64,000 nt of DNA. Origin: Laetmonice hystrix. Taxonomy: Eukaryota. The position numbers and the translations under genes are program-made. The stretch covers positions 10,108,001 through 10,172,000 of the forward strand of contig OZ249436.1 in NCBI GenBank assembly GCA_965235115.1, written 5' to 3'. This document shows, piece by piece, positions 1 to 64,000 of the stretch. Each line of letters starts with the position of its first letter. Position 1 is the stretch's first letter. The notes under the pieces were generated by a model, which saw only the letters and a program-made list of their open reading frames with translations, did no database searches and was not told where the DNA came from.

Positions 1-108
1 GCCTATCCAACGATTGAACCTAGAGAACCAAATAAATGATAGATTAACGGAATATTTTAACGTAAACTTTACATTCCTGTTGTCATCTTAGATTATCATA
101 TAACTTAC

Positions 109-523
109 CTGAGTAAAGATTCGTGAGAAGGGTCATTGGAAGGCAAAGTAGGCAAACAAGAACATCAGCTATTGCCAGGTTGACGATAAAATAGTTCGTC
201 ACATTGTGCATTCGAATGTTGCGATAAACGACGACCACCACCAGCGCATTGCCGACTAATCCAACTAGAAACACGATAGAGTATGCCAGTGAGTATATCA
301 CAATCATATGTACAGGTTGTCGGATGATCGGGTAGTAGGTACCCGAGCCGCTCAATGTGCCGTTCCCGCTCACGTTTGTGGCGCTCGCTAGCCACAAGTT
401 GGTGGTGTCATTGTCTGTATAACCCCCGGTCGGTTCATTGTTAAAAAGTACACTATACGACACATTGTGGTCCGGTTGAGAAACATTCAATTCGATGGGT
501 AACGCAGACCCAACCGTTGCCAT
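109..523 (-). CDS. First coding exon of a class A neuropeptide GPCR, SIFamide/neuropeptide FF receptor-like (N-terminus, TM1, TM2); gene continues beyond the left edge
   Basis: ATG in aaaATGG context; N-terminal N-glycosylation sequons (NVS x3, NDT, NGT); TM1 [18 protein letters not shown]1/TM2 [26 protein letters not shown]; donor CAG|GTAAGT at 109/108 (phase 1 after S138), so the last residues of the track ORF are intronic. Subfamily assignment is from motif memory. Confidence 0.9.
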
Positions 524-730
524 TTTCAGAACGTTGATGATCAGACTTCGTGCGGTTCTCTCTTTTTCTCGCTGTTTTCTCCCCGATGCAGTCCGACTAT
601 AGACGATTATAGTAGGCGTACTTTCGCTTTCCTACTCCAACAGAAAGTCGTCCTCATCCAGTAAGGTACAAGCGGACGGTAATCAAAGGTCGCCACCCAC
701 GGTCTGAGTGTCGGCGGTTACAGGTTATTT

Positions 731-767
731 CGTGCCGCCCGTGCCGCCCGTGCCGCCCGTGCCACCC
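731..767. repeat. 9-bp tandem repeat (cgtgccgcc) x4 in the putative 5' UTR
   Basis: Directly visible. Confidence 0.85.
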
Positions 768-1050
768 GATCTAAGCCGGCCAATGACCGCTGTCTGCTCC
801 TGGCCGGCCGCTCGTGATGAGATGGACTCTCCGTGGGCCACTACACCAGTGTCCGGGCCTCACAGTCATCAGCACAAGAGGTGACCCTGTGTAGACCTGG
901 GAAGCAGATACAAAATGTATTTCATCACTACGGGGAAGGAGAGAGAGGGGCGAGCATATAGCCAACATCAATCTCACTCACATAGAAAACGGGACACGGT
1001 TCGGCTTAAAGGAGCCGTTCCGATTTTCCTCCTATACGATCGGACCAAAA

Positions 1051-1078
1051 CTGTAGATAAAAAATAATAATTTATAAA
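1051..1078 (-). other. Candidate splice acceptor at the 5' boundary of the GPCR coding exon
   Basis: Minus strand reads ttattattttttatctacag|; composition changes here from AT-rich to GC-richer UTR-like sequence. Confidence 0.45.
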
Positions 1079-2382
1079 CAAATTCTACGAATAATTAGTC
1101 TACTTATTACATATTTTCCAGATGACCAACGCATCTGATATAAAGATGCGTATTGGCTGAATGCCGGAATGACACGAGGTATAGTTTCCAGTCTCCGTGC
1201 GTGTCTGTCCTCTGCACTCCATGAAGACACTTTCATTCTTTTAGCTTTGATAGAAAAACACTTTCAGTCAAGCACACATTTATACCACAACTACCCTACC
1301 TGTTACATGGGGATTCTATTAAAGGCACATAAAGTATACTCATACCTGACACGCCCACATTATTGCGTGCCGAATACCATACCAGTGTGCCCTTGAACAG
1401 ACACTATCGACCGAAAGGCAACCGGGTGCATATGACCAGCAGAGAGGTTTTTATGTTGGCATACGCCTCCACCGTTCGGGAGTTCAGGAAAAGATCATCT
1501 GTGTGACAATAAGTAAGGATAATCGCAGGTCAGCTGACCGTCGGATTTTGACATGATAATGTAGTAGACGCTTTCAGCATTGTGGATGCCGTCCGCTAAA
1601 ATATCCGTCTATACATCATCTATACCAGCATAAATCTATTGGGAAGCCGGCTTAGAGGGCGAGAAGTTATCTGATTAAGACTTTAGTAGTGGATGCGCCT
1701 AGCATACTGCTTATCTGGGACTAATGCTACTGACTGCAAGGTCACCGACCCCATGTGTCTCAGATTCCTTCTTTGGCAAGGTCTATTTGATAATATTATC
1801 ACGAGTCACTGCGAGTTTACTGTTTGTATTATTGGCTGTGCATGTTTTTAATGACCACGCTGTTATTTTACCTGGGTAATCAGGGGACAACACGAGCAAT
1901 AGGTGAATGGTATTTCGTCACGACTGGGAAATATTTATAGGCTTATAATTTTAAAACACCCTGTATGTAACCCGAGTCGGACTTGTTTTTTCGGTAGGTA
2001 ATTAATTGAGCAACATGCCATTTATCAAACCTACGCACCGTCGCTAGATGGCCTTCTCTCTTTACATTTTCATGTTGCACTAATTAACAGGAAGCTCGTG
2101 ATCATGTTCCTAACAACGCTCTTACTCATTTTAGAACAAGGCAGTAACAATGGCATGCAAACCAATTGTGTATAGCGGGCTCGAGCAGTTCACTTTTGGA
2201 AATCGCCAACGCAATCTTGTCCTTTAAAATGGATACAGTTTTATGCGAAAACCTAAACGGGTAGTCACCCCTAAATCTAACAATAAAGAGAAGGTAAAAA
2301 GACAAAATGCTGATATTACACTTCGACTCCGTTACACGCCTACACGTGTGTTTGATAAACTGATTCTGTGACGGCCATGGTG

Positions 2383-2496
2383 AATTCCAATCACACATAG
2401 CACATTACATGTTGTCACTTAATTCCAATCACACATAGCACATTACATGTTGTCACTCAATTCCAATCACACATAGCACATTGCATGTTGTCAGTC
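2383..2496. repeat. 38-bp tandem repeat x3
   Basis: aattccaatcacacatagcacattacatgttgtcact at 2383, 2421, 2459. Confidence 0.95.
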
Positions 2497-3955
2497 AAGG
2501 TAGTTCTTAACTTAACCCACCTTCTTTTGATACTGCTGTTGTCGCCGCGGTTGTAATCCATAAAGAAGCAGTTCTAGTGACACCTCAGTTGACTCTCACA
2601 ATCTACCAACTTTACACCTACAGCTTGCCCACTTGGAGCTGGTGACAGCACTGCACAATCTGAACACGATCAAGTGCGGCGAGAGGCGACGATCACTGGA
2701 ACGATCTGGCAGCCGGAGTGTTCGGTTTGCGCGACCATCAGCGGTGTCTGGACCAACCCGCAGCCTGATCACGTCAAAACCACAGCCTCGAGTCGCGTCT
2801 CAGGGACTCGGGCGTTCGTCCCAGGTGGCGCCACGTGTAACCCTGTCCGGGATACGTCAGGCCCGGACTGCGATTCGTGCAGTGAAGAGGCAAGCGAGGG
2901 CGCCAAGTGTGTAACGAGAATGCTTAGAGGCCAAACAAGATGACGCGCTCCCTTCGCAGACGTGGGCGAGTTGATGGGCGCGTGGTAAGAAACATCGGGC
3001 CCTCAAGATGTGCGAGGGGGCAGTCACGGGCAGTCAAGGTCATCTTCTAGCTCCATCGCCATCATCCTTATTAGTCCCTATAAGCATAACTGTCCGTTAG
3101 CGTTAGCGGACGCTTAGTGGATGTTTAGCGGATACAACGTGTTGCAGAAATAAGTAACGAACGGTATCGCTAAACGCTGTATTGCATAGGCATAATCCGT
3201 AAAAAAGTTTCCGCTAGTGGATTCTTGTGGATATTCATAATGTCCTGTTTCAAAAGGTACACATAACGTGCCATCTGATTTAGGCCGATAGGTCCAGAGC
3301 GAAGTAGGCCAGGCTATAGATGGGTCCCCTAAAGTCTAGGCCTACATAGGCCTATGAATATGAATGCGTTTTATTTGAACATTCACTTTAACATTTCAAC
3401 CCTTTCCTTTGAACCCGTTTGGCAAGTGCTACAGATGATCTCAATGGCATCTTGGACACAGAATGGTATAGTGATACAGTAAGAACATAACTTATTTGTG
3501 ATGTTAGGATGATGTGTGATGTTAACCTGCCACGCCGAAGAAAATTCTTCTTGTCAACAATGTTTATTGTAGTTTGGTACGTACCGTTCCGCCAGCCTGT
3601 AAAAGTCTATAGGCCTATACCCATAAATTGTCTCTTTATTGCTTGAAATGCTGAATCTCGCTGCAGGTTTTATCAAACGCTCCCTCAAAATGATGTCAAT
3701 ACTTTTCGTGAAGTGACATGCAATCAGGTCTCCCGACAGTTTGGCAGTTTCCTAAACAACAGTTACTGACACGGACCGTCGCCAGAATGTCGCGCACGAG
3801 ACTAGGCAAAATGATCGAAAACTCCGTAAAATTACTGACATCATTTCGAAAGGTATCAAGGACAGCCAGGTATGAGGCAAGAAACGCTCAGTGTGGGAGA
3901 CTCTAACTTACAGACAAAGCAAAAATCGGCAATACCCTTAATAAATGTCCGCAAT

Positions 3956-4305
3956 CAGGGTTTCCGCCAGAAAAAAAATTAGGGTACGGACCAGAGGAGG
4001 GGTCCAGCGCCAGTGCTGCCATCTATATTCCAAACATATGCGCTCGCAGGCCCCATTGCTCAAGGCATCATCAGGAGGTTTTTACGAGAATCTTCCGCTG
4101 ATCGGCGGAATTCCGATTTTTTTCAAGTGATTTTGGTCATTCTTGAGATTGATGCAAATCTGTTGAGAAAAAATTCAGTGTTATTGGGGGGGGGGGGGGC
4201 TATCTAACTCCAGACTACCTAACGATTTTGAGGGTATGAATCCGTACCCTGAAAAAAATTTAGGGTACGGAATTTTACCCATTTTACCCTCTGGCGGAAA
4301 CCCTG
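3956..4305. mobile_element. MITE, hAT-like termini
   Basis: Perfect 16-bp TIR CAGGGTTTCCGCCAGA...TCTGGCGGAAACCCTG; internal tagggtacgg repeats; no clean TSD seen. Confidence 0.8.
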
Positions 4306-5419
4306 TACTGGCAATGCGGGAGATTCTTGCCAGTAGGGCTACGCTTGCGGGAGTGCTGGAGGTGTCAGTCAAATGCGGGAGTATCCAGCCAGAAGCTGGA
4401 GACTTGGAAACACCACGGTCATTTCTGCCCGTGGTCGCCTTTCTTCTGATCCACACTGCGAGTTACCGAGACAAAGTTCCTGGAAACACGGCGTTATCTT
4501 CTCCGATTGTCGCCCCTTCTGTCCTCAACAAAATCCACAAAATGTAGCAAATTACTTGGCATCAGTGAGCAGAACAGTCTCGTGTCCTGTTCTTTGGGTT
4601 CTTAGGATGAGGTAGTGTCCGTAAGGTGTCGACGGGAGAGTGTTACATCCAGGTTAAATGGTGATAGAATTTAACCCATGTCGGAGGTGCTAGTGCTGTA
4701 GTGCCATAGCAACCACATAGTGCTTCCAAGAACATCCGCTGTAGTTAGACACGGAGGCCATACTGAAAAATAGTTGATTTTGTATCCTTTCCTGAGAATA
4801 GGAAATGAGTTAGTACACATATGTACTAAGCAGGCATTGTCATTGCAATGTTTGTGCTCAACGTTGTATATGGATAGTGGTAGAAATAGAGTAGTAACAA
4901 TAAGTACCAGCAGCAACAGTAATAGTAGCAACAGTAATAGTAGTCAGTCAGTCAGGCAGTCAGTCAGTAACGAACTAAGTGAAAGTAATGCCCCCTCTCC
5001 ACTAAGCCGATATCTGAAGCGATAACAGGGGCGAAAAAGTTCGCTTCTAGATCGCCTTAGTGGAGATGGTTCTCGGTTGAGGTTCGCCCGGTCGCCTGAA
5101 GATCGGTTGAAGATCGCTTCGCCAACCGATAACATTAAACTGCAAAACCCGTCTCCACTAAGCCGAAATCTGAAGCGATAACAGGAGCGAAAAAGTTCGC
5201 TTCTAGATCGCCTGCATGAGCCGAACTTCGCCTTAGTGGAGATGGTTCTCGGTTGAGCATCGCCCGGTCGCCTGAAGGTCGGTTCACGATCGCTCCGCCA
5301 ACCGATAACATTAAACTTGTTTAATGTTCTCGGTTCTGAATCGGCTGATCGGCGCGTTCGCTTCAGTTTCCACTAGGCCTAGTCTTCTCAGCTAAGTGGT
5401 GTGTGCAAGGACCTGTAGG

Positions 5420-6108
5420 TGTTACGGACATATCCTAACATTATGTATATCTCTCCCCTCAATCATATATTGCTGTTATGGTTACCCTTGTACCTTCTAC
5501 ATCCTTTATGTGTCCTTTAATTAATCTCCGGTTTAGTGTTATATCTGGGTATTTTGTGAATTAGATATGTCAGATGTCAAGACAAGCCCAAGCTCTAAAC
5601 TGAGAGCTTTGGCAGCTTTATGTAACAATCAAGGCCTGGCCACGTCTGGCCAGGCTGACACCTTTGAAGTGTTAAGGGTGTGAACGCCTTCTGGCTCCAC
5701 CTATACTTATTATGACAGTCAGCTTTCTATGTTTAACTTTAATCCGTATTGTTGTATACTTTATTGTTAGGACTGTCTCTCTATGTAATGTTATCTAGCT
5801 CTGGACTATATAAGAGTCACGTTAAGTTTGAGTTATCAATCAGTTGGAGAACCACTGCAAGCAATCAATCAGTTGGAGAACCACTGCAAGCAGAGACAAT
5901 CAGTTGGAGAACCACTGCGAGTTAGGAATCAGTTGGACAACCACTGTCAGTCAGCTAGCAACACTTGGAATAGAGTCTGTTGGAATACCACCTGCTCTAC
6001 CAGTTATTGTACATGAACCAAAGAGGAATAGTAAAACCATCGTGAGCACAGCAACTAAATAGTTATCGTCACTAACGTTTTGGAAGACCAACAAACCTAT
6101 TCGTGACA
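5420..6108 (+). mobile_element. Solo LTR (689 bp), probably Gypsy-type
   Basis: TGTTACG...CGTGACA inverted ends, 4-bp TSD TAGG (5416-5419 and 6109-6112), TATATAA at 5807, AGTAAA at 6030, four internal ~30-bp repeats at 5838-5946. Confidence 0.85.
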
Positions 6109-9100
6109 TAGGTGTCGCTAAAAGTATGTCACGTGACACAATTCTTCTTTCGGCAATACAAAATATGACCGCGTGACAAGATGGTTCGAACAGCAAGAAA
6201 TGTGCAAGGAAAGACGATCATTACCGAATATGGAAAGCGTAAAATAAATATTCGAAATCGAACTGCAGCATCTGTAGCACATAAAAAAGGAAGAGATGGG
6301 CCATCAGAGCGGAACCATCAAGGGAGGGGCCCGATGTCAGTCCAGATTGTGCAGTGGCGTACCTACGGGGTTGCGCCGACAATAGTTGTGAAGTACAACT
6401 CCAGCGAGGATCACTTTATTCACATTTCTTGATATTATTTCGATTTCGCGCCGAAAAATACTGAATTTTGTTGGACCATTCATATAATCATGGAATGTGG
6501 ATTGGCGCCAGATCTGACCCCCCCCCCCCCCCCATCAACTGGCTCTTCCCTCCCCGCCAACATCGACGAAGATAAATTAGATTTTAGATTAAAAAAAAAA
6601 TTTACTCATAAATACTTTGATCCAATTCATGGGGCCATGCAAAATTTTATTTCTGTACTCGAGACATGGCTTTTTAAATTGTTCACCCCTTGGACCCTTT
6701 CCAGACCTAAGTTTCGCTTATTTTTGTGCCGATTTTGAGGACCTATAACAGCACAATTATAAGAGTGAGTATTCCCATATTTTATTAACTTACTGTCCTT
6801 GGTAGGTATATGCAGAATACAAGACAACAGGTTCATCCTGGGAATATTGTTTCTGTACGAGCGGTGCCAAAATGGCGTTTTGGCCAATTTTTACCTAAAA
6901 TATTTAGCTGTGCAACAGGGGTTTTCCCATTTGAAAAGGCATATTTTCTTTAATTCTTTATAGATCTTCACAAAACTTTCAGGGAATGCTTACAGGCCAT
7001 ATTCCTATATAATCATAGTCCAAAATGGTTCATTTATGCTAAAAATGCCTAGTTCTTTGACCTTAAGCATAGTGATATCCGACTTTTTGGAGGAGATGGA
7101 TATTTCTGAAAGTTTAAAGTGCTCTAAAAAGTTAGTTTTCAATATTTTTATTTCAAATTTGGCACATGGATAGTCTATGGGGAGTTCTTTTAAGAAAATA
7201 TATTACAAGTTTCGAACTTGGATTAGATTTTTAATGAAGTCCTATCAAAAATGGCAAAAAAATGAAAAATATGGTATCAGGCACCACATATGAAAAATTG
7301 TCACACAAAAGAGATTGAGAGCACAGTCTCCAAACCTTTTTCAAATAATAAGGACATACATATGTACAGTTGACAAAAAAATCAGTAAAGTGCTAGCTTT
7401 CCTTCCAGTCTTTAATGTATCATGAATACAGCCATTTTTTTGACATTCGCAGGTGGGTCATTCCATGTTGAACCAATGGCAAAAAAGTTGATGTCTCCGA
7501 ATTTCTTGAAATTGTAACCACATATTTGACAGCCATATTTGGCCACCTCTGCAAAATTGCAGCTGGGTAACCCCAGAGTAGTTCCCAGGGGACGCGGCTA
7601 TTGGGTACACCGATAACGATAAACGATAATGTTCGCGGCGGGCAGTGGAGACGCCTTTCGGTTCAGTATCGTTCGTTCGCTTCACCAAGCGATTTGTATC
7701 TTTCCGATTTATCGGATGATCGCCTTAGTGGAGCAGGCAGTGGAGACGCCTTTCGGTTCAATATCGTTCGTTCGCTTCACCCAAGCGATTTCCATCCGAT
7801 GACAGCAAAGATCGGCTTGTCGCTTTATCGGATGATCGCCTTAAGTGCCAGATCCACTAAGACGAATTTCTTTCGAATTTGCCGTCGCGCCGAATTCGCA
7901 TGATCTCATGAGCTGTCGGCGCGAATTTCGCTGTAGTGGATCAGGTGTTCGCATAAGATTCGCACGATCTCATGCGAATTCGCATGGCCATGAGAATGCC
8001 AACCGACAAAATCCGAACGTAAATGACACGTTTTTCTTGCGAATTTGCCGTCGCGCCGAATTCGCGTGATCTCATGAGCTGTCGGCGCGCAAATCGCTGT
8101 AGTGGATCAGGCGTTCGGTTGAGATTTGCTTGTCGCATGGGAATTCGCGTGGCCATGAGAATGCAAAGAGAAAATATTCAAACGTTTAGAAATTTTCGCA
8201 TGGGTCGCTTGTGATGATAGCCAACTTTGCTGTCCGGGCGGCGTTTTTAGTTACCGAGATTGATACTATAGCTGGCAGGGGCCGGTCATGTGATCAAATC
8301 TGGGATCGTACACAAACCAGCGACAACTTGGTTGCTGGTTTGTGAACCCAGCCGGTCGCCACGCTCTCAATTATGCGAATACCTACCGTCTGTGGCGAGT
8401 TCCACTGCTAAAACCCAGCCCGGTCACTCTACCAGGCCGTAGTCTACTACGCCCTGCCCATATCGCGCCGGTGTGGCGTAGGCCTGCTTCCGCCGTACTG
8501 TACATTCCGCTCAGCCATCTACCCGGCTTGGAGCCACCACTGACCGAGACTTGGACGCACCAAGTCTTCGTTAACTTCGTTGACTCGCATAGCCTAAATC
8601 CAGCTAGTTTGACCGCAGTTTTCCATTTTACACAGAAAACGTACGCCCGATACTTACAATACCCCCTGGGCCCTGTTTCATAAAAAATCTTACATTTTAG
8701 ATTTAATCATATTGTCGATATACGATAGATTCTGTTTCATAAAAGATCGTTTTTGTCGAAGAACGATAAATCTGTCACGACCAAATGAAAAATCGCTCAA
8801 GTGTTTCATAAAATCGTCCTTGGCTTTTTTTCAATCGTTATTTCCTCGAAAATAGTCGTTGGCCACGACCACCCCGAGGGTTGTCGTAGGATAATATAAA
8901 AACACGAAATGAGTGAATTTTGGCGGAATTTTACTACAACCGTCATTTATGGAGAGGAGAAGGAGGCGTCGGTGGTTCTTCGCGTGAATAAACCCAATTA
9001 ATACTAGGTTTTACGGTGACTTATTCGTGAAACATATCGTTATTTCCTCGAAAAAAAATCGTTGGCCACGACCACACCGAGGGTTGTCGTAGAATAATAT

Positions 9101-9149
9101 AAAGGCGCGAAATAAGTGAATTTTTGCGGAATTTTACTTCAACCGTGAA

Positions 9150-10411
9150 TTATGGAGGGGAGAAGGAGATGGTTCTTCGCGCGAATAGACCCAATTAAAG
9201 CTGCTTTTCCATGAGGCGTTTGCGGACGCGGAGGCGGAGGCGGAGGCGGGCGGAAAAAATCGATCCAACGTATTTCCCTTTAGCTGTCTCCATGACGCGG
9301 GTGCGGCTGCGGAGCGGGTGGACGGGCGCGGACACGTTTTTTCGAATCGCTCATGTAGCGATTTTTTCCGCGTCCGCTTGCTGCCCGCGTGGTATTGCGT
9401 CATCATTTTCTGTGAATTCCCCTGGTAACAATGAAATGATGGAGATTGCAACGGACTCCACGGACTGAAGACCCAAACCCGCGCCAAAACTCCCGCATCT
9501 GTGCCCGTTTCATGGAAACACAACGCCCGCACCCGTACTCGCGTCCGCCGCCGCATCCGCGTCGGCATCCGCGTCATGGAAAAGCAGCTTTATAGGTTTG
9601 ACGGCGACTTATTCGGGAAACGGTATCGGTTGGACAAGGAGTCAGTGATCGCCCTTCAAGAACATATGAAGACTTGTTGTTTTGCTCAACGTCCGGCGAC
9701 CCAAGTAGTATCATGAATATAGTCAAAGCTTGAATTTGTGTAAAGAACCTAACATTTATTCAAAATTTCCCAAATGTATTACTTAGAAATAAGTAAGGTA
9801 TACTTCTTTAATAGGGTAATTCCTCTTAAAGTAATTAAGATGCCTATATCAGCTGTGTAGGCCTAAAACTAACTCACCAAAAAATATGTTAATAACCCCT
9901 TCCTCATTTTGCAGATGTGTTTGGCCCTGTGCTTCTACGCGACAGGGCCTAACTACAGAGTTCTGAGCGACCTCTAGGACTTTTGCAAGCCCACCGTTAG
10001 CCGGGCCGTAGGGGAGGTGACGGATATTGAGGGAGTCCATACTGTGCCTCTCTCATCTTGTGCTTTATCTTGGGAGATGATGACTTTTTCTTCTCGTTGT
10101 GTTCTTTGTGTTCTTTACTGGGAACATCCGGGACATGGGGTTTCTTGTGGAGGGCAAAACATAAGACATGTATGCCTACAATGTAGGCCTACATGATTTT
10201 ATTCTTTATTTACCGGATAACAAGCACTAAGTCTTAGTACTAGCCCTAACTAGGAATCTACTATAGGTCTATACGGTGTAGTGTTTTCCATTCAGCAGAA
10301 ATACTTGGTCGCCCAACTACTTATGTTTTTTTTACCATACCAGCCCATTATAAACAAGCTTGTGAAGCTTATAGCCCCACCAAGAACTATGGATTCTTGA
10401 AGAAACGATGC
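9150..10411 (+). pseudogene. Harbinger (HARBI1/DDE_Tnp_4-like) transposase remnant
   Basis: RFDGDLFGKRYRLDKESV (~9594-9650); after acceptor ttttgcag (9914) MCLALCFYATGPNYRVLSDL*DFCKPTVSRAVGEVTD resembling the family motif LRFYATG..STVSR; YGFLKKRC at 10388 resembling FGILKxRF; stop codon, MITE insertion and missing catalytic core. Confidence 0.8.
9198..9590. mobile_element. MITE inserted in the Harbinger transposase (nest level 5)
   Basis: TIR AAGCTGCTTTTCCATGA / TCATGGAAAAGCAGCTT flanked by TA on both sides; gcgga/tccgc subterminal repeats. Confidence 0.9.
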
Positions 10412-10499
10412 ACGACTTCAATTGATCTTTAAAGGGCAAAGAAAATATTGCCAAAGGAAACTTCGTATGTACTTCGTCCGCATCTTATATAACTATGCA

Positions 10500-11935
10500 G
10501 TTATGTACAATTTGATAGTGTTATCAGACGTGAAGTGTTTTGTTTAGATACAGGCTATTGCAAATATGCTTGACCTTGATTGACCTTTAGAGGTTAGTTA
10601 AATTCATGGAAATTCATGATTTTCTCTCTCAATTTTTACTAATATTAGTAAATTTCACCAGACCCCGTCAGAGTCACAGCCCACCAACTGAGTAGGGACT
10701 AATTATCTGTGGGTCCATGAACTATGTGTACTTTTGGCACGCTTGTTGCCCTCATGCCTTCTGTCACCAAGAAAGAAGGACAGAAAATGTCGATTTTTTT
10801 TCATATCCAAGATGGCCACCAAGCAGCCATTTTTAATGATGTTTGACCTGTGTCCTCCTTAGACTGTCCCTGGTTATTATGTAATGTTGCATGCAAGATT
10901 AGATCTTGTTATCTTCAACTGATTTGGAGGTACAGGCCATTAAAATCTGCATGACCTTGATTGACCTTTGAAGGTCGCTCAAGGTCATGGGAAATGGCGC
11001 CAAATGAAACTTCATATATGACTTCCTATATGTCAATAATAGTAACTATTGTCTTATCTTGCACCGTTGTCGAGATACGAGCCAAAACTGTGTTATTGGG
11101 GAATAAAAATATTACTGTGACCGCCATGTCGCCATATTTGCTCTGATCTGGGAATACATTCGCATATTCATTGCCCCTCATATGCACCTTCTTTCTACCA
11201 AATTTGAAAGAAATCGGGATCGTTTTGTCTGAGTTATTGCTCCAAATGTGATTATATCCAAGATGGCCACCACGCGGCCATTTTGACTGATGTCAAAAAT
11301 ATCTTTGACCTGCCTCTACCTTGGACTGTACCTGATCATTATGTAATGTTTCATGCAAGATTATGTTGTTATCGTCAACTGTTTTAAAGATCCAGGCTAT
11401 TGAAAATCTGCATGACCTTGATTGACCTTTCAAGGTCGCTCAAGGTCATGGAAAATGGCGCCAAATGAAACTTCATATATGACTTCCTATCTATCAATAA
11501 TAGTAACTATTGCGTCATCTTGCACCGTTTTCGAGATATAAGCCAAAACAGTGTCATTGTGGGGGTCAAGAAACAAATATGGCCGCCATGTCGCCATTTT
11601 GAATCTGAATTGAAATTGTATTGCGATGCATATTGGTCATCATTATCCCTCCTCCCTGGACCAGGTTTGAAAGAAATCGTGACTGTTTTGGCTGAGATAT
11701 TGATGAAAATGTGTTTACATCCAAGATGGCCGCCAAACGGCCATTTTGAATGATATCAAAAATCTGTTTGAGGTGCATCATACTCAGATCATCCCTGATC
11801 ATTGTGTGAAGTTTCAAAGAAATCGACCCATACACTTCTGAGAAATCGCTGTCTACGGACATACGAACGTGCGTACATACGGCAGAACAAGCATGTGTCA
11901 AGGGGGTATTCCCGGAATTCCCCTCTGACGTCACT
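10500..11935. mobile_element. Helentron/HINE-like non-autonomous element (boundaries approximate)
   Basis: ~460-bp internal repeats (atccaagatggcc at ~10805, 11256, 11719), tgacct/aggtca motifs, caaatgaaa..catatatgacttcctat core shared with 35134-38619, ACGG/ACAT-type microsatellite then GC hairpin near 11900-11927. Confidence 0.6.
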
Positions 11936-12375
11936 ATTCAGTTCATTCAACTGGTTCCCGGTTGCCTTACCCAGGGTCGACGAGGAACGATTTTCAAATA
12001 TGTAACGATTTTGATTTTCTTCAACGATGCACTTTATGAAACGGAACCGACGATATATCGTAACGATTATCGTTCCTGCTACGATTTTTTAAGAATTATC
12101 GTTCTTTTTTGGTCGTGGTTTATGAAACAGGGCCCTGGTGGTACTACAAATGTTTAGGTTGGGTTTTATAAAATACAATTTAAATAGGTACACAATCGTG
12201 TACGATTGCCCAGTGCCCGACAAGTCACGGCCAGAGAGACCGGCTGCCCAACTGCACTCTTTCGGCTATTGGTGCGTGCAAGTCCCGGTCAGTGACAGCT
12301 CCTATTGCAGCCGGGAAGGTGCCTGAGCGGAATGTACAGTACAACGGAAGCTAGAGTACGCCACACCGGCCCTCA

Positions 12376-13086
12376 GTGCCAGTGTACTATGAAATATTTT
12401 TGCCTATGAAATACTGCAGCATTGCGTCACTGCATTATTTCACAGCCTGTAGCTATGAAATCTTGCTGCCTACGAAATATTGCAGTGACGCAATACTGCA
12501 ATATTTCATAGCTGTATTATTTCATAGCTTGTATCTATGAAATATAGCTGCCTATGAAATATTGCAGTATTGCATCACTGCATTATTTCATAGGCAGCAA
12601 TATTTCATAGCCTGTAGCTATGAAATATTGCATAGCTTATAGCTATGGAATGCCGCCTATGACATATTGCAGTCATGAAGTACCTTAGTACATGTACTGC
12701 AATATTCCACGGACTGCAATATTTCATAGCTATAGCTATGGAATAATGCCGCCTATGAAATATTGCAGTCATGAAATGCTGAAATATTCCACGGACTGCA
12801 ATATTTCATAGCTATAGCTATGGAATAATGTCGCCTATGAAATATTGCAGTCATGAAATAGCCTAGTACTGCAATATTTCACGGACTGCAATATTTTATA
12901 GCTTATAGCTATGGAATAATGCCGCCTATGAAATATTGCAGTCATGATATATTGCAGTACGAAAGCACAATGCGGCAATATTTTATGACTGCAAATCATA
13001 GCCAATGTGTATGAAAAATTGCGGTCATGAAATATTGCCACATTTTGACGCATTACTGCAATATTTCATGCCTGCAATATTGGCCC
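12376..13086. mobile_element. Harbinger-like MITE made of tgaaatattgcag repeats
   Basis: Dense atgaaatattgcagt / actgcaatatttcat motifs in both orientations; ends gtgcca../..tggccc with TCA on both flanks; left TIR degenerate. Confidence 0.6.
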
Positions 13087-14982
13087 TCAATCCTCAGACA
13101 GCTGATTCCTAAAATAAAGTTCACTACACACAGCTAGGAAAGAAAATACTTTTCTTTTAAGAAACAGCAAACCCTTTATACTATACAGAGAAATTAAGAC
13201 TGTATTTTATTATGAACTATGGTTACCTAAATAAAAATAGTAGTTTGTTAACAACTGTGGCTAAAACTTTTTTCGTGTGGCCAGTTTTTTTCCTCAGTTA
13301 TTAGCCATTGTGGCTCAGACCCAAAATTCACTAGCGAATACTCCCTGTAATGAATATAGTTGCAGTCGCAATGGTTGCTACCACAGGCTCCAAATTAATC
13401 GGCATCCCCATGTTGATGGGCGAACATTAGGCCTGGGTGGACTTGGACACGAATGATTTCAAAGGGTAATCTAGTGTAGGTTAGGCCTAACCCGTTATTC
13501 AGTCCCTGCGACCAATACGCTCAGACATTCGCATGAGAAATTCGCATGAATCGCTGTAGGGGATTTGCCATTCGCAAGAGAAATTCGCATGAATCGCTGT
13601 AGTGGATTTGCCATTCGCAAGAGAAATTCGCATGAATCGCTGTAGTGGATTTGCCATTCGCATGGGATTCGCATCAGTCGCAACATTCGCATGATCGCAT
13701 GCGTCGCATGAGAATTTCAATGCGAATGTCGTCGCCTTAGTGGATCTGGCCCATGTGTGGAGAGCCTAATACAAGCACACGCATGATAAGATGGGAAGAA
13801 CCTCACTATGGTAGGAATGTCACTATCCGGATTGCTCGGCAATGGAGCGTTAGAAGATCGACCGAGCTATAGGTTCTAATGGTAGAAGCATCAGATAGAA
13901 TCTCGCTCTCGATGGCTCTCTCACAATGAGAATAGGCGAGTGATACGGACGGAATCATGCCTGGCCGCTTTATGAGAGGGACTGACTATAGAAACGTCCA
14001 TTAGGGATCATACATCCATTGTCATGATAGGATGTTTCAATCCCAATAAATCGAGATAAAGTTGGTTCTCTCGCCGAAATGTATTCCAGGACACAGAGAA
14101 CCAAATGTAATGTTTACGTATGCTATTTCATTATTACCATGCATGCATAACCTTGAGTTTCCTCAAAACAGCTGTATATATAAACACACATTACATATAA
14201 ATGACACACCTGCTTCCTTAATGCACACATTATGTACACACTCATACTGCATGCAGTTAATTTTTAAATCGAAGTGTTTGTTTTACATCGCAGTGGATAC
14301 AATGACATCGACTGAGTAGGCTCTTCCATCCCACATGTCATTTAGCTAGGTATCCCTATGGTTTTTGACTGGCAGTCAAATTGTATGGTTGGAAGAAGAT
14401 CTTTTAATTAGACATAGGAAGTGCACAGAAAACACATAGTCCTTATGGACTGTCAGGAATAAAGTGAAACCATTAGACACGTCTGGAAAGTGGCGTAGTT
14501 GCTACCTTGTCACCTGACTTTAGCAACTTTCATAGTTTGCAGATACGAAGCTCCAACACGTGCAGCCCTATTTGCATGAGGTACGAGTATGGGGATAGAA
14601 ATTTTGATTAAAGCAAATCACGACTATTTAAAAGTAACAAAATCAACCGTACTTTGGATAGAGGCATCAGCGCCCCAGGAATCACCTGTGGAAGGCATAC
14701 CAACACTTTGCCGAGTTAAAAGTTGCCATATTATGCCAACATATTCAACTAGCTGGATCGCCCCTCAAGTCTCGCTGACTCTACGTCATCGATCACGTGA
14801 TGGGGATTTCTTCCCGGTTTGGCAATGCACAAAGTGGGGTGTCGCCCGATTAATTTCATTGGCTGTTCAAGTCCATGCATGCCAGATCAATTATTTTCTC
14901 CACAACCAGCCATAAGACGATCGCTTCATAGCGACAAGAGGCAACTGGACTGTTAAATTAAACAAAGAGCTGATTTAGGGAC

Positions 14983-15174
14983 CACTCAAACAAGAGTGAA
15001 ACTCACTCTAACCTTGGAGTGAGTTGATTCACTCTATTTTAGAGTGACACTCACTCTTTGATAGAGCTAGATTATTCACTCCAGAAAAGAGTAATTGTCA
15101 CTCGATTCTCACTCTGTATTATGAAAACAGTCACTCCAAGATAGAGTGAGATCTGTCACTCTAAGGAAGAGTGA
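14983..15174. mobile_element. Terminal fragment of a DNA transposon, possibly CACTA/CMC-like
   Basis: Starts CACTC; >10 cactct/agagtg motifs in alternating orientation; second end not found. Confidence 0.45.
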
Positions 15175-15369
15175 ACATGGTCGCCAAGGAGATAGAACGA
15201 AACGACCGATGTGAAAACGTTTAATAAGGCCTACTTCGGAATGGCAATACAGATTTCAAATGAAAACGCGAACACACGTTCCCGATAGTCTAAGGCCTTT
15301 ATCTAAACTAACAGCCCATGTTTTTATTTCGGAGACATTGAAATAAGAGATATTTGCGATTATCTTTAA

Positions 15370-15510
15370 AGGGATCCAATTGCATCAACTTTTACAATGA
15401 TCTACCTCATTATGTGTCGATTTACTTCTAATAGCAAAACTGGACGAACAAACGTACAATTCTTCGCTTGGAGGGTGAAAAATGAGATCGAGTTTTACGC
15501 CGGTTTGTTG
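15370..15510 (-). mobile_element. Partial Kolobok-like element, inverted relative of 20045-20472
   Basis: TTAA|AGGGATCCAATTGCATCAACTTT...; reverse-complement match to 20305-20472. Confidence 0.75.
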
Positions 15511-16209
15511 ACATTCCTACCCGCCAGCACCAGAGTTCGACTAAAGACCAAACCCGACCGAAACTGACCAAAACCGAAAGAAACTGACTGTCTTAATCAT
15601 GGTCATCTGGAGGTTGGTGTCGGTATATGCAAAGGTCAGGCAGTTGGATCTCTTTATGGCATAAAATCAATGGCGGCTTCGGTCACCCGACCCTTCCTCC
15701 AAAATGACTATTTCTTCACACTTCGCAGGCTCGTACACTGGAGACTACGACCCTGCTGGTTAGCAACTGTGGGAACACAGATCATGTTCCAAAAATGCAC
15801 TGGCGCAATTGTATCTACATACGCCGGCTAAAGGGCTTACCGGAGAGATAGAAATGCAGTGAATAGGTTAAAAAATAGTCCAGTAAAGTAATTGGACTTG
15901 AACTGTTTCAAGTCAAATGAGATACATTTAAATCTTTAAAAAATTAAATGAAGTGATCTGCTCGCACGTGTCCATCTTAATACTGACACTAGTCGCGGGC
16001 TATCCCACAATACCCAACCAGAAGAGGTTAGTTACAGCAAAAACGACTTCTGTCAGAATATTTCTTTAGTACTTAATTGGAGAGAAGTTTCCATATAGAT
16101 TTCCAGTAATAGAAAAAACATTAGACCAGATATCCTCCTTATGGATCAGAGGGAAGAATAATCCTCAGCTCAATCCCAAGCTGTTCGTAAACTGCGACAA
16201 ATGGGGCGA

Positions 16210-16470
16210 GGCCTATCGTGAGGAAGTGGTCGAGTGTCGGATTACAGATTTATTTGCGTGTCACAGGTTGTTTTGGGTCCGTCCAGTACCTCCGCCACTG
16301 GGTCGTCACGGCCGTTCGGATGTTCAGCCATGTCCATGTGACTAGGAATATAAAAGAGCCTTTGCCATTTTACTAAAAGAGTAGGAAATTACCTCCCTGT
16401 GGCCTCGGGTTGATATCGCCCTGAATATGGCTTAAATATTGCCGACAGGGCGACAACCCCCCCCCATTCA
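16210..16470 (+). mobile_element. SINE, probably tRNA-derived, MetaSINE-like core
   Basis: Degenerate Pol III-like head; core tataaaagagcctttgcc..aaaagagtagg recurs inverted at 32519-32590; Meta-core similarity is from memory. Confidence 0.55.
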
Positions 16471-19339
16471 CTCAATTTACCAACAGACCACATAATATTG
16501 GCATATGAACTGTAAATACCTAATTGGAAAAACGTAAACAAATCCAGACGACCATCTTCAAAAACCGATGGTTCATTTGATCGGAATTTTGGAGGTATTT
16601 ATTTCTAAATTCATCATCAAAAAATAATTTGTACTAAAAGAACCCGAGTAACTGAAATTCATCTATCAACCAAACTTTTCTCAACATCACGAACAAGATC
16701 AACGATAAAACTCCCTCTCCTTGTCTAGTACTAATATAATATTCCTTTTGGATGGGAATTTGGTTAAACTGCTTTTAAAATTATTATGTTTTGAAAACTG
16801 AAAGTTTTGAAATATGAGTTTTGTTGGTCGTTATCTTCTCTATCATTTTTAATTTACCGGGGGCCACGTAACTAATCCCGTTTGTCTTTTCAATCAATGG
16901 TAGAAGTTTGTCATCGTTCACGCCTGTCGAAACAAATAATAAATTGGGCATTTTCTAACAATGTTTGAATTCACTTTACCATTTCAAACCTTTCCGTATT
17001 TAATGAGAGCGTAAACTCAACGTTTTCCCGTGAAAGATTACAAATTCTCAGGCGTGGAAAATGAAAAAAACAGCATGGAAGGAAGAGGCGCTGTAAAAGG
17101 GTCACTAATACAACCTTTATCCTGATCACTGCCATCTCATCAGTATTAACCAATAATTCGGGCTGAGTAACAATAGGTATTGATTGCAAGTTTGGCAAAG
17201 CTTTTGATAAGATTAATGGCCTATTTAAATATCTAAACCGAATGAGATTGGTACTTGGGGATTACTTTAGACGGTAACAACATTACTTTGACGGTGAAAA
17301 AACCTGCAGGGTTGTTATTAACGAGCTTGTGTCTGGTGCTCTTGACAATTCGTCCTCACCTCCACGTGTCTAGGCGCTCATCGCTGATGTTCATCACCTC
17401 TACAAACTTAATTTATGATCTAATATCTGGCGGCTGATACATTTCCCTGCTTTCACCATGACTTTGGTAAAGATAATCCGTGCAGCTTAGAAGGTATTGG
17501 ATTTAAAAGATAAGATAAAGCGATCAACCCGTATTTCGATTTATTAGCGTTATTCTTTTTTTAAAGAATAATACCTCAAGAAGTCTACTTTACTGTAATT
17601 AATATTTTGCGTCTATATATTTAGAATCGCAAGGAAAATCTGTGTCATGTAGGATCATATTTAATCGTCGATGAACCAGAATCTTTATTTTTACACGGTA
17701 TTTGATTTGAAACAAATTCATGAAGGAAGAAAAGAAACATTCACATATGGCCCCTTCCAATATTTGTAACAATTTTTTGAAGTGTCTCTATTATGAAGAA
17801 CGATGCATATCAGGCAGACCGGAAGGAGAAATCAACTAGTGGGTCATGACCTTGAGAACATAAACGGGAAGCTGGCGGAAAGGAAAGGACATTTCCTGTC
17901 TTACTAAAATGAGCCTTTATGAATAGACTTGCCGGGAAAGCTGTATGTTTCAATTTATACTTTCCAATGCTCTGCAAGTCGAAGACATACAGAAGTATGT
18001 GGGTTCTCCATAAAAAGGGGAAACTGTGCGAACATGGCGTGTTTCATCAAGATTCTGGGATGCGTATTGTTAATTTGGTGAAAGACAAAACTGGATAAAA
18101 GGCACAAACCCAAGAAATCTGTACACGGTATCGGAACCTCACAGCTTGCATCAAACGTCGACCTTGTATCTCGCAATCTCACGCACTGCGATTTCAATAA
18201 TTAGTTTTGGCGACAGTTGATGCCAAAGGAACTTCAATCTTACCAAACTTAAGTAACATCTATAAATGGAACACCTAGATTACAAAGCCTCGGATCCTTG
18301 TCTACGTTCATTCTGAATTCCTAGAAACACTCCGCTCCGGTCAACAGTGCATATTTCAATATTTGTATTTTTGTATTTAGGCCTACGCCTCTCACCACCC
18401 AAAACTGCCAGACATCACATTGAAAGCTTTTACGGTAACCTGATCGTTACCATGCCGACTAGAGCTTTCCTGTACCTCGGCAAAGCCCAGAGGATAAAAC
18501 AGAACGTAGTCTTTTAGATAAAAACAATCCGAGTTGTTAGTGGGAAGGCTTGCTGTTTTAGTAAGTCCCTCCTAATCTTGCGTATCCGTACACTGCATAT
18601 ATAATGACCTTGATGTATACGCAAGACTACTGCCAAACTGTAGTCCAGTTCTTTATACCATCTTCACAACTTCCGCGTAATGCTGGTTTGTAAATCATGC
18701 ACAATTTATTCCCCTCAAATTAAGAAACCAAGAGAAAGTTAGTGGCAGCCTCGCAGTATTACAAATGTGTTGTAAGTGGGGGAGAAGTCTGGCCGTAAAA
18801 ACAAGCCAAATATTAAGGTCATTGCCTGAAGATTGAATTATCCTTTGCTGTTGGCCCCACGATAAAAATAACATAATCTGGTATGACTTTGAATTTCATG
18901 CTTTATTTTATTACACTTTAGACAACCAGAGGCCGACAATTACAACAAGAATTTTATTTTATTTTACGGATACGCCGGCGTGAAAAATCTGGTTAGATTA
19001 TTAAAATTATACTGCTTAATGTCAGAGCTGTCAAAGGCGTTCTAGTTATTTTAACCTTTATGAATTTAAAGGGCCCAAGGGGTCTATTTATTCTTGCCGC
19101 TTTGCCTTGCGTGTGATGCTATATGAAATAATGTGATTTCATAATTTTACAGCTTCATACGTGTAGTTTTCAATAAACATCGCAATGCATCCTGTTCTGT
19201 GCCGTTGTGGTTATAGAGTTAATTAGCAGCCCATACTATAAACACTGGCTGTCTCCTGAGTCCATCATTATCTTTGGCTTCTCCGGCCTCCATTCATTAT
19301 AACCAATTAGCAACCATGAAATATCCGCAGTTCTCAGGT

Positions 19340-19665
19340 GAGCAGATTGGTGCCCACTTGGCGCGGAGCACGGGCAGAGGCGACGGGCACAGGGCGTATG
19401 CCGTGCCATCTGTTTCAAAACTCACGACGCGCGTCGTCTCACTCAAGACGCCCGTCGGGAAGCCCAGATAGCGCGCGCTATTTCGTGAGATGTACGGTGG
19501 CCCAAAACTACAAAGTGTGCTGCACAGTACCAAAATGCATTGCTGCACGGCAAGCTGATGTACTCCACCCGTGTTTTGAAAGAGATGGCACGGCGACCGT
19601 CCATCTTGACAGCGCCTGAGGTAACGAACGTCCAAACCCGGGCAGAGGTGGGGCACCCGCACGTG
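19340..19665. mobile_element. Fold-back MITE-like element
   Basis: Inverted pairs gccgtgccatctgtttcaaaac / gttttgaaagagatggcacggc and ggtgcccac / gtggggcacc. Confidence 0.5.
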
Positions 19666-20044
19666 TGGGGACCTCACGGCGGGGTCGGGTAGGCGAGAGG
19701 TGGTGAAAGTGGAGGTGGTGCAGAGACACCAGTCCTGGCGAGTGTTGGTCCTCAGGGAGTATAGATCTAGGCCGATTTCGTTTCCAGATGATATCTAATG
19801 CAAATAAAGAACATAACACCTCCTATCACACAGATCATTCGTTCCATTAATTATTTCCACGGCAAGACAGAAATAGATGCACCCATTAATATATATGTGT
19901 AGGCCTAGACCTATAGACCTAAATGTAGGCCTAATATAGGCCTACATAGACTTTGTCTTACTTTAGTAACCGAATTAAACAAAAAGACCATAGCCACAAC
20001 AAAGTAGGCCTAATTATCGTCTGGCAACGAGTGTTAAACATTAA

Positions 20045-20472
20045 AGGGATCCATTTTTGCATTATGTTTTAAAGAAAACTACAACTATTTCCGACATACC
20101 AACTTGCATGTTTGCAAATTCATCGCAGACCGGACGTAAATCATGTCTGGTAGAATATCGCCTTGTTGTCGTCTTGGCCTAGGCCTACATGAAAACCGGT
20201 TTCATCAATTTAATTTTGACCAAAAGATCTGGACCGAAAGGTCTTCAGTTGGATACTGAGAAGCCGGGAAATAGCCTTTTAGGAGGAAAGGGTTGGGCGA
20301 GATGCAAGCCGGGGTGAAACTCGATCTCATTTCTCACCATCCAAGCGGCTCTTCCAGTTTTGCTATTGTTAGAAGTAAATCGACCCTTAATGAGGCAGAT
20401 CGTTGTAATATGATATATTTCTGTGCAGACAGGACAGTTTATCTCTGGAAAAGTTGATGCAATTGGATCCCT
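20045..20472 (+). mobile_element. Kolobok-like MITE
   Basis: TTAA|AGGGATCCA...TGGATCCCT|TTAA. Confidence 0.85.
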
Positions 20473-20559
20473 TTAAACAGCATGTGGAACTGCCTGTGTT
20501 TGCATTGAGTGCCGCCGGGCGGTGAAACTTACTGTAATACCGCTATGATGACCGACACT

Positions 20560-20577
20560 GAGAGAGGGAGAGAGAGA

Positions 20578-20647
<70 letters not shown>

Positions 20648-20680
20648 AGGGGGGAGAGAAGGAGAGAGAGCGCGCGAGGA

Positions 20681-20777
<97 letters not shown>
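20560..20777. repeat. (GA)n microsatellite
   Basis: Directly visible. Confidence 0.98.
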
Positions 20778-22495
20778 TGCACGAAGAGGGGTCAGCTGAG
20801 TGGAAGGTTGGAGGTTATCTCTCAACATAGATAACTGCCCAGATCACCATGAGATCAACATGAGACGGAGGTCTGTACTGGGACTGTTAGACTGAATGAT
20901 TGATTTTTCAATCAGTTCAGCTGTGTGCCATCTATCATTGGTGATAAAGCTTCCTTTGGGTCTAATTCACAAATGGACACATTGTAGATTCTATCTCAGC
21001 CGTTTGAAATAAACCCAGGATATCCTTTCTATCTGTTTGTGTTTATAATATAGTCCCGTAAGATAGATATGTGACATAGCTTCTGTCTGAGACACAAACA
21101 ATTTAACACAAATTTCATGTCATGAAAATTCCTTTCATCAACTTAGAGAGTCACCATTGCATGCGAGACATCGAAGAGTCCATTAATCAGGGAGCGATTC
21201 TGGTGTTCAGGTTGGGATGAGGTTTCTGAGTCACACTTTGGCATGAAAACATGGCGCGGATCCATATTGATTGGACTTGCAGGAATTATGTGATACCCTC
21301 ACGGCTGAAAGGCCAGGGTGTACCTGTCGTAGGGCCATGATGCATAGGTGCATGACGAGACCGTGACCCTGACCCTGGGGGTCAACGGTTGGTCTGCTGG
21401 GGGTGACCGTGATCGATGGAACAGCTCTCACCCTCTGTCTGGGAATACGCTCCGTCACCGCACGTCCCTGGTCCATGTGACAGCTGACAAGGCATGATCT
21501 GAGCCGGACCAACTGTGCGGGGATAGAGTAGGACCACGGAGTGCTATTGTACACCACAGTCAGAGCGGGGGGAGTCGTTTGTCTTGGTCTGACCAGAATG
21601 TGAATAACATACTCTCTGCCGTGAATGAATACCTGTTGATGAGGGAGATTTGGTTACATGGTGGAGTAGCGATCCTCTGGTTTGTAACCGTGAGACCGAA
21701 ACCAAATAAAGCACTGAAGAACTACTGCGGTGTAGGCCTACATGTATGTATAATTGTATATTATATGATCTCAGGTACATACAAACGTTGGCTCAAACAC
21801 GTTGTGTTAGAGCCTATGTATTATATTTTACCGCGTGAAGAATGCAATATTCCCTCTCTAGGGGGTAGTGGGTTTATCCCCTCACCAGTCTCTCGTGGTC
21901 ATCCCATATTTCAACAGTACCCCGACCTCCCGACGACATGACATTATAATCTCCCTACAAGCCACACGAGGGCATCACGTCAAGAAGCCGCACTAATATG
22001 AATATTTATAATTGTTTTAACAAAATAAAACGTTCCGACGCTTCAACTTAACGAATATTCTGCCGTCTAGACAGACCATTACATCGAAATGTGTCTGAAA
22101 ATATTCTGCTGCGTTGTCCATTCCTTTTCTGGTTAGATATCTTGCGCTGCATAGTGTTTTATAGGGCTATTAGGCATCTCGGCTGCTATGGATAGAGATC
22201 ATAATAGTACAGCAGTCACACTCCGTAACAATGGTATCAGCGAGCCCAGTCTGTGCTCTCAGATCCCCCTTGTTATTATAAAACGATCCAAAGACAGGTT
22301 AACAGCAAGAGAACATGGCAATTCTTCACTGTCTAATCGCAAGCGACTCCCTTACGAACTTATTATAAAGGCCATGGCCCCTCCCCCAAAGATAATGATG
22401 TAGCTATATGCTGGTCTATACCAAAAGTCTCGATAACTTAAAAGGGCAAAGCTTTTTCCTTCATTACAATGTTAGAAAATTATTAGAAAATCTAA

Positions 22496-23092
22496 CTTGT
22501 TATCGTATACCACTGGGATGCCTATACTTTGTTATCGTATACACTGGAATATCTACTTTGTTATCGTATACACTGGAATATCTACTTTGTTATCGTATAC
22601 ACTGGAATGCCTACTTTGTTATCGTATACACTGAAATATCTACTTTGTTATCGTATACACTGGAATGCCTACTTTGTTATCGTATACACTGGAAGGCCTA
22701 CTTTGTTATCGTATACACTGGAATGCCTACTTTGTTATCGTATACACTGGAATATCTACTTTGTTATCGTATACACTGGAATGCCTACTTTGTTATCGTA
22801 TACACTGGAATGCCTATACTTTGTTATCGTATACACTGGAATATCTACTTTGTTATCGTATACACTGGAATGCCTACTTTGTTATCGTATACACTGGAAT
22901 GCCTACTTTGTTATCGTACACACTGGAATGCCTACTTTGTTATCGTATACACTGGAATGCCTACTTTGTTATCGTATACACTGGAATGCCTACTTTGTTA
23001 TCGTACACACTGGAATACCTACTTTGTTATCGTACACACTGGAATATCTACTTTGTTATCGTACACACTGGAATGCCTACTTTGTTATCGTA
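22496..23092. repeat. 29-bp minisatellite, ~20 copies
   Basis: Unit ttgttatcgtatacactggaatgcctact with atat/atgc variants. Confidence 0.97.
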
Positions 23093-23860
23093 TGCCTCCA
23101 GTAATTGCTCCAGTAGTCCAGCCGCTCTAAGCAAAGTTTTCTATCGCCCGAATCTATTTATGTCAGCATACATTAAGATGGAACGGTTTAACGTCACTGA
23201 AACGTATCGTAACACGTACTTCCGTAAAGGACGCCGCCCACGCATACCTATTATAATCCGGTAGGAGGTTTATATTTCAGCACCTCTTGTTACCCACCAT
23301 AATGTTTTATAATAGACTCTGATTAATCATTATGAAGTCTTGCAATCACTTCTACAAAACGAAGTAAGTAATAAGTAGTAAGCTAGTCCGAGATTTTGTC
23401 ACATATTCTAAATATCACCCGCAAATTTCTATAATGCCTTTGAGAGACACACTGACGTTTGACCTTTGTAAGACGTATTGCTTGTCAAAATGCGACAATT
23501 ACGACACATAATATTGTCATATTATAGATACTTAAATGTGGTCTAAAGCTAAATGACAATCGATGTCGATTGACTACCATGGCTCCTTTGGGTCTACCAT
23601 TCAATGGCGGATAGATTTTCCAGCCGAACACTAAGTCATGAGGCGCCAGGGGAAGGAAGTGTAATGGATGTGTTTGGGCGCCAAGATGACCACCTCCTAA
23701 ATTACCTAGATCTACTCATTCGAGCTCGAATCGTCTTGCAGCATACAGCCGAATGGGTGATAAATTCGGCAGCGCCCTCGCCGACTCTAGTCGATTCTAG
23801 CTCTGTTCTTCGTTCATAATATGGACCGAGAAGAATGGGTGAGCTATTTGTCACCGGAGC

Positions 23861-26028
23861 CTTCCATACACAACTTATTGAGATGTTTCCAACTCAACAA
23901 ACACTGACCCTAATCCTTACTTCCATATACTACTTATTGAGATGTTTCCACCTCAATAAACACTGACCCTAATCCTTACTTCCATACACTACTTATTGAG
24001 ATGTTTCCACCTCAATAAACACTGACCCTAATCCTTACTTCCATATACTACTTATTGAGATGTTTCCACCGCAATAAATACTGACCCTAATCCTTACTTC
24101 CATATACTACTTATTGAGATGTTTCCACCTCAACAAACACTGACCCTAATCCTTACTTCCATACACTACTTATTGAGATGTTTCCACCTCAATAAACACT
24201 GACCCTAATCCTTACTCCCATACACTACTTATTGAGATGTTTCCACCTCAATAAATACTGACCCTAATCCTTACTTTCATATACTACTTATTGAGATGTT
24301 TCCACCTCAATAAATCCTGACCCTAATCCTTACTTCCATATACTACTTATTGAGATGTTTCCACCTCAATAAATCCTGACCCTAATCCTTACTTCCATAC
24401 ACTACTTATTGAGATGTTTCCACCTCAATAAACACTGACCCTAATCCTTACTCCCATACACTACTTATTGAGATGTTTCCACCTCAATAAATCCTGACCC
24501 TAATCATTACTTCCATATACTACTTATTGAGATGTTTCCACCTCAATAAATACTGACCCTAATCCTTACTTCCATACACTACTTATTGAGATGTTTCCAC
24601 CTCAATAAATACTGACCCTAATCCTTACTTCCATACACTACTTATTGAGATGTTTCCACCTCAACAAACACTGACCCTAATCCTTACTTCCATACACTAC
24701 TTATTGAGATGTTTCCACCTCAATAAATACTGACCCTAATCCTTACTTCCATACACAACTTATTGAGATGTGTCCACCTCAATAAACACTGACCCTAATC
24801 CTTACTTCCATATACTACTTATTGAGATGTTTCCACCTCAACAAACACTGACCCTAATTCTTACTTCCATACACTACTTATTGAGATGTTTCCACCTCAA
24901 TAAACACTGACCCTAATCCTTACTTCCATATACTACTTATTGAGATGTTTCCACCTCAATAAACACTGACCCTAATCCTTACTTCCATATACTACTTATT
25001 GAGATGTTTCCACCTCAATAAACACTGACCCTAATCCTTACTTCCATATACTACTTATTGAGATGTTTCCACCTCAATAAACACTGACCCTAATCCTTAC
25101 TTACATATACTACTTATTGAGATGTTTCCACCTCAATAAACACTGACCCTAATCCTTACTCCCATGCACTACTTATTGAGATGTTTCCACCTCAATAAAT
25201 ACTGACCCTAATCCTTACTCCCATACACTACTTATTGAGATGTTTCCACCTCAATAAATACTGACCCTAATCCTTACTTCCATACACTACTTATTGAGAT
25301 GTTTCCACCTCAATAAATACTGACCCTAATCCTTACTTCCATACACTACTTATTGAGATGTTTCCACCTCAACAAACACTGACCCTAATCCTTACTTCCA
25401 TACACTACTTATTGAGATGTTTCCACCTCAATAAATACTGACCCTAATCCTTACTTCCATACACAACTTATTGAGATGTGTCCACCTCAATAAACACTGA
25501 CCCTAATCCTTACTTCCATATACTACTTATTGAGATGTTTCCACCTCAACAAACACTGACCCTAATTCTTACTTCCATACACTACTTATTGAGATGTTTC
25601 CACCTCAATAAACACTGACCCTAATCCTTACTTCCATATACTACTTATTGAGATGTTTCCACCTCAATAAACACTGACCCTAATCCTTACTTCCATATAC
25701 TACTTATTGAGATGTTTCCACCTCAATAAACACTGACCCTAATCCTTACTTCCATATACTACTTATTGAGATGTTTCCACCTCAATAAACACTGACCCTA
25801 ATCCTTACTTACATATACTACTTATTGAGATGTTTCCACCTCAATAAACACTGACCCTAATCCTTACTCCCATGCACTACTTATTGAGATGTTTCCACCT
25901 CAATAAATACTGACCCTAATCCTTACTCCCATACACTACTTATTGAGATGTTTCCACCTCAATAAATACTGACCCTAATCCTTACTTCCATATACTACTT
26001 ATTGAGATGTTTCCACCTCAATAAATAC
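23861..26028. repeat. 59-bp tandem array, ~37 copies
   Basis: Unit cttccatatactacttattgagatgtttccacctcaataaacactgaccctaatcctta. Confidence 0.98.
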
Positions 26029-27499
26029 TTTGTAAACACTGCTGAAAGAAAGAACGAAAGATACAAAGAAGAACTCAGGCGTTCCAACTATTAATCCCTT
26101 CATGCTTCAGAGAAAAATGTCTCAAGCAAATCGCATGAAAATGATTCACATCTAGTTGATTTGTTCCTTTAATGGGTAAATTATTCCATGGATTTAAATT
26201 TGTATTACCTCCGTTTAATAATGAACAGGAGCATATAAGCAAATAAGAAACGCAAAGAAGCAATGAGAGAGTTTAATGCAGCATTCAAAGACCATGATGT
26301 ATAGAATATCTATTATTTTACAAAGACACACAAAAGATAAAGGAAACGGCTTTACGCATGAACATATTCAATGTACGTTACTCGTGTAGTGATGATTCTT
26401 TATAAGCTGGAAGTAACGCGGAAATAGCTTGTAGGATCTTCTAAAGCCAGTTGAATCTGAAACGTCTTTTTTGACACCCTGTAGAGATTATGCACTTTGT
26501 AATCCTAGAAACATGAGCATTCAAAGTAATCCCTGAAATCGCCACAACCATCTGCTCGGATAACTGGAATCCTATCAAGTCATTGTCTTGGACTGCGCAG
26601 ATTTTTTATTTTTTTTGGCGGGAAACGGCTTTTTCCTTCTGGGCCGGAGGGCGTGAACCCCAGCCGTGCCGATCGAAGCGGGACCTCTGGTACTAGCTCG
26701 TGTCAATACATTTAGGGGGTTAATCCACTTTTACCGGTTTATCGGCGTTTCCCTGGACCATCCATAATGGGGATTTTGTCGCTCGGCACAAATGGAGCCA
26801 TGCCGATCACGCACTACGTCTGACCACAGCCGAACATTGACCGTCTGCGTTATAATGGTGCCTCGGGTGTATAGGGTTGTCCGATGCATTTGTTGGTGGA
26901 AGTTCCCCCAGAGCGCGCCGATTTCTGAGGTCCTTGAAGTGTGCGGCCAGGCTGTGACCCGCATGTGCCGATCGACGTCTATTATTTCCCGCCGTGTATG
27001 GCCGTGGGGCCGGAGAACCCGCGAGTCGTACGGCACGGTCGGCTCACGTTTGATTGAAGTCAGAATGTTGGGTGAGAGACCACAACCCCAGGCACCGCGG
27101 TGACCCGCTTGTCGACTTGAGTGGAAATATTCCGCCATGCTCCCAAAGGCAATGGGTCCACTGGCCGTTGTGGTGGCTATGTATGCGGGTAACTGATGAA
27201 GAACAAGGCTTGTCGCCACCCAGGGTCAGTATGGAGGCGGGCCGGAATGTTCTACATATTGGCCCTGTCCCCCTCCGGGCCAGTGGTTCAGGGTCGGCCC
27301 AGTATCGGCTCAGTGCACTCAACTGATTTCTTAACACATATCTTTTTCGCTGAATCAGTCAGAAGCTGAAATTAGGCTGAGACCATCGACTACCAACCCC
27401 AAATTGTGAAAACTTTTAAATATTATATTATCCTTTGGTTGCTTTGCGATCGGTCCACCTTTTTAGTCTGGGGAGAAATGGGGAAAGAAGCCCCACCTA

Positions 27500-28020
27500 A
27501 TGATCCTAAATATATAAATCGTGACAGTATATATATAGGTTCTTCTTGAGATAGCCTCTATTGCAGCAAGTGTACAGCGGCTGGTGAGTACGGCTTCTTG
27601 TTGGCTGTTGGCTATCTTCTAGCGTGTCCCGTCCCGTTCTACATAAGCCTGCTCCCTACCCTTTATAGTCAACCACTCTCCTCCTTGCTTTTATAGTGAA
27701 CGACCTTTAGACCATGACGTCTGTTACTATTATTATACATTACATCAGCATCACGTGATAGGCCTTTTCCCGGAGTTATCCTCCAATCAGACACCAGTGG
27801 CCCTCTCGGGGGTTCCCCATTGTCTCTTGATTGGTTGGTGTTATAGTTATCCCAGCGTCATGTGATTTCCGGGGGTTTCCCCCACTGGCCTCTGATTGGC
27901 TCGCGCTGGAGTTTTCCAGCTTCCCGTGGTTCTCAGAGGGAGTCATGACGTGCTTTGAGAGATTACAGATGTACTCCCTACCGGATAACCCGTCCACTCC
28001 TAAAATTTATAGAATTATAT
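27500..28020 (-). mobile_element. Possible LTR-like or promoter-like fragment
   Basis: Two minus-strand TATAAA boxes (~27662, ~27690) and several CCAAT/TGACGT motifs; no ends or TSD resolved. Confidence 0.3.
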
Positions 28021-28429
28021 AATTGTTGCAGTAACTTATACTCTTATTCTAACCTGGTTATATATACAGATCATCAAAAATATGAGTATATAAAACATAT
28101 TGCACTGTGCATCTTTTGGCTACGATGACAAACCGCAAAACTGATACAATGGTGAGGTCAAGTCTTGGGTATTAAAAGGTCCACCCAGGGTATACACATG
28201 TACTCAGAATTAATTCGGGATTAGTCCAAAAACTTTACTAAAATTATACCCCAGGGTTGACTCAACCCAAGCAAACAGCCATCTTGTTGTCCCGAAGCAT
28301 TGGGGTAGGCCTAATCTAAACCTCTACAGGTTAACTCAAGAGTATATCAAGGACGAGGTTAAATCTTGGGTAAAACATTTTACTCAAAAAAGTAAGTCAG
28401 CAATGAAAATAACAGCTCTATCCCCAATT

Positions 28430-29156
28430 AAGGCGGATCCCGTGGAAACTGTCGCTTGCCCAAAGACGTCCCCAACTTCAAGCTTCAATATCTCATAAAC
28501 TATAGACCATAGCTTAATTAAATTGCTGTCACTATAACTCTGATATGTCATCGTTGGTATGTTAAAGCTTCAGCTCAATAGCTTTGGTATTTACTCCGTG
28601 GCACCAAAAACGCAATACCGGAATGTAGTGGCAGTCTCACGACGAGACCACCGCTTAGCCTGAAACATGAAAGTTTTGGATGTTGGCCTTCTACTTGATT
28701 GTCGTCATTGTGTGCCCAGACGATGATTACACCTTTCAGCAGGATGGCGCCACATCCCAGACCAGCAGAATCACACATCTCGCAGAAGTTTGTCCTGCAT
28801 GAGTTCTACAAGAAAGATGGCTGTGCTCCACAATCACTCGACTGCAATCCATTGGATTACCACATCTGGGATTCCCTCGCCGTGAAGATGTATTGTGGTG
28901 AGAGTAAATAAAAGTCACTGAACAGCAGTTAAAACCCCGTATTGCGCAGCGTTGGGATCTCCCTGTCAGAGATCAGAGCGTCTATTGGGTCATGGAAAAC
29001 GAGGCTGAGAGCAGTTTGCAGCCAAAACGGGGGAACGATTGACCACCTTCTCTAAGATACTCGAATTGCGCTCATGTGCTTCAGGCCGGCATTGCACTTT
29101 TTGACACCGTTTTTCGTTTTTGATGTATAGTTTTTGAGATATTGAAGCGTGAAGTC
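28430..29156 (+). mobile_element. Internally deleted Tc1/mariner element
   Basis: Inverted repeat acttcaagcttcaatatctcataaactata (~28475) / tatagtttttgagatattgaagcgtgaagt (~29126-29155) flanking a transposase fragment. Confidence 0.75.
28719..29055 (+). pseudogene. Tc1/mariner (DDxD, maT-like) transposase C-terminal fragment
   Basis: DYTFQQDGA, then frameshifted APQSLDCNPLDYHIWDSL (cf. PPxSPDLNPLDY), then SWKTRLRAVCSQNGGTIDHLL*. Confidence 0.85.
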
Positions 29157-32100
29157 TTAACAAGAACATTGATATTAATATTTCAGCATTATCCTAAAGC
29201 TTACTTTTATCATGCTAGAATAATATTAACTGTATTGAATCTGTCCCGGTAAAGAAAGGGTGAACTGCTCTGGCTCTAACGTGACAAGAAAACCTTGTAG
29301 TGCATCAAGGTAAACCAAGGGTAATCATGACTTTATCAACACGTGTCTTTACAAAACATATTAAGCGTGCATGTATGTGCATTCAAAGTGCGATTTTGAT
29401 TGTTGAGAGCGACTTAATTTGTATAACCAGCCAGTATGTAATTGGTTGTAGAGCAGCCAGGCATTCCCGGGCATGAGTCGGGTAGAACTTGATTTGGTCA
29501 TCGAAGGAAAATGTCACGTTCGGCTCGTTGATAGATCGTTCTTTCCGTCTCGATCGATGTACAATGGAGATGTATTGTGTAAGCACCAAAGACGGAACAC
29601 AAGAACAAGGCTGGTATCATTATTTCAGCGTATGGAATCATTTGAAACAGGATGTTACATACTGGAGGTTTTATGACGGACACAATGGTTGCTATTAGAT
29701 ACTGAAATGATAATGGTGTAGCTAACACTAGGCACCGTCCTCGAAGATTAAAACGGGACAGCGTAGAGACGCAGCGACAAACGTTCACTGTGATAATCAG
29801 TAATTTTTTGAATGGATATTAATAGAGCTAGATTCGCGAATATTCGGGATGAAACTTTCCAAGAGCTTGGGAAGTATTTTATCATTCAGTATGTAAATCA
29901 ATGCCGAGAAATTATTCAGCTTCGCCTAGCTTTCTTGAGCTCATTTAACTTGACTTTGACATTATCAGCAATCAAATGAGCAAACAAATGACACAAACAA
30001 AAAACATAACACACATCAAATGTGCTCTACTTATTTTATTATAGTACGGCTATAGTGAGGCTTCAATATGTATTTTTGCATAGCTATTTGAGGCTTAGTA
30101 AGGCTTCAATATCTATTTTTGCATAGCTATTTGGTTGGATGTAATAAGAAATTAAATTGAACTTAATTATCTTTAATTTTTAAATGTCGACAGATGGATA
30201 GACACTAAAATGAAAGGCAGGTATATAATTATGCAAACGCCATTGACAACAGACTAGCATATACTTCTCGACTATCTGAATTGGTTTTGGATAACGTATT
30301 TGATCTTCGGACACCATATTTAATCCTGGTAATAGATTCGAACACCTTATTTAATCCCGGTAATCGTTTTTGGACAGCATATTTGATCCTAGGTGTGTAA
30401 CTATGATCTCAACATCAGGGCCTCAAGGTAATCAAAACACAAATATTGAAAGGTTAGAAATAACATTAAGAAAGATTCTTTTTATCATAGCACACAACCT
30501 GTACAACTTTTGAGAACCTTCTTAACGAAAATAATATTTGAATATTATCAAATAAACCCCGATGAGCGAGGGCATGCAGCCTAAATAAACGTAGGAAGCT
30601 TAGAGGCTTTGCAAACATCTCTTTAAGAGCATAGTTAATGTATGGAAACCTGATCAATGCATTAGTGACATTGGCACATGAATATGTTATGTTCTAGGAG
30701 TAGGCCTATATAATACCAAGATTACGTATTGATGTTAACATGCAGTGCACAACTTCTATGAAACTGTACAGCTTATCTATTCAACTGCAGTAAAAGCTGC
30801 ACTGTCCTTTATCGAATATGAACAAATGCAAAAACCAAAAACATTGTAATGCTGTCGGTTTTAGTTACATTAAATTTAATATCAACCTATCTGTTGTTTT
30901 TAGAATTATCCAGTATAAAGACAAAGAGTACCTTGTCATCGCATGATATCACAGGTCAAACGTTGCAAAATGTGAAACGGTCAAATGAAATTCGTAGAGT
31001 TCTCCGATACTTTCTCAGCAAAAAGTTTAGAAAGCTTCTTGCTGGGGAGGTTGGGCTCAGTTAACATTCTCAATAATTCGGTAATTCTCTCTAGTCAAAC
31101 ACTCAACTTTACAGTCAGATCTCATTAATCAGTGGATCTTTACTACGTATTTCCCTTGAATTCTTTGCCTACATCTCCTGAATCTCTGAGTTCACAGCAG
31201 ACATAGTTTGCTGGTACCACGTGCCCTCTGATATGGGACTAATTACTCGGAGTACCCATCACATCAAACTGATTCTGTAGCGGGCTACAGTGGGCTTCCA
31301 TTTGGAGATTTGGTAGATTTTAGTAGAGAATAGTGCCGAAGGACACTCTGGGTTGTGTCAGGGGGGAAGCCAGCCCCACTGGGGCTTGCCCCAGAAAATT
31401 TCACACGTGCATACCATAGTGCTATGAAGTCTGAAAGAGGAATGGAAATAGGCCTATAGACTTGCTACATGTTTCCACCACGGACAAACGGATCTCAAGG
31501 TGGAATTTCTCTCTGTAATATTCTCTGACTGTCCGATCCTGCTTATGGAAATAGATTTCTATAGCAAACTGATACGGTCGGGGAGTTCTATACATATATT
31601 CGATCGAAAGTTATACTCCTGTTAAGTTGATATTCCAAGTATAACAAATCGTGACTGAGACAAACGGACTCCTGCGGCTATGGACAGATAGAGACCCGTC
31701 TTACTGCACAAACGTCGCTCTCCTCTCTGAAAGGAATTATCTTTCGAGACAGATAAACCCAGCGTGGCTGTAAAATGTCTTTCGCGATTCATATTTTTTC
31801 TGTGGCTTTTAGTAGATTTTGCCTCAACTTTGAGGTCGGATTTCAGTAAAGCATAGCTCCCCTGAAGTGGCCGTTTGGTGCGGGGTTCGGCTGATAGCTG
31901 ATATATTATCTACGTGATTGCACAGCCTGACAGGCAGATTCCAAGGTCGATGGGCTTCTGATAGCAACAGCCAGACACCACTGAGCTCTTAAAGCCCACC
32001 TCCCTCCTCGCCCTCCTGGGTGGAGGGAGGAACGGGTCAGTTACAGAAGCCGACAGGTAAGTAACAGTATCAGCGCTCCGATAAGGCGGGCAAGGGCGGT

Positions 32101-32499
32101 GTGACGTGTATGGGCGGTAGACAAGGCCGTCGGCCCTATCACAGCCCAGGCTGTCAATTGAGGGACCGACGTTAGTGTCGGATTCGATCAAACATGATTA
32201 CGACTTCATTGGCGCTGCGGCACCTTTGTATGGGGAAACTTTGTGTTGACATCGCGCGGCTCCGTGCCTCAGTAAATGAAGAGCTGAAGGCCAACTTACG
32301 TTGGTAAACGCTGACCGTAAACCGATTCACAGATCGTTTACAAATACTTAAGGATGTTCTAATGCCTGAAGACGCTACGTTTGTGGACAAGTCGAACGTT
32401 TATTTACATACAGAAGGGCATTAAGGTGACTGAGTGAGGTAATGGGAGGTGTTACGTCTTGTCGGCAGTCTATTCATGGTGGTATGAACCATTTAATTC

Positions 32500-32640
32500 C
32501 TGCCATAAAAGAAACCTACCACCGGGAGGTAATTCCCTACTCTTTTCTAAAATGGCAAGGGCTCTTATTATGTCCAGTCGCACAGACACGGCTGGACATA
32601 CCAAAGTATTTGATGACCCAGTTGCGGAACACTGGGGATT
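32500..32640 (-). mobile_element. SINE core fragment, same family as 16210-16470
   Basis: ccaccgggaggtaattccctactcttttctaaaatggcaagggctctt..acagacacgg is the reverse complement of ~16328-16403. Confidence 0.65.
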
Positions 32641-35174
32641 ATGAAAAAGATACCTTGTTTCGTGTAATAAAAAAAGGTGGACGAATGTATGAGTAATGTT
32701 TAGGAGGCAGGTGAAAAGGTGCCTGTTGAGTAATTACAAGTAATTACATATAACTTGAAGATTGAAGCCTGAGCGGAATCCACTGCTACATGCTGCACCA
32801 TTCAGTATACAGTTAGACAAGTCAACCCTCTCGGACAGTTCTCCCTGGCGCCTAGGGAGCTGACCGCAAGAACAGTCTACGTTACAATGACAGAAGTAGT
32901 GGCAGGTTGACTACTCTTTATGCAGGCAGAACTCGGACACCTTATTGTTGTTGAATGGGTGACACATATTTATTAACATTAAAACAACAGGATGTAAATA
33001 TTCAGAAAGTGAGCCCACGCTGCACTGACTGACAATGATATAGAAGATAAGATTGAAATGTGTCACCACCCAGGGTGAGCCCTCACTGCACCATCCGGGT
33101 TAAGAAGAGAATGTAAAAATTAAATATGATTCAAAAAGAAGAAGATATATGTTATGTAAGGATAATAATAAATATTGTGACGATAGTTTCTCCTGGACAG
33201 TGAGCCCACACTGCACTGCCTGGAAGGGTTGTTATAAGTTTGAGGAGACTGGGTGTAATAATGAACAAAGTTGTTGTAAGTGGTATAGATTCTGAATTAT
33301 GTGTCTGTCAAAAAGGGGTAGTAGGTGGCGACAGTGCCACGAAGAACTGGAATATGGTAGGAGGAAGATGGGGAGGCGGCGGGATTGAAAAATTCGTGGA
33401 TGTCCGACTGAAGACGTAATGGCGACGAGACGCATGTGGGAAGATGACCTTGACCCCCAACTGTACATGACGTCACGTGGACCCCTGGCGGAGGCAGAGG
33501 AAATTTGAGTTATCCGGAGAAGTGGCGCCCCTTGCGGCTTAGATAGGAATTGCCGAGTTCTCCTGCATAAAACTCGTCGAGCCTGCGGCTCCAACGTTCC
33601 TTTATGCAGGCAGAACTCGGACACCTTATTGTTGTTGAATGGGTGACACATATTTATTAACATTAAAACAACAGGATGTAAATATTCAGAAAGTGAGCCC
33701 ACGCTGCACTGACTGACAATGATATAGAAGATAAGATTGAAATGTGTCACCACCCAGGGTGAGCCCTCACTGCACCATCCGGGTTAAGAAGAGAATGTAA
33801 AAATTAAATATGATTCAAAAAGAAGAAGATATATGTTATGTAAGGATAATAATAAATATTGTGACGATAGTTTCTCCTGGACAGTGAGCCCACACTGCAC
33901 TGCCTGGAAGGGTTGTTATAAGTTTGAGGAGACTGGGTGTAATAATGAACAAAGTTGTTGTAAGTGGTATAGATTCTGAATTATGTGTCTGTCAAAAAGG
34001 GGTAGTAGGTGGCGACAGTGCCACCAACCTGCCAGTTGGCAGGTGGAGCCACCAAAAGAAAAAAGGAAACTGACGACTCGACACACTGGCAAGATGAGTC
34101 AAATTGACATGTTTTCTGGGCTTAAGAGGACCCGAGCTGATCCTCATCGAATGTCACACCAAATCCAAAGGTTGACGATTGAAGGTGCCGAATCCAGTCC
34201 GCAGAAAGAATGATACCTCTCACATACAGTGAAACAGATATCGGTGTAATGAGCAAATCTTAAAAAAGGAGGGAAAGCCCTCGTCCACTCCCATCCGGTC
34301 GAGGTTTCCAGGATCCCGATGAGGGTTCAATATAATTAAAGTGTAAACCACCAGTGGTTTAAATGACTTTAACTGTGAGGAGCGGGCTCCACGGAGAGCC
34401 TGTGTGTTAAAAATCCCTGTGGAATGGCTGCCAAAATGAAACATCGGAAGCGTCGAAACCAGTTGAGAGTTGACTTGATTTCTTGTTGAGATGAAGCACT
34501 GAATCCAAACCATCGTCTCCCGATGACTTGTCCCACTCAATCAAAATTAACAGGATAAAGGATTAACCGTACGTAATCATAACAAGGATTGAGGATGATG
34601 GTTAAGATTAAAGTAAATGATAAACATTGTACCATGAACCGTAAGAAGACCTGGTCAGTAAAGTATGACTTGTAAGTCATTCTCAAGAAGGTGAGGTTGA
34701 AACTCAGCTGTAGGAATTCGACGGAAGATACCAATAAATAAATCAGGGAGACAAACATTCAGATGAACTTCCCAACTACAGTCAATGCACGGACACATAC
34801 TAAACAACCCACTCGCTAGATAAAGGAAAATACACCAAACGATGGCGAGAACCATCGGCGAGACGGGTAGTCACTGCCAACACTTGCCAAGTGAATGATA
34901 AATCGCACCAAAAGGTGCAACGTCCCAACCACACGGAGCAAGGCACGGCAGATAAATAAAGTACCACTCGCTAAGAAAAAGAAAGTGGACCAAACATTGG
35001 CACAAATTCAATCACATGGGGCGAGACGGTACAGTGCAACTTTGCTAAGTGAATGAGAAATCGCACCCAAAAGCGAACGTCCCACCACAGGGGCAAAGCA
35101 CGCACACCTAACAGTGCAACACTTGCTAAGTGAACTAGACCCGTTGCGGTGATAACCACAATGGATCCCATCCC

Positions 35175-36182
35175 CTGGGGGGTCCTGTCTACCATGTTCT
35201 GATTTAGTAGAGAGAGCTACGGCTATTCAAAATGATGGTGTCAAATGAAAGAGCATATATATATTGCTTCCTGTTAGTGTTAGTGTTTAATAGTAGGTAT
35301 AGCTCTAACTTCAACCATTTACAAGTTATAGCCCTAAGAAAAAATAAGAAAATATGGGTGATGTCATTATGACCCGATAGGTCACGTGACCTGAAAAATA
35401 ATGGTGCCAAATGAAAGAGTGCATATGACTTCCTATTAGTCTTTACTAGTAACTATGGCTCTAACTTCAACCATTTTGCAAGGTATAGCCCTAATAAATT
35501 ATGGATGACATTGTTATGACGTCATAGGTCACGTGACCTAAAAAATAATGGTAACAAATGAAAGAGCATATATGACTTCCTATTAGAGTTTAATAGTAAC
35601 TATGACTCTAACTTCAACCATTTGCAAGTTATAGGTATGAGAAAATATTGATGACATCGTTATGACGTCATAGGTCACCTGGGGGGTCCTGTCTACCATG
35701 TTCTGATTTAGTAGAGAGAGCTACGGCTATTCAAAATGATGGTGTCAAATGAAAGAGCATATATATATTGCTTCCTGTTAGTGTTAGTGTTTAATAGTAG
35801 GTATAGCTCTAACTTCAACCATTTACAAGTTATAGCCCTAAGAAAAAATAAGAAAATATGGGTGATGTCATTATGACCCGATAGGTCACGTGACCTGAAA
35901 AATAATGGTGCCAAATGAAAGAGTGCATATGACTTCCTATTAGTCTTTACTAGTAACTATGGCTCTAACTTCAACCATTTTGCAAGGTATAGCCCTAATA
36001 AATTATGGATGACATTGTTATGACGTCATAGGTCACGTGACCTAAAAAATAATGGTAACAAATGAAAGAGCATATATGACTTCCTATTAGAGTTTAATAG
36101 TAACTATGACTCTAACTTCAACCATTTGCAAGTTATAGGTATGAGAAAATATTGATGACATCGTTATGACGTCATAGGTCAC
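35175..36182. repeat. 504-bp tandem duplication
   Basis: ctggggggtcctgtctaccatg recurs at +504; identical track ORFs 35204..35410 and 35708..35914. Confidence 0.95.
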
Positions 36183-37376
36183 GTGACCTGAAAAGCAATG
36201 GTGCCAAGTGAAGAACATGACTTCCTAGGTGTCTTCAATAGTAACTCTGACTCTTAACTTCAACCATTTACAAGTGATAGCCATGAGAAAATATGGATGA
36301 CATCTTTATGACGTCATAAGTCACGTGACCTGAAAAATAATGGTGCAAAATGAAAGAGCATATATGACTTCCTATTCGTGTTCAATAGTAAGTATGGCTC
36401 TAACTTCAACCATTTACAAGTTATACCCCTGAGAAAATATGGATGACATCGTTATGACGTCATAGGTCACGTGACCTGAAAAATAATGGTGTCAAATGAA
36501 AGAGCATATATGACTTCCTATTCGTGTTCAATAGTAACTATGACCCTATCTGGCACCGTTTACAAGTTATAGCCCTGAGAAAATATGGATGATATCGTTA
36601 TGACGTCATAGGTCACGTGACCTAAAAAATAATGGTGTCAAATGAAAGAGCATATATGACTTCCTATTCGTGTTCAATAGTAACTATGACCCTATCTGGC
36701 ACCGTTAACAAGTTATAGCCCTGAGAAAATATGGATGACATCATTATGACGTCATAGGTCACGTGACCTGAAAAATAATGGTCCCAAATGAAAGAGCATA
36801 TATGACTTCCTATTCGTGTTCAATAGTAACTATGGCCCTAACTGGCATTGTTCAGAAGATATAGCTATAGATAGCTAAACTGGCCACTGTTGAAAACTTC
36901 AGGGTCACGTGATTCATCGAATATAGGTCAAATCGCTTATCTTTGGATGATTCTATTAAAACCCTTGTTAGAGAGTGTTCCTGTCCAATATTATCAAATT
37001 TTACCAAAAAATTAAGAAGAAGAAGGGATTTAACCGATTTGTGACCTAGGACCCAGTTCTCCCTAAGGTCAAAGGTCAAAGGTCAAATGAAGGGTCAGTT
37101 TTAGGCTAGACCCTTGCCTGATCATAACGCCATGATATATCTTGGAAATACCAAATATGTACTTTGAAAATGGCCCTCAATATCCCACACACGTTTGACG
37201 TCATGACGTCATGACGTGACGTCACGTGACGTCATGACTGATTGTGTGACCTGACTTTGTCATGGTCAAGATCTCTGCCAAGTTTGATTGAGATATCTTG
37301 AAAAATGACTGAGATAGAGGTACTGTTTACAACTACAACTACAACTACTACTACTACTACTACTACAACGCAAAAA

Positions 37377-38461
37377 ACTAGACACGTTGTGGTGATACCA
37401 CAATGGATCCCATCCCCTGGGTGTCCCGTCTGATATGTTCATAGTATAGTTAACTATCATGTATGACTTCCGATTCGTATTAGATAGAAACTGGGGCTGT
37501 ATCTTGCATGGCTCACGGCTCATACACCTTAGAAGATTCCAATGATGTCATGATGACGTCATAGGTCACGTGACCTGAAAAATGATGGTATCAAATGAAA
37601 GAGCATATTATGACTTCCTATTAGTGTTCAATAGTAACTATGGCTCTATCTCCAACCATTTACAAGTGATAGCCCTGAGAAAGTATGGTTGACATCATTA
37701 TGACGTCATAGGTCACGTGACCTGAAAAATAATGGTGTCAAGTGAAAGAGCATATATGACTTCCTATTAGTGTTTAATAGTAACTATGGCTCTAACTTCA
37801 ACCATTTACAAGTTATAGTTGGAGAAAATATTGATGACATCGTTATGACGTCATATGTCACGTGACCTGAAAAATATTGGTGTCAAATGAAAGAGCATAT
37901 ATGACTTCCTATTCGTGTTCAATAGTAACCATGACCCTATATGGCACCGTTTACGAGTTATCGCCGTAGATACCTAAACTGTTCAAAACTTTATGGTCAC
38001 GTGATTCAGCGAAAATAGGTCAAATCGCTTATCCGTGGAAATTTCTGGTGAAGCTCTTGTTAGAGAGTCTTTCTGTGCAATATTGTCAAATTTGACCAAA
38101 AAATGAAGAAGGAGAAGCGATTTAACCGATTTGTGACTTAGGACCCAATTCTCCCTAAGGTCAAAGGTCAAAGGCCAAATAAAGGGTCACGTTTAGGCAA
38201 GACCCTTGCCTGATTATAATGACGTGATAGGGTTTTGAAATACCCAATGTGAACTTTAAAAATGGCCCCAATGTCCAAAATACGTTTGACCTCATGACGT
38301 CATGACGTGACGTCATGACGTGACGTCATGACGTGACGTCATGAATGATTATCTGAGCTGACTTTATCATGGTCAAGATGTGTGCCAAGTTTGATCGAGA
38401 TATCTTGAAAAATGACTGAGATAGAGGTACTGTTTACTCCTACTACTACTACTACGCAAAA

Positions 38462-38498
<37 letters not shown>

Positions 38499-38553
38499 GG
38501 GAAGACGAAACCACACAATTTCTAGATCCCATCCCCTGGATAGGGGATGGGAT
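37377..38553 (+). mobile_element. Second copy of the same Helentron/HINE-like family nested in the 3' tail of the first
   Basis: New actagacac..gatcccatcccctgg start at 37377; two consecutive 3' hairpin tails ending at ~38553 and ~38619. Confidence 0.75.
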
Positions 38554-38759
38554 AATAATAATAGGGAAGACGAAACCACACAATTTCTAGATCCCATCCC
38601 CTGGATAGGGGATGGGATAATGAGAAACCGCACCCAAAGGTGCAACGTCCCCACCACATGGTGCAAGGCACGCACACCGAATAACGTGCAACCTTAAATA
38701 AGTGAATCTGAGGAAATATAAGTAATGAATAATGACCTTCATAAAAGTAGTAGTAATTT

Positions 38760-39409
38760 TAGGTATAGTAATAATGGATAATAACGATAGAAATATAATT
38801 GTCCAAGGATTGAAATATATGATGAGTCAAAATATAAAACTGTGGTTCCGAAAGAACAATACATATCATGATACCCACGAATAGAGAAGTAAAGATATAA
38901 GAAACTAATAATGATGACACGATCCCGTGATCCAATCACTAAAGCAGTATCTTACATGAGTTGATACGACATAAAACCTGTGAACCCACCAGGACCATAA
39001 TACATTATAATGGGTAAATATAGATAAGTAAATATATTATAATAATCAATAATGACGATAGAAATTCAATTGTCCAAGCAGTACCAGTGAACCAATAACC
39101 TATAACCTAACCAATAACCTATCATTATGTCCCAGTACGAGGAATTAACGATAATAATAATAATAATAATAATAATAACCACTAACCAGTCTCTCAGGTG
39201 ACCAAATGATTCCACTTAGAAAACTGGGAACCCATCAAGACCATAACACATTATGATGGGTAAATATAGATAAGTAGATATATTATAATAATCAATAATA
39301 TTTAACGATAGAAATTGACTTGTCCAAGGAGTACAGTGAACCAATAACCTATAATCTAACCAACAACCTATCCTGATGTCCCAGTATTGGGAAGTAAAGA
39401 TAGAATAAT

Positions 39410-39464
<55 letters not shown>

Positions 39465-40340
39465 GCACGGATCCCTTGATCCAACCACTAAACCAGTCCC
39501 TCGGGTGATCAAATGATTCCTCCTAGAACTGGGAACCCATCGACACCATAACACATTATGATGGGTAAATAGAAAAGTAAAAAAATAATCAATAATCATA
39601 CTAGAAATATGACTTGTCCAACCAGTACCAGTGAAGGAGTGTACTGTGTTTCAACAGAACAATAACATATCGTGATGTCCCAGTATCGGAAAGTAAAGAT
39701 ATCAGAAAATAATAATAAGGGCACGGATCCATTGATCCAACCACTAAACCAGGCTCTCAGGTGATCAAATGATTCCGAATAGAAAATCGTGAACCCATCA
39801 GGACTATAACACATTATGATGGTAAATATAGAAAAGTAAATATCCTATAATAATCGATAATAACGGTAGAAAAATCACTTGTCCAAGCAGTAGAAGGCAG
39901 TGACCCAGTACCATAAGATGAGTCAAAATATATAAAACTGTGTTTCCGACTGAACAATAACCTATCATGATGTAGCATTATAGAAAAGTAAAGATATAAG
40001 AAAAATAATAATAACGGCACGGATCCATTGATCCGACCAGTAAACCAGTCCCTCAGGTGAGACAAAATATAGTCAGATTAAAAGTGTAACCCGACCGTAT
40101 CATAACAGATTATAATGGTTACAAATATATATGAGAATAAATAATAATTATAAATTCAACTGATCCAACCATTAAAGATCAGTGGAGTACAAGGTGAGTT
40201 AAAATATGAAAAACTGTGAAATCAACAGGACAATAATATATATTGTAAGTATCAATATTAATTAAATGCACTGATCCAACCACTGAAGCAGCGAATAAAA
40301 TCTCGATAAACTAGGAGGTAATCCAATGTGAACCCGGAGG
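38760..40340. repeat. Degenerate ~255-295-bp tandem repeat with (AAT)n tracts
   Basis: ggcacggatcc.ttgatccaaccactaaaccag recurs at ~38915, 39463, 39720, 40016, 40268. Confidence 0.75.
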
Positions 40341-43300
40341 GATAAACTAACTATGCTGGCGATAATTCGAGAAGTAAGTTAGATATGAATATGATGAGTC
40401 AAATCTATAAAATTGAGACCCCATGGAACAATACCCTACCGTCATATGATAGAATCGGAACTTAAATGTTTTAATAATAAATAAAAATAAATGTACAAAC
40501 CCATCAGTGCAACCATGAAACACTACTGCCAACAAATATAAGCTGCTTTCAATTTAAAGATTTTTGGTGGAGTTGTCCAGTAACAACCTATATACAATGG
40601 ACTCTTGATTGTCTGCCGGAATTCTGGTTGACCAGCACTGTACCAATGGCTGGAACATCCTTTGGCTCTTCTTCTTCTTCCTACGCTCCTGGTCTTGGTT
40701 TGTTTGTGTGGCTTGTTTAGGTCAAAGGAGGATGACGGTACGCACTTCCCGGCAAACTGGAGTAGCGTGCCTTGGTTCGGCATGGTTTTTCCATGCAGGC
40801 CTACACCTACTGTGAAATTTGGGACTACACATTGAATAGGACGAAGATTATGCCACCTATCATCCACTCGTAGAGAGTCGAACAATCAAGGGTCAGCTGT
40901 ACCAAGCCCAAATTTGAGGTTATCAAGTGGACAACCGTGCCAGAAAGGCAGGGTTGTACGACCACACTTTATGTTGTCTCGTACCACCGGACAACCACTT
41001 ACTTTGAATGCTGAAAGGAATCAAATATATTATAATAACAGAATAATGTATCAATCCACCGGTTCCAAACCGAACCAGCGCATACATAGGTCAATCAAAT
41101 TAAGTAGAAGAAATTGCAAAACCACTAAACAACAAGATCAGATAATATCACTATCTGGGGTTAAAGAATAAATATATTATAATACTCCATGATGATGATA
41201 AAATTTGACTGGTCCTAGACTGAACCATTGGATTAGATATAACAGGGGAGAGCTACATTAATCAGGAGTTAATAAGGATGAATGCCAGAGTTGAAACATT
41301 TATAAACACTGAACAGACAGCGGGAAACAAAGTCAAAGATAAATGATAAATTATGACTGTAATATAATGTATAATTATAACGTCCCTAAAGAGATACCGA
41401 ATTAACTAATATAGTATGGGATAGTAAGTAGAGATGTAGCCTACAACAGTTACCATTTAATTTAGTATTATAGATTATAAGGAGGAATTCAAGCCCCCTG
41501 TACCCGGCTTAAACAAAAGAATGTTAGAATGGAAACATTTTAAATATTAAAATTACAGAGAGACAAACGTCGGAGAACGTACTTAGATCATAGTATATTA
41601 TTATATTAAGCTATATTATACTATTTATAGTGTAAAGTTCTATGACATTTCAATTTGACTAAAATGCTGAAAAAATATAGGCCTACTACCAATGAACCGA
41701 AAGCGATGCAGAGTCCTAGCGTAACGTAGGCTATGCTGGACCTCCCGTGGAACGTAAGAGGACTACTAAACAGCTAGCCTGCCTAGTACTCGTTCCAACA
41801 CTGACTGGACTAGTAATACAGACATCCAAACCACGGCACAGGACATGGATGAAGTGGACATTGAATCGACATAAATTAGGTCACAAGTGACAAGTAATGA
41901 TGCCGGATTTAACCTAATAACAGTAGGCCTTTTATCAGACTCTATCCTACTTAACTTATCGTCGACGAGACATCTTCCCCTTGACATGCGGGCGACTCCC
42001 AGTCGGGACGCAGACGCGCACGTGTCCAGATTCAAGGACGACGGGTGCCCTACAAAACTCTTGAGAGGGAATGGCCTCAAACTCAGGCCCGGCCTGGGTC
42101 GTCAAAGAATCCCGATCGTCACGAAACCATGGGATGACCAAAAGAACACGTCCAGCAAAACCAGTGATAAACGTCCCATGACGTAGCCAACATGACAAGG
42201 AAGGCGCGAGGCAGAATCAACGCTGCATGCCAAATTGAAAAATTCGTGGATGTCCGACTGAAGACGTAATGGCGACGAGACGCATGTGGGAAGATGACCT
42301 TGACCCCCAACTGTACATGACGTCACGTGGACCCCTGGCGGAGGCAGAGGAAATTTGAGTTATCCGGAGAAGTGGCGCCCCTTGCGGCTTAGATAGGAAT
42401 TGCCGAGTTCTCCTGCATAAAACTCGTCGAGCCTGCGGCTCCAACGTTCCTTTTTGACAAGTTGTCCCTTATTTTCCCGTTTTCACTCACCAATTCAAGC
42501 TAAACGCACTTACCCACAAGATCACACGTTGATTTAGGTTGTTCTTCAAATACTATATCTACAGGCTTTTGTATCTCAGTGTCTAAAACTAGCGGTATCC
42601 GCAATTCCGGAAGTGTTCTTCCTGCCTGGCGCGCTATACGAGTGTTTCGGTCGCTTCCACGAATGAGACATTCCCTTTAACATGGTGACCGAAATGTTCT
42701 CCAGTCGGATCGGAGACGTGACATGATGGACATCCTGTGTGGTCAGGCCTTTAGTGTTCCGGTGCCAACTCTTACATTTACCACCCCGCTACTGGCCCTT
42801 GCCCACTATCTAAGTACATGTATACACATTTGAACACTATAGACACGAGAATTATGCATGGCCCAGTCTCTTTGAAAGTGGAAGGTATAGTGTTGAGCTA
42901 TTTAGCTAGACAGCATGTTGAGCTATTTAGCTAAATACAGCAGACTTCCTATAGACAATTTTATGTCGATTTAAATGACTTTTGGAGTTTTATGACATAT
43001 ACAGGATCTGCAGTTCCGTTTTAAGACGCACTCCTTAACCATGCAATGGGACAACCGACCATTTGAAGAGGACATAACCCCGTGTGTTTATAAGTAGCAG
43101 ATTGCGTATTTACCAGGGTAGGTCGAAACCGCCCAAATAAACTACTGTCACACCCACCGTTATACCATAAAAGCCAACCAAAGGGCCTTGAATAAACATA
43201 CGCATGACGGGTATACTGTCATTGAAGGGCTATACACCGTTCAAAGTCCATTACCATAATCTTTATAACCGTTGTAAATAGATGGCCCTATTCCCGCAGT

Positions 43301-44329
43301 GAGCACCATAGACGGAGAATCTCCGCCAAGCCTATGGTTACAGGTTGTACCAATTGATGAATGACCTACTAAAACAGAGCCCTTGTTTCTGGAAATGGAC
43401 CTCATTATACCCCCAAAAAATCGGGCAGGAGTAGCGGTTTATGTTTGTTATTAGTCTTTATGCATGCATACCATAAATAATGTAAACAGTGGTTAGGGGA
43501 TAGTGCTTGCCTGTAACAGGCAGGGCAGCGACGTGTGTGTCAGAAAAGGGTTAAATCCTCCACCAACCCTTTATATCACATTCAAGTTTCAGCACTGGCG
43601 GTAGTCTGCGCCAGGTCATACCGCTGTCAGGGCGTATACTCCTCTCTGAAACAGTGCAGGGGTAAGAACGTCTAATATAGAAAGAGCACCCTTTGATCAT
43701 CTACCCCTTGGGAAACGAGTAAAAATGATCCTCGAGTACATAATAGATCTAGTATTAGTATGCCTGGGTGTTCGTAAAAGGCGACAAATGGGGAGATGGT
43801 TTGTGTGGGGAAGTGATCAAGTGTCGACTCGGAGAACACAGATCTTTACAATGTTTCTCACTGGCTTCCCTCACTGCTCCGCAACTGGGTCAACACTTCG
43901 GTATGTCCAGCTGTGTTTGTGCAAACTTTCCATTAAAAAAAAAGAGTGGGGGATTGTCTCCCGTTGGCAGGTTTCATTCGCACTGCATCGTTACTTTGCT
44001 CACCTACTTTGGCCGCAGTCCGTAATCCGGCAAACTGCGTGGTAGCGAGCTATAGCTAGACCTAACTCAGACGATATAGCGTGTTCACACAGAAATAGCT
44101 AGTATACCGATATGTCGGCTGCTAGCCGATATGTGTAATCTAATATCCAATTAGATGTATATATTTCCGAGTGTCCGAGCCACTTCTGCATGAGCTGCGG
44201 GCTTGTGTTGGTCACCTGACCACCTCAGCGGCCTTCGCGATCAAGTAACTGACATGGGTGGGCGTCGTTGTGATTCCTGTGGTCAGCGCCACAGCTTCGC
44301 TGCCAGGATATCGCCTGTGTCTGAACGCT

Positions 44330-44500
44330 AGGCGCCATCACGGGTCAGCGAAAGATCGCTACATAGACAGGACCAGTAATCTGGTCTATCCTGTCTGAGC
44401 AAATGGCATTTTATAAGCCCAGTCTCACAGACACGGCTTGAATGCCACACTGAAGTCTTTGATGACCCAGGCACATGTTCAGCACAGGAGGACCAGTGAA
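44330..44500 (-). mobile_element. SINE core fragment (third copy)
   Basis: ccagtctcacagacacggct..tttgatgacccag matches 32575-32621. Confidence 0.5.
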
Positions 44501-45374
44501 AGAAAACTCAACCACATTGCACCATCGTTTCTTACTTTGGTGCAGAGATTGCATTCTACTTCTGACAATTCCAGGACGCCTCTGCTTTGTGAATAGGACA
44601 AATAGCAATTGTGTATCTGGTAATTAGTCGATAGCTCCTGGCACTACTCTGCAGCTGTGGTGTTAAATTGGCATAAACGAAACAATTATTTAGAACTAAG
44701 TAGAAATTCGAAGCTCATGTTGCAATTCAAAGGGCAACTCATGTTACTAGGAGTACGAAATACAGTTGGCGTGCAATTTAACATACTCAGTAAATGAATT
44801 TCACGTGTTCGTTGTCTTTCGCATGAAACACTGTTGTAACTTTGTTGAATGGCGGGGAAAGGCATAAAGCATGACTCTTTAGTGCATACTGATCACCTTG
44901 AAAGTGCCCAGCACTTTAAAAGAAAAGGCCACCGCCAGTCTGTACAGGCCAGGCACACGGGCCGTGATATTCCAAGCAAGTTAAAAAATATTTGAACACA
45001 ATTGGTGCTCAAATAGTTAAGATATAAGCACTTCACTTCAGCACAGACCTGTTTTAGTTGTGACTGTGACTGTGGGACTGGCCCCCGTTGATTTTGCCGA
45101 CCCGCCCCGGCTGCCTTTACTTTAGTCTAGTCTAGCCTAGCGCCTGCATACAATAGATTAGCCCCGAAACGTCACTTCCGGCCAGCCCAATAGCAACAAA
45201 TGGCTGCGCCGCTGAAGCCAGTGATTTTGACACGGTTGTCATGTTCAACATATGACTTCTTGGAATGGGGGTATATTTATTTCCAACCAATACTCTGAAA
45301 GGTGAGTGCATATAGAGGCCTTGCAGCTGTCCAAATGTGATTTTTGACTGGTCTTCTCCTTTAAATCAAAAGCT

Positions 45375-45546
45375 GTAAACTCGCTGAAGCTGAGAGTGGC
45401 CTGCAGGGTGTCTACCGTAAACTCGCTGAAGCTGGGAGTGGCCTGCAGGGTGTCTACCGTAAACTCGCTGAAGCTGAGAATGGCCTGTAGGGTGTCTACC
45501 GTCAACTCGCTGAAGCTGAGAGTGGCCTGCAGTGTACACGTCTACC
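45375..45546. repeat. 42-bp tandem repeat x4
   Basis: gtaaactcgctgaagctgagagtggcctgcagggtgtctacc. Confidence 0.95.
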
Positions 45547-45948
45547 ATTGATGAAAAAGATTTTTGCTGCCTATGTTCCATGCATGCACAGGGCATAGCT
45601 TCTTTTTATACTAGTAGTTGGCGTTTCCACGGATTGTGAATCTTCTTAAGCGCATTCTCTGAGCAGTGTAATTAAAGAAAAAGTTATTTCGTTGAAAGTT
45701 CTGTCGTAATGTAATACACACTTTTACTTATTTTCATTGTCAATGGGGATCACCGTATAACTTTCTCGTGACTTCGCTCCAAGATTTTCCATCGCTAGAA
45801 AGCCGAAGTGGTGATTTTATTATTTTTGTCATGATATCCATCAAACTGGAAAAAGGCCAGGTATTATTAAAAATTCGATACACGCGAGTCTTTAACCACG
45901 CACGTCATTTGACAGGACCGGCTCCAATGTCGGACAAAATACAGCGCT

Positions 45949-47187
45949 GGATTCTGATTGTATCCCTCCCACCGACCACGGATTCTGATTGTATCCATCC
46001 CACCGACCGCGGATTCTGATTGTATCCCTCCCACCGACCGCGGCCACCGATTGTATTCCTCCCACCGACCACGGATTCTGATTGTATCCCTCCCACCGAC
46101 CACGGATTCTGATTGTATCCCTCCCACCGACCGCGGCCACCGATTGTATCCCTCCCACCGACCACGGATTCTGATTGTATCCCTCCCACCGACCACGGAT
46201 TCTGATTGTATCCCTCCCACCGACCGGGGCCACCGATTGTATCCCTCCCACCTACCACGGATTCTGATTGTATCCCTCCCACCGACCGCGGCCACCGATT
46301 GTATCCCTCCCACCGACCACGGATTCTGATTGTATCCCTCCCACCGACCACGGATTCTGATTGTATCCCTCCCACCGACCACGGATTCTGATTGTATCCC
46401 TCCCACCGACCACGGATTCTGATTGTATCCCCCCCCGACCGGGGCCACCGATTGTATCCCTCCCACCTACCACGGATTCTGATTGTATCCCTCCCACCGA
46501 CCGCGGATTCTGATTGTATCCCTCCCACCGACCACGGATTCTGATTGTATCCCTCCCACCGACCGGGGCCACCGATTGTATCCCTCCCACCTACCACGGA
46601 TTCTGATTGTATCCCTCCCACCGACCGCGGATTCTGATTGTATCCCTCCCACCGACCACGGATTCTGATTGTATCCCTCCCACCGACCACGGACTTTGAT
46701 TGTATCCCTCCCACCGACCACGGATTCTGATTGTATCCCTCCCACCGACCGGGGCCACCGATTGTATCCCTCCCACCGACCACGGATTCTGATTGTATCC
46801 CTCCCACCGACCACGGATTCTGATTGTATCCCTCCCACCGACCACGGATTCTGATTGTATCCCTCCCACCTACCACGGATTCTGATTGTATCCCTCCCAC
46901 CGACCACGGATTCTGATTGTATCCCTCACACCGACCATGGATTCTGATTGTATGCCTCCCACCGACCGCGGCCACCGATTGTATGCCTCCCACCGACCGC
47001 GGCCACCGATTGTATCCCTCCCACCGACCGGGGCCACCGATTGTATCCCTCCCACCGACCACGGATTCTGATTGTATCCCTCCCACCGACCGTGGATTCT
47101 GATTGTATCCCTCCCACCGACCGCGGATTCTGATTGTATCCATCCCACCGACCGCGGCCACCGATTGTATCCCTCCCACCGACCGCG
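45949..47187. repeat. 31-bp minisatellite, ~40 copies, two interspersed variants
   Basis: ggattctgattgtatccctcccaccgaccac and ggccaccgattgtatccctcccaccgacc. Confidence 0.98.
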
Positions 47188-48533
47188 ATATAGCTGCAGA
47201 TTTGAAATTGAGGAATCTGCTTGATCGGAACCTAATTCCCGTTTTAAATGATGCCCAGACCATTATTTGTAGTCAGTCGAATGTCTAACCAAGTCACCCA
47301 TGCAGTCAGGGGCACATATTGCATTAGTTGTTATTAAAACCTTTACTCTTTCATGAACAAACAATAATCAAGCGATTAATTAACCTTTGGGTAAAATTAA
47401 TTGAATTCCTGTATAAAAGTAAGCAAGATCTGTGTGGTAAATAGAGTAGGTGAAAGATATGCCAGTATACGCACTCCTCTAATAAAGTCTTGTGCTATAA
47501 ATACCACGGTGGTCATTGACCAGGTTTGTTTGTCACACCTCACGACGGTGACTCTGTACGTCAGTCAGTCAGTCACAGTCAACAGTTGGACCTGTACACA
47601 GTATGACACCGCCAGACATGCTTGGTTGTAGCACCTTGTTTTCATTTGGACAGACAGGACGGTGGAAATGGTGTCTTGATTAATATGAAATACTGTTCTA
47701 CCTGGTAAACCTTCTGATGTTTAAGTTGGTGTTCACTTATATTGCTTTGTGATAAAGAACCCACTAAAATACAGCCATGCAGGCAATTGATTTGGAGGTG
47801 ATACCCTAATTTGTATATAAATGACTGTAACTATGTAGATCGTGGCGCTGGATGACGACTGTCGTATGCAGAACGTAGGTGTCACGTGCCTCATTGTCCA
47901 TGTTACCCTGATTTTATCATTTGTATTAATATCTTTTAAGAAAATCGACTTGCAGTAACAAACTATGGATCGTCACCCCATTTGTAGTTCTCCAGACGGA
48001 ATCTACACCTCCAAGGCTTTGATTGTCGCCTGTAAAATGTTTTTATCTTACTAAAACAATGTGGTTGTGTTAGACACCACTCTGGAGGTCCAGCTTGACC
48101 TCCCTACTATATAAAGCCACGAAACCACTGGTCACATGTACAGTGAACGGTCACGTCTGAAAGTATCGCTTAGATAGACTCGGGTCTGTCTCCCATGAAC
48201 TGGCTGATGGGTCGGAAGGAGCTTGCATGGGTCCACGTTCGGTCGTAGTCTGGCAACACGTGCTGATGGTTCAAACACTGACAGTATGATGAGTCACACA
48301 GTGTCCACTTGGAGCCGGGAGGGTGCAAGGCTGAGAAAAGTGCGATACGACTCTTCTAAAGGGATGTAGCAATACAACCCGTTCCCCGTCAGTGGGTCGA
48401 TCTGTGGCATAGTTCCGTATGGCGGCTATCATTGGGTTATCACGTGTTGTCTCAGACGCCAGATCTTCGAACGGTAGGATGAACGGATCTAGTCGACTAA
48501 GACCAAGTTCACTTTTTCTTTTTTCTTTTTTTT

Positions 48534-48537
48534 TCTC

Positions 48538-48585
<48 letters not shown>

Positions 48586-48613
48586 CCTGTCTCTCTCTCT
48601 CTCCCTCTCTCTC
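48534..48613. repeat. (CT)n microsatellite
   Basis: Directly visible. Confidence 0.95.
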
Positions 48614-49040
48614 CAGTAGCGGATCCAGGGGGTGCAGGATGTGAGCACCCCCTCTCGCCCCAAGTGCCCTGTTCTCTCCCCCAAGTGCCTTTTTTATATT
48701 TTTACGAAAGATTCTTAACATTTAAATGTCCAATTGTCTAGGCCTATATATAGGCCTACTATAGGCCTAAAGGCTAGTCTATATCGCGTATTTGGCACTG
48801 TAATTTCCATTTTTTTCTGGGGGAGGGCCCGTGACCCCCCCATTCATGACTTCGCGACTTCGGCGCTCGCAGGGGGACACCCCCTTTATTAAATTCCTGG
48901 ATCCACCCCATGACTGCCCCCACACTCAGAAATTTCTAGCTATCGCCCTGTTGCCACTTTTACTGTTTAGGTTACTCACTGGGGGGGGGGAGCAGTTTTC
49001 GAAAGTGCCCTTTTTCCATAGCCCCCCCCCCCCGTCTTGA
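48614..49040. mobile_element. Cluster of short CAG(G/T)GGCGGATCCAGG-type MITE pieces inside a (CT)n tract
   Basis: cagtagcggatccagg at 48614; cctggatccacccc at ~48896 and cctggatccgcccctg ending 49040. Confidence 0.65.
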
Positions 49041-49045
49041 AAATC

Positions 49046-49062
49046 CTGGATCCGCCCCTGCG

Positions 49063-49127
<65 letters not shown>

Positions 49128-49157
49128 CCTCTCTCTCCCTCTCTCTCTCTCTCTCAC

Positions 49158-49227
<70 letters not shown>

Positions 49228-49257
49228 CCTCCCTCTCCCTCTCTCTCTCTCTCTCAC

Positions 49258-49295
<38 letters not shown>

Positions 49296-49302
49296 TCTTT
49301 CT
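49046..49302. repeat. (CT)n microsatellite
   Basis: Directly visible. Confidence 0.98.
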
Positions 49303-49777
49303 CCGGAGATGACATTTGTACAAGGAAGAGGATGCCGCAGTATTTGTTGAATTATTTATTAAGCGTGTCACAGAGGTGTCCCCTTAGTCGCTCTTATCGT
49401 GGTCCTGATCAAACATGACACATCCGTACATTGCTCTTGAGTAATGATTGGGGAGTTCCTCACTCTGGTGTTTTGCTTGGATTCTCTCGGGGAGAGGGCC
49501 ATGGGGGTCTATTTCTTTCACATGAGGTCACATCCAATCAGGCTTTAGTAAACCGGTCATTTGGTGAGGAATGAGAATATGCTCAGCATAAAGCTGATTG
49601 CTTTAACATTATTCAGCACTCGGCATTTGGAGGGAAATTGGAGGAGTTTTGCTTACATAATATAGGCAATATACACTGTATCGCTACCGCTTATACTTGT
49701 ATGCAGGTATCAGTTGCCGTCTCGACGCAGTGAAACCAAAGACCGATGAATGATCAATCATAGATGTTTGGTGAAAC

Positions 49778-49917
49778 ACAACCTAAATGTGGAGTAAAAG
49801 AATATGGCGAGTTAAATTTACAGAACAAAATCAGCAAAGCCTGTAACAACCTAAATGTGGAGTAAAAGAATATGGCGAATTATATTTACAGAACAAAATT
49901 AGCAAAGCGTGTAACAG
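49778..49917. repeat. 68-bp tandem duplication
   Basis: acaacctaaatgtggagtaaaagaatatggcga at 49778 and 49846. Confidence 0.9.
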
Positions 49918-50106
49918 CGTGAGAGGGGCCCGCTATATGGCAGCCCAATCTGACAAAAACTCTTGAAGACAGGATACATTAATAGGTTTGAGATGTTCTC
50001 GAAGTGTATGAATCAGCTTAGTCAACGATTCCCGTGAGCTCATTTACTTTAGCACTTTTTATACCATTGGCGGGAGCCACCAATGTTATACTCAATCTGT
50101 TCCTGC

Positions 50107-50256
50107 GATCATTAGTGTTATAATCGCGATATCAATGAAACCACGCGGGGAACCCCTACGATAACAACATGACATGTTTCTGATCATTAGTGTTATAAAT
50201 CGCGATATCAATGAAACCACGCGGGGAACCCCTAGGATAACAACATGACATGTTTC
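50107..50256. repeat. ~75-bp tandem duplication
   Basis: gatcattagtgttataa..catgacatgtttc at 50107 and 50182. Confidence 0.9.
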
Positions 50257-51048
50257 GGTTTACAACCTTGACAGTTCATAAGGGGCGACGAATGGGTAGA
50301 TGGCTTTGTATGCCTAGTGTTCAATCCCATGTATGCTTTTAGTCAAATATACACCTATGGTGAGCTCTACAGCGTACTGTTCTTATAACAGACTCAATTT
50401 AGCGGCTTGTCGCATCCAACGATACTTCTTGTAGGCTTACATTTCCCGCACAATTTGTGGATTTCGCGACCAGGAAAAAACTCTGTGGCTAACGCCGAAA
50501 TGAGTCTGACAGGCACGCCTCGTGTCCAGTAGATCGGATTGATAGAACCTTGGGCGACAAACTGTGATGGGAACGGATACAACAGATATATCTGAGACAG
50601 GGAAGATTACGTCTCGACTGATAACAGGAATCATATATCCGCCATAGAGGTAATTTGTTTTGTCACACTTCTTTCGAAGGAAAGAGGGGTAAAGCTTTAA
50701 CATCCATTACGACATATGGGGACTGACTGAAATGGACTAGTTAGTTACACGACCGTATTACCACGAGCTGACTGCACCTCCACTTTTTAGGTTCTTATTA
50801 ATAAGTGTATATTAATTATTAATAATTCGTTTAGTATGGTCCGCTAATATTAATAATTGATTAGCGGACTTATCTTAATCATCTTAATGCCCAAAGTCTT
50901 ATTATAACAAGGCCTCCATAACCACTTTGTTTAATATAGTTCTGATTATTATTGCTATGGGATACATCATGTATTTATTATCAATGCGTTCTTCATTGCC
51001 ATCGTCTTTAGCGATGTAATAGTATTAGGTGGATTGCATTGTTATATT

Positions 51049-51319
51049 CACTGGCGGATCCAGGATTTCACTAAAGGGGGGGGGGGCACAGAAAAGCAAT
51101 TCATGATTGTTTGCATTACTAATTAAAGCTGAATGCTCTTGAATGCGAGTTTTTGAGGTATAGGCCTACAAAATAGCTTGGGCTTTCCCTGAGATACACC
51201 GTCAGTGTTAAAATTAATTAAAAATGAGTAGGCTATAACCCTGCATAGACAATCTATAATTAGTGAAGCGAAGGGGGGCGCGTGCCCCTGCGCCCCCCCC
51301 CCCCTTGGACCCGCCTTTG
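51049..51319. mobile_element. MITE, GGCGGATCCAGG family
   Basis: cactggcggatccagg ... cttggacccgcctttg imperfect TIR with poly-G/poly-C subtermini. Confidence 0.65.
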
Positions 51320-51884
51320 ATATTATCCGTATTATTGCAATAATTTCTGGTATAGATATAAAAGTGAAATGACTTCTATCAGATAGAGGTATTGTATCCC
51401 CAATGTGTCTTTTACGTCTATTTTCTTGTTGTGACAAGAACAGCCATATTGCGCAATCTGTCACCTGGGTCTGACATCCAGTGTATTTGACGATTTAAGG
51501 GCCTTGTCCCCTGGATTGTGGGTCTAACTTCTCCGCGCTAACTTGAGCTCAATGCATATTGCTGGAGATGTGTCGGGGGACAGCACATGGTTTGACCACA
51601 GGCAGCCAGCTGCCGGCCACTGTCACTGAACCTGTACACTCTATACACGATTTAGTCCTGATACAGAGTATTGCATTTAGAGCATACATGTACCGAGTAA
51701 TTAATCGAATGGCGTGAAAACAGCTGGAAACATGCATGTACATCTCAGCTCACAGTGGCCACACGTGGCTTTATTCTGTTTATGTGCTAATGGTTTGAAT
51801 GACGGGCCCCTTCTGTCCCCGATTGGCTGGTACTGGGTGACATCAACACTGGGCCAACCCCCACCGCTAATGAGACGCCCGCCC

Positions 51885-52217
51885 GCGCAATTTTTTTCCC
51901 ACATTAGTTCTGGACCCCCCATTATCATACAGCCAATCAGAAACAGGCACACATATGGCTATGGAATACCGGCGACGACATGCGAGATGCGAGACAGTGT
52001 GTTTGGGTTAGGGTAAAGGTTAGGCCTAGGGTTAGTGTTAGTTTTCATAGCCCAAAATTATTGTTAAATAGGCACTAATTGATGAGCAGTAGATGTGTCA
52101 ATAAGAAACATTCACTGACACTGTTCGGTCCCATATCGCGAGCGATAGAGTCTGGCGTTCACTGATTGGCTGAAGCTAGAATGGGGTCCGGAACTAATGT
52201 GGGAAAAAAAATTACGC
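51885..52217. mobile_element. Fold-back element with a telomere-like centre
   Basis: Arms gcgcaattttttttcccacattagttctggacccc..cagccaatcag / ctgattggctg..ggggtccggaactaatgtgggaaaaaaaattacgc; central gggttagggtaaaggttagg..gggttag. Confidence 0.75.
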
Positions 52218-52806
52218 ACCCCGCCCCTGGTTCAAGTTAACGCGGACAGACTGTAACGTACGTGAGCTGTGTACAAAATTCGCATTGCTTCATGGGATAA
52301 CTGGGTGGGCGGGATTGAGGGGCCGAGGCAGGGCTGAGTTGACTTTTTTATACACCGAAATTCGATTTCAAGATTGCATACAGCCTGATGACACGATATT
52401 CAGTGGTATGTTGTAGGTAGGGGCATTTATTGGGGGTCATCTACGCTATCTACATGTACATGTGTAGTATGAAAAAAACGCTAATTCAGTCGAAAAAAGT
52501 GCCCCTTTAAGAAGAGTCGCCTGACAGCTTGAAACCTGGTGCGAGTAGAAGCAACGTTTCATGATATAAGGTAATTAAGTAGGTCGGAGCGCTACCCCAA
52601 CCTTTGACGTCGGAACCAGAGACTATAGGATCTGAATATGGTGGCTACAATTACTTATAAGCAGCATGTGGCTGTGATTGCGGCAAGGCTGAACCAGGCT
52701 GAGCCGTCACACTGCCTTATTGCCTGCAGTATCCTACCGCCCTTATAACAACCTGATATTTGGATTACATTATTCATTATTTATCAGAAGAAAGTACTGA
52801 TCTTAA

Positions 52807-53146
52807 AGGTGCTATTCGTCTCGATCAGAAGGGCATTTCTCCTACCATACATTGTGCACATAGTACTAGAAAAAATTCCTACCGATACCATTGGCCTGAT
52901 AAACCTTCTATTAGTTTGTGTGCAGCATTTGAAACCTATCTCGGTGCGCACCGAGATAGAGCCATTTCCTATGGTGGGGCGTGTCAGGGTCTCCACAGGC
53001 CTTCTGAGAGAGCCCCATTTGTGCAGTTATCCATGGAAAAATTTGATTCCCTTTGTTGAGAATCTATTTCCATGATAGGTGGGATCACATAAACGTCAAC
53101 AAAATTAAAATTAAAAAAATTGAACTTTTTTCCACGAATAGCACCT
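52807..53146. mobile_element. Kolobok-like MITE
   Basis: TTAA|AGGTGCTATTCGT...ACGAATAGCACCT|TTAA (13-bp perfect TIR). Confidence 0.9.
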
Positions 53147-54857
53147 TTAACGTTGGATGAGGCCCTATTCCAGATATTCTTCCAAGTGACAGGATTATAT
53201 CTCAGCGCTATAGTTTTGAGGAATGCGAGCTTGGTGAAAGCAATGGCTGCAATACGTTACGGCCATAGCGTTGATCTGAGTATAGATCTAGGTCTACAAT
53301 TCATTAATGAACTGTCTGACTCCAGCGTGAACAGAATCTGCCGTTTTACAAACTACTGTCACATGTCTCTTACCGTAACGTTGTGTTCCTGGAATTAACT
53401 AGAAAGAACTGAAGAAACAAGGGAAGAAATTAAGAAAGCGCATCGTAGACGGGCTAAAACGCATTTCACAGTATAGCTGGAGATACATTATATATTTAAT
53501 TAACAGGTTTATAAATATAGACTGATTAATTAAAAGATTATGTCATTTTCCGTTGACGCGTAAAGCATGATAAGCATAAATTATATTTTCCCTCCGCGCC
53601 GGCGAAGCAATTACCATAGAGGAACTTTGTTTTAATTGCTTTATCAAGTTTTTTTTAAAAGGAATCTAATGTCTTTTTCGGAACGATACAGAACAAGGGA
53701 TAGTATAACACATGCAAATGATACTCAATGAATGAGAAATTTAATATCTCAATAATGAAATAAACTAATACGACCTATTTAACGGAATATCTCGAAATAT
53801 CCTCCTCGCGATCTGAAAACGTCATCAATAAAACTGAAAAGGTCACATGTTGTCCGTTAAACGCCTCATGGTCCCAGCAAACGGTTACTATGGCAACAAT
53901 TTGTCAAATATTAGCATCCTGTCAGAAATAGGACCTAGCTATAATGGCGATTGTCACTTTAATAAGTGGGCTGACAAATCAATACACCGTACAAATGATT
54001 TTACTTTTGTGGGGAAACCTTTTTACGGTGTACCAAGTGTTTCTACAGATAAGATTTCTTGAAGATTGTCATGCAGATAACAATGAATACACGTGGCCTT
54101 GGACGTAATCTTCCTGCATTGCTCAATCAAATATAAATGTTTACTTTTCGCCGTCCCTTTCTGTCGGCGATTTAGTCCTGAGTTTAAAAAAAGCACTTTA
54201 AACGTCGCTTGTTTTTAACTGTTGTCAGATTAATCTAAAAATGTACCTTCTCAACAGAAAATAAATAGTGCTCTCCAATAATCCACATCTATCACAATAG
54301 TGCATGCGACACCTTTGTTATTAACAACAACGTGAAATTAACCATTAACTTATAGGGCAATTAAAGCGCTATAAATGCAGGGGTGTCGGGGCAGGGGGGC
54401 CATGTTGCCCCCCCCCATACCTAGACCCACCCCTGCAAAGGCACAGGCTAACCAGAGATGGACGGCTCCTGGCTTCAGCCCCCCCCCCCCCCAAATAGCT
54501 TCCGACACCCCCGTTATAAGATAGCTATATTAAACTGGCTATCGAACCCCCAACAGTCCGATTATAAGGGGTACATGCTAGCATTACGCTACGGTGCACG
54601 CTGCCGAATTGGCCGCCCGCATATATTAAAATTGCGGGCAAAACGCGCGCGCGCATGCGCCAAGGTGACCACCTTCGCATCCTGCACGGATGAGAGGAGC
54701 CATATTATTATTATGTTTTTAATTATTGTTATTTTTTTATGCATTATTATATTTTCTGATTTTTAACAATTGCCGCCTGATCTGAATGCCTTTAATTACC
54801 AACCATCACCTTAACAACCGTCCGCATCTTCAAGGATTGGTAATAATCAGAAAGTCA

Positions 54858-55290
54858 TCTTCTCAACTGCTTACGGTAAATCTTCTCAATTGCTTACGGT
54901 AAATCTTCTCCATTGCTTACGGTAAATCTTCTCCATTGCTTACGGTAAATCTCCTCCATTCCTTACGGTAAATCTTCCCATTGCTTACGGTAAATCTTCT
55001 CCATTGCTTACGGTAAATCTTCTCCATTGTTTACGGTAAATCTTCCCCATTGCTTACGGTAAATCTTCTCCATTGCTTACGGTAAATCTTTTCCATTGCT
55101 TACGGTAAATCTTCTCCATTGCTGACGGTAAATCTTACCCATTGCTTACGGTAAATCTTACCCATTGTTTACGGTAAATCTTCCCCATTGTTTACGGTAA
55201 ATCTTCGCCATTGTTTACGGTAAATCTTCCCCATTGCTTACGGTAAATCTTCGCCATTGCTTACGGTAAACCTTCTCCATTGCTTACGGT
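54858..55290. repeat. 23-bp minisatellite, ~19 copies
   Basis: Unit tcttctccattgcttacggtaaa. Confidence 0.97.
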
Positions 55291-56234
55291 ATATTATTTC
55301 ATTGTATCGGCGAGACCCGTCGCTAGGTTATGTACTCTAGAAAGCACTAATTTCCGGTAATTTCCGGCCGGTCTAAGATTATGGAATTGACCCTTCACCT
55401 TCTTGGCTCAGACCCCCAGACTAGATCACGCTCGTGTGACCGAGCGTATATAAACACGGACCCAACAGACACCCGTCCTGCCCTCGTCAGTCATACCCAC
55501 CGGACAATCGGTGATGGAGTTGTGCGCCAGATGTTTTAACAACGAAATTTGTTTGTGCCTAAAACAAATTGTGTTTGTCCGTTTACAAAGACAAGTCCCA
55601 CCCTTCGAGACGGTGACGCAGTCGGGTGGATTCCTTGGACAAGGTTCGGTTTCAGGAGGGGCAGGCCAGCTGACAGGTCGGTGAGTGTTGGCCTGAATCA
55701 ACAAGCAGCAAGTCTACAGGAAGGGAGTGCTATAACCCTTGCTATACCCATGCTATACCCATACCATGGGCCATCAAGGATAGCGTTATTCAATATTTAT
55801 TGGGCATATCCAAGGCGCACCGTTGCTCATGTTGTCTAATCAAACGTCTGGGGCATGATGTCACCTTTCCAATTGCTCCTATATTGAATTAAAGAAAGGG
55901 GTTTATTCTATTTCTGGAACCACGCCCAGCTACATACCGCCATGCTATCTTGATCCAGAAAGTGCAATCCCGACACAAATTCCGCTTCTTTTCATATGCC
56001 CTATAATGTGATATTGAAGGAAATCAGGCGGACAATTCATCAAGGGTGGTTATGTATAGGGCCGATGGGTACATTAAACCTAATCTGCCAGCTCTGTGGA
56101 GTTAAAATAATAATGAGGAAGCTAAAGTTTATTATAAACTGTAGCCATTTAGTGATTCAGCCTTTGTGATTTCACGGGAATGGTCGGGGGAGGGGGTAGG
56201 GGGGTCAGGCCCCTGAAGTTGGGGGGGGGGGCAA

Positions 56235-59200
56235 TTGAACGTTATTGCACACCATAGTAACTGTAACTGCAGGCACCAAAATCAGGTGCAATGCTTCACA
56301 TGTTACGCTTTTGGTCACAAGAGCAAGCACCACAACCGGCCTGGGGAGTAGGGGCACGGCCAGTATGAAGTGGCCACGCACGACGCGTATACAACTTGTA
56401 AACAACCAATACCGGTCTTTATGTCGTTGCGTGCTTGTTGTCCCAATCAGGCCAGGGGTAAGGGGTCGAGCAACGAGAATTTAGTATGTGTCCCCACTAT
56501 GAGGAATTGGGACCTACCCCGAGTGTTGAACCTGAACGCCCGATCTTTAAACATTGAGAAAACAGACGAGTTGAGTGCTGCTATGTATCTGAATGATATA
56601 TCATGCGCCTGTATAACCGAAACCTGGTTTTCTGAACATGTGCCTACTGAAGCTGTGGCTATTCCTAATTTTTACTGCGAAAGAAAGGATCGTCACTCGG
56701 GGCGAGGAGGGGGTGTGGCATGTTACATTAAAGACACCCTTTCATATGAACGATTGCATGATCTTGAAAACGAGTTACATGAGGTTTTGTGGATCAAACT
56801 GAAACCCACTAAGTTGCCACGTCGGTTCTCATGTATTGTGGTGGCTTGTATCTACCATCCACCAGATGCAGACAACAAGACAATCCGTGAATATCTAATT
56901 ATGTGTATTGATAGTGTTTTAAGAAAACATCCTGAATGTGGAGTTATATTAACTGGAGATTTTAATCAGATGTATGATAAATTCCTCTCCCAGCATTATG
57001 GATTCAAACAACTGGTTACTAACCCCACACGTAATAGAGCTATTCTAGATAAGTTATGGACAAACTTGTATGAAGTGTATGATGGGGCAGCAGTACTATC
57101 TACATTAGGGACGTCAGATCATAATATGGTCTTACTAGCCCCGGCGTTTAGTCCATCTATAAATACTGGGCAGGTACAGAAAGTCGTTGTCAGAAGCATG
57201 GGTACCGCTGAGAAGGCGCATTTTGCCAACGATTTGGCTGATATAAGATGGGAACCCCTTTTTCGACTGGAGTTCTGTAATGACCAGTTCATGTATTTCC
57301 AATCAATTATGGACCTCTTATTGCAAACCTGTCACCCGTCATACTGGCGAAAAGCCATGGGTTACTGACAAGTTCAGACAACTTATACGAAAAAGGCAGC
57401 GGGCACTTATGGCTGGCCGTAAAGAGGAGGCCAATAAGTTTAGGAATAAGGTGAATAGGGAAGCAGCAAGACTAAGACATGACTTTTATAGAAAGAAAAT
57501 AACGACACTGGAGAGCAATTCTTCCAGAGATTGGTGGAAACATATGAAAGAATTAATGGGGCTAGGCAAGGGTGAGAACGCTGAAATGAGGATCTTGGCT
57601 AACACACACACGGAAGGTGATATGGAGGCTTTGGCGTGCAAAATTAATGATTTTTTGGTAACCGTTAGCAGCAGCCTGCCCAGATTATCTGAAGCTCATG
57701 AAATATTTCAGCTTAAGGACCCCCTCCCTGCAGAATATATTATAAGTGTGGCCCAGACGGAGGATGCCTAAACAAAGTAAAGACTAACAAAGCATGTGGA
57801 CCAGATAATATTCCTCCATGGGTACTAAAGGAATTTTCGCATGTATTGGCTGCACCTTTGGCGGCAGTATTCAACAGCTCACTACGCGAAGGGGTGGTAC
57901 CAAGTCTGTGGAAAACGGCCTCAATTGTGCCGCTAGCCAAGAAACATCCACCCACGAACATCGAGAATGATATCCGGCCCATTTCACTAACCCCTATAGC
58001 CTGCAAGGTATTTGAATCCATCGTTATGAAATGGCTTGACAAGGTGTTAATGCCAGTCATTGACCCCAGACAGTTTGGTTCAATAGCTGGCACTTGCACT
58101 ACCGACGCTTTAGTAGAGATGGTCCATAAGTGGTCTGAGGCTACTGACATTCCGGGGACATATGTAAGAGTAGTCCAATTAGATTTTTCAAAGGCTTTTG
58201 ATCTCATTAATCATGAAATCCTGATTAACAAGTTGATGCAAATGGGAATTCCCCTTCACATTGTGAGATGGATGGCTGCTTTCCTCTTGAATAGGGAGCA
58301 TAAGGTCAAAATAGGAAATTATGAGTCACACCTCAATTCCCCGAATGGTGGGGTACCCCAGGGAACCCTATCTGGCCCCAAAGATTTCCTGGTCCATATT
58401 AATGACCTGGCGACCCCATGTCCATTGTTTAAATACGTAGATGACAGCACGATTTTTGAAGTATGTACGCATGATAACGTGTCAAAATTACAAGATTCTG
58501 TAGATATTGCAGGACAGTGGGTGATAGATAATGATATGCGGGTGAATGTTAGTAAAACATATGAAATGATAATAGATTTTAGTATGAACCGTAATAGGGA
58601 GGTACCTCATATTACTGTGAATAACTCCATAGCTAAACGTACTGATACAGTTAAAATCCTTGGTATTTCTATTACAAAAGACCTATCATGGAATGTGCAT
58701 GTTGAGAATATTATTAAGAAAGCTAGTAAGAGGATTTACATCTTATATCAGTTAAAGAGAGCAGGGATTGATCAAGGTGATCTCCTGAGGATATATCTCA
58801 GTATAATAAGGCCTGTACTGGAATATGCATGTCCTGTGTGGAGCACAAGTCTGCCACTCTACCTTTGTGATAGTATTGAAATGATACAGAAGCGAGCTTT
58901 TAGAGTAATATATCCTGGGACCACGTACCACCAGGTACTCATTGATGTAAACCTACCAATGTTGTTGAACAGACGGAAAGATCTATGTAAGAAGTATTTT
59001 AACGAAATGACGAAGCCATCACATAAACTAAACCATCTGGTACCAGAAGTAAGATCCATACCATATTCTTTGCGAGAATCTAATATTTACCCACTAATTA
59101 AGGCAAGAACAAATAGATTTAATAATTCCCTTATTCCGTGGGCTTTACGCAATTACCAATGTGAACAATAACCGTTTTTGAATGTATATAATTCTTTTTT

Positions 59201-59303
59201 TTTTTCTTATGTATTATGTACTGTGTATTAAGTATTATGTACACATATGTATGTTATCTTAATCCAACCTTACGGTTGCAAATAAAAACTTATCTTATCT
59301 TAT
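56235..59303 (+). mobile_element. Non-LTR retrotransposon (LINE), CR1/L2 group; 5' boundary approximate
   Basis: APE + RT coding region, short 3' UTR with aacc-ttac-ggtt stem-loop, AATAAA and (CTTAT)3 tail. Confidence 0.93.
56370..59171 (+). pseudogene. LINE ORF2 (AP endonuclease + reverse transcriptase) with two frameshifts
   Basis: APE motifs LNARSL, ITETW, RGGGVA, YHPP, GDFN, SDH; RT motifs GPDNIP, RPISLT, LDFSKAFD, GVPQG, YVDD; frame changes at ~57330 and ~57768. Confidence 0.95.
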
Positions 59304-59406
59304 ATATGGAGCGTCGCGTCACAGCATCGATTCCCCTCTGGAATATGTCTTGTGTCGGTTGAAGGGAAACTCACGTTCATACAACTAGAGCTACATGCAT
59401 GCTTTA

Positions 59407-60140
59407 AGCCCTAGTCACACAAGGGGTACGACTGCAAGAAATTTCATTGGGCGATTAGTTGCCGATCTGTTGTACGACAGGTTGCCGAGTGTCATACGAA
59501 AATTATCCGATCATCAAAGATGTTTGAAGACTGATGAACGACCGTTCGTGGGAATGTTGGCAAGTTGTCGGCAACTGCTCGGCGATTTATCGGCGATAAT
59601 TAACAACTGGTTGCAGGTTAGTGGCCGATGTTCGTACGGCGCTCGGCAATCTTTTAAAGATTTTAAAGAACGACCGTTCGTGAGAATGTTGGCAAATGGT
59701 CGGCAATTGCTCGGTGAAAAGCGAAGGAATGATTGACGGCTGCTCCGCGCACCGATTTATATTGTCCTGTCACTTGGTCCGGGAACGGTAGACAAAAGGT
59801 CGTCGAGTGGTTGTTGTTGGTTGACGATGTTCGGCGAACGTTTGGCGAATGATCGGCGATCCATCGTGTATTTTTCGCCAATTGGTTGCCGATCAGTTGC
59901 TGAAGTTTACCGACCAAAGACTGCTTGGCAAGAGCCGGCAACCACTGAAGACTAGTCCGAGATCAGTTCGAGAACGGCAAAAAGGTTGCCTCCAGCCGAC
60001 CAAAATGCTCCAACCACTTGCCGGACACTGACAACCTTTTACAGACTGCCAAAAACATCTCTACAACCTCTGACAACCAACTACCGACCAGTGGTTGTCG
60101 GAGGTCGGCAGTTGGTCGTACCTGTTGTGTGACTGGGGTC
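59407..60140. mobile_element. PIF/Harbinger-like MITE
   Basis: TTA|agccctagtcacacaa..gtacgac ... gtcgtacc..ttgtgtgactggggtc|TTA. Confidence 0.85.
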
Positions 60141-60798
60141 TTACCGAACATTATGCCGTCCTTTCGGTCGTCTTCGTGACGTCCATATAATAGTAAAGAG
60201 AAAACCTGTTTCAAGCCAATGACGATAATGGTCTTTCAGGTGACTGATAGAATGGTACGAACAGTAATCAGATCGAGGAGTAATCACACGACCACATGAC
60301 AAGCTGGGTCTTAGAGCTTAAAACAAAAGAACGGTACTTTGTCTTGATTTCTGTGTGATTATATAGTACGCCACGGGCGAGGAGGGGTAGGGTATTCTCG
60401 TCAGCAGCAACACCTATAAAAAACGCCTGTCGAACAGGCAAGCGTGGGTATCATTCACCGGTCTTTTGTCGTATCATAGAACTTGGTATGCGTGCGTGAA
60501 AACCTTTGCGTGCGTGCTACTGAAAGGTTATTGTTATTTATTAAATTTTTGTGTTACCTAGTTGGGGGTTGGATTATAACATGTAATCTTTGGATTAGCA
60601 TGCGACGATTTTAGTTTATTTCTCTTTTTTGTCTTCCTCTAGTCTGTTTTAGGGTGGTTTACTTTGTTTAGTTTTGTTATTTTTCCCCCAAACCCTTTTC
60701 GTGATAGAAGTCATTCTTATTAGGAGATCCTTTTTATCCTAGCCCGGCCAGGGGAGGACGAACAGGATTTGTTAGACCCCTGGAGTGTCCCAGGAAGC

Positions 60799-61021
60799 CA
60801 TTTGTGACATTCTCAATAAACCATTTGTGACATTCTCAGTCATTTCAGGACGTCATTTGTGACATTTTCAGGACTTCATTTGTGACATTCTCAGGACTTC
60901 ATTTGTGACATTTTCAGGACTTCATTTGTGACATTCTCAGGACTTCATTTTTGAAAGTTTCTGGGCGCCATTTATGACATTTTCAGGACTTCATTTGTGA
61001 TATTCTCAGAAGGCCATTTGT
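60799..61021. repeat. Degenerate 23-bp tandem repeat, ~9 copies
   Basis: Unit catttgtgacattctcaggactt. Confidence 0.9.
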
Positions 61022-61799
61022 ACCCGTACGCCGATGATTTCGGTAGTAACGTACTTTCCTTCGCGCCAACACCTCGGCTTCAAGCACCTGCCTACAAGTA
61101 TTTGCACTTGCACCGACCAATTTCTGATGGCCGTTCCTCATCCGGATCCTATGTCTGGTACCTCCATGCACCTGGCACACTAGACTGTTGTAATTTATAA
61201 TTCAAATGTACAATTTACATTTAAATGATTCAGAATGTTGACGTGTAGCAACATGGGAAAGTACTTCAAAGCAAGGACGGACGCTTTTGGGCAATGACTT
61301 GAATCTTGGTTCTCTAAATGGAAACATAGCTAAGTACGCGTTTTAACCTCCAAATGAAGCATTATTCCAACCCAATTAGACGTGGTCAGAAGTCATTTTC
61401 CATTTTTATGCGTGTGCTCAATTAGACCACACAGACGGCGTGTGTGCGTGGGTGGGTGGATGTATTTATAACGCGAATAAAGTTCTGATTACAGCGAAAC
61501 AACTTACCATTCGGGGAAAGACAACATTGTGTTAGTTCGATACGTGTTGTAGTTCCGGTCATTGATAACAACAATATTTTGGAAAGATACTGTCTGACGC
61601 GGCATTGTGTTAGACTTTTCATGTCATAATCATGTATCGTGCAATCAGCAAAAACACAAAAGAAACAGGCCCATAGGCCCAAATCATTAAAAACGCCAAG
61701 GAAGGCAGGAAAATGGCAATAGGCCTGCGTGAGTGTTTCAATTACTGATAAACTTTGCTGGGGGGGGGGGGGAATACCCCAATTTTAACACCTTAATGA

Positions 61800-62351
61800 A
61801 AACACCACCCCGTCAAAATCTTTCTGCGAGAACCCAAGGACCTATCTCCAAACACCACCCCGTCAAAATCTTTCTGCGAGAACCCAAGGACCTATCTCCA
61901 AACACCACCCCGTCAAAATCTTTCTGCGAGAACCCAAGCACCGATCTCCAAACACCACCCCGTCAAAATCTTTCTGCGAGAACCCAATCACCGATCTCCA
62001 AACACCACCCCGTCAAAATCTTTCTGCGAGAACCCAATCACCGATCTCCAAACACCACCCCGTCAAAATCTTTCTGCGAGAACCCAAGCACCGATCTCCA
62101 AACACCACCCCGTCAAAATCTTTCTGCGAGAACCCAAGCACCGATCTCCAAACACCACCCCGTCAAAATCTTTCTGCGAGAACCCAAGCACCGATCTCCA
62201 AACACCACCCCGTCAAAATCTTTCTGCGAGAACCCAATCACCGAACTCCAAACACCACCCGTCAAAATCTTTCTGCGAGAACCCAAGCACCGATCTCCAA
62301 ACACCACCCCGTCAAAATCTTTCTGCGAGAACCCAAGCACCGATCTCCAAA
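61800..62351. repeat. 50-bp minisatellite, 11 copies
   Basis: Unit aaacaccaccccgtcaaaatctttctgcgagaacccaagcaccgatctcc. Confidence 0.97.
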
Positions 62352-63896
62352 GCTCAATAATGTACCCAACTACGACCTGAACAACGCAATCATTTTATGT
62401 TTGTCTGAAGCATTTTTTGAACTAAATAGTAGGCGACTTGGTTTTTTTTTTCACTGTTGTAATATTGCAAATAATGTTAGTGATGAGAATATATTTTCCT
62501 CGATATTTAGCAGTTTTGGAGTTACTGTTATTGTTATTAACCCCCACTATAGCAATATCTCGACATTATATTATATTTACATAAAGCCTAGCCGTGATGT
62601 TAGCTTCGTAGTTTCCATGACAATGGCCTCCTCACTATGTATCAATATAGCTCGATGCAGATTTCCGCTGGAAACCGCGCGATCCGTCCTGGCCTTGAGT
62701 CACGTGAAACCCGCCCCCACACACTAGCCCACCGCCGGAAGGGGTTTGTCCGAACACGTTGTTTCCTTGTCATTGACCATCAGAGATTTTACCATCACGG
62801 TTAATCGAATCTGACTTTAAAAGTAGGGAAGGTGTCAGTAGCAGCCGTACCATACGGAAATGAGTCTGTCGACTGTTTGACCCTGTAAAGGGGGTGGGCT
62901 CCCGGGAGTACGGAAGCTGTCCCTAGTAACGGTCATTTGTCAGGAGCTACCTCCAGTTGGCGGCGAGACGGTGAGCGGGAATGACGTCTTGTGTAGACGA
63001 TGGCTGGTCCCCTTGTGGTCGTTAATCTTGCATGGATTGTGTTACCTTTGAAGAAGGTACTCTTTACGTGTCACTGCTGTTGATGCAAATTGAATATTTC
63101 TCTTTGGACCTCAGAAACACATCTTTTACATTTGGCGAACACTGGGTCTACTTAATCTCCTTGTTGATCATAGAACCGAGTGCTGATCCCGTACTGTTGG
63201 TGTGAATAATTACAGTTACCGGGATCCTGGTCGACCTTGTCACCTTGAATATATATCATCTTGTTTCATCCAAATGTCGTACAAAGTGAGTCCTAGTCAC
63301 ACTTAAATCTGTTGGAATGAGCTACCCTGGGAAATACCGTGTAGGGAGGATTATCCACATTTGGGAAAAATCAGTATATCAATGTTAAATCAAGTCTCGG
63401 TCACGTAGAAAGGCTGTGTCGCTTATTATGGTTACTTATTGATTAAGGTGGTCAGATATCGCAGTGGCTTAAATACTAAGCCTCTCACAGGGCTTCTCAA
63501 CTATACTATACGTCGGCCGTACGTGTGGGGGACTGGGGCATTTGACACCCCAGTAATTCTGGAAAAAGTTTCTTTATAGTTAGGGTCTATATGCCCGGAG
63601 ATATTTTCCACATCCCTCGAGTGACCCTCGGATCGGATCCCAGCTAAATTCCCAATATTATCTACTCTACAGGGTTAGTAAAAAAAACTATACACTCACA
63701 AATGGGGTGATGAATCGGACATTTTGACAAATCTGGACAATGTAGTAATTGGGTCAGAAAGAGTAACTCTTGTGCTTCAATTTGGTAGTTGATCCACTCA
63801 GATGCGACAAGTAATAAAACCCACTAAAATACCACTTGCGCCAAGTGAGACTCGGCCTTATCGATTCAAACAAAGCATGGTGGAAGTAATGAAAAT

Positions 63897-64000
63897 TGCT
63901 GATTGGTATGTCACGGCCGCCAAAGACAATGCTGATTGGTATGTCACGGCCGCCAAAGACAATGCTGATTGGTATGTCACGGCCGCCAAAGACAATGCTG
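63897..64000. repeat. 33-bp tandem repeat running off the window edge
   Basis: tgctgattggtatgtcacggccgccaaagacaa x3+. Confidence 0.95.

What the first reader, a model, noticed from the sequence alone, without database searches (positions are those of the whole stretch)
32916..42453. 9.5-kb non-coding element with Ngaro/PAT-type split direct repeats
Seen: two repeat pairs, identical by eye (220 bp and 425 bp), in minus-strand order A1-body-B1-A2-(43-bp spacer)-B2, with A1 and A2 8850 bp apart. Established: this layout characterises Ngaro/PAT-like tyrosine-recombinase retrotransposons, where the B1/A2 junction templates a circular intermediate. Seen: no gag, RT/RNase H or recombinase motif that I can recognise in the ~8-kb body. 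Inference: a large, recently inserted non-autonomous element mobilised in trans, which homology-based annotation would miss.
Basis: partly seen in the sequence, partly recalled or inferred. Interest (0 to 1): 0.75.

Follow-up and report, generated by a model that had tools for sequence, protein, structure and literature searches.

The report
Gene-less split-repeat retroelement family
This is one young copy of a repeated, gene-less mobile element with the split end-repeats of tyrosine-recombinase retrotransposons, likely moved by enzymes made elsewhere in this invertebrate genome; 3.5 kb of its 9.5 kb is a second element nested inside it, and the kind is already known from algae.

Summary
B (425 bp) and A (220 bp) are exact pairs in minus-strand order A1-body-B1-A2-43 bp-B2, and one CTTT core sits at both ends and at the B1/A2 junction. 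Short-read contigs of one sample show a family of roughly 35-50 copies per diploid genome with B:spacer depth 1.7-2.6, a second insertion flank, and a majority form that differs from this copy although this copy's own pairs are identical. No gag, RT or recombinase remnant was found in six frames. Corrections: 3,486 bp is a nested Helentron-type (HINE) insertion, so the native element is 6,052 bp; the circular intermediate is a model, not established. Addition: the junction folds into a 19-bp stem with a 29-nt loop (z -7.4), like the DIRS1 ITR-plus-extension junction. Verdict: a likely non-autonomous DIRS-order element; Ngaro versus PAT, the partner and the empty site remain untested. Precedents: TOC1, Ectocarpus Ngaro-N1 and PAT-N1. 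This scan noted similar elements four times before, once in this genome.

The parts
32916..42453 (-). Whole split-direct-repeat element as it lies in the window (9538 bp; 6052 bp without the nested HINE)
42234..42453 (-). A1, 220 bp, 53% GC, CpG-rich; CRE/E-box at 42318-42329 (candidate promoter, inferred); inner arm of the inverted repeat at 42403-42421; terminal core at 42450-42453
40241..42233 (-). Unique 5' body, non-coding; holds a possible old MITE-like fossil at about 40549-41010 (inferred)
38707..40240 (.). Degenerate AT-rich tandem repeats of about 250-300 bp (about 70% alike) with AAT microsatellites
35135..38620 (-). Nested Helentron-associated element (HINE-type): 11-bp subTIR plus inverted repeat at the 5' end (38591-38618, duplicated at 38526-38553), microsatellites, 146-bp central repeats, two 3' ends with subTIR and stem-loop (37377 and 35135), exact 505-bp internal tandem duplication 35174-36182; splits one ~160-bp body repeat at a TT on the minus strand
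   Evidence: anatomy as in PMC7492417 and PMC4067079
34025..35134 (-). 3' body, non-coding; ~160-bp degenerate repeats at 34766-35134 that continue at 38621-38706; two short hairpins at the B1 edge (34008-34048)
33600..34024 (-). B1, 425 bp, identical to B2; AATAAA (minus) at 33653-33658
33553..33620 (.). B1/A2 junction hairpin: 19-bp stem (33553-33571 with 33601-33620, one bulged base), 29-nt loop, CTTT core at 33600-33603 on the loop side of the stem
33384..33603 (-). A2, 220 bp, identical to A1; CRE/E-box at 33468-33479
33341..33383 (-). 43-bp spacer between A2 and B2, one per element
32916..33340 (-). B2, 425 bp; AATAAA (minus) at 32969-32974, 53 nt inside the outer end; terminal arm 32917-32936; three short internal sub-repeats; terminal core 32916-32919

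Best explanation
This is a young copy of a multi-copy, gene-less element with split direct repeats, likely a non-autonomous DIRS-order (Ngaro/PAT-type) retrotransposon that would be copied and inserted by the reverse transcriptase and tyrosine recombinase of an autonomous partner elsewhere in the genome. Shown: the layout, the shared CTTT core, identical end pairs, the family, a second flank, the lack of coding, the nested HINE, the junction hairpin as a computed fold. Inferred mechanism: a minus-strand transcript starts inside A1 (CRE/E-box promoter), reads through B1, A2 and the spacer and ends after the AATAAA in B2, so it lacks both outer ends; the partner's RT makes a single-stranded cDNA; the missing ends are copied from the internal B1/A2 junction, which makes A1=A2 and B1=B2 at every jump; the closed junction recombines through CTTT with a genomic CTTT (or TTT), so the core appears at both ends and there is no true target duplication. 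The 19-bp inverted repeat around the core is the likely recombinase recognition signal.
For: Layout and core; same order as published. Family-wide layout: B:spacer depth 2.01, 1.68, 2.27, 2.62 in 4 of 4 runs; spacer depth 21.5-29 times the unique flank in the 3 runs that cover the flank. Second flank abutting 32916 in run X2 (2 contigs, table 7). End homogenisation: this copy's pairs are identical over 641 positions, while the majority contigs differ from it at 6 listed substitutions and 3 indels in B and at 10 letters plus 6 gap letters over 33384-33615 (X4 record 31). No coding: 0 relevant hits in 73 ORFs and 12 read-through frames (Pfam), 0 hits in 12 frames (PHROGs). Junction stem -24.8 kcal/mol, z -7.4, 0 of 300 shuffles, best of 295 windows outside the HINE; it parallels the DIRS1 design of ITR plus a 26-48 nt extension and NTT ends (PMC3266345). 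DIRS-1 RT acts in trans on a truncated construct (PMC7192593). Precedents of the same size and with internal tandem repeats.
Against: No partner was found; no genome was available to search. The empty site was not among the 24 of 461 loose ends shown. A:spacer depth is 3.03, 1.46, 1.56 and 1.09, so run X4 does not show the expected 2:1; contig depths are rough and GC-sensitive. All four runs are one sample, perhaps the source of the assembly. Orientation is not shown: the plus strand also begins and ends with NTT and carries the extension at its 3' end as DIRS1 does. The AATAAA in B1 would have to be read through. In DIRS-1 no circle junction could be amplified.
Confidence: 0.8

Rival explanations
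1. The locus is a head-to-tail pair of two non-autonomous Crypton-like DNA elements, a short one (32916-33603) and a long one (33600-42453), joined through their shared 4-bp core by a tyrosine recombinase without any RNA step.
For: Cryptons have 4-6 bp terminal direct repeats and non-autonomous derivatives in animals (PMC3212892, passages); both units start with B and end with A and share CTTT; nothing here shows reverse transcription; A:spacer is near 1 in run X4.
Against: Cryptons lack long direct repeats. The A-to-B junction is present in the majority form at spacer depth (X4 record 31, 48.7 versus 44.8) and B:spacer is about 2 in 4 of 4 runs, so the pair is the family's normal form. Identical A and B pairs in a copy that differs from the majority form are hard to explain for two independent units.
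Confidence: 0.08
2. The element is a decayed, formerly autonomous Ngaro/PAT copy lineage whose ORFs were deleted or replaced, and it no longer moves; the copies are leftovers.
For: Native length 6052 bp is close to autonomous Ngaro elements (about 6 kb in Cafeteria, PMC8547959); a nested HINE has had time to insert. An origin from an autonomous element is likely in any case.
Against: End pairs have 0 differences in 641 positions (upper 95% bound 0.47%), yet the body keeps no trace of RT or recombinase: the body was non-coding before the last jump. The 5' body is held by the same runs (share of words 0.75-0.77 for 40300-43600 in 3 of 4 runs), but its copy number was not measured.
Confidence: 0.07
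3. The arrangement is a local duplication or an assembly artefact at one locus.
For: Two other exact tandem duplications lie inside the stretch (505 bp at 35174, 70 bp at 38487); no contig spans the whole element and no long reads were laid.
Against: Short-read contigs give the A1/body, B1/body, spacer and A2/B1 junctions independently, at many-fold depth for spacer, A and B, and a different flank at the B end.
Confidence: 0.03

Closest known systems
Ngaro-N1_Ec32 and PAT-N1_Ec32 of the brown alga Ectocarpus (PMC12477816, supplementary file 1 rows 71 and 76)
   Same: Non-autonomous, A-int-BAB split repeats, no target duplication, internal tandem repeats, large (7756 and 9475 bp)
   Different: Algal host; Ngaro-N1 has a named partner by B-repeat similarity (~90%) and PAT-N1 keeps a pol fragment; here no partner or fragment was found, and a HINE is nested inside
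TOC1 of Chlamydomonas reinhardtii (PMC9940879 passage; TOC elements bounded by split direct repeats, PMC3266345 passage)
   Same: Non-autonomous DIRS-order retrotransposon with split direct repeats
   Different: Green alga; copy-number variation among strains is reported for TOC1, mobility is only inferred here
Autonomous Ngaro and PAT-like retrotransposons of animals (e.g. Xenopus DIRS-53_XT, PMC9210276; amphioxus Ngaro-like element, PMC2632668)
   Same: A1-internal-B1-A2-B2 with 100% identical pairs of similar size (236 and 152 bp in DIRS-53_XT)
   Different: They encode gag, RT/RNase H and recombinase; this element encodes none
DIRS1-like retrotransposons (PMC3266345; PMC7192593)
   Same: Junction built from an inverted repeat plus a one-sided extension (29 nt here; mostly 26-48 nt in the rows seen) and an NTT-type core at both ends
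   Different: DIRS1 has long inverted terminal repeats and a short inverse-complementary ICR; here the inverted part is only 19 bp and the internal copies are direct
HINE / DINE-1 non-autonomous Helentrons, e.g. Cg_HINE of Crassostrea gigas (PMC7492417, PMC4067079) - for the nested part only
   Same: 5' subTIR and IR, microsatellite, 140-180 bp central repeats, 3' subTIR and stem-loop, TT target
   Different: Here a dimer with two 3' ends and a duplicated 5' end; no sequence comparison with named families was possible

Membership tests
DIRS order, split-direct-repeat type (Ngaro, PAT-like, VIPER) | A1-internal-B1-A2-B2 with A1=A2 and B1=B2 | tested here: met
   definition seen
DIRS order, split-direct-repeat type (Ngaro, PAT-like, VIPER) | Short core shared by both ends and the internal junction; no target-site duplication | tested here: inconclusive
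   CTTT at all three places and a second flank ending exactly at 32916; the empty site was not seen among 24 of 461 loose ends shown
DIRS order, split-direct-repeat type (Ngaro, PAT-like, VIPER) | Dispersed copies with the same layout | tested here: met
   spacer 21.5-29 times flank depth, B:spacer 1.7-2.6, second flank; depths are rough, A:spacer 1.1-3.0
Autonomous Ngaro or PAT-like element | gag, RT/RNase H and tyrosine recombinase ORFs | tested here: not met
Non-autonomous DIRS-order element | An autonomous partner with the same ends that encodes RT and recombinase | not testable with these tools
   no genome held; pattern scans of metagenome and viral contigs gave 3 chance hits and 0 hits
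Ngaro versus PAT-like | RT/recombinase phylogeny and presence of the methyltransferase domain | not testable with these tools
   no protein to test; both groups share the repeat layout
DIRS order (mechanism) | RNA and cDNA intermediates | not testable with these tools
   only contig runs were available
DIRS1-like | Long inverted terminal repeats and an inverse-complementary ICR | tested here: not met
   inverted part is 19 bp, internal copies are direct
Crypton | 4-6 bp terminal direct repeats | tested here: met
   CTTT at both ends; definition
Crypton | No long direct repeats | tested here: not met
   220- and 425-bp exact pairs
HINE (nested part 35135-38620) | subTIR + IR + microsatellite at 5', central tandem repeats, subTIR + stem-loop at 3', TT target | tested here: met
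   against the descriptions

The most novel reading that the evidence does not exclude
The junction hairpin (19-bp stem with one bulged base, 29-nt loop, core at the loop edge) is a folded single-stranded recombination site: the partner recombinase integrates the single-stranded cDNA directly, as integron integrases do with folded attC sites (analogy recalled, from no call), without a double-stranded circle. This would fit the single-stranded, mostly linear DIRS-1 cDNA, and would show that split-repeat elements keep a miniature DIRS1-type ITR-plus-extension signal; gene-less 6-9 kb carriers of that signal would be a widespread, unannotated class in invertebrates.
Probability: 0.12. Interest if true: 0.75.

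Novelty: new member of a known kind. Interest (0 to 1): 0.38.

Why it matters
Homology-based annotation misses such elements, and a family of tens of young copies is a source of multi-kilobase insertion polymorphism that can also carry other elements. I found descriptions of large non-autonomous split-repeat elements only for algae (searches; Repbase, Dfam and most subscription papers were not searchable), so an animal family is a modest extension. Its practical value is as a stripped-down substrate: a gene-less element shows which cis signals are enough (A promoter, B end, junction hairpin), and the steps after cDNA synthesis in DIRS-order elements are still untested for split-repeat types.

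Tried and rejected
Whole-genome search: no genome held. Metagenome pattern scan for the junction arm: 3 loci, each matching only the 19-22 bp pattern, taken as chance. Viral-contig scan for the hairpin: 0. Rfam: 0 at gathering over the window, 0 at E<=1 over 32800-35200, so no hammerhead or other known RNA. Coding remnants: Pfam on 73 ORFs and 12 read-through frames gave only weak unrelated matches (best E 0.0077); PHROGs 0 of 12. Longest open frames in three unique segments were reached by 70, 17 and 74 of 500 shuffles. The most open frame (40526-41020, minus) gave 3 weak hits among 1.84 billion proteins: two repetitive proteins and one unnamed ORF without Pfam match (P0123) that aligns in two blocks and two frames, read as DNA-level likeness to another repeat; the ESM Atlas gave no usable hit. 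No RNA holder listed. The window's LINE at 56352-59171 is not a candidate partner (APE plus RT, no recombinase). The 3' end of B alone does not fold better than shuffles (z 0.77), so no self-priming hairpin there. Penelope-type pseudo-LTR was rejected because it gives one partial tandem repeat, not two split pairs with a shared core. Fewer differences near the junction than in the rest of A (at most 1 of the 10 other letters of X4 record 31 lies in 33553-33615) is only suggestive, since 40 of 179 rows were shown. Look-ups of earlier findings by sequence, relatives and near place returned nothing.
Full report
Observation. The two pairs are real and exact: B at 32916-33340 and 33600-34024 (425 bp), A at 33384-33603 and 42234-42453 (220 bp), with a 43-bp spacer at 33341-33383 and an A1-A2 offset of 8850 bp. 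On the minus strand the order is A1, body, B1, A2, spacer, B2. B1 and A2 overlap by CTTT at 33600-33603, and the same four bases form both outer ends. Published descriptions give A1-internal-B1-A2-B2 for Ngaro, PAT-like and VIPER elements (PMC9210276, PMC8969392, PMC6681497; passages seen). The host is an animal, likely a lophotrochozoan: a SIFamide-receptor-like exon has its best hit in a scallop at 61% and a LINE has one named hit in an annelid at 57%. No genome was held.

The body. It is 8209 bp, but 35135-38620 (3486 bp) is a separate element. On the minus strand it starts with an 11-bp subterminal repeat and its inverted copy, then microsatellites, 146-bp tandem repeats, the subterminal repeat again and a stem-loop, in a TT context; it has two 3' ends (37377, 35135) and a duplicated 5' end. 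This is the anatomy described for HINE/DINE-1 non-autonomous Helentrons (PMC7492417, PMC4067079; passages). It interrupts one unit of a ~160-bp body repeat, whose halves resume at 38621 (70 of 87 columns match the neighbouring unit). The element proper is therefore 6052 bp. Whether the HINE inserted after this copy landed or travelled with it is not known. The rest of the body is unique sequence and degenerate 250-300 bp repeats, A-rich on the plus strand.

Coding. The longest open frame in the body is 120 aa. Pfam gave no relevant match for 73 ORFs (66 of at least 38 aa from the non-HINE parts, plus 7 others) or for 12 frames read through with X at stops; PHROGs gave 0 of 12. The longest frames of three unique segments were reached by 70, 17 and 74 of 500 shuffles. 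The most open frame gave 3 weak hits among 1.84 billion proteins; the only non-repetitive one is an unnamed ORF without Pfam family that aligns in two frames, which I read as DNA-level likeness to another repeat. A direct tblastn with Ngaro or PAT proteins could not be run, so very decayed remnants are not excluded.

Family. Four contig runs of one sample hold the DNA; they were laid on 31000-33615, which has the left flank, B2, spacer and A2. The unique flank lies at depth 29.7, 58.4 and 62.9 in X1-X3 and is not covered in X4. The spacer lies at 639, 1691, 1421 and 44.8, that is 21.5-29 times the flank, or about 35-50 copies per diploid genome by the single-allele depth at a heterozygous deletion. 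B at 33150 is 2.01, 1.68, 2.27 and 2.62 times the spacer, as expected for two B per spacer. A is 3.03, 1.46, 1.56 and 1.09 times the spacer by its major contig, so X4 does not fit the expected 2. The tool warns that summed contig depth is no copy number, so these are rough. Loose ends reproduce the A1/body and B1/body junctions of the window, and two X2 contigs join B's outer end at 32916 to a different flank. Only 24 of 461 loose ends, 40 of 179 letter differences and 32 of 1957 pieces were shown; the empty site is not among them, which proves nothing either way. All runs are one sample and may be the source of the assembly.

End homogenisation. The majority contigs differ from this copy at 6 listed substitutions and 3 indels in B, and one X4 contig over 33384-33615 has 10 other letters and 6 gap letters. 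Letters of the window's type make up about a quarter to a third of depth at four positions checked, so this copy belongs to a minor subfamily. Yet its A pair and its B pair are identical over 641 positions (upper 95% bound on divergence 0.47%). The simplest reading is that both ends are rebuilt from one internal template at each jump, and that this jump was recent. This is inference; gene conversion or assembly polishing could contribute.

Junction signal. The B1/A2 junction folds into a 19-bp stem (33553-33571 with 33601-33620, one bulged base) around a 29-nt loop: -24.8 kcal/mol as DNA, z -7.4, 0 of 300 shuffles, and the most stable of 295 windows outside the HINE; as RNA z is -6.3 and -7.1 on the two strands. 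In the integrated element this is a terminal arm at the B end and the inverted arm 29 bp inside the A end. DIRS1-like elements have the same design at larger scale: inverted termini, a one-sided extension (mostly 26-48 nt in the table rows seen) and an NTT trinucleotide at both ends and at the junction (PMC3266345, passages). This links the element to the DIRS order independently of the split layout. It also leaves orientation open: DIRS1 has NTT and the extension at the 3' end of the sense strand, which here is the plus strand, whereas the Ngaro/PAT convention, the AATAAA 53 nt inside B's outer end and the CRE/E-box in A favour the minus strand. Depth and loose ends suggest that other families share only the ~55 bp around the junction.

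Mechanism. Inferred, by analogy with the DIRS model (PMC7192593, PMC3266345; passages): a transcript from inside A1 to inside B2, reverse transcription in trans, repair of both ends on the internal junction, and recombinase insertion through the core. For DIRS-1 the internal junction region is experimentally required and RT acts in trans, but the cDNA is single-stranded and mostly linear and the circle junction could not be amplified. Rivals are a tandem of two Crypton-like DNA units (0.08; Cryptons have 4-6 bp repeats but no long ones, PMC3212892, passages), dead remnants of a decayed autonomous element (0.07) and a local artefact (0.03).

Known kinds. Non-autonomous split-repeat elements are in print: TOC1 (PMC9940879, passage), and Ngaro-N1_Ec32 (7756 bp) and PAT-N1_Ec32 (9475 bp) with internal tandem repeats in Ectocarpus (PMC12477816, passages and supplementary file 1 rows); SIRE is the A2-B2 part of VIPER; solo AB repeats occur in Cafeteria (PMC8547959, passages). 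Autonomous Ngaro elements are described in Xenopus and amphioxus (PMC2632668 passages) and fungi (PMC3783388, passages). The preprint 10.1101/2022.05.23.493040 (passages) added nothing on this kind; bioRxiv supplements were closed and were not needed. I found no paper on a large non-autonomous animal family, nor on a junction hairpin or single-stranded integration in split-repeat elements, but Repbase, Dfam and most subscription papers, including the original Ngaro description, were not searchable. The attC analogy is recalled and comes from no call. Earlier notes of this scan report four similar gene-less elements, one of 8.1 kb in the same genome (e1-7880516), and hairpins in tails of related elements; none was checked here, and a look-up by sequence did not link them to this family.

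Verdict. A real, young, multi-copy, gene-less split-repeat element that works most likely like TOC1 or Ngaro-N1; membership of Ngaro or PAT cannot be decided without the partner. New member of a known kind; interest 0.38. The boldest reading not excluded is that the junction hairpin is a folded single-stranded recombination site (probability 0.12, interest 0.75 if true).

Noticed in passing
window 56352-59171 (+): LINE with endonuclease and RT in frameshifted ORFs; relatives at 55-66% identity, one named hit from the annelid Ridgeia piscesae at 57%.
   Followed up: partly
window 83-631 (-): First coding part of a SIFamide-receptor-like GPCR; best hit scallop, 61%. With the LINE hit this suggests a lophotrochozoan host; the element lies about 32 kb upstream of it.
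   Followed up: partly
window 32916-32975 and 33552-33615: Depth is higher near the junction than in the rest of A and B, and contigs match only the junction-near part and then diverge (X4 loose end at 33557, X3 at 33612, joints 32965-32974 to 33191-33196): other families probably share the junction signal; the partner may be among them.
   Followed up: no
window 33265-33601 (records 7, 13, 22): A contig at single-copy depth, about 87% alike, holds B end, spacer and A, then about 207 letters that do not lay; possibly an old solo unit left by A1/A2 recombination, like the solo AB repeats of Cafeteria or SIRE. Its letters were not shown.
   Followed up: no
window 40549-41010: GC-richer island with loosely inverted ends, matched in two blocks by an unnamed predicted ORF (P0123): possibly an old MITE-like insertion in the body.
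   Followed up: partly
window 32508-32638: Very high-copy short repeat in the left flank (summed depth up to about 40,000), also matched at 16291-16402, 43869-43922 and 44419-44470.
   Followed up: no
window 32643-32692: 50-bp stretch missing on the other haplotype in runs X1-X3; used to estimate single-allele depth.
   Followed up: yes
window 10993-11077 and 11454-11540: Fragments 72-81% alike to the 146-bp HINE repeat unit, without the subTIR.
   Followed up: partly
window 22497-23093, 23861-26029, 45949-47184, 54857-55291, 61800-62351: Minisatellite arrays of 29, 59, 31, 23 and 50 bp.
   Followed up: no
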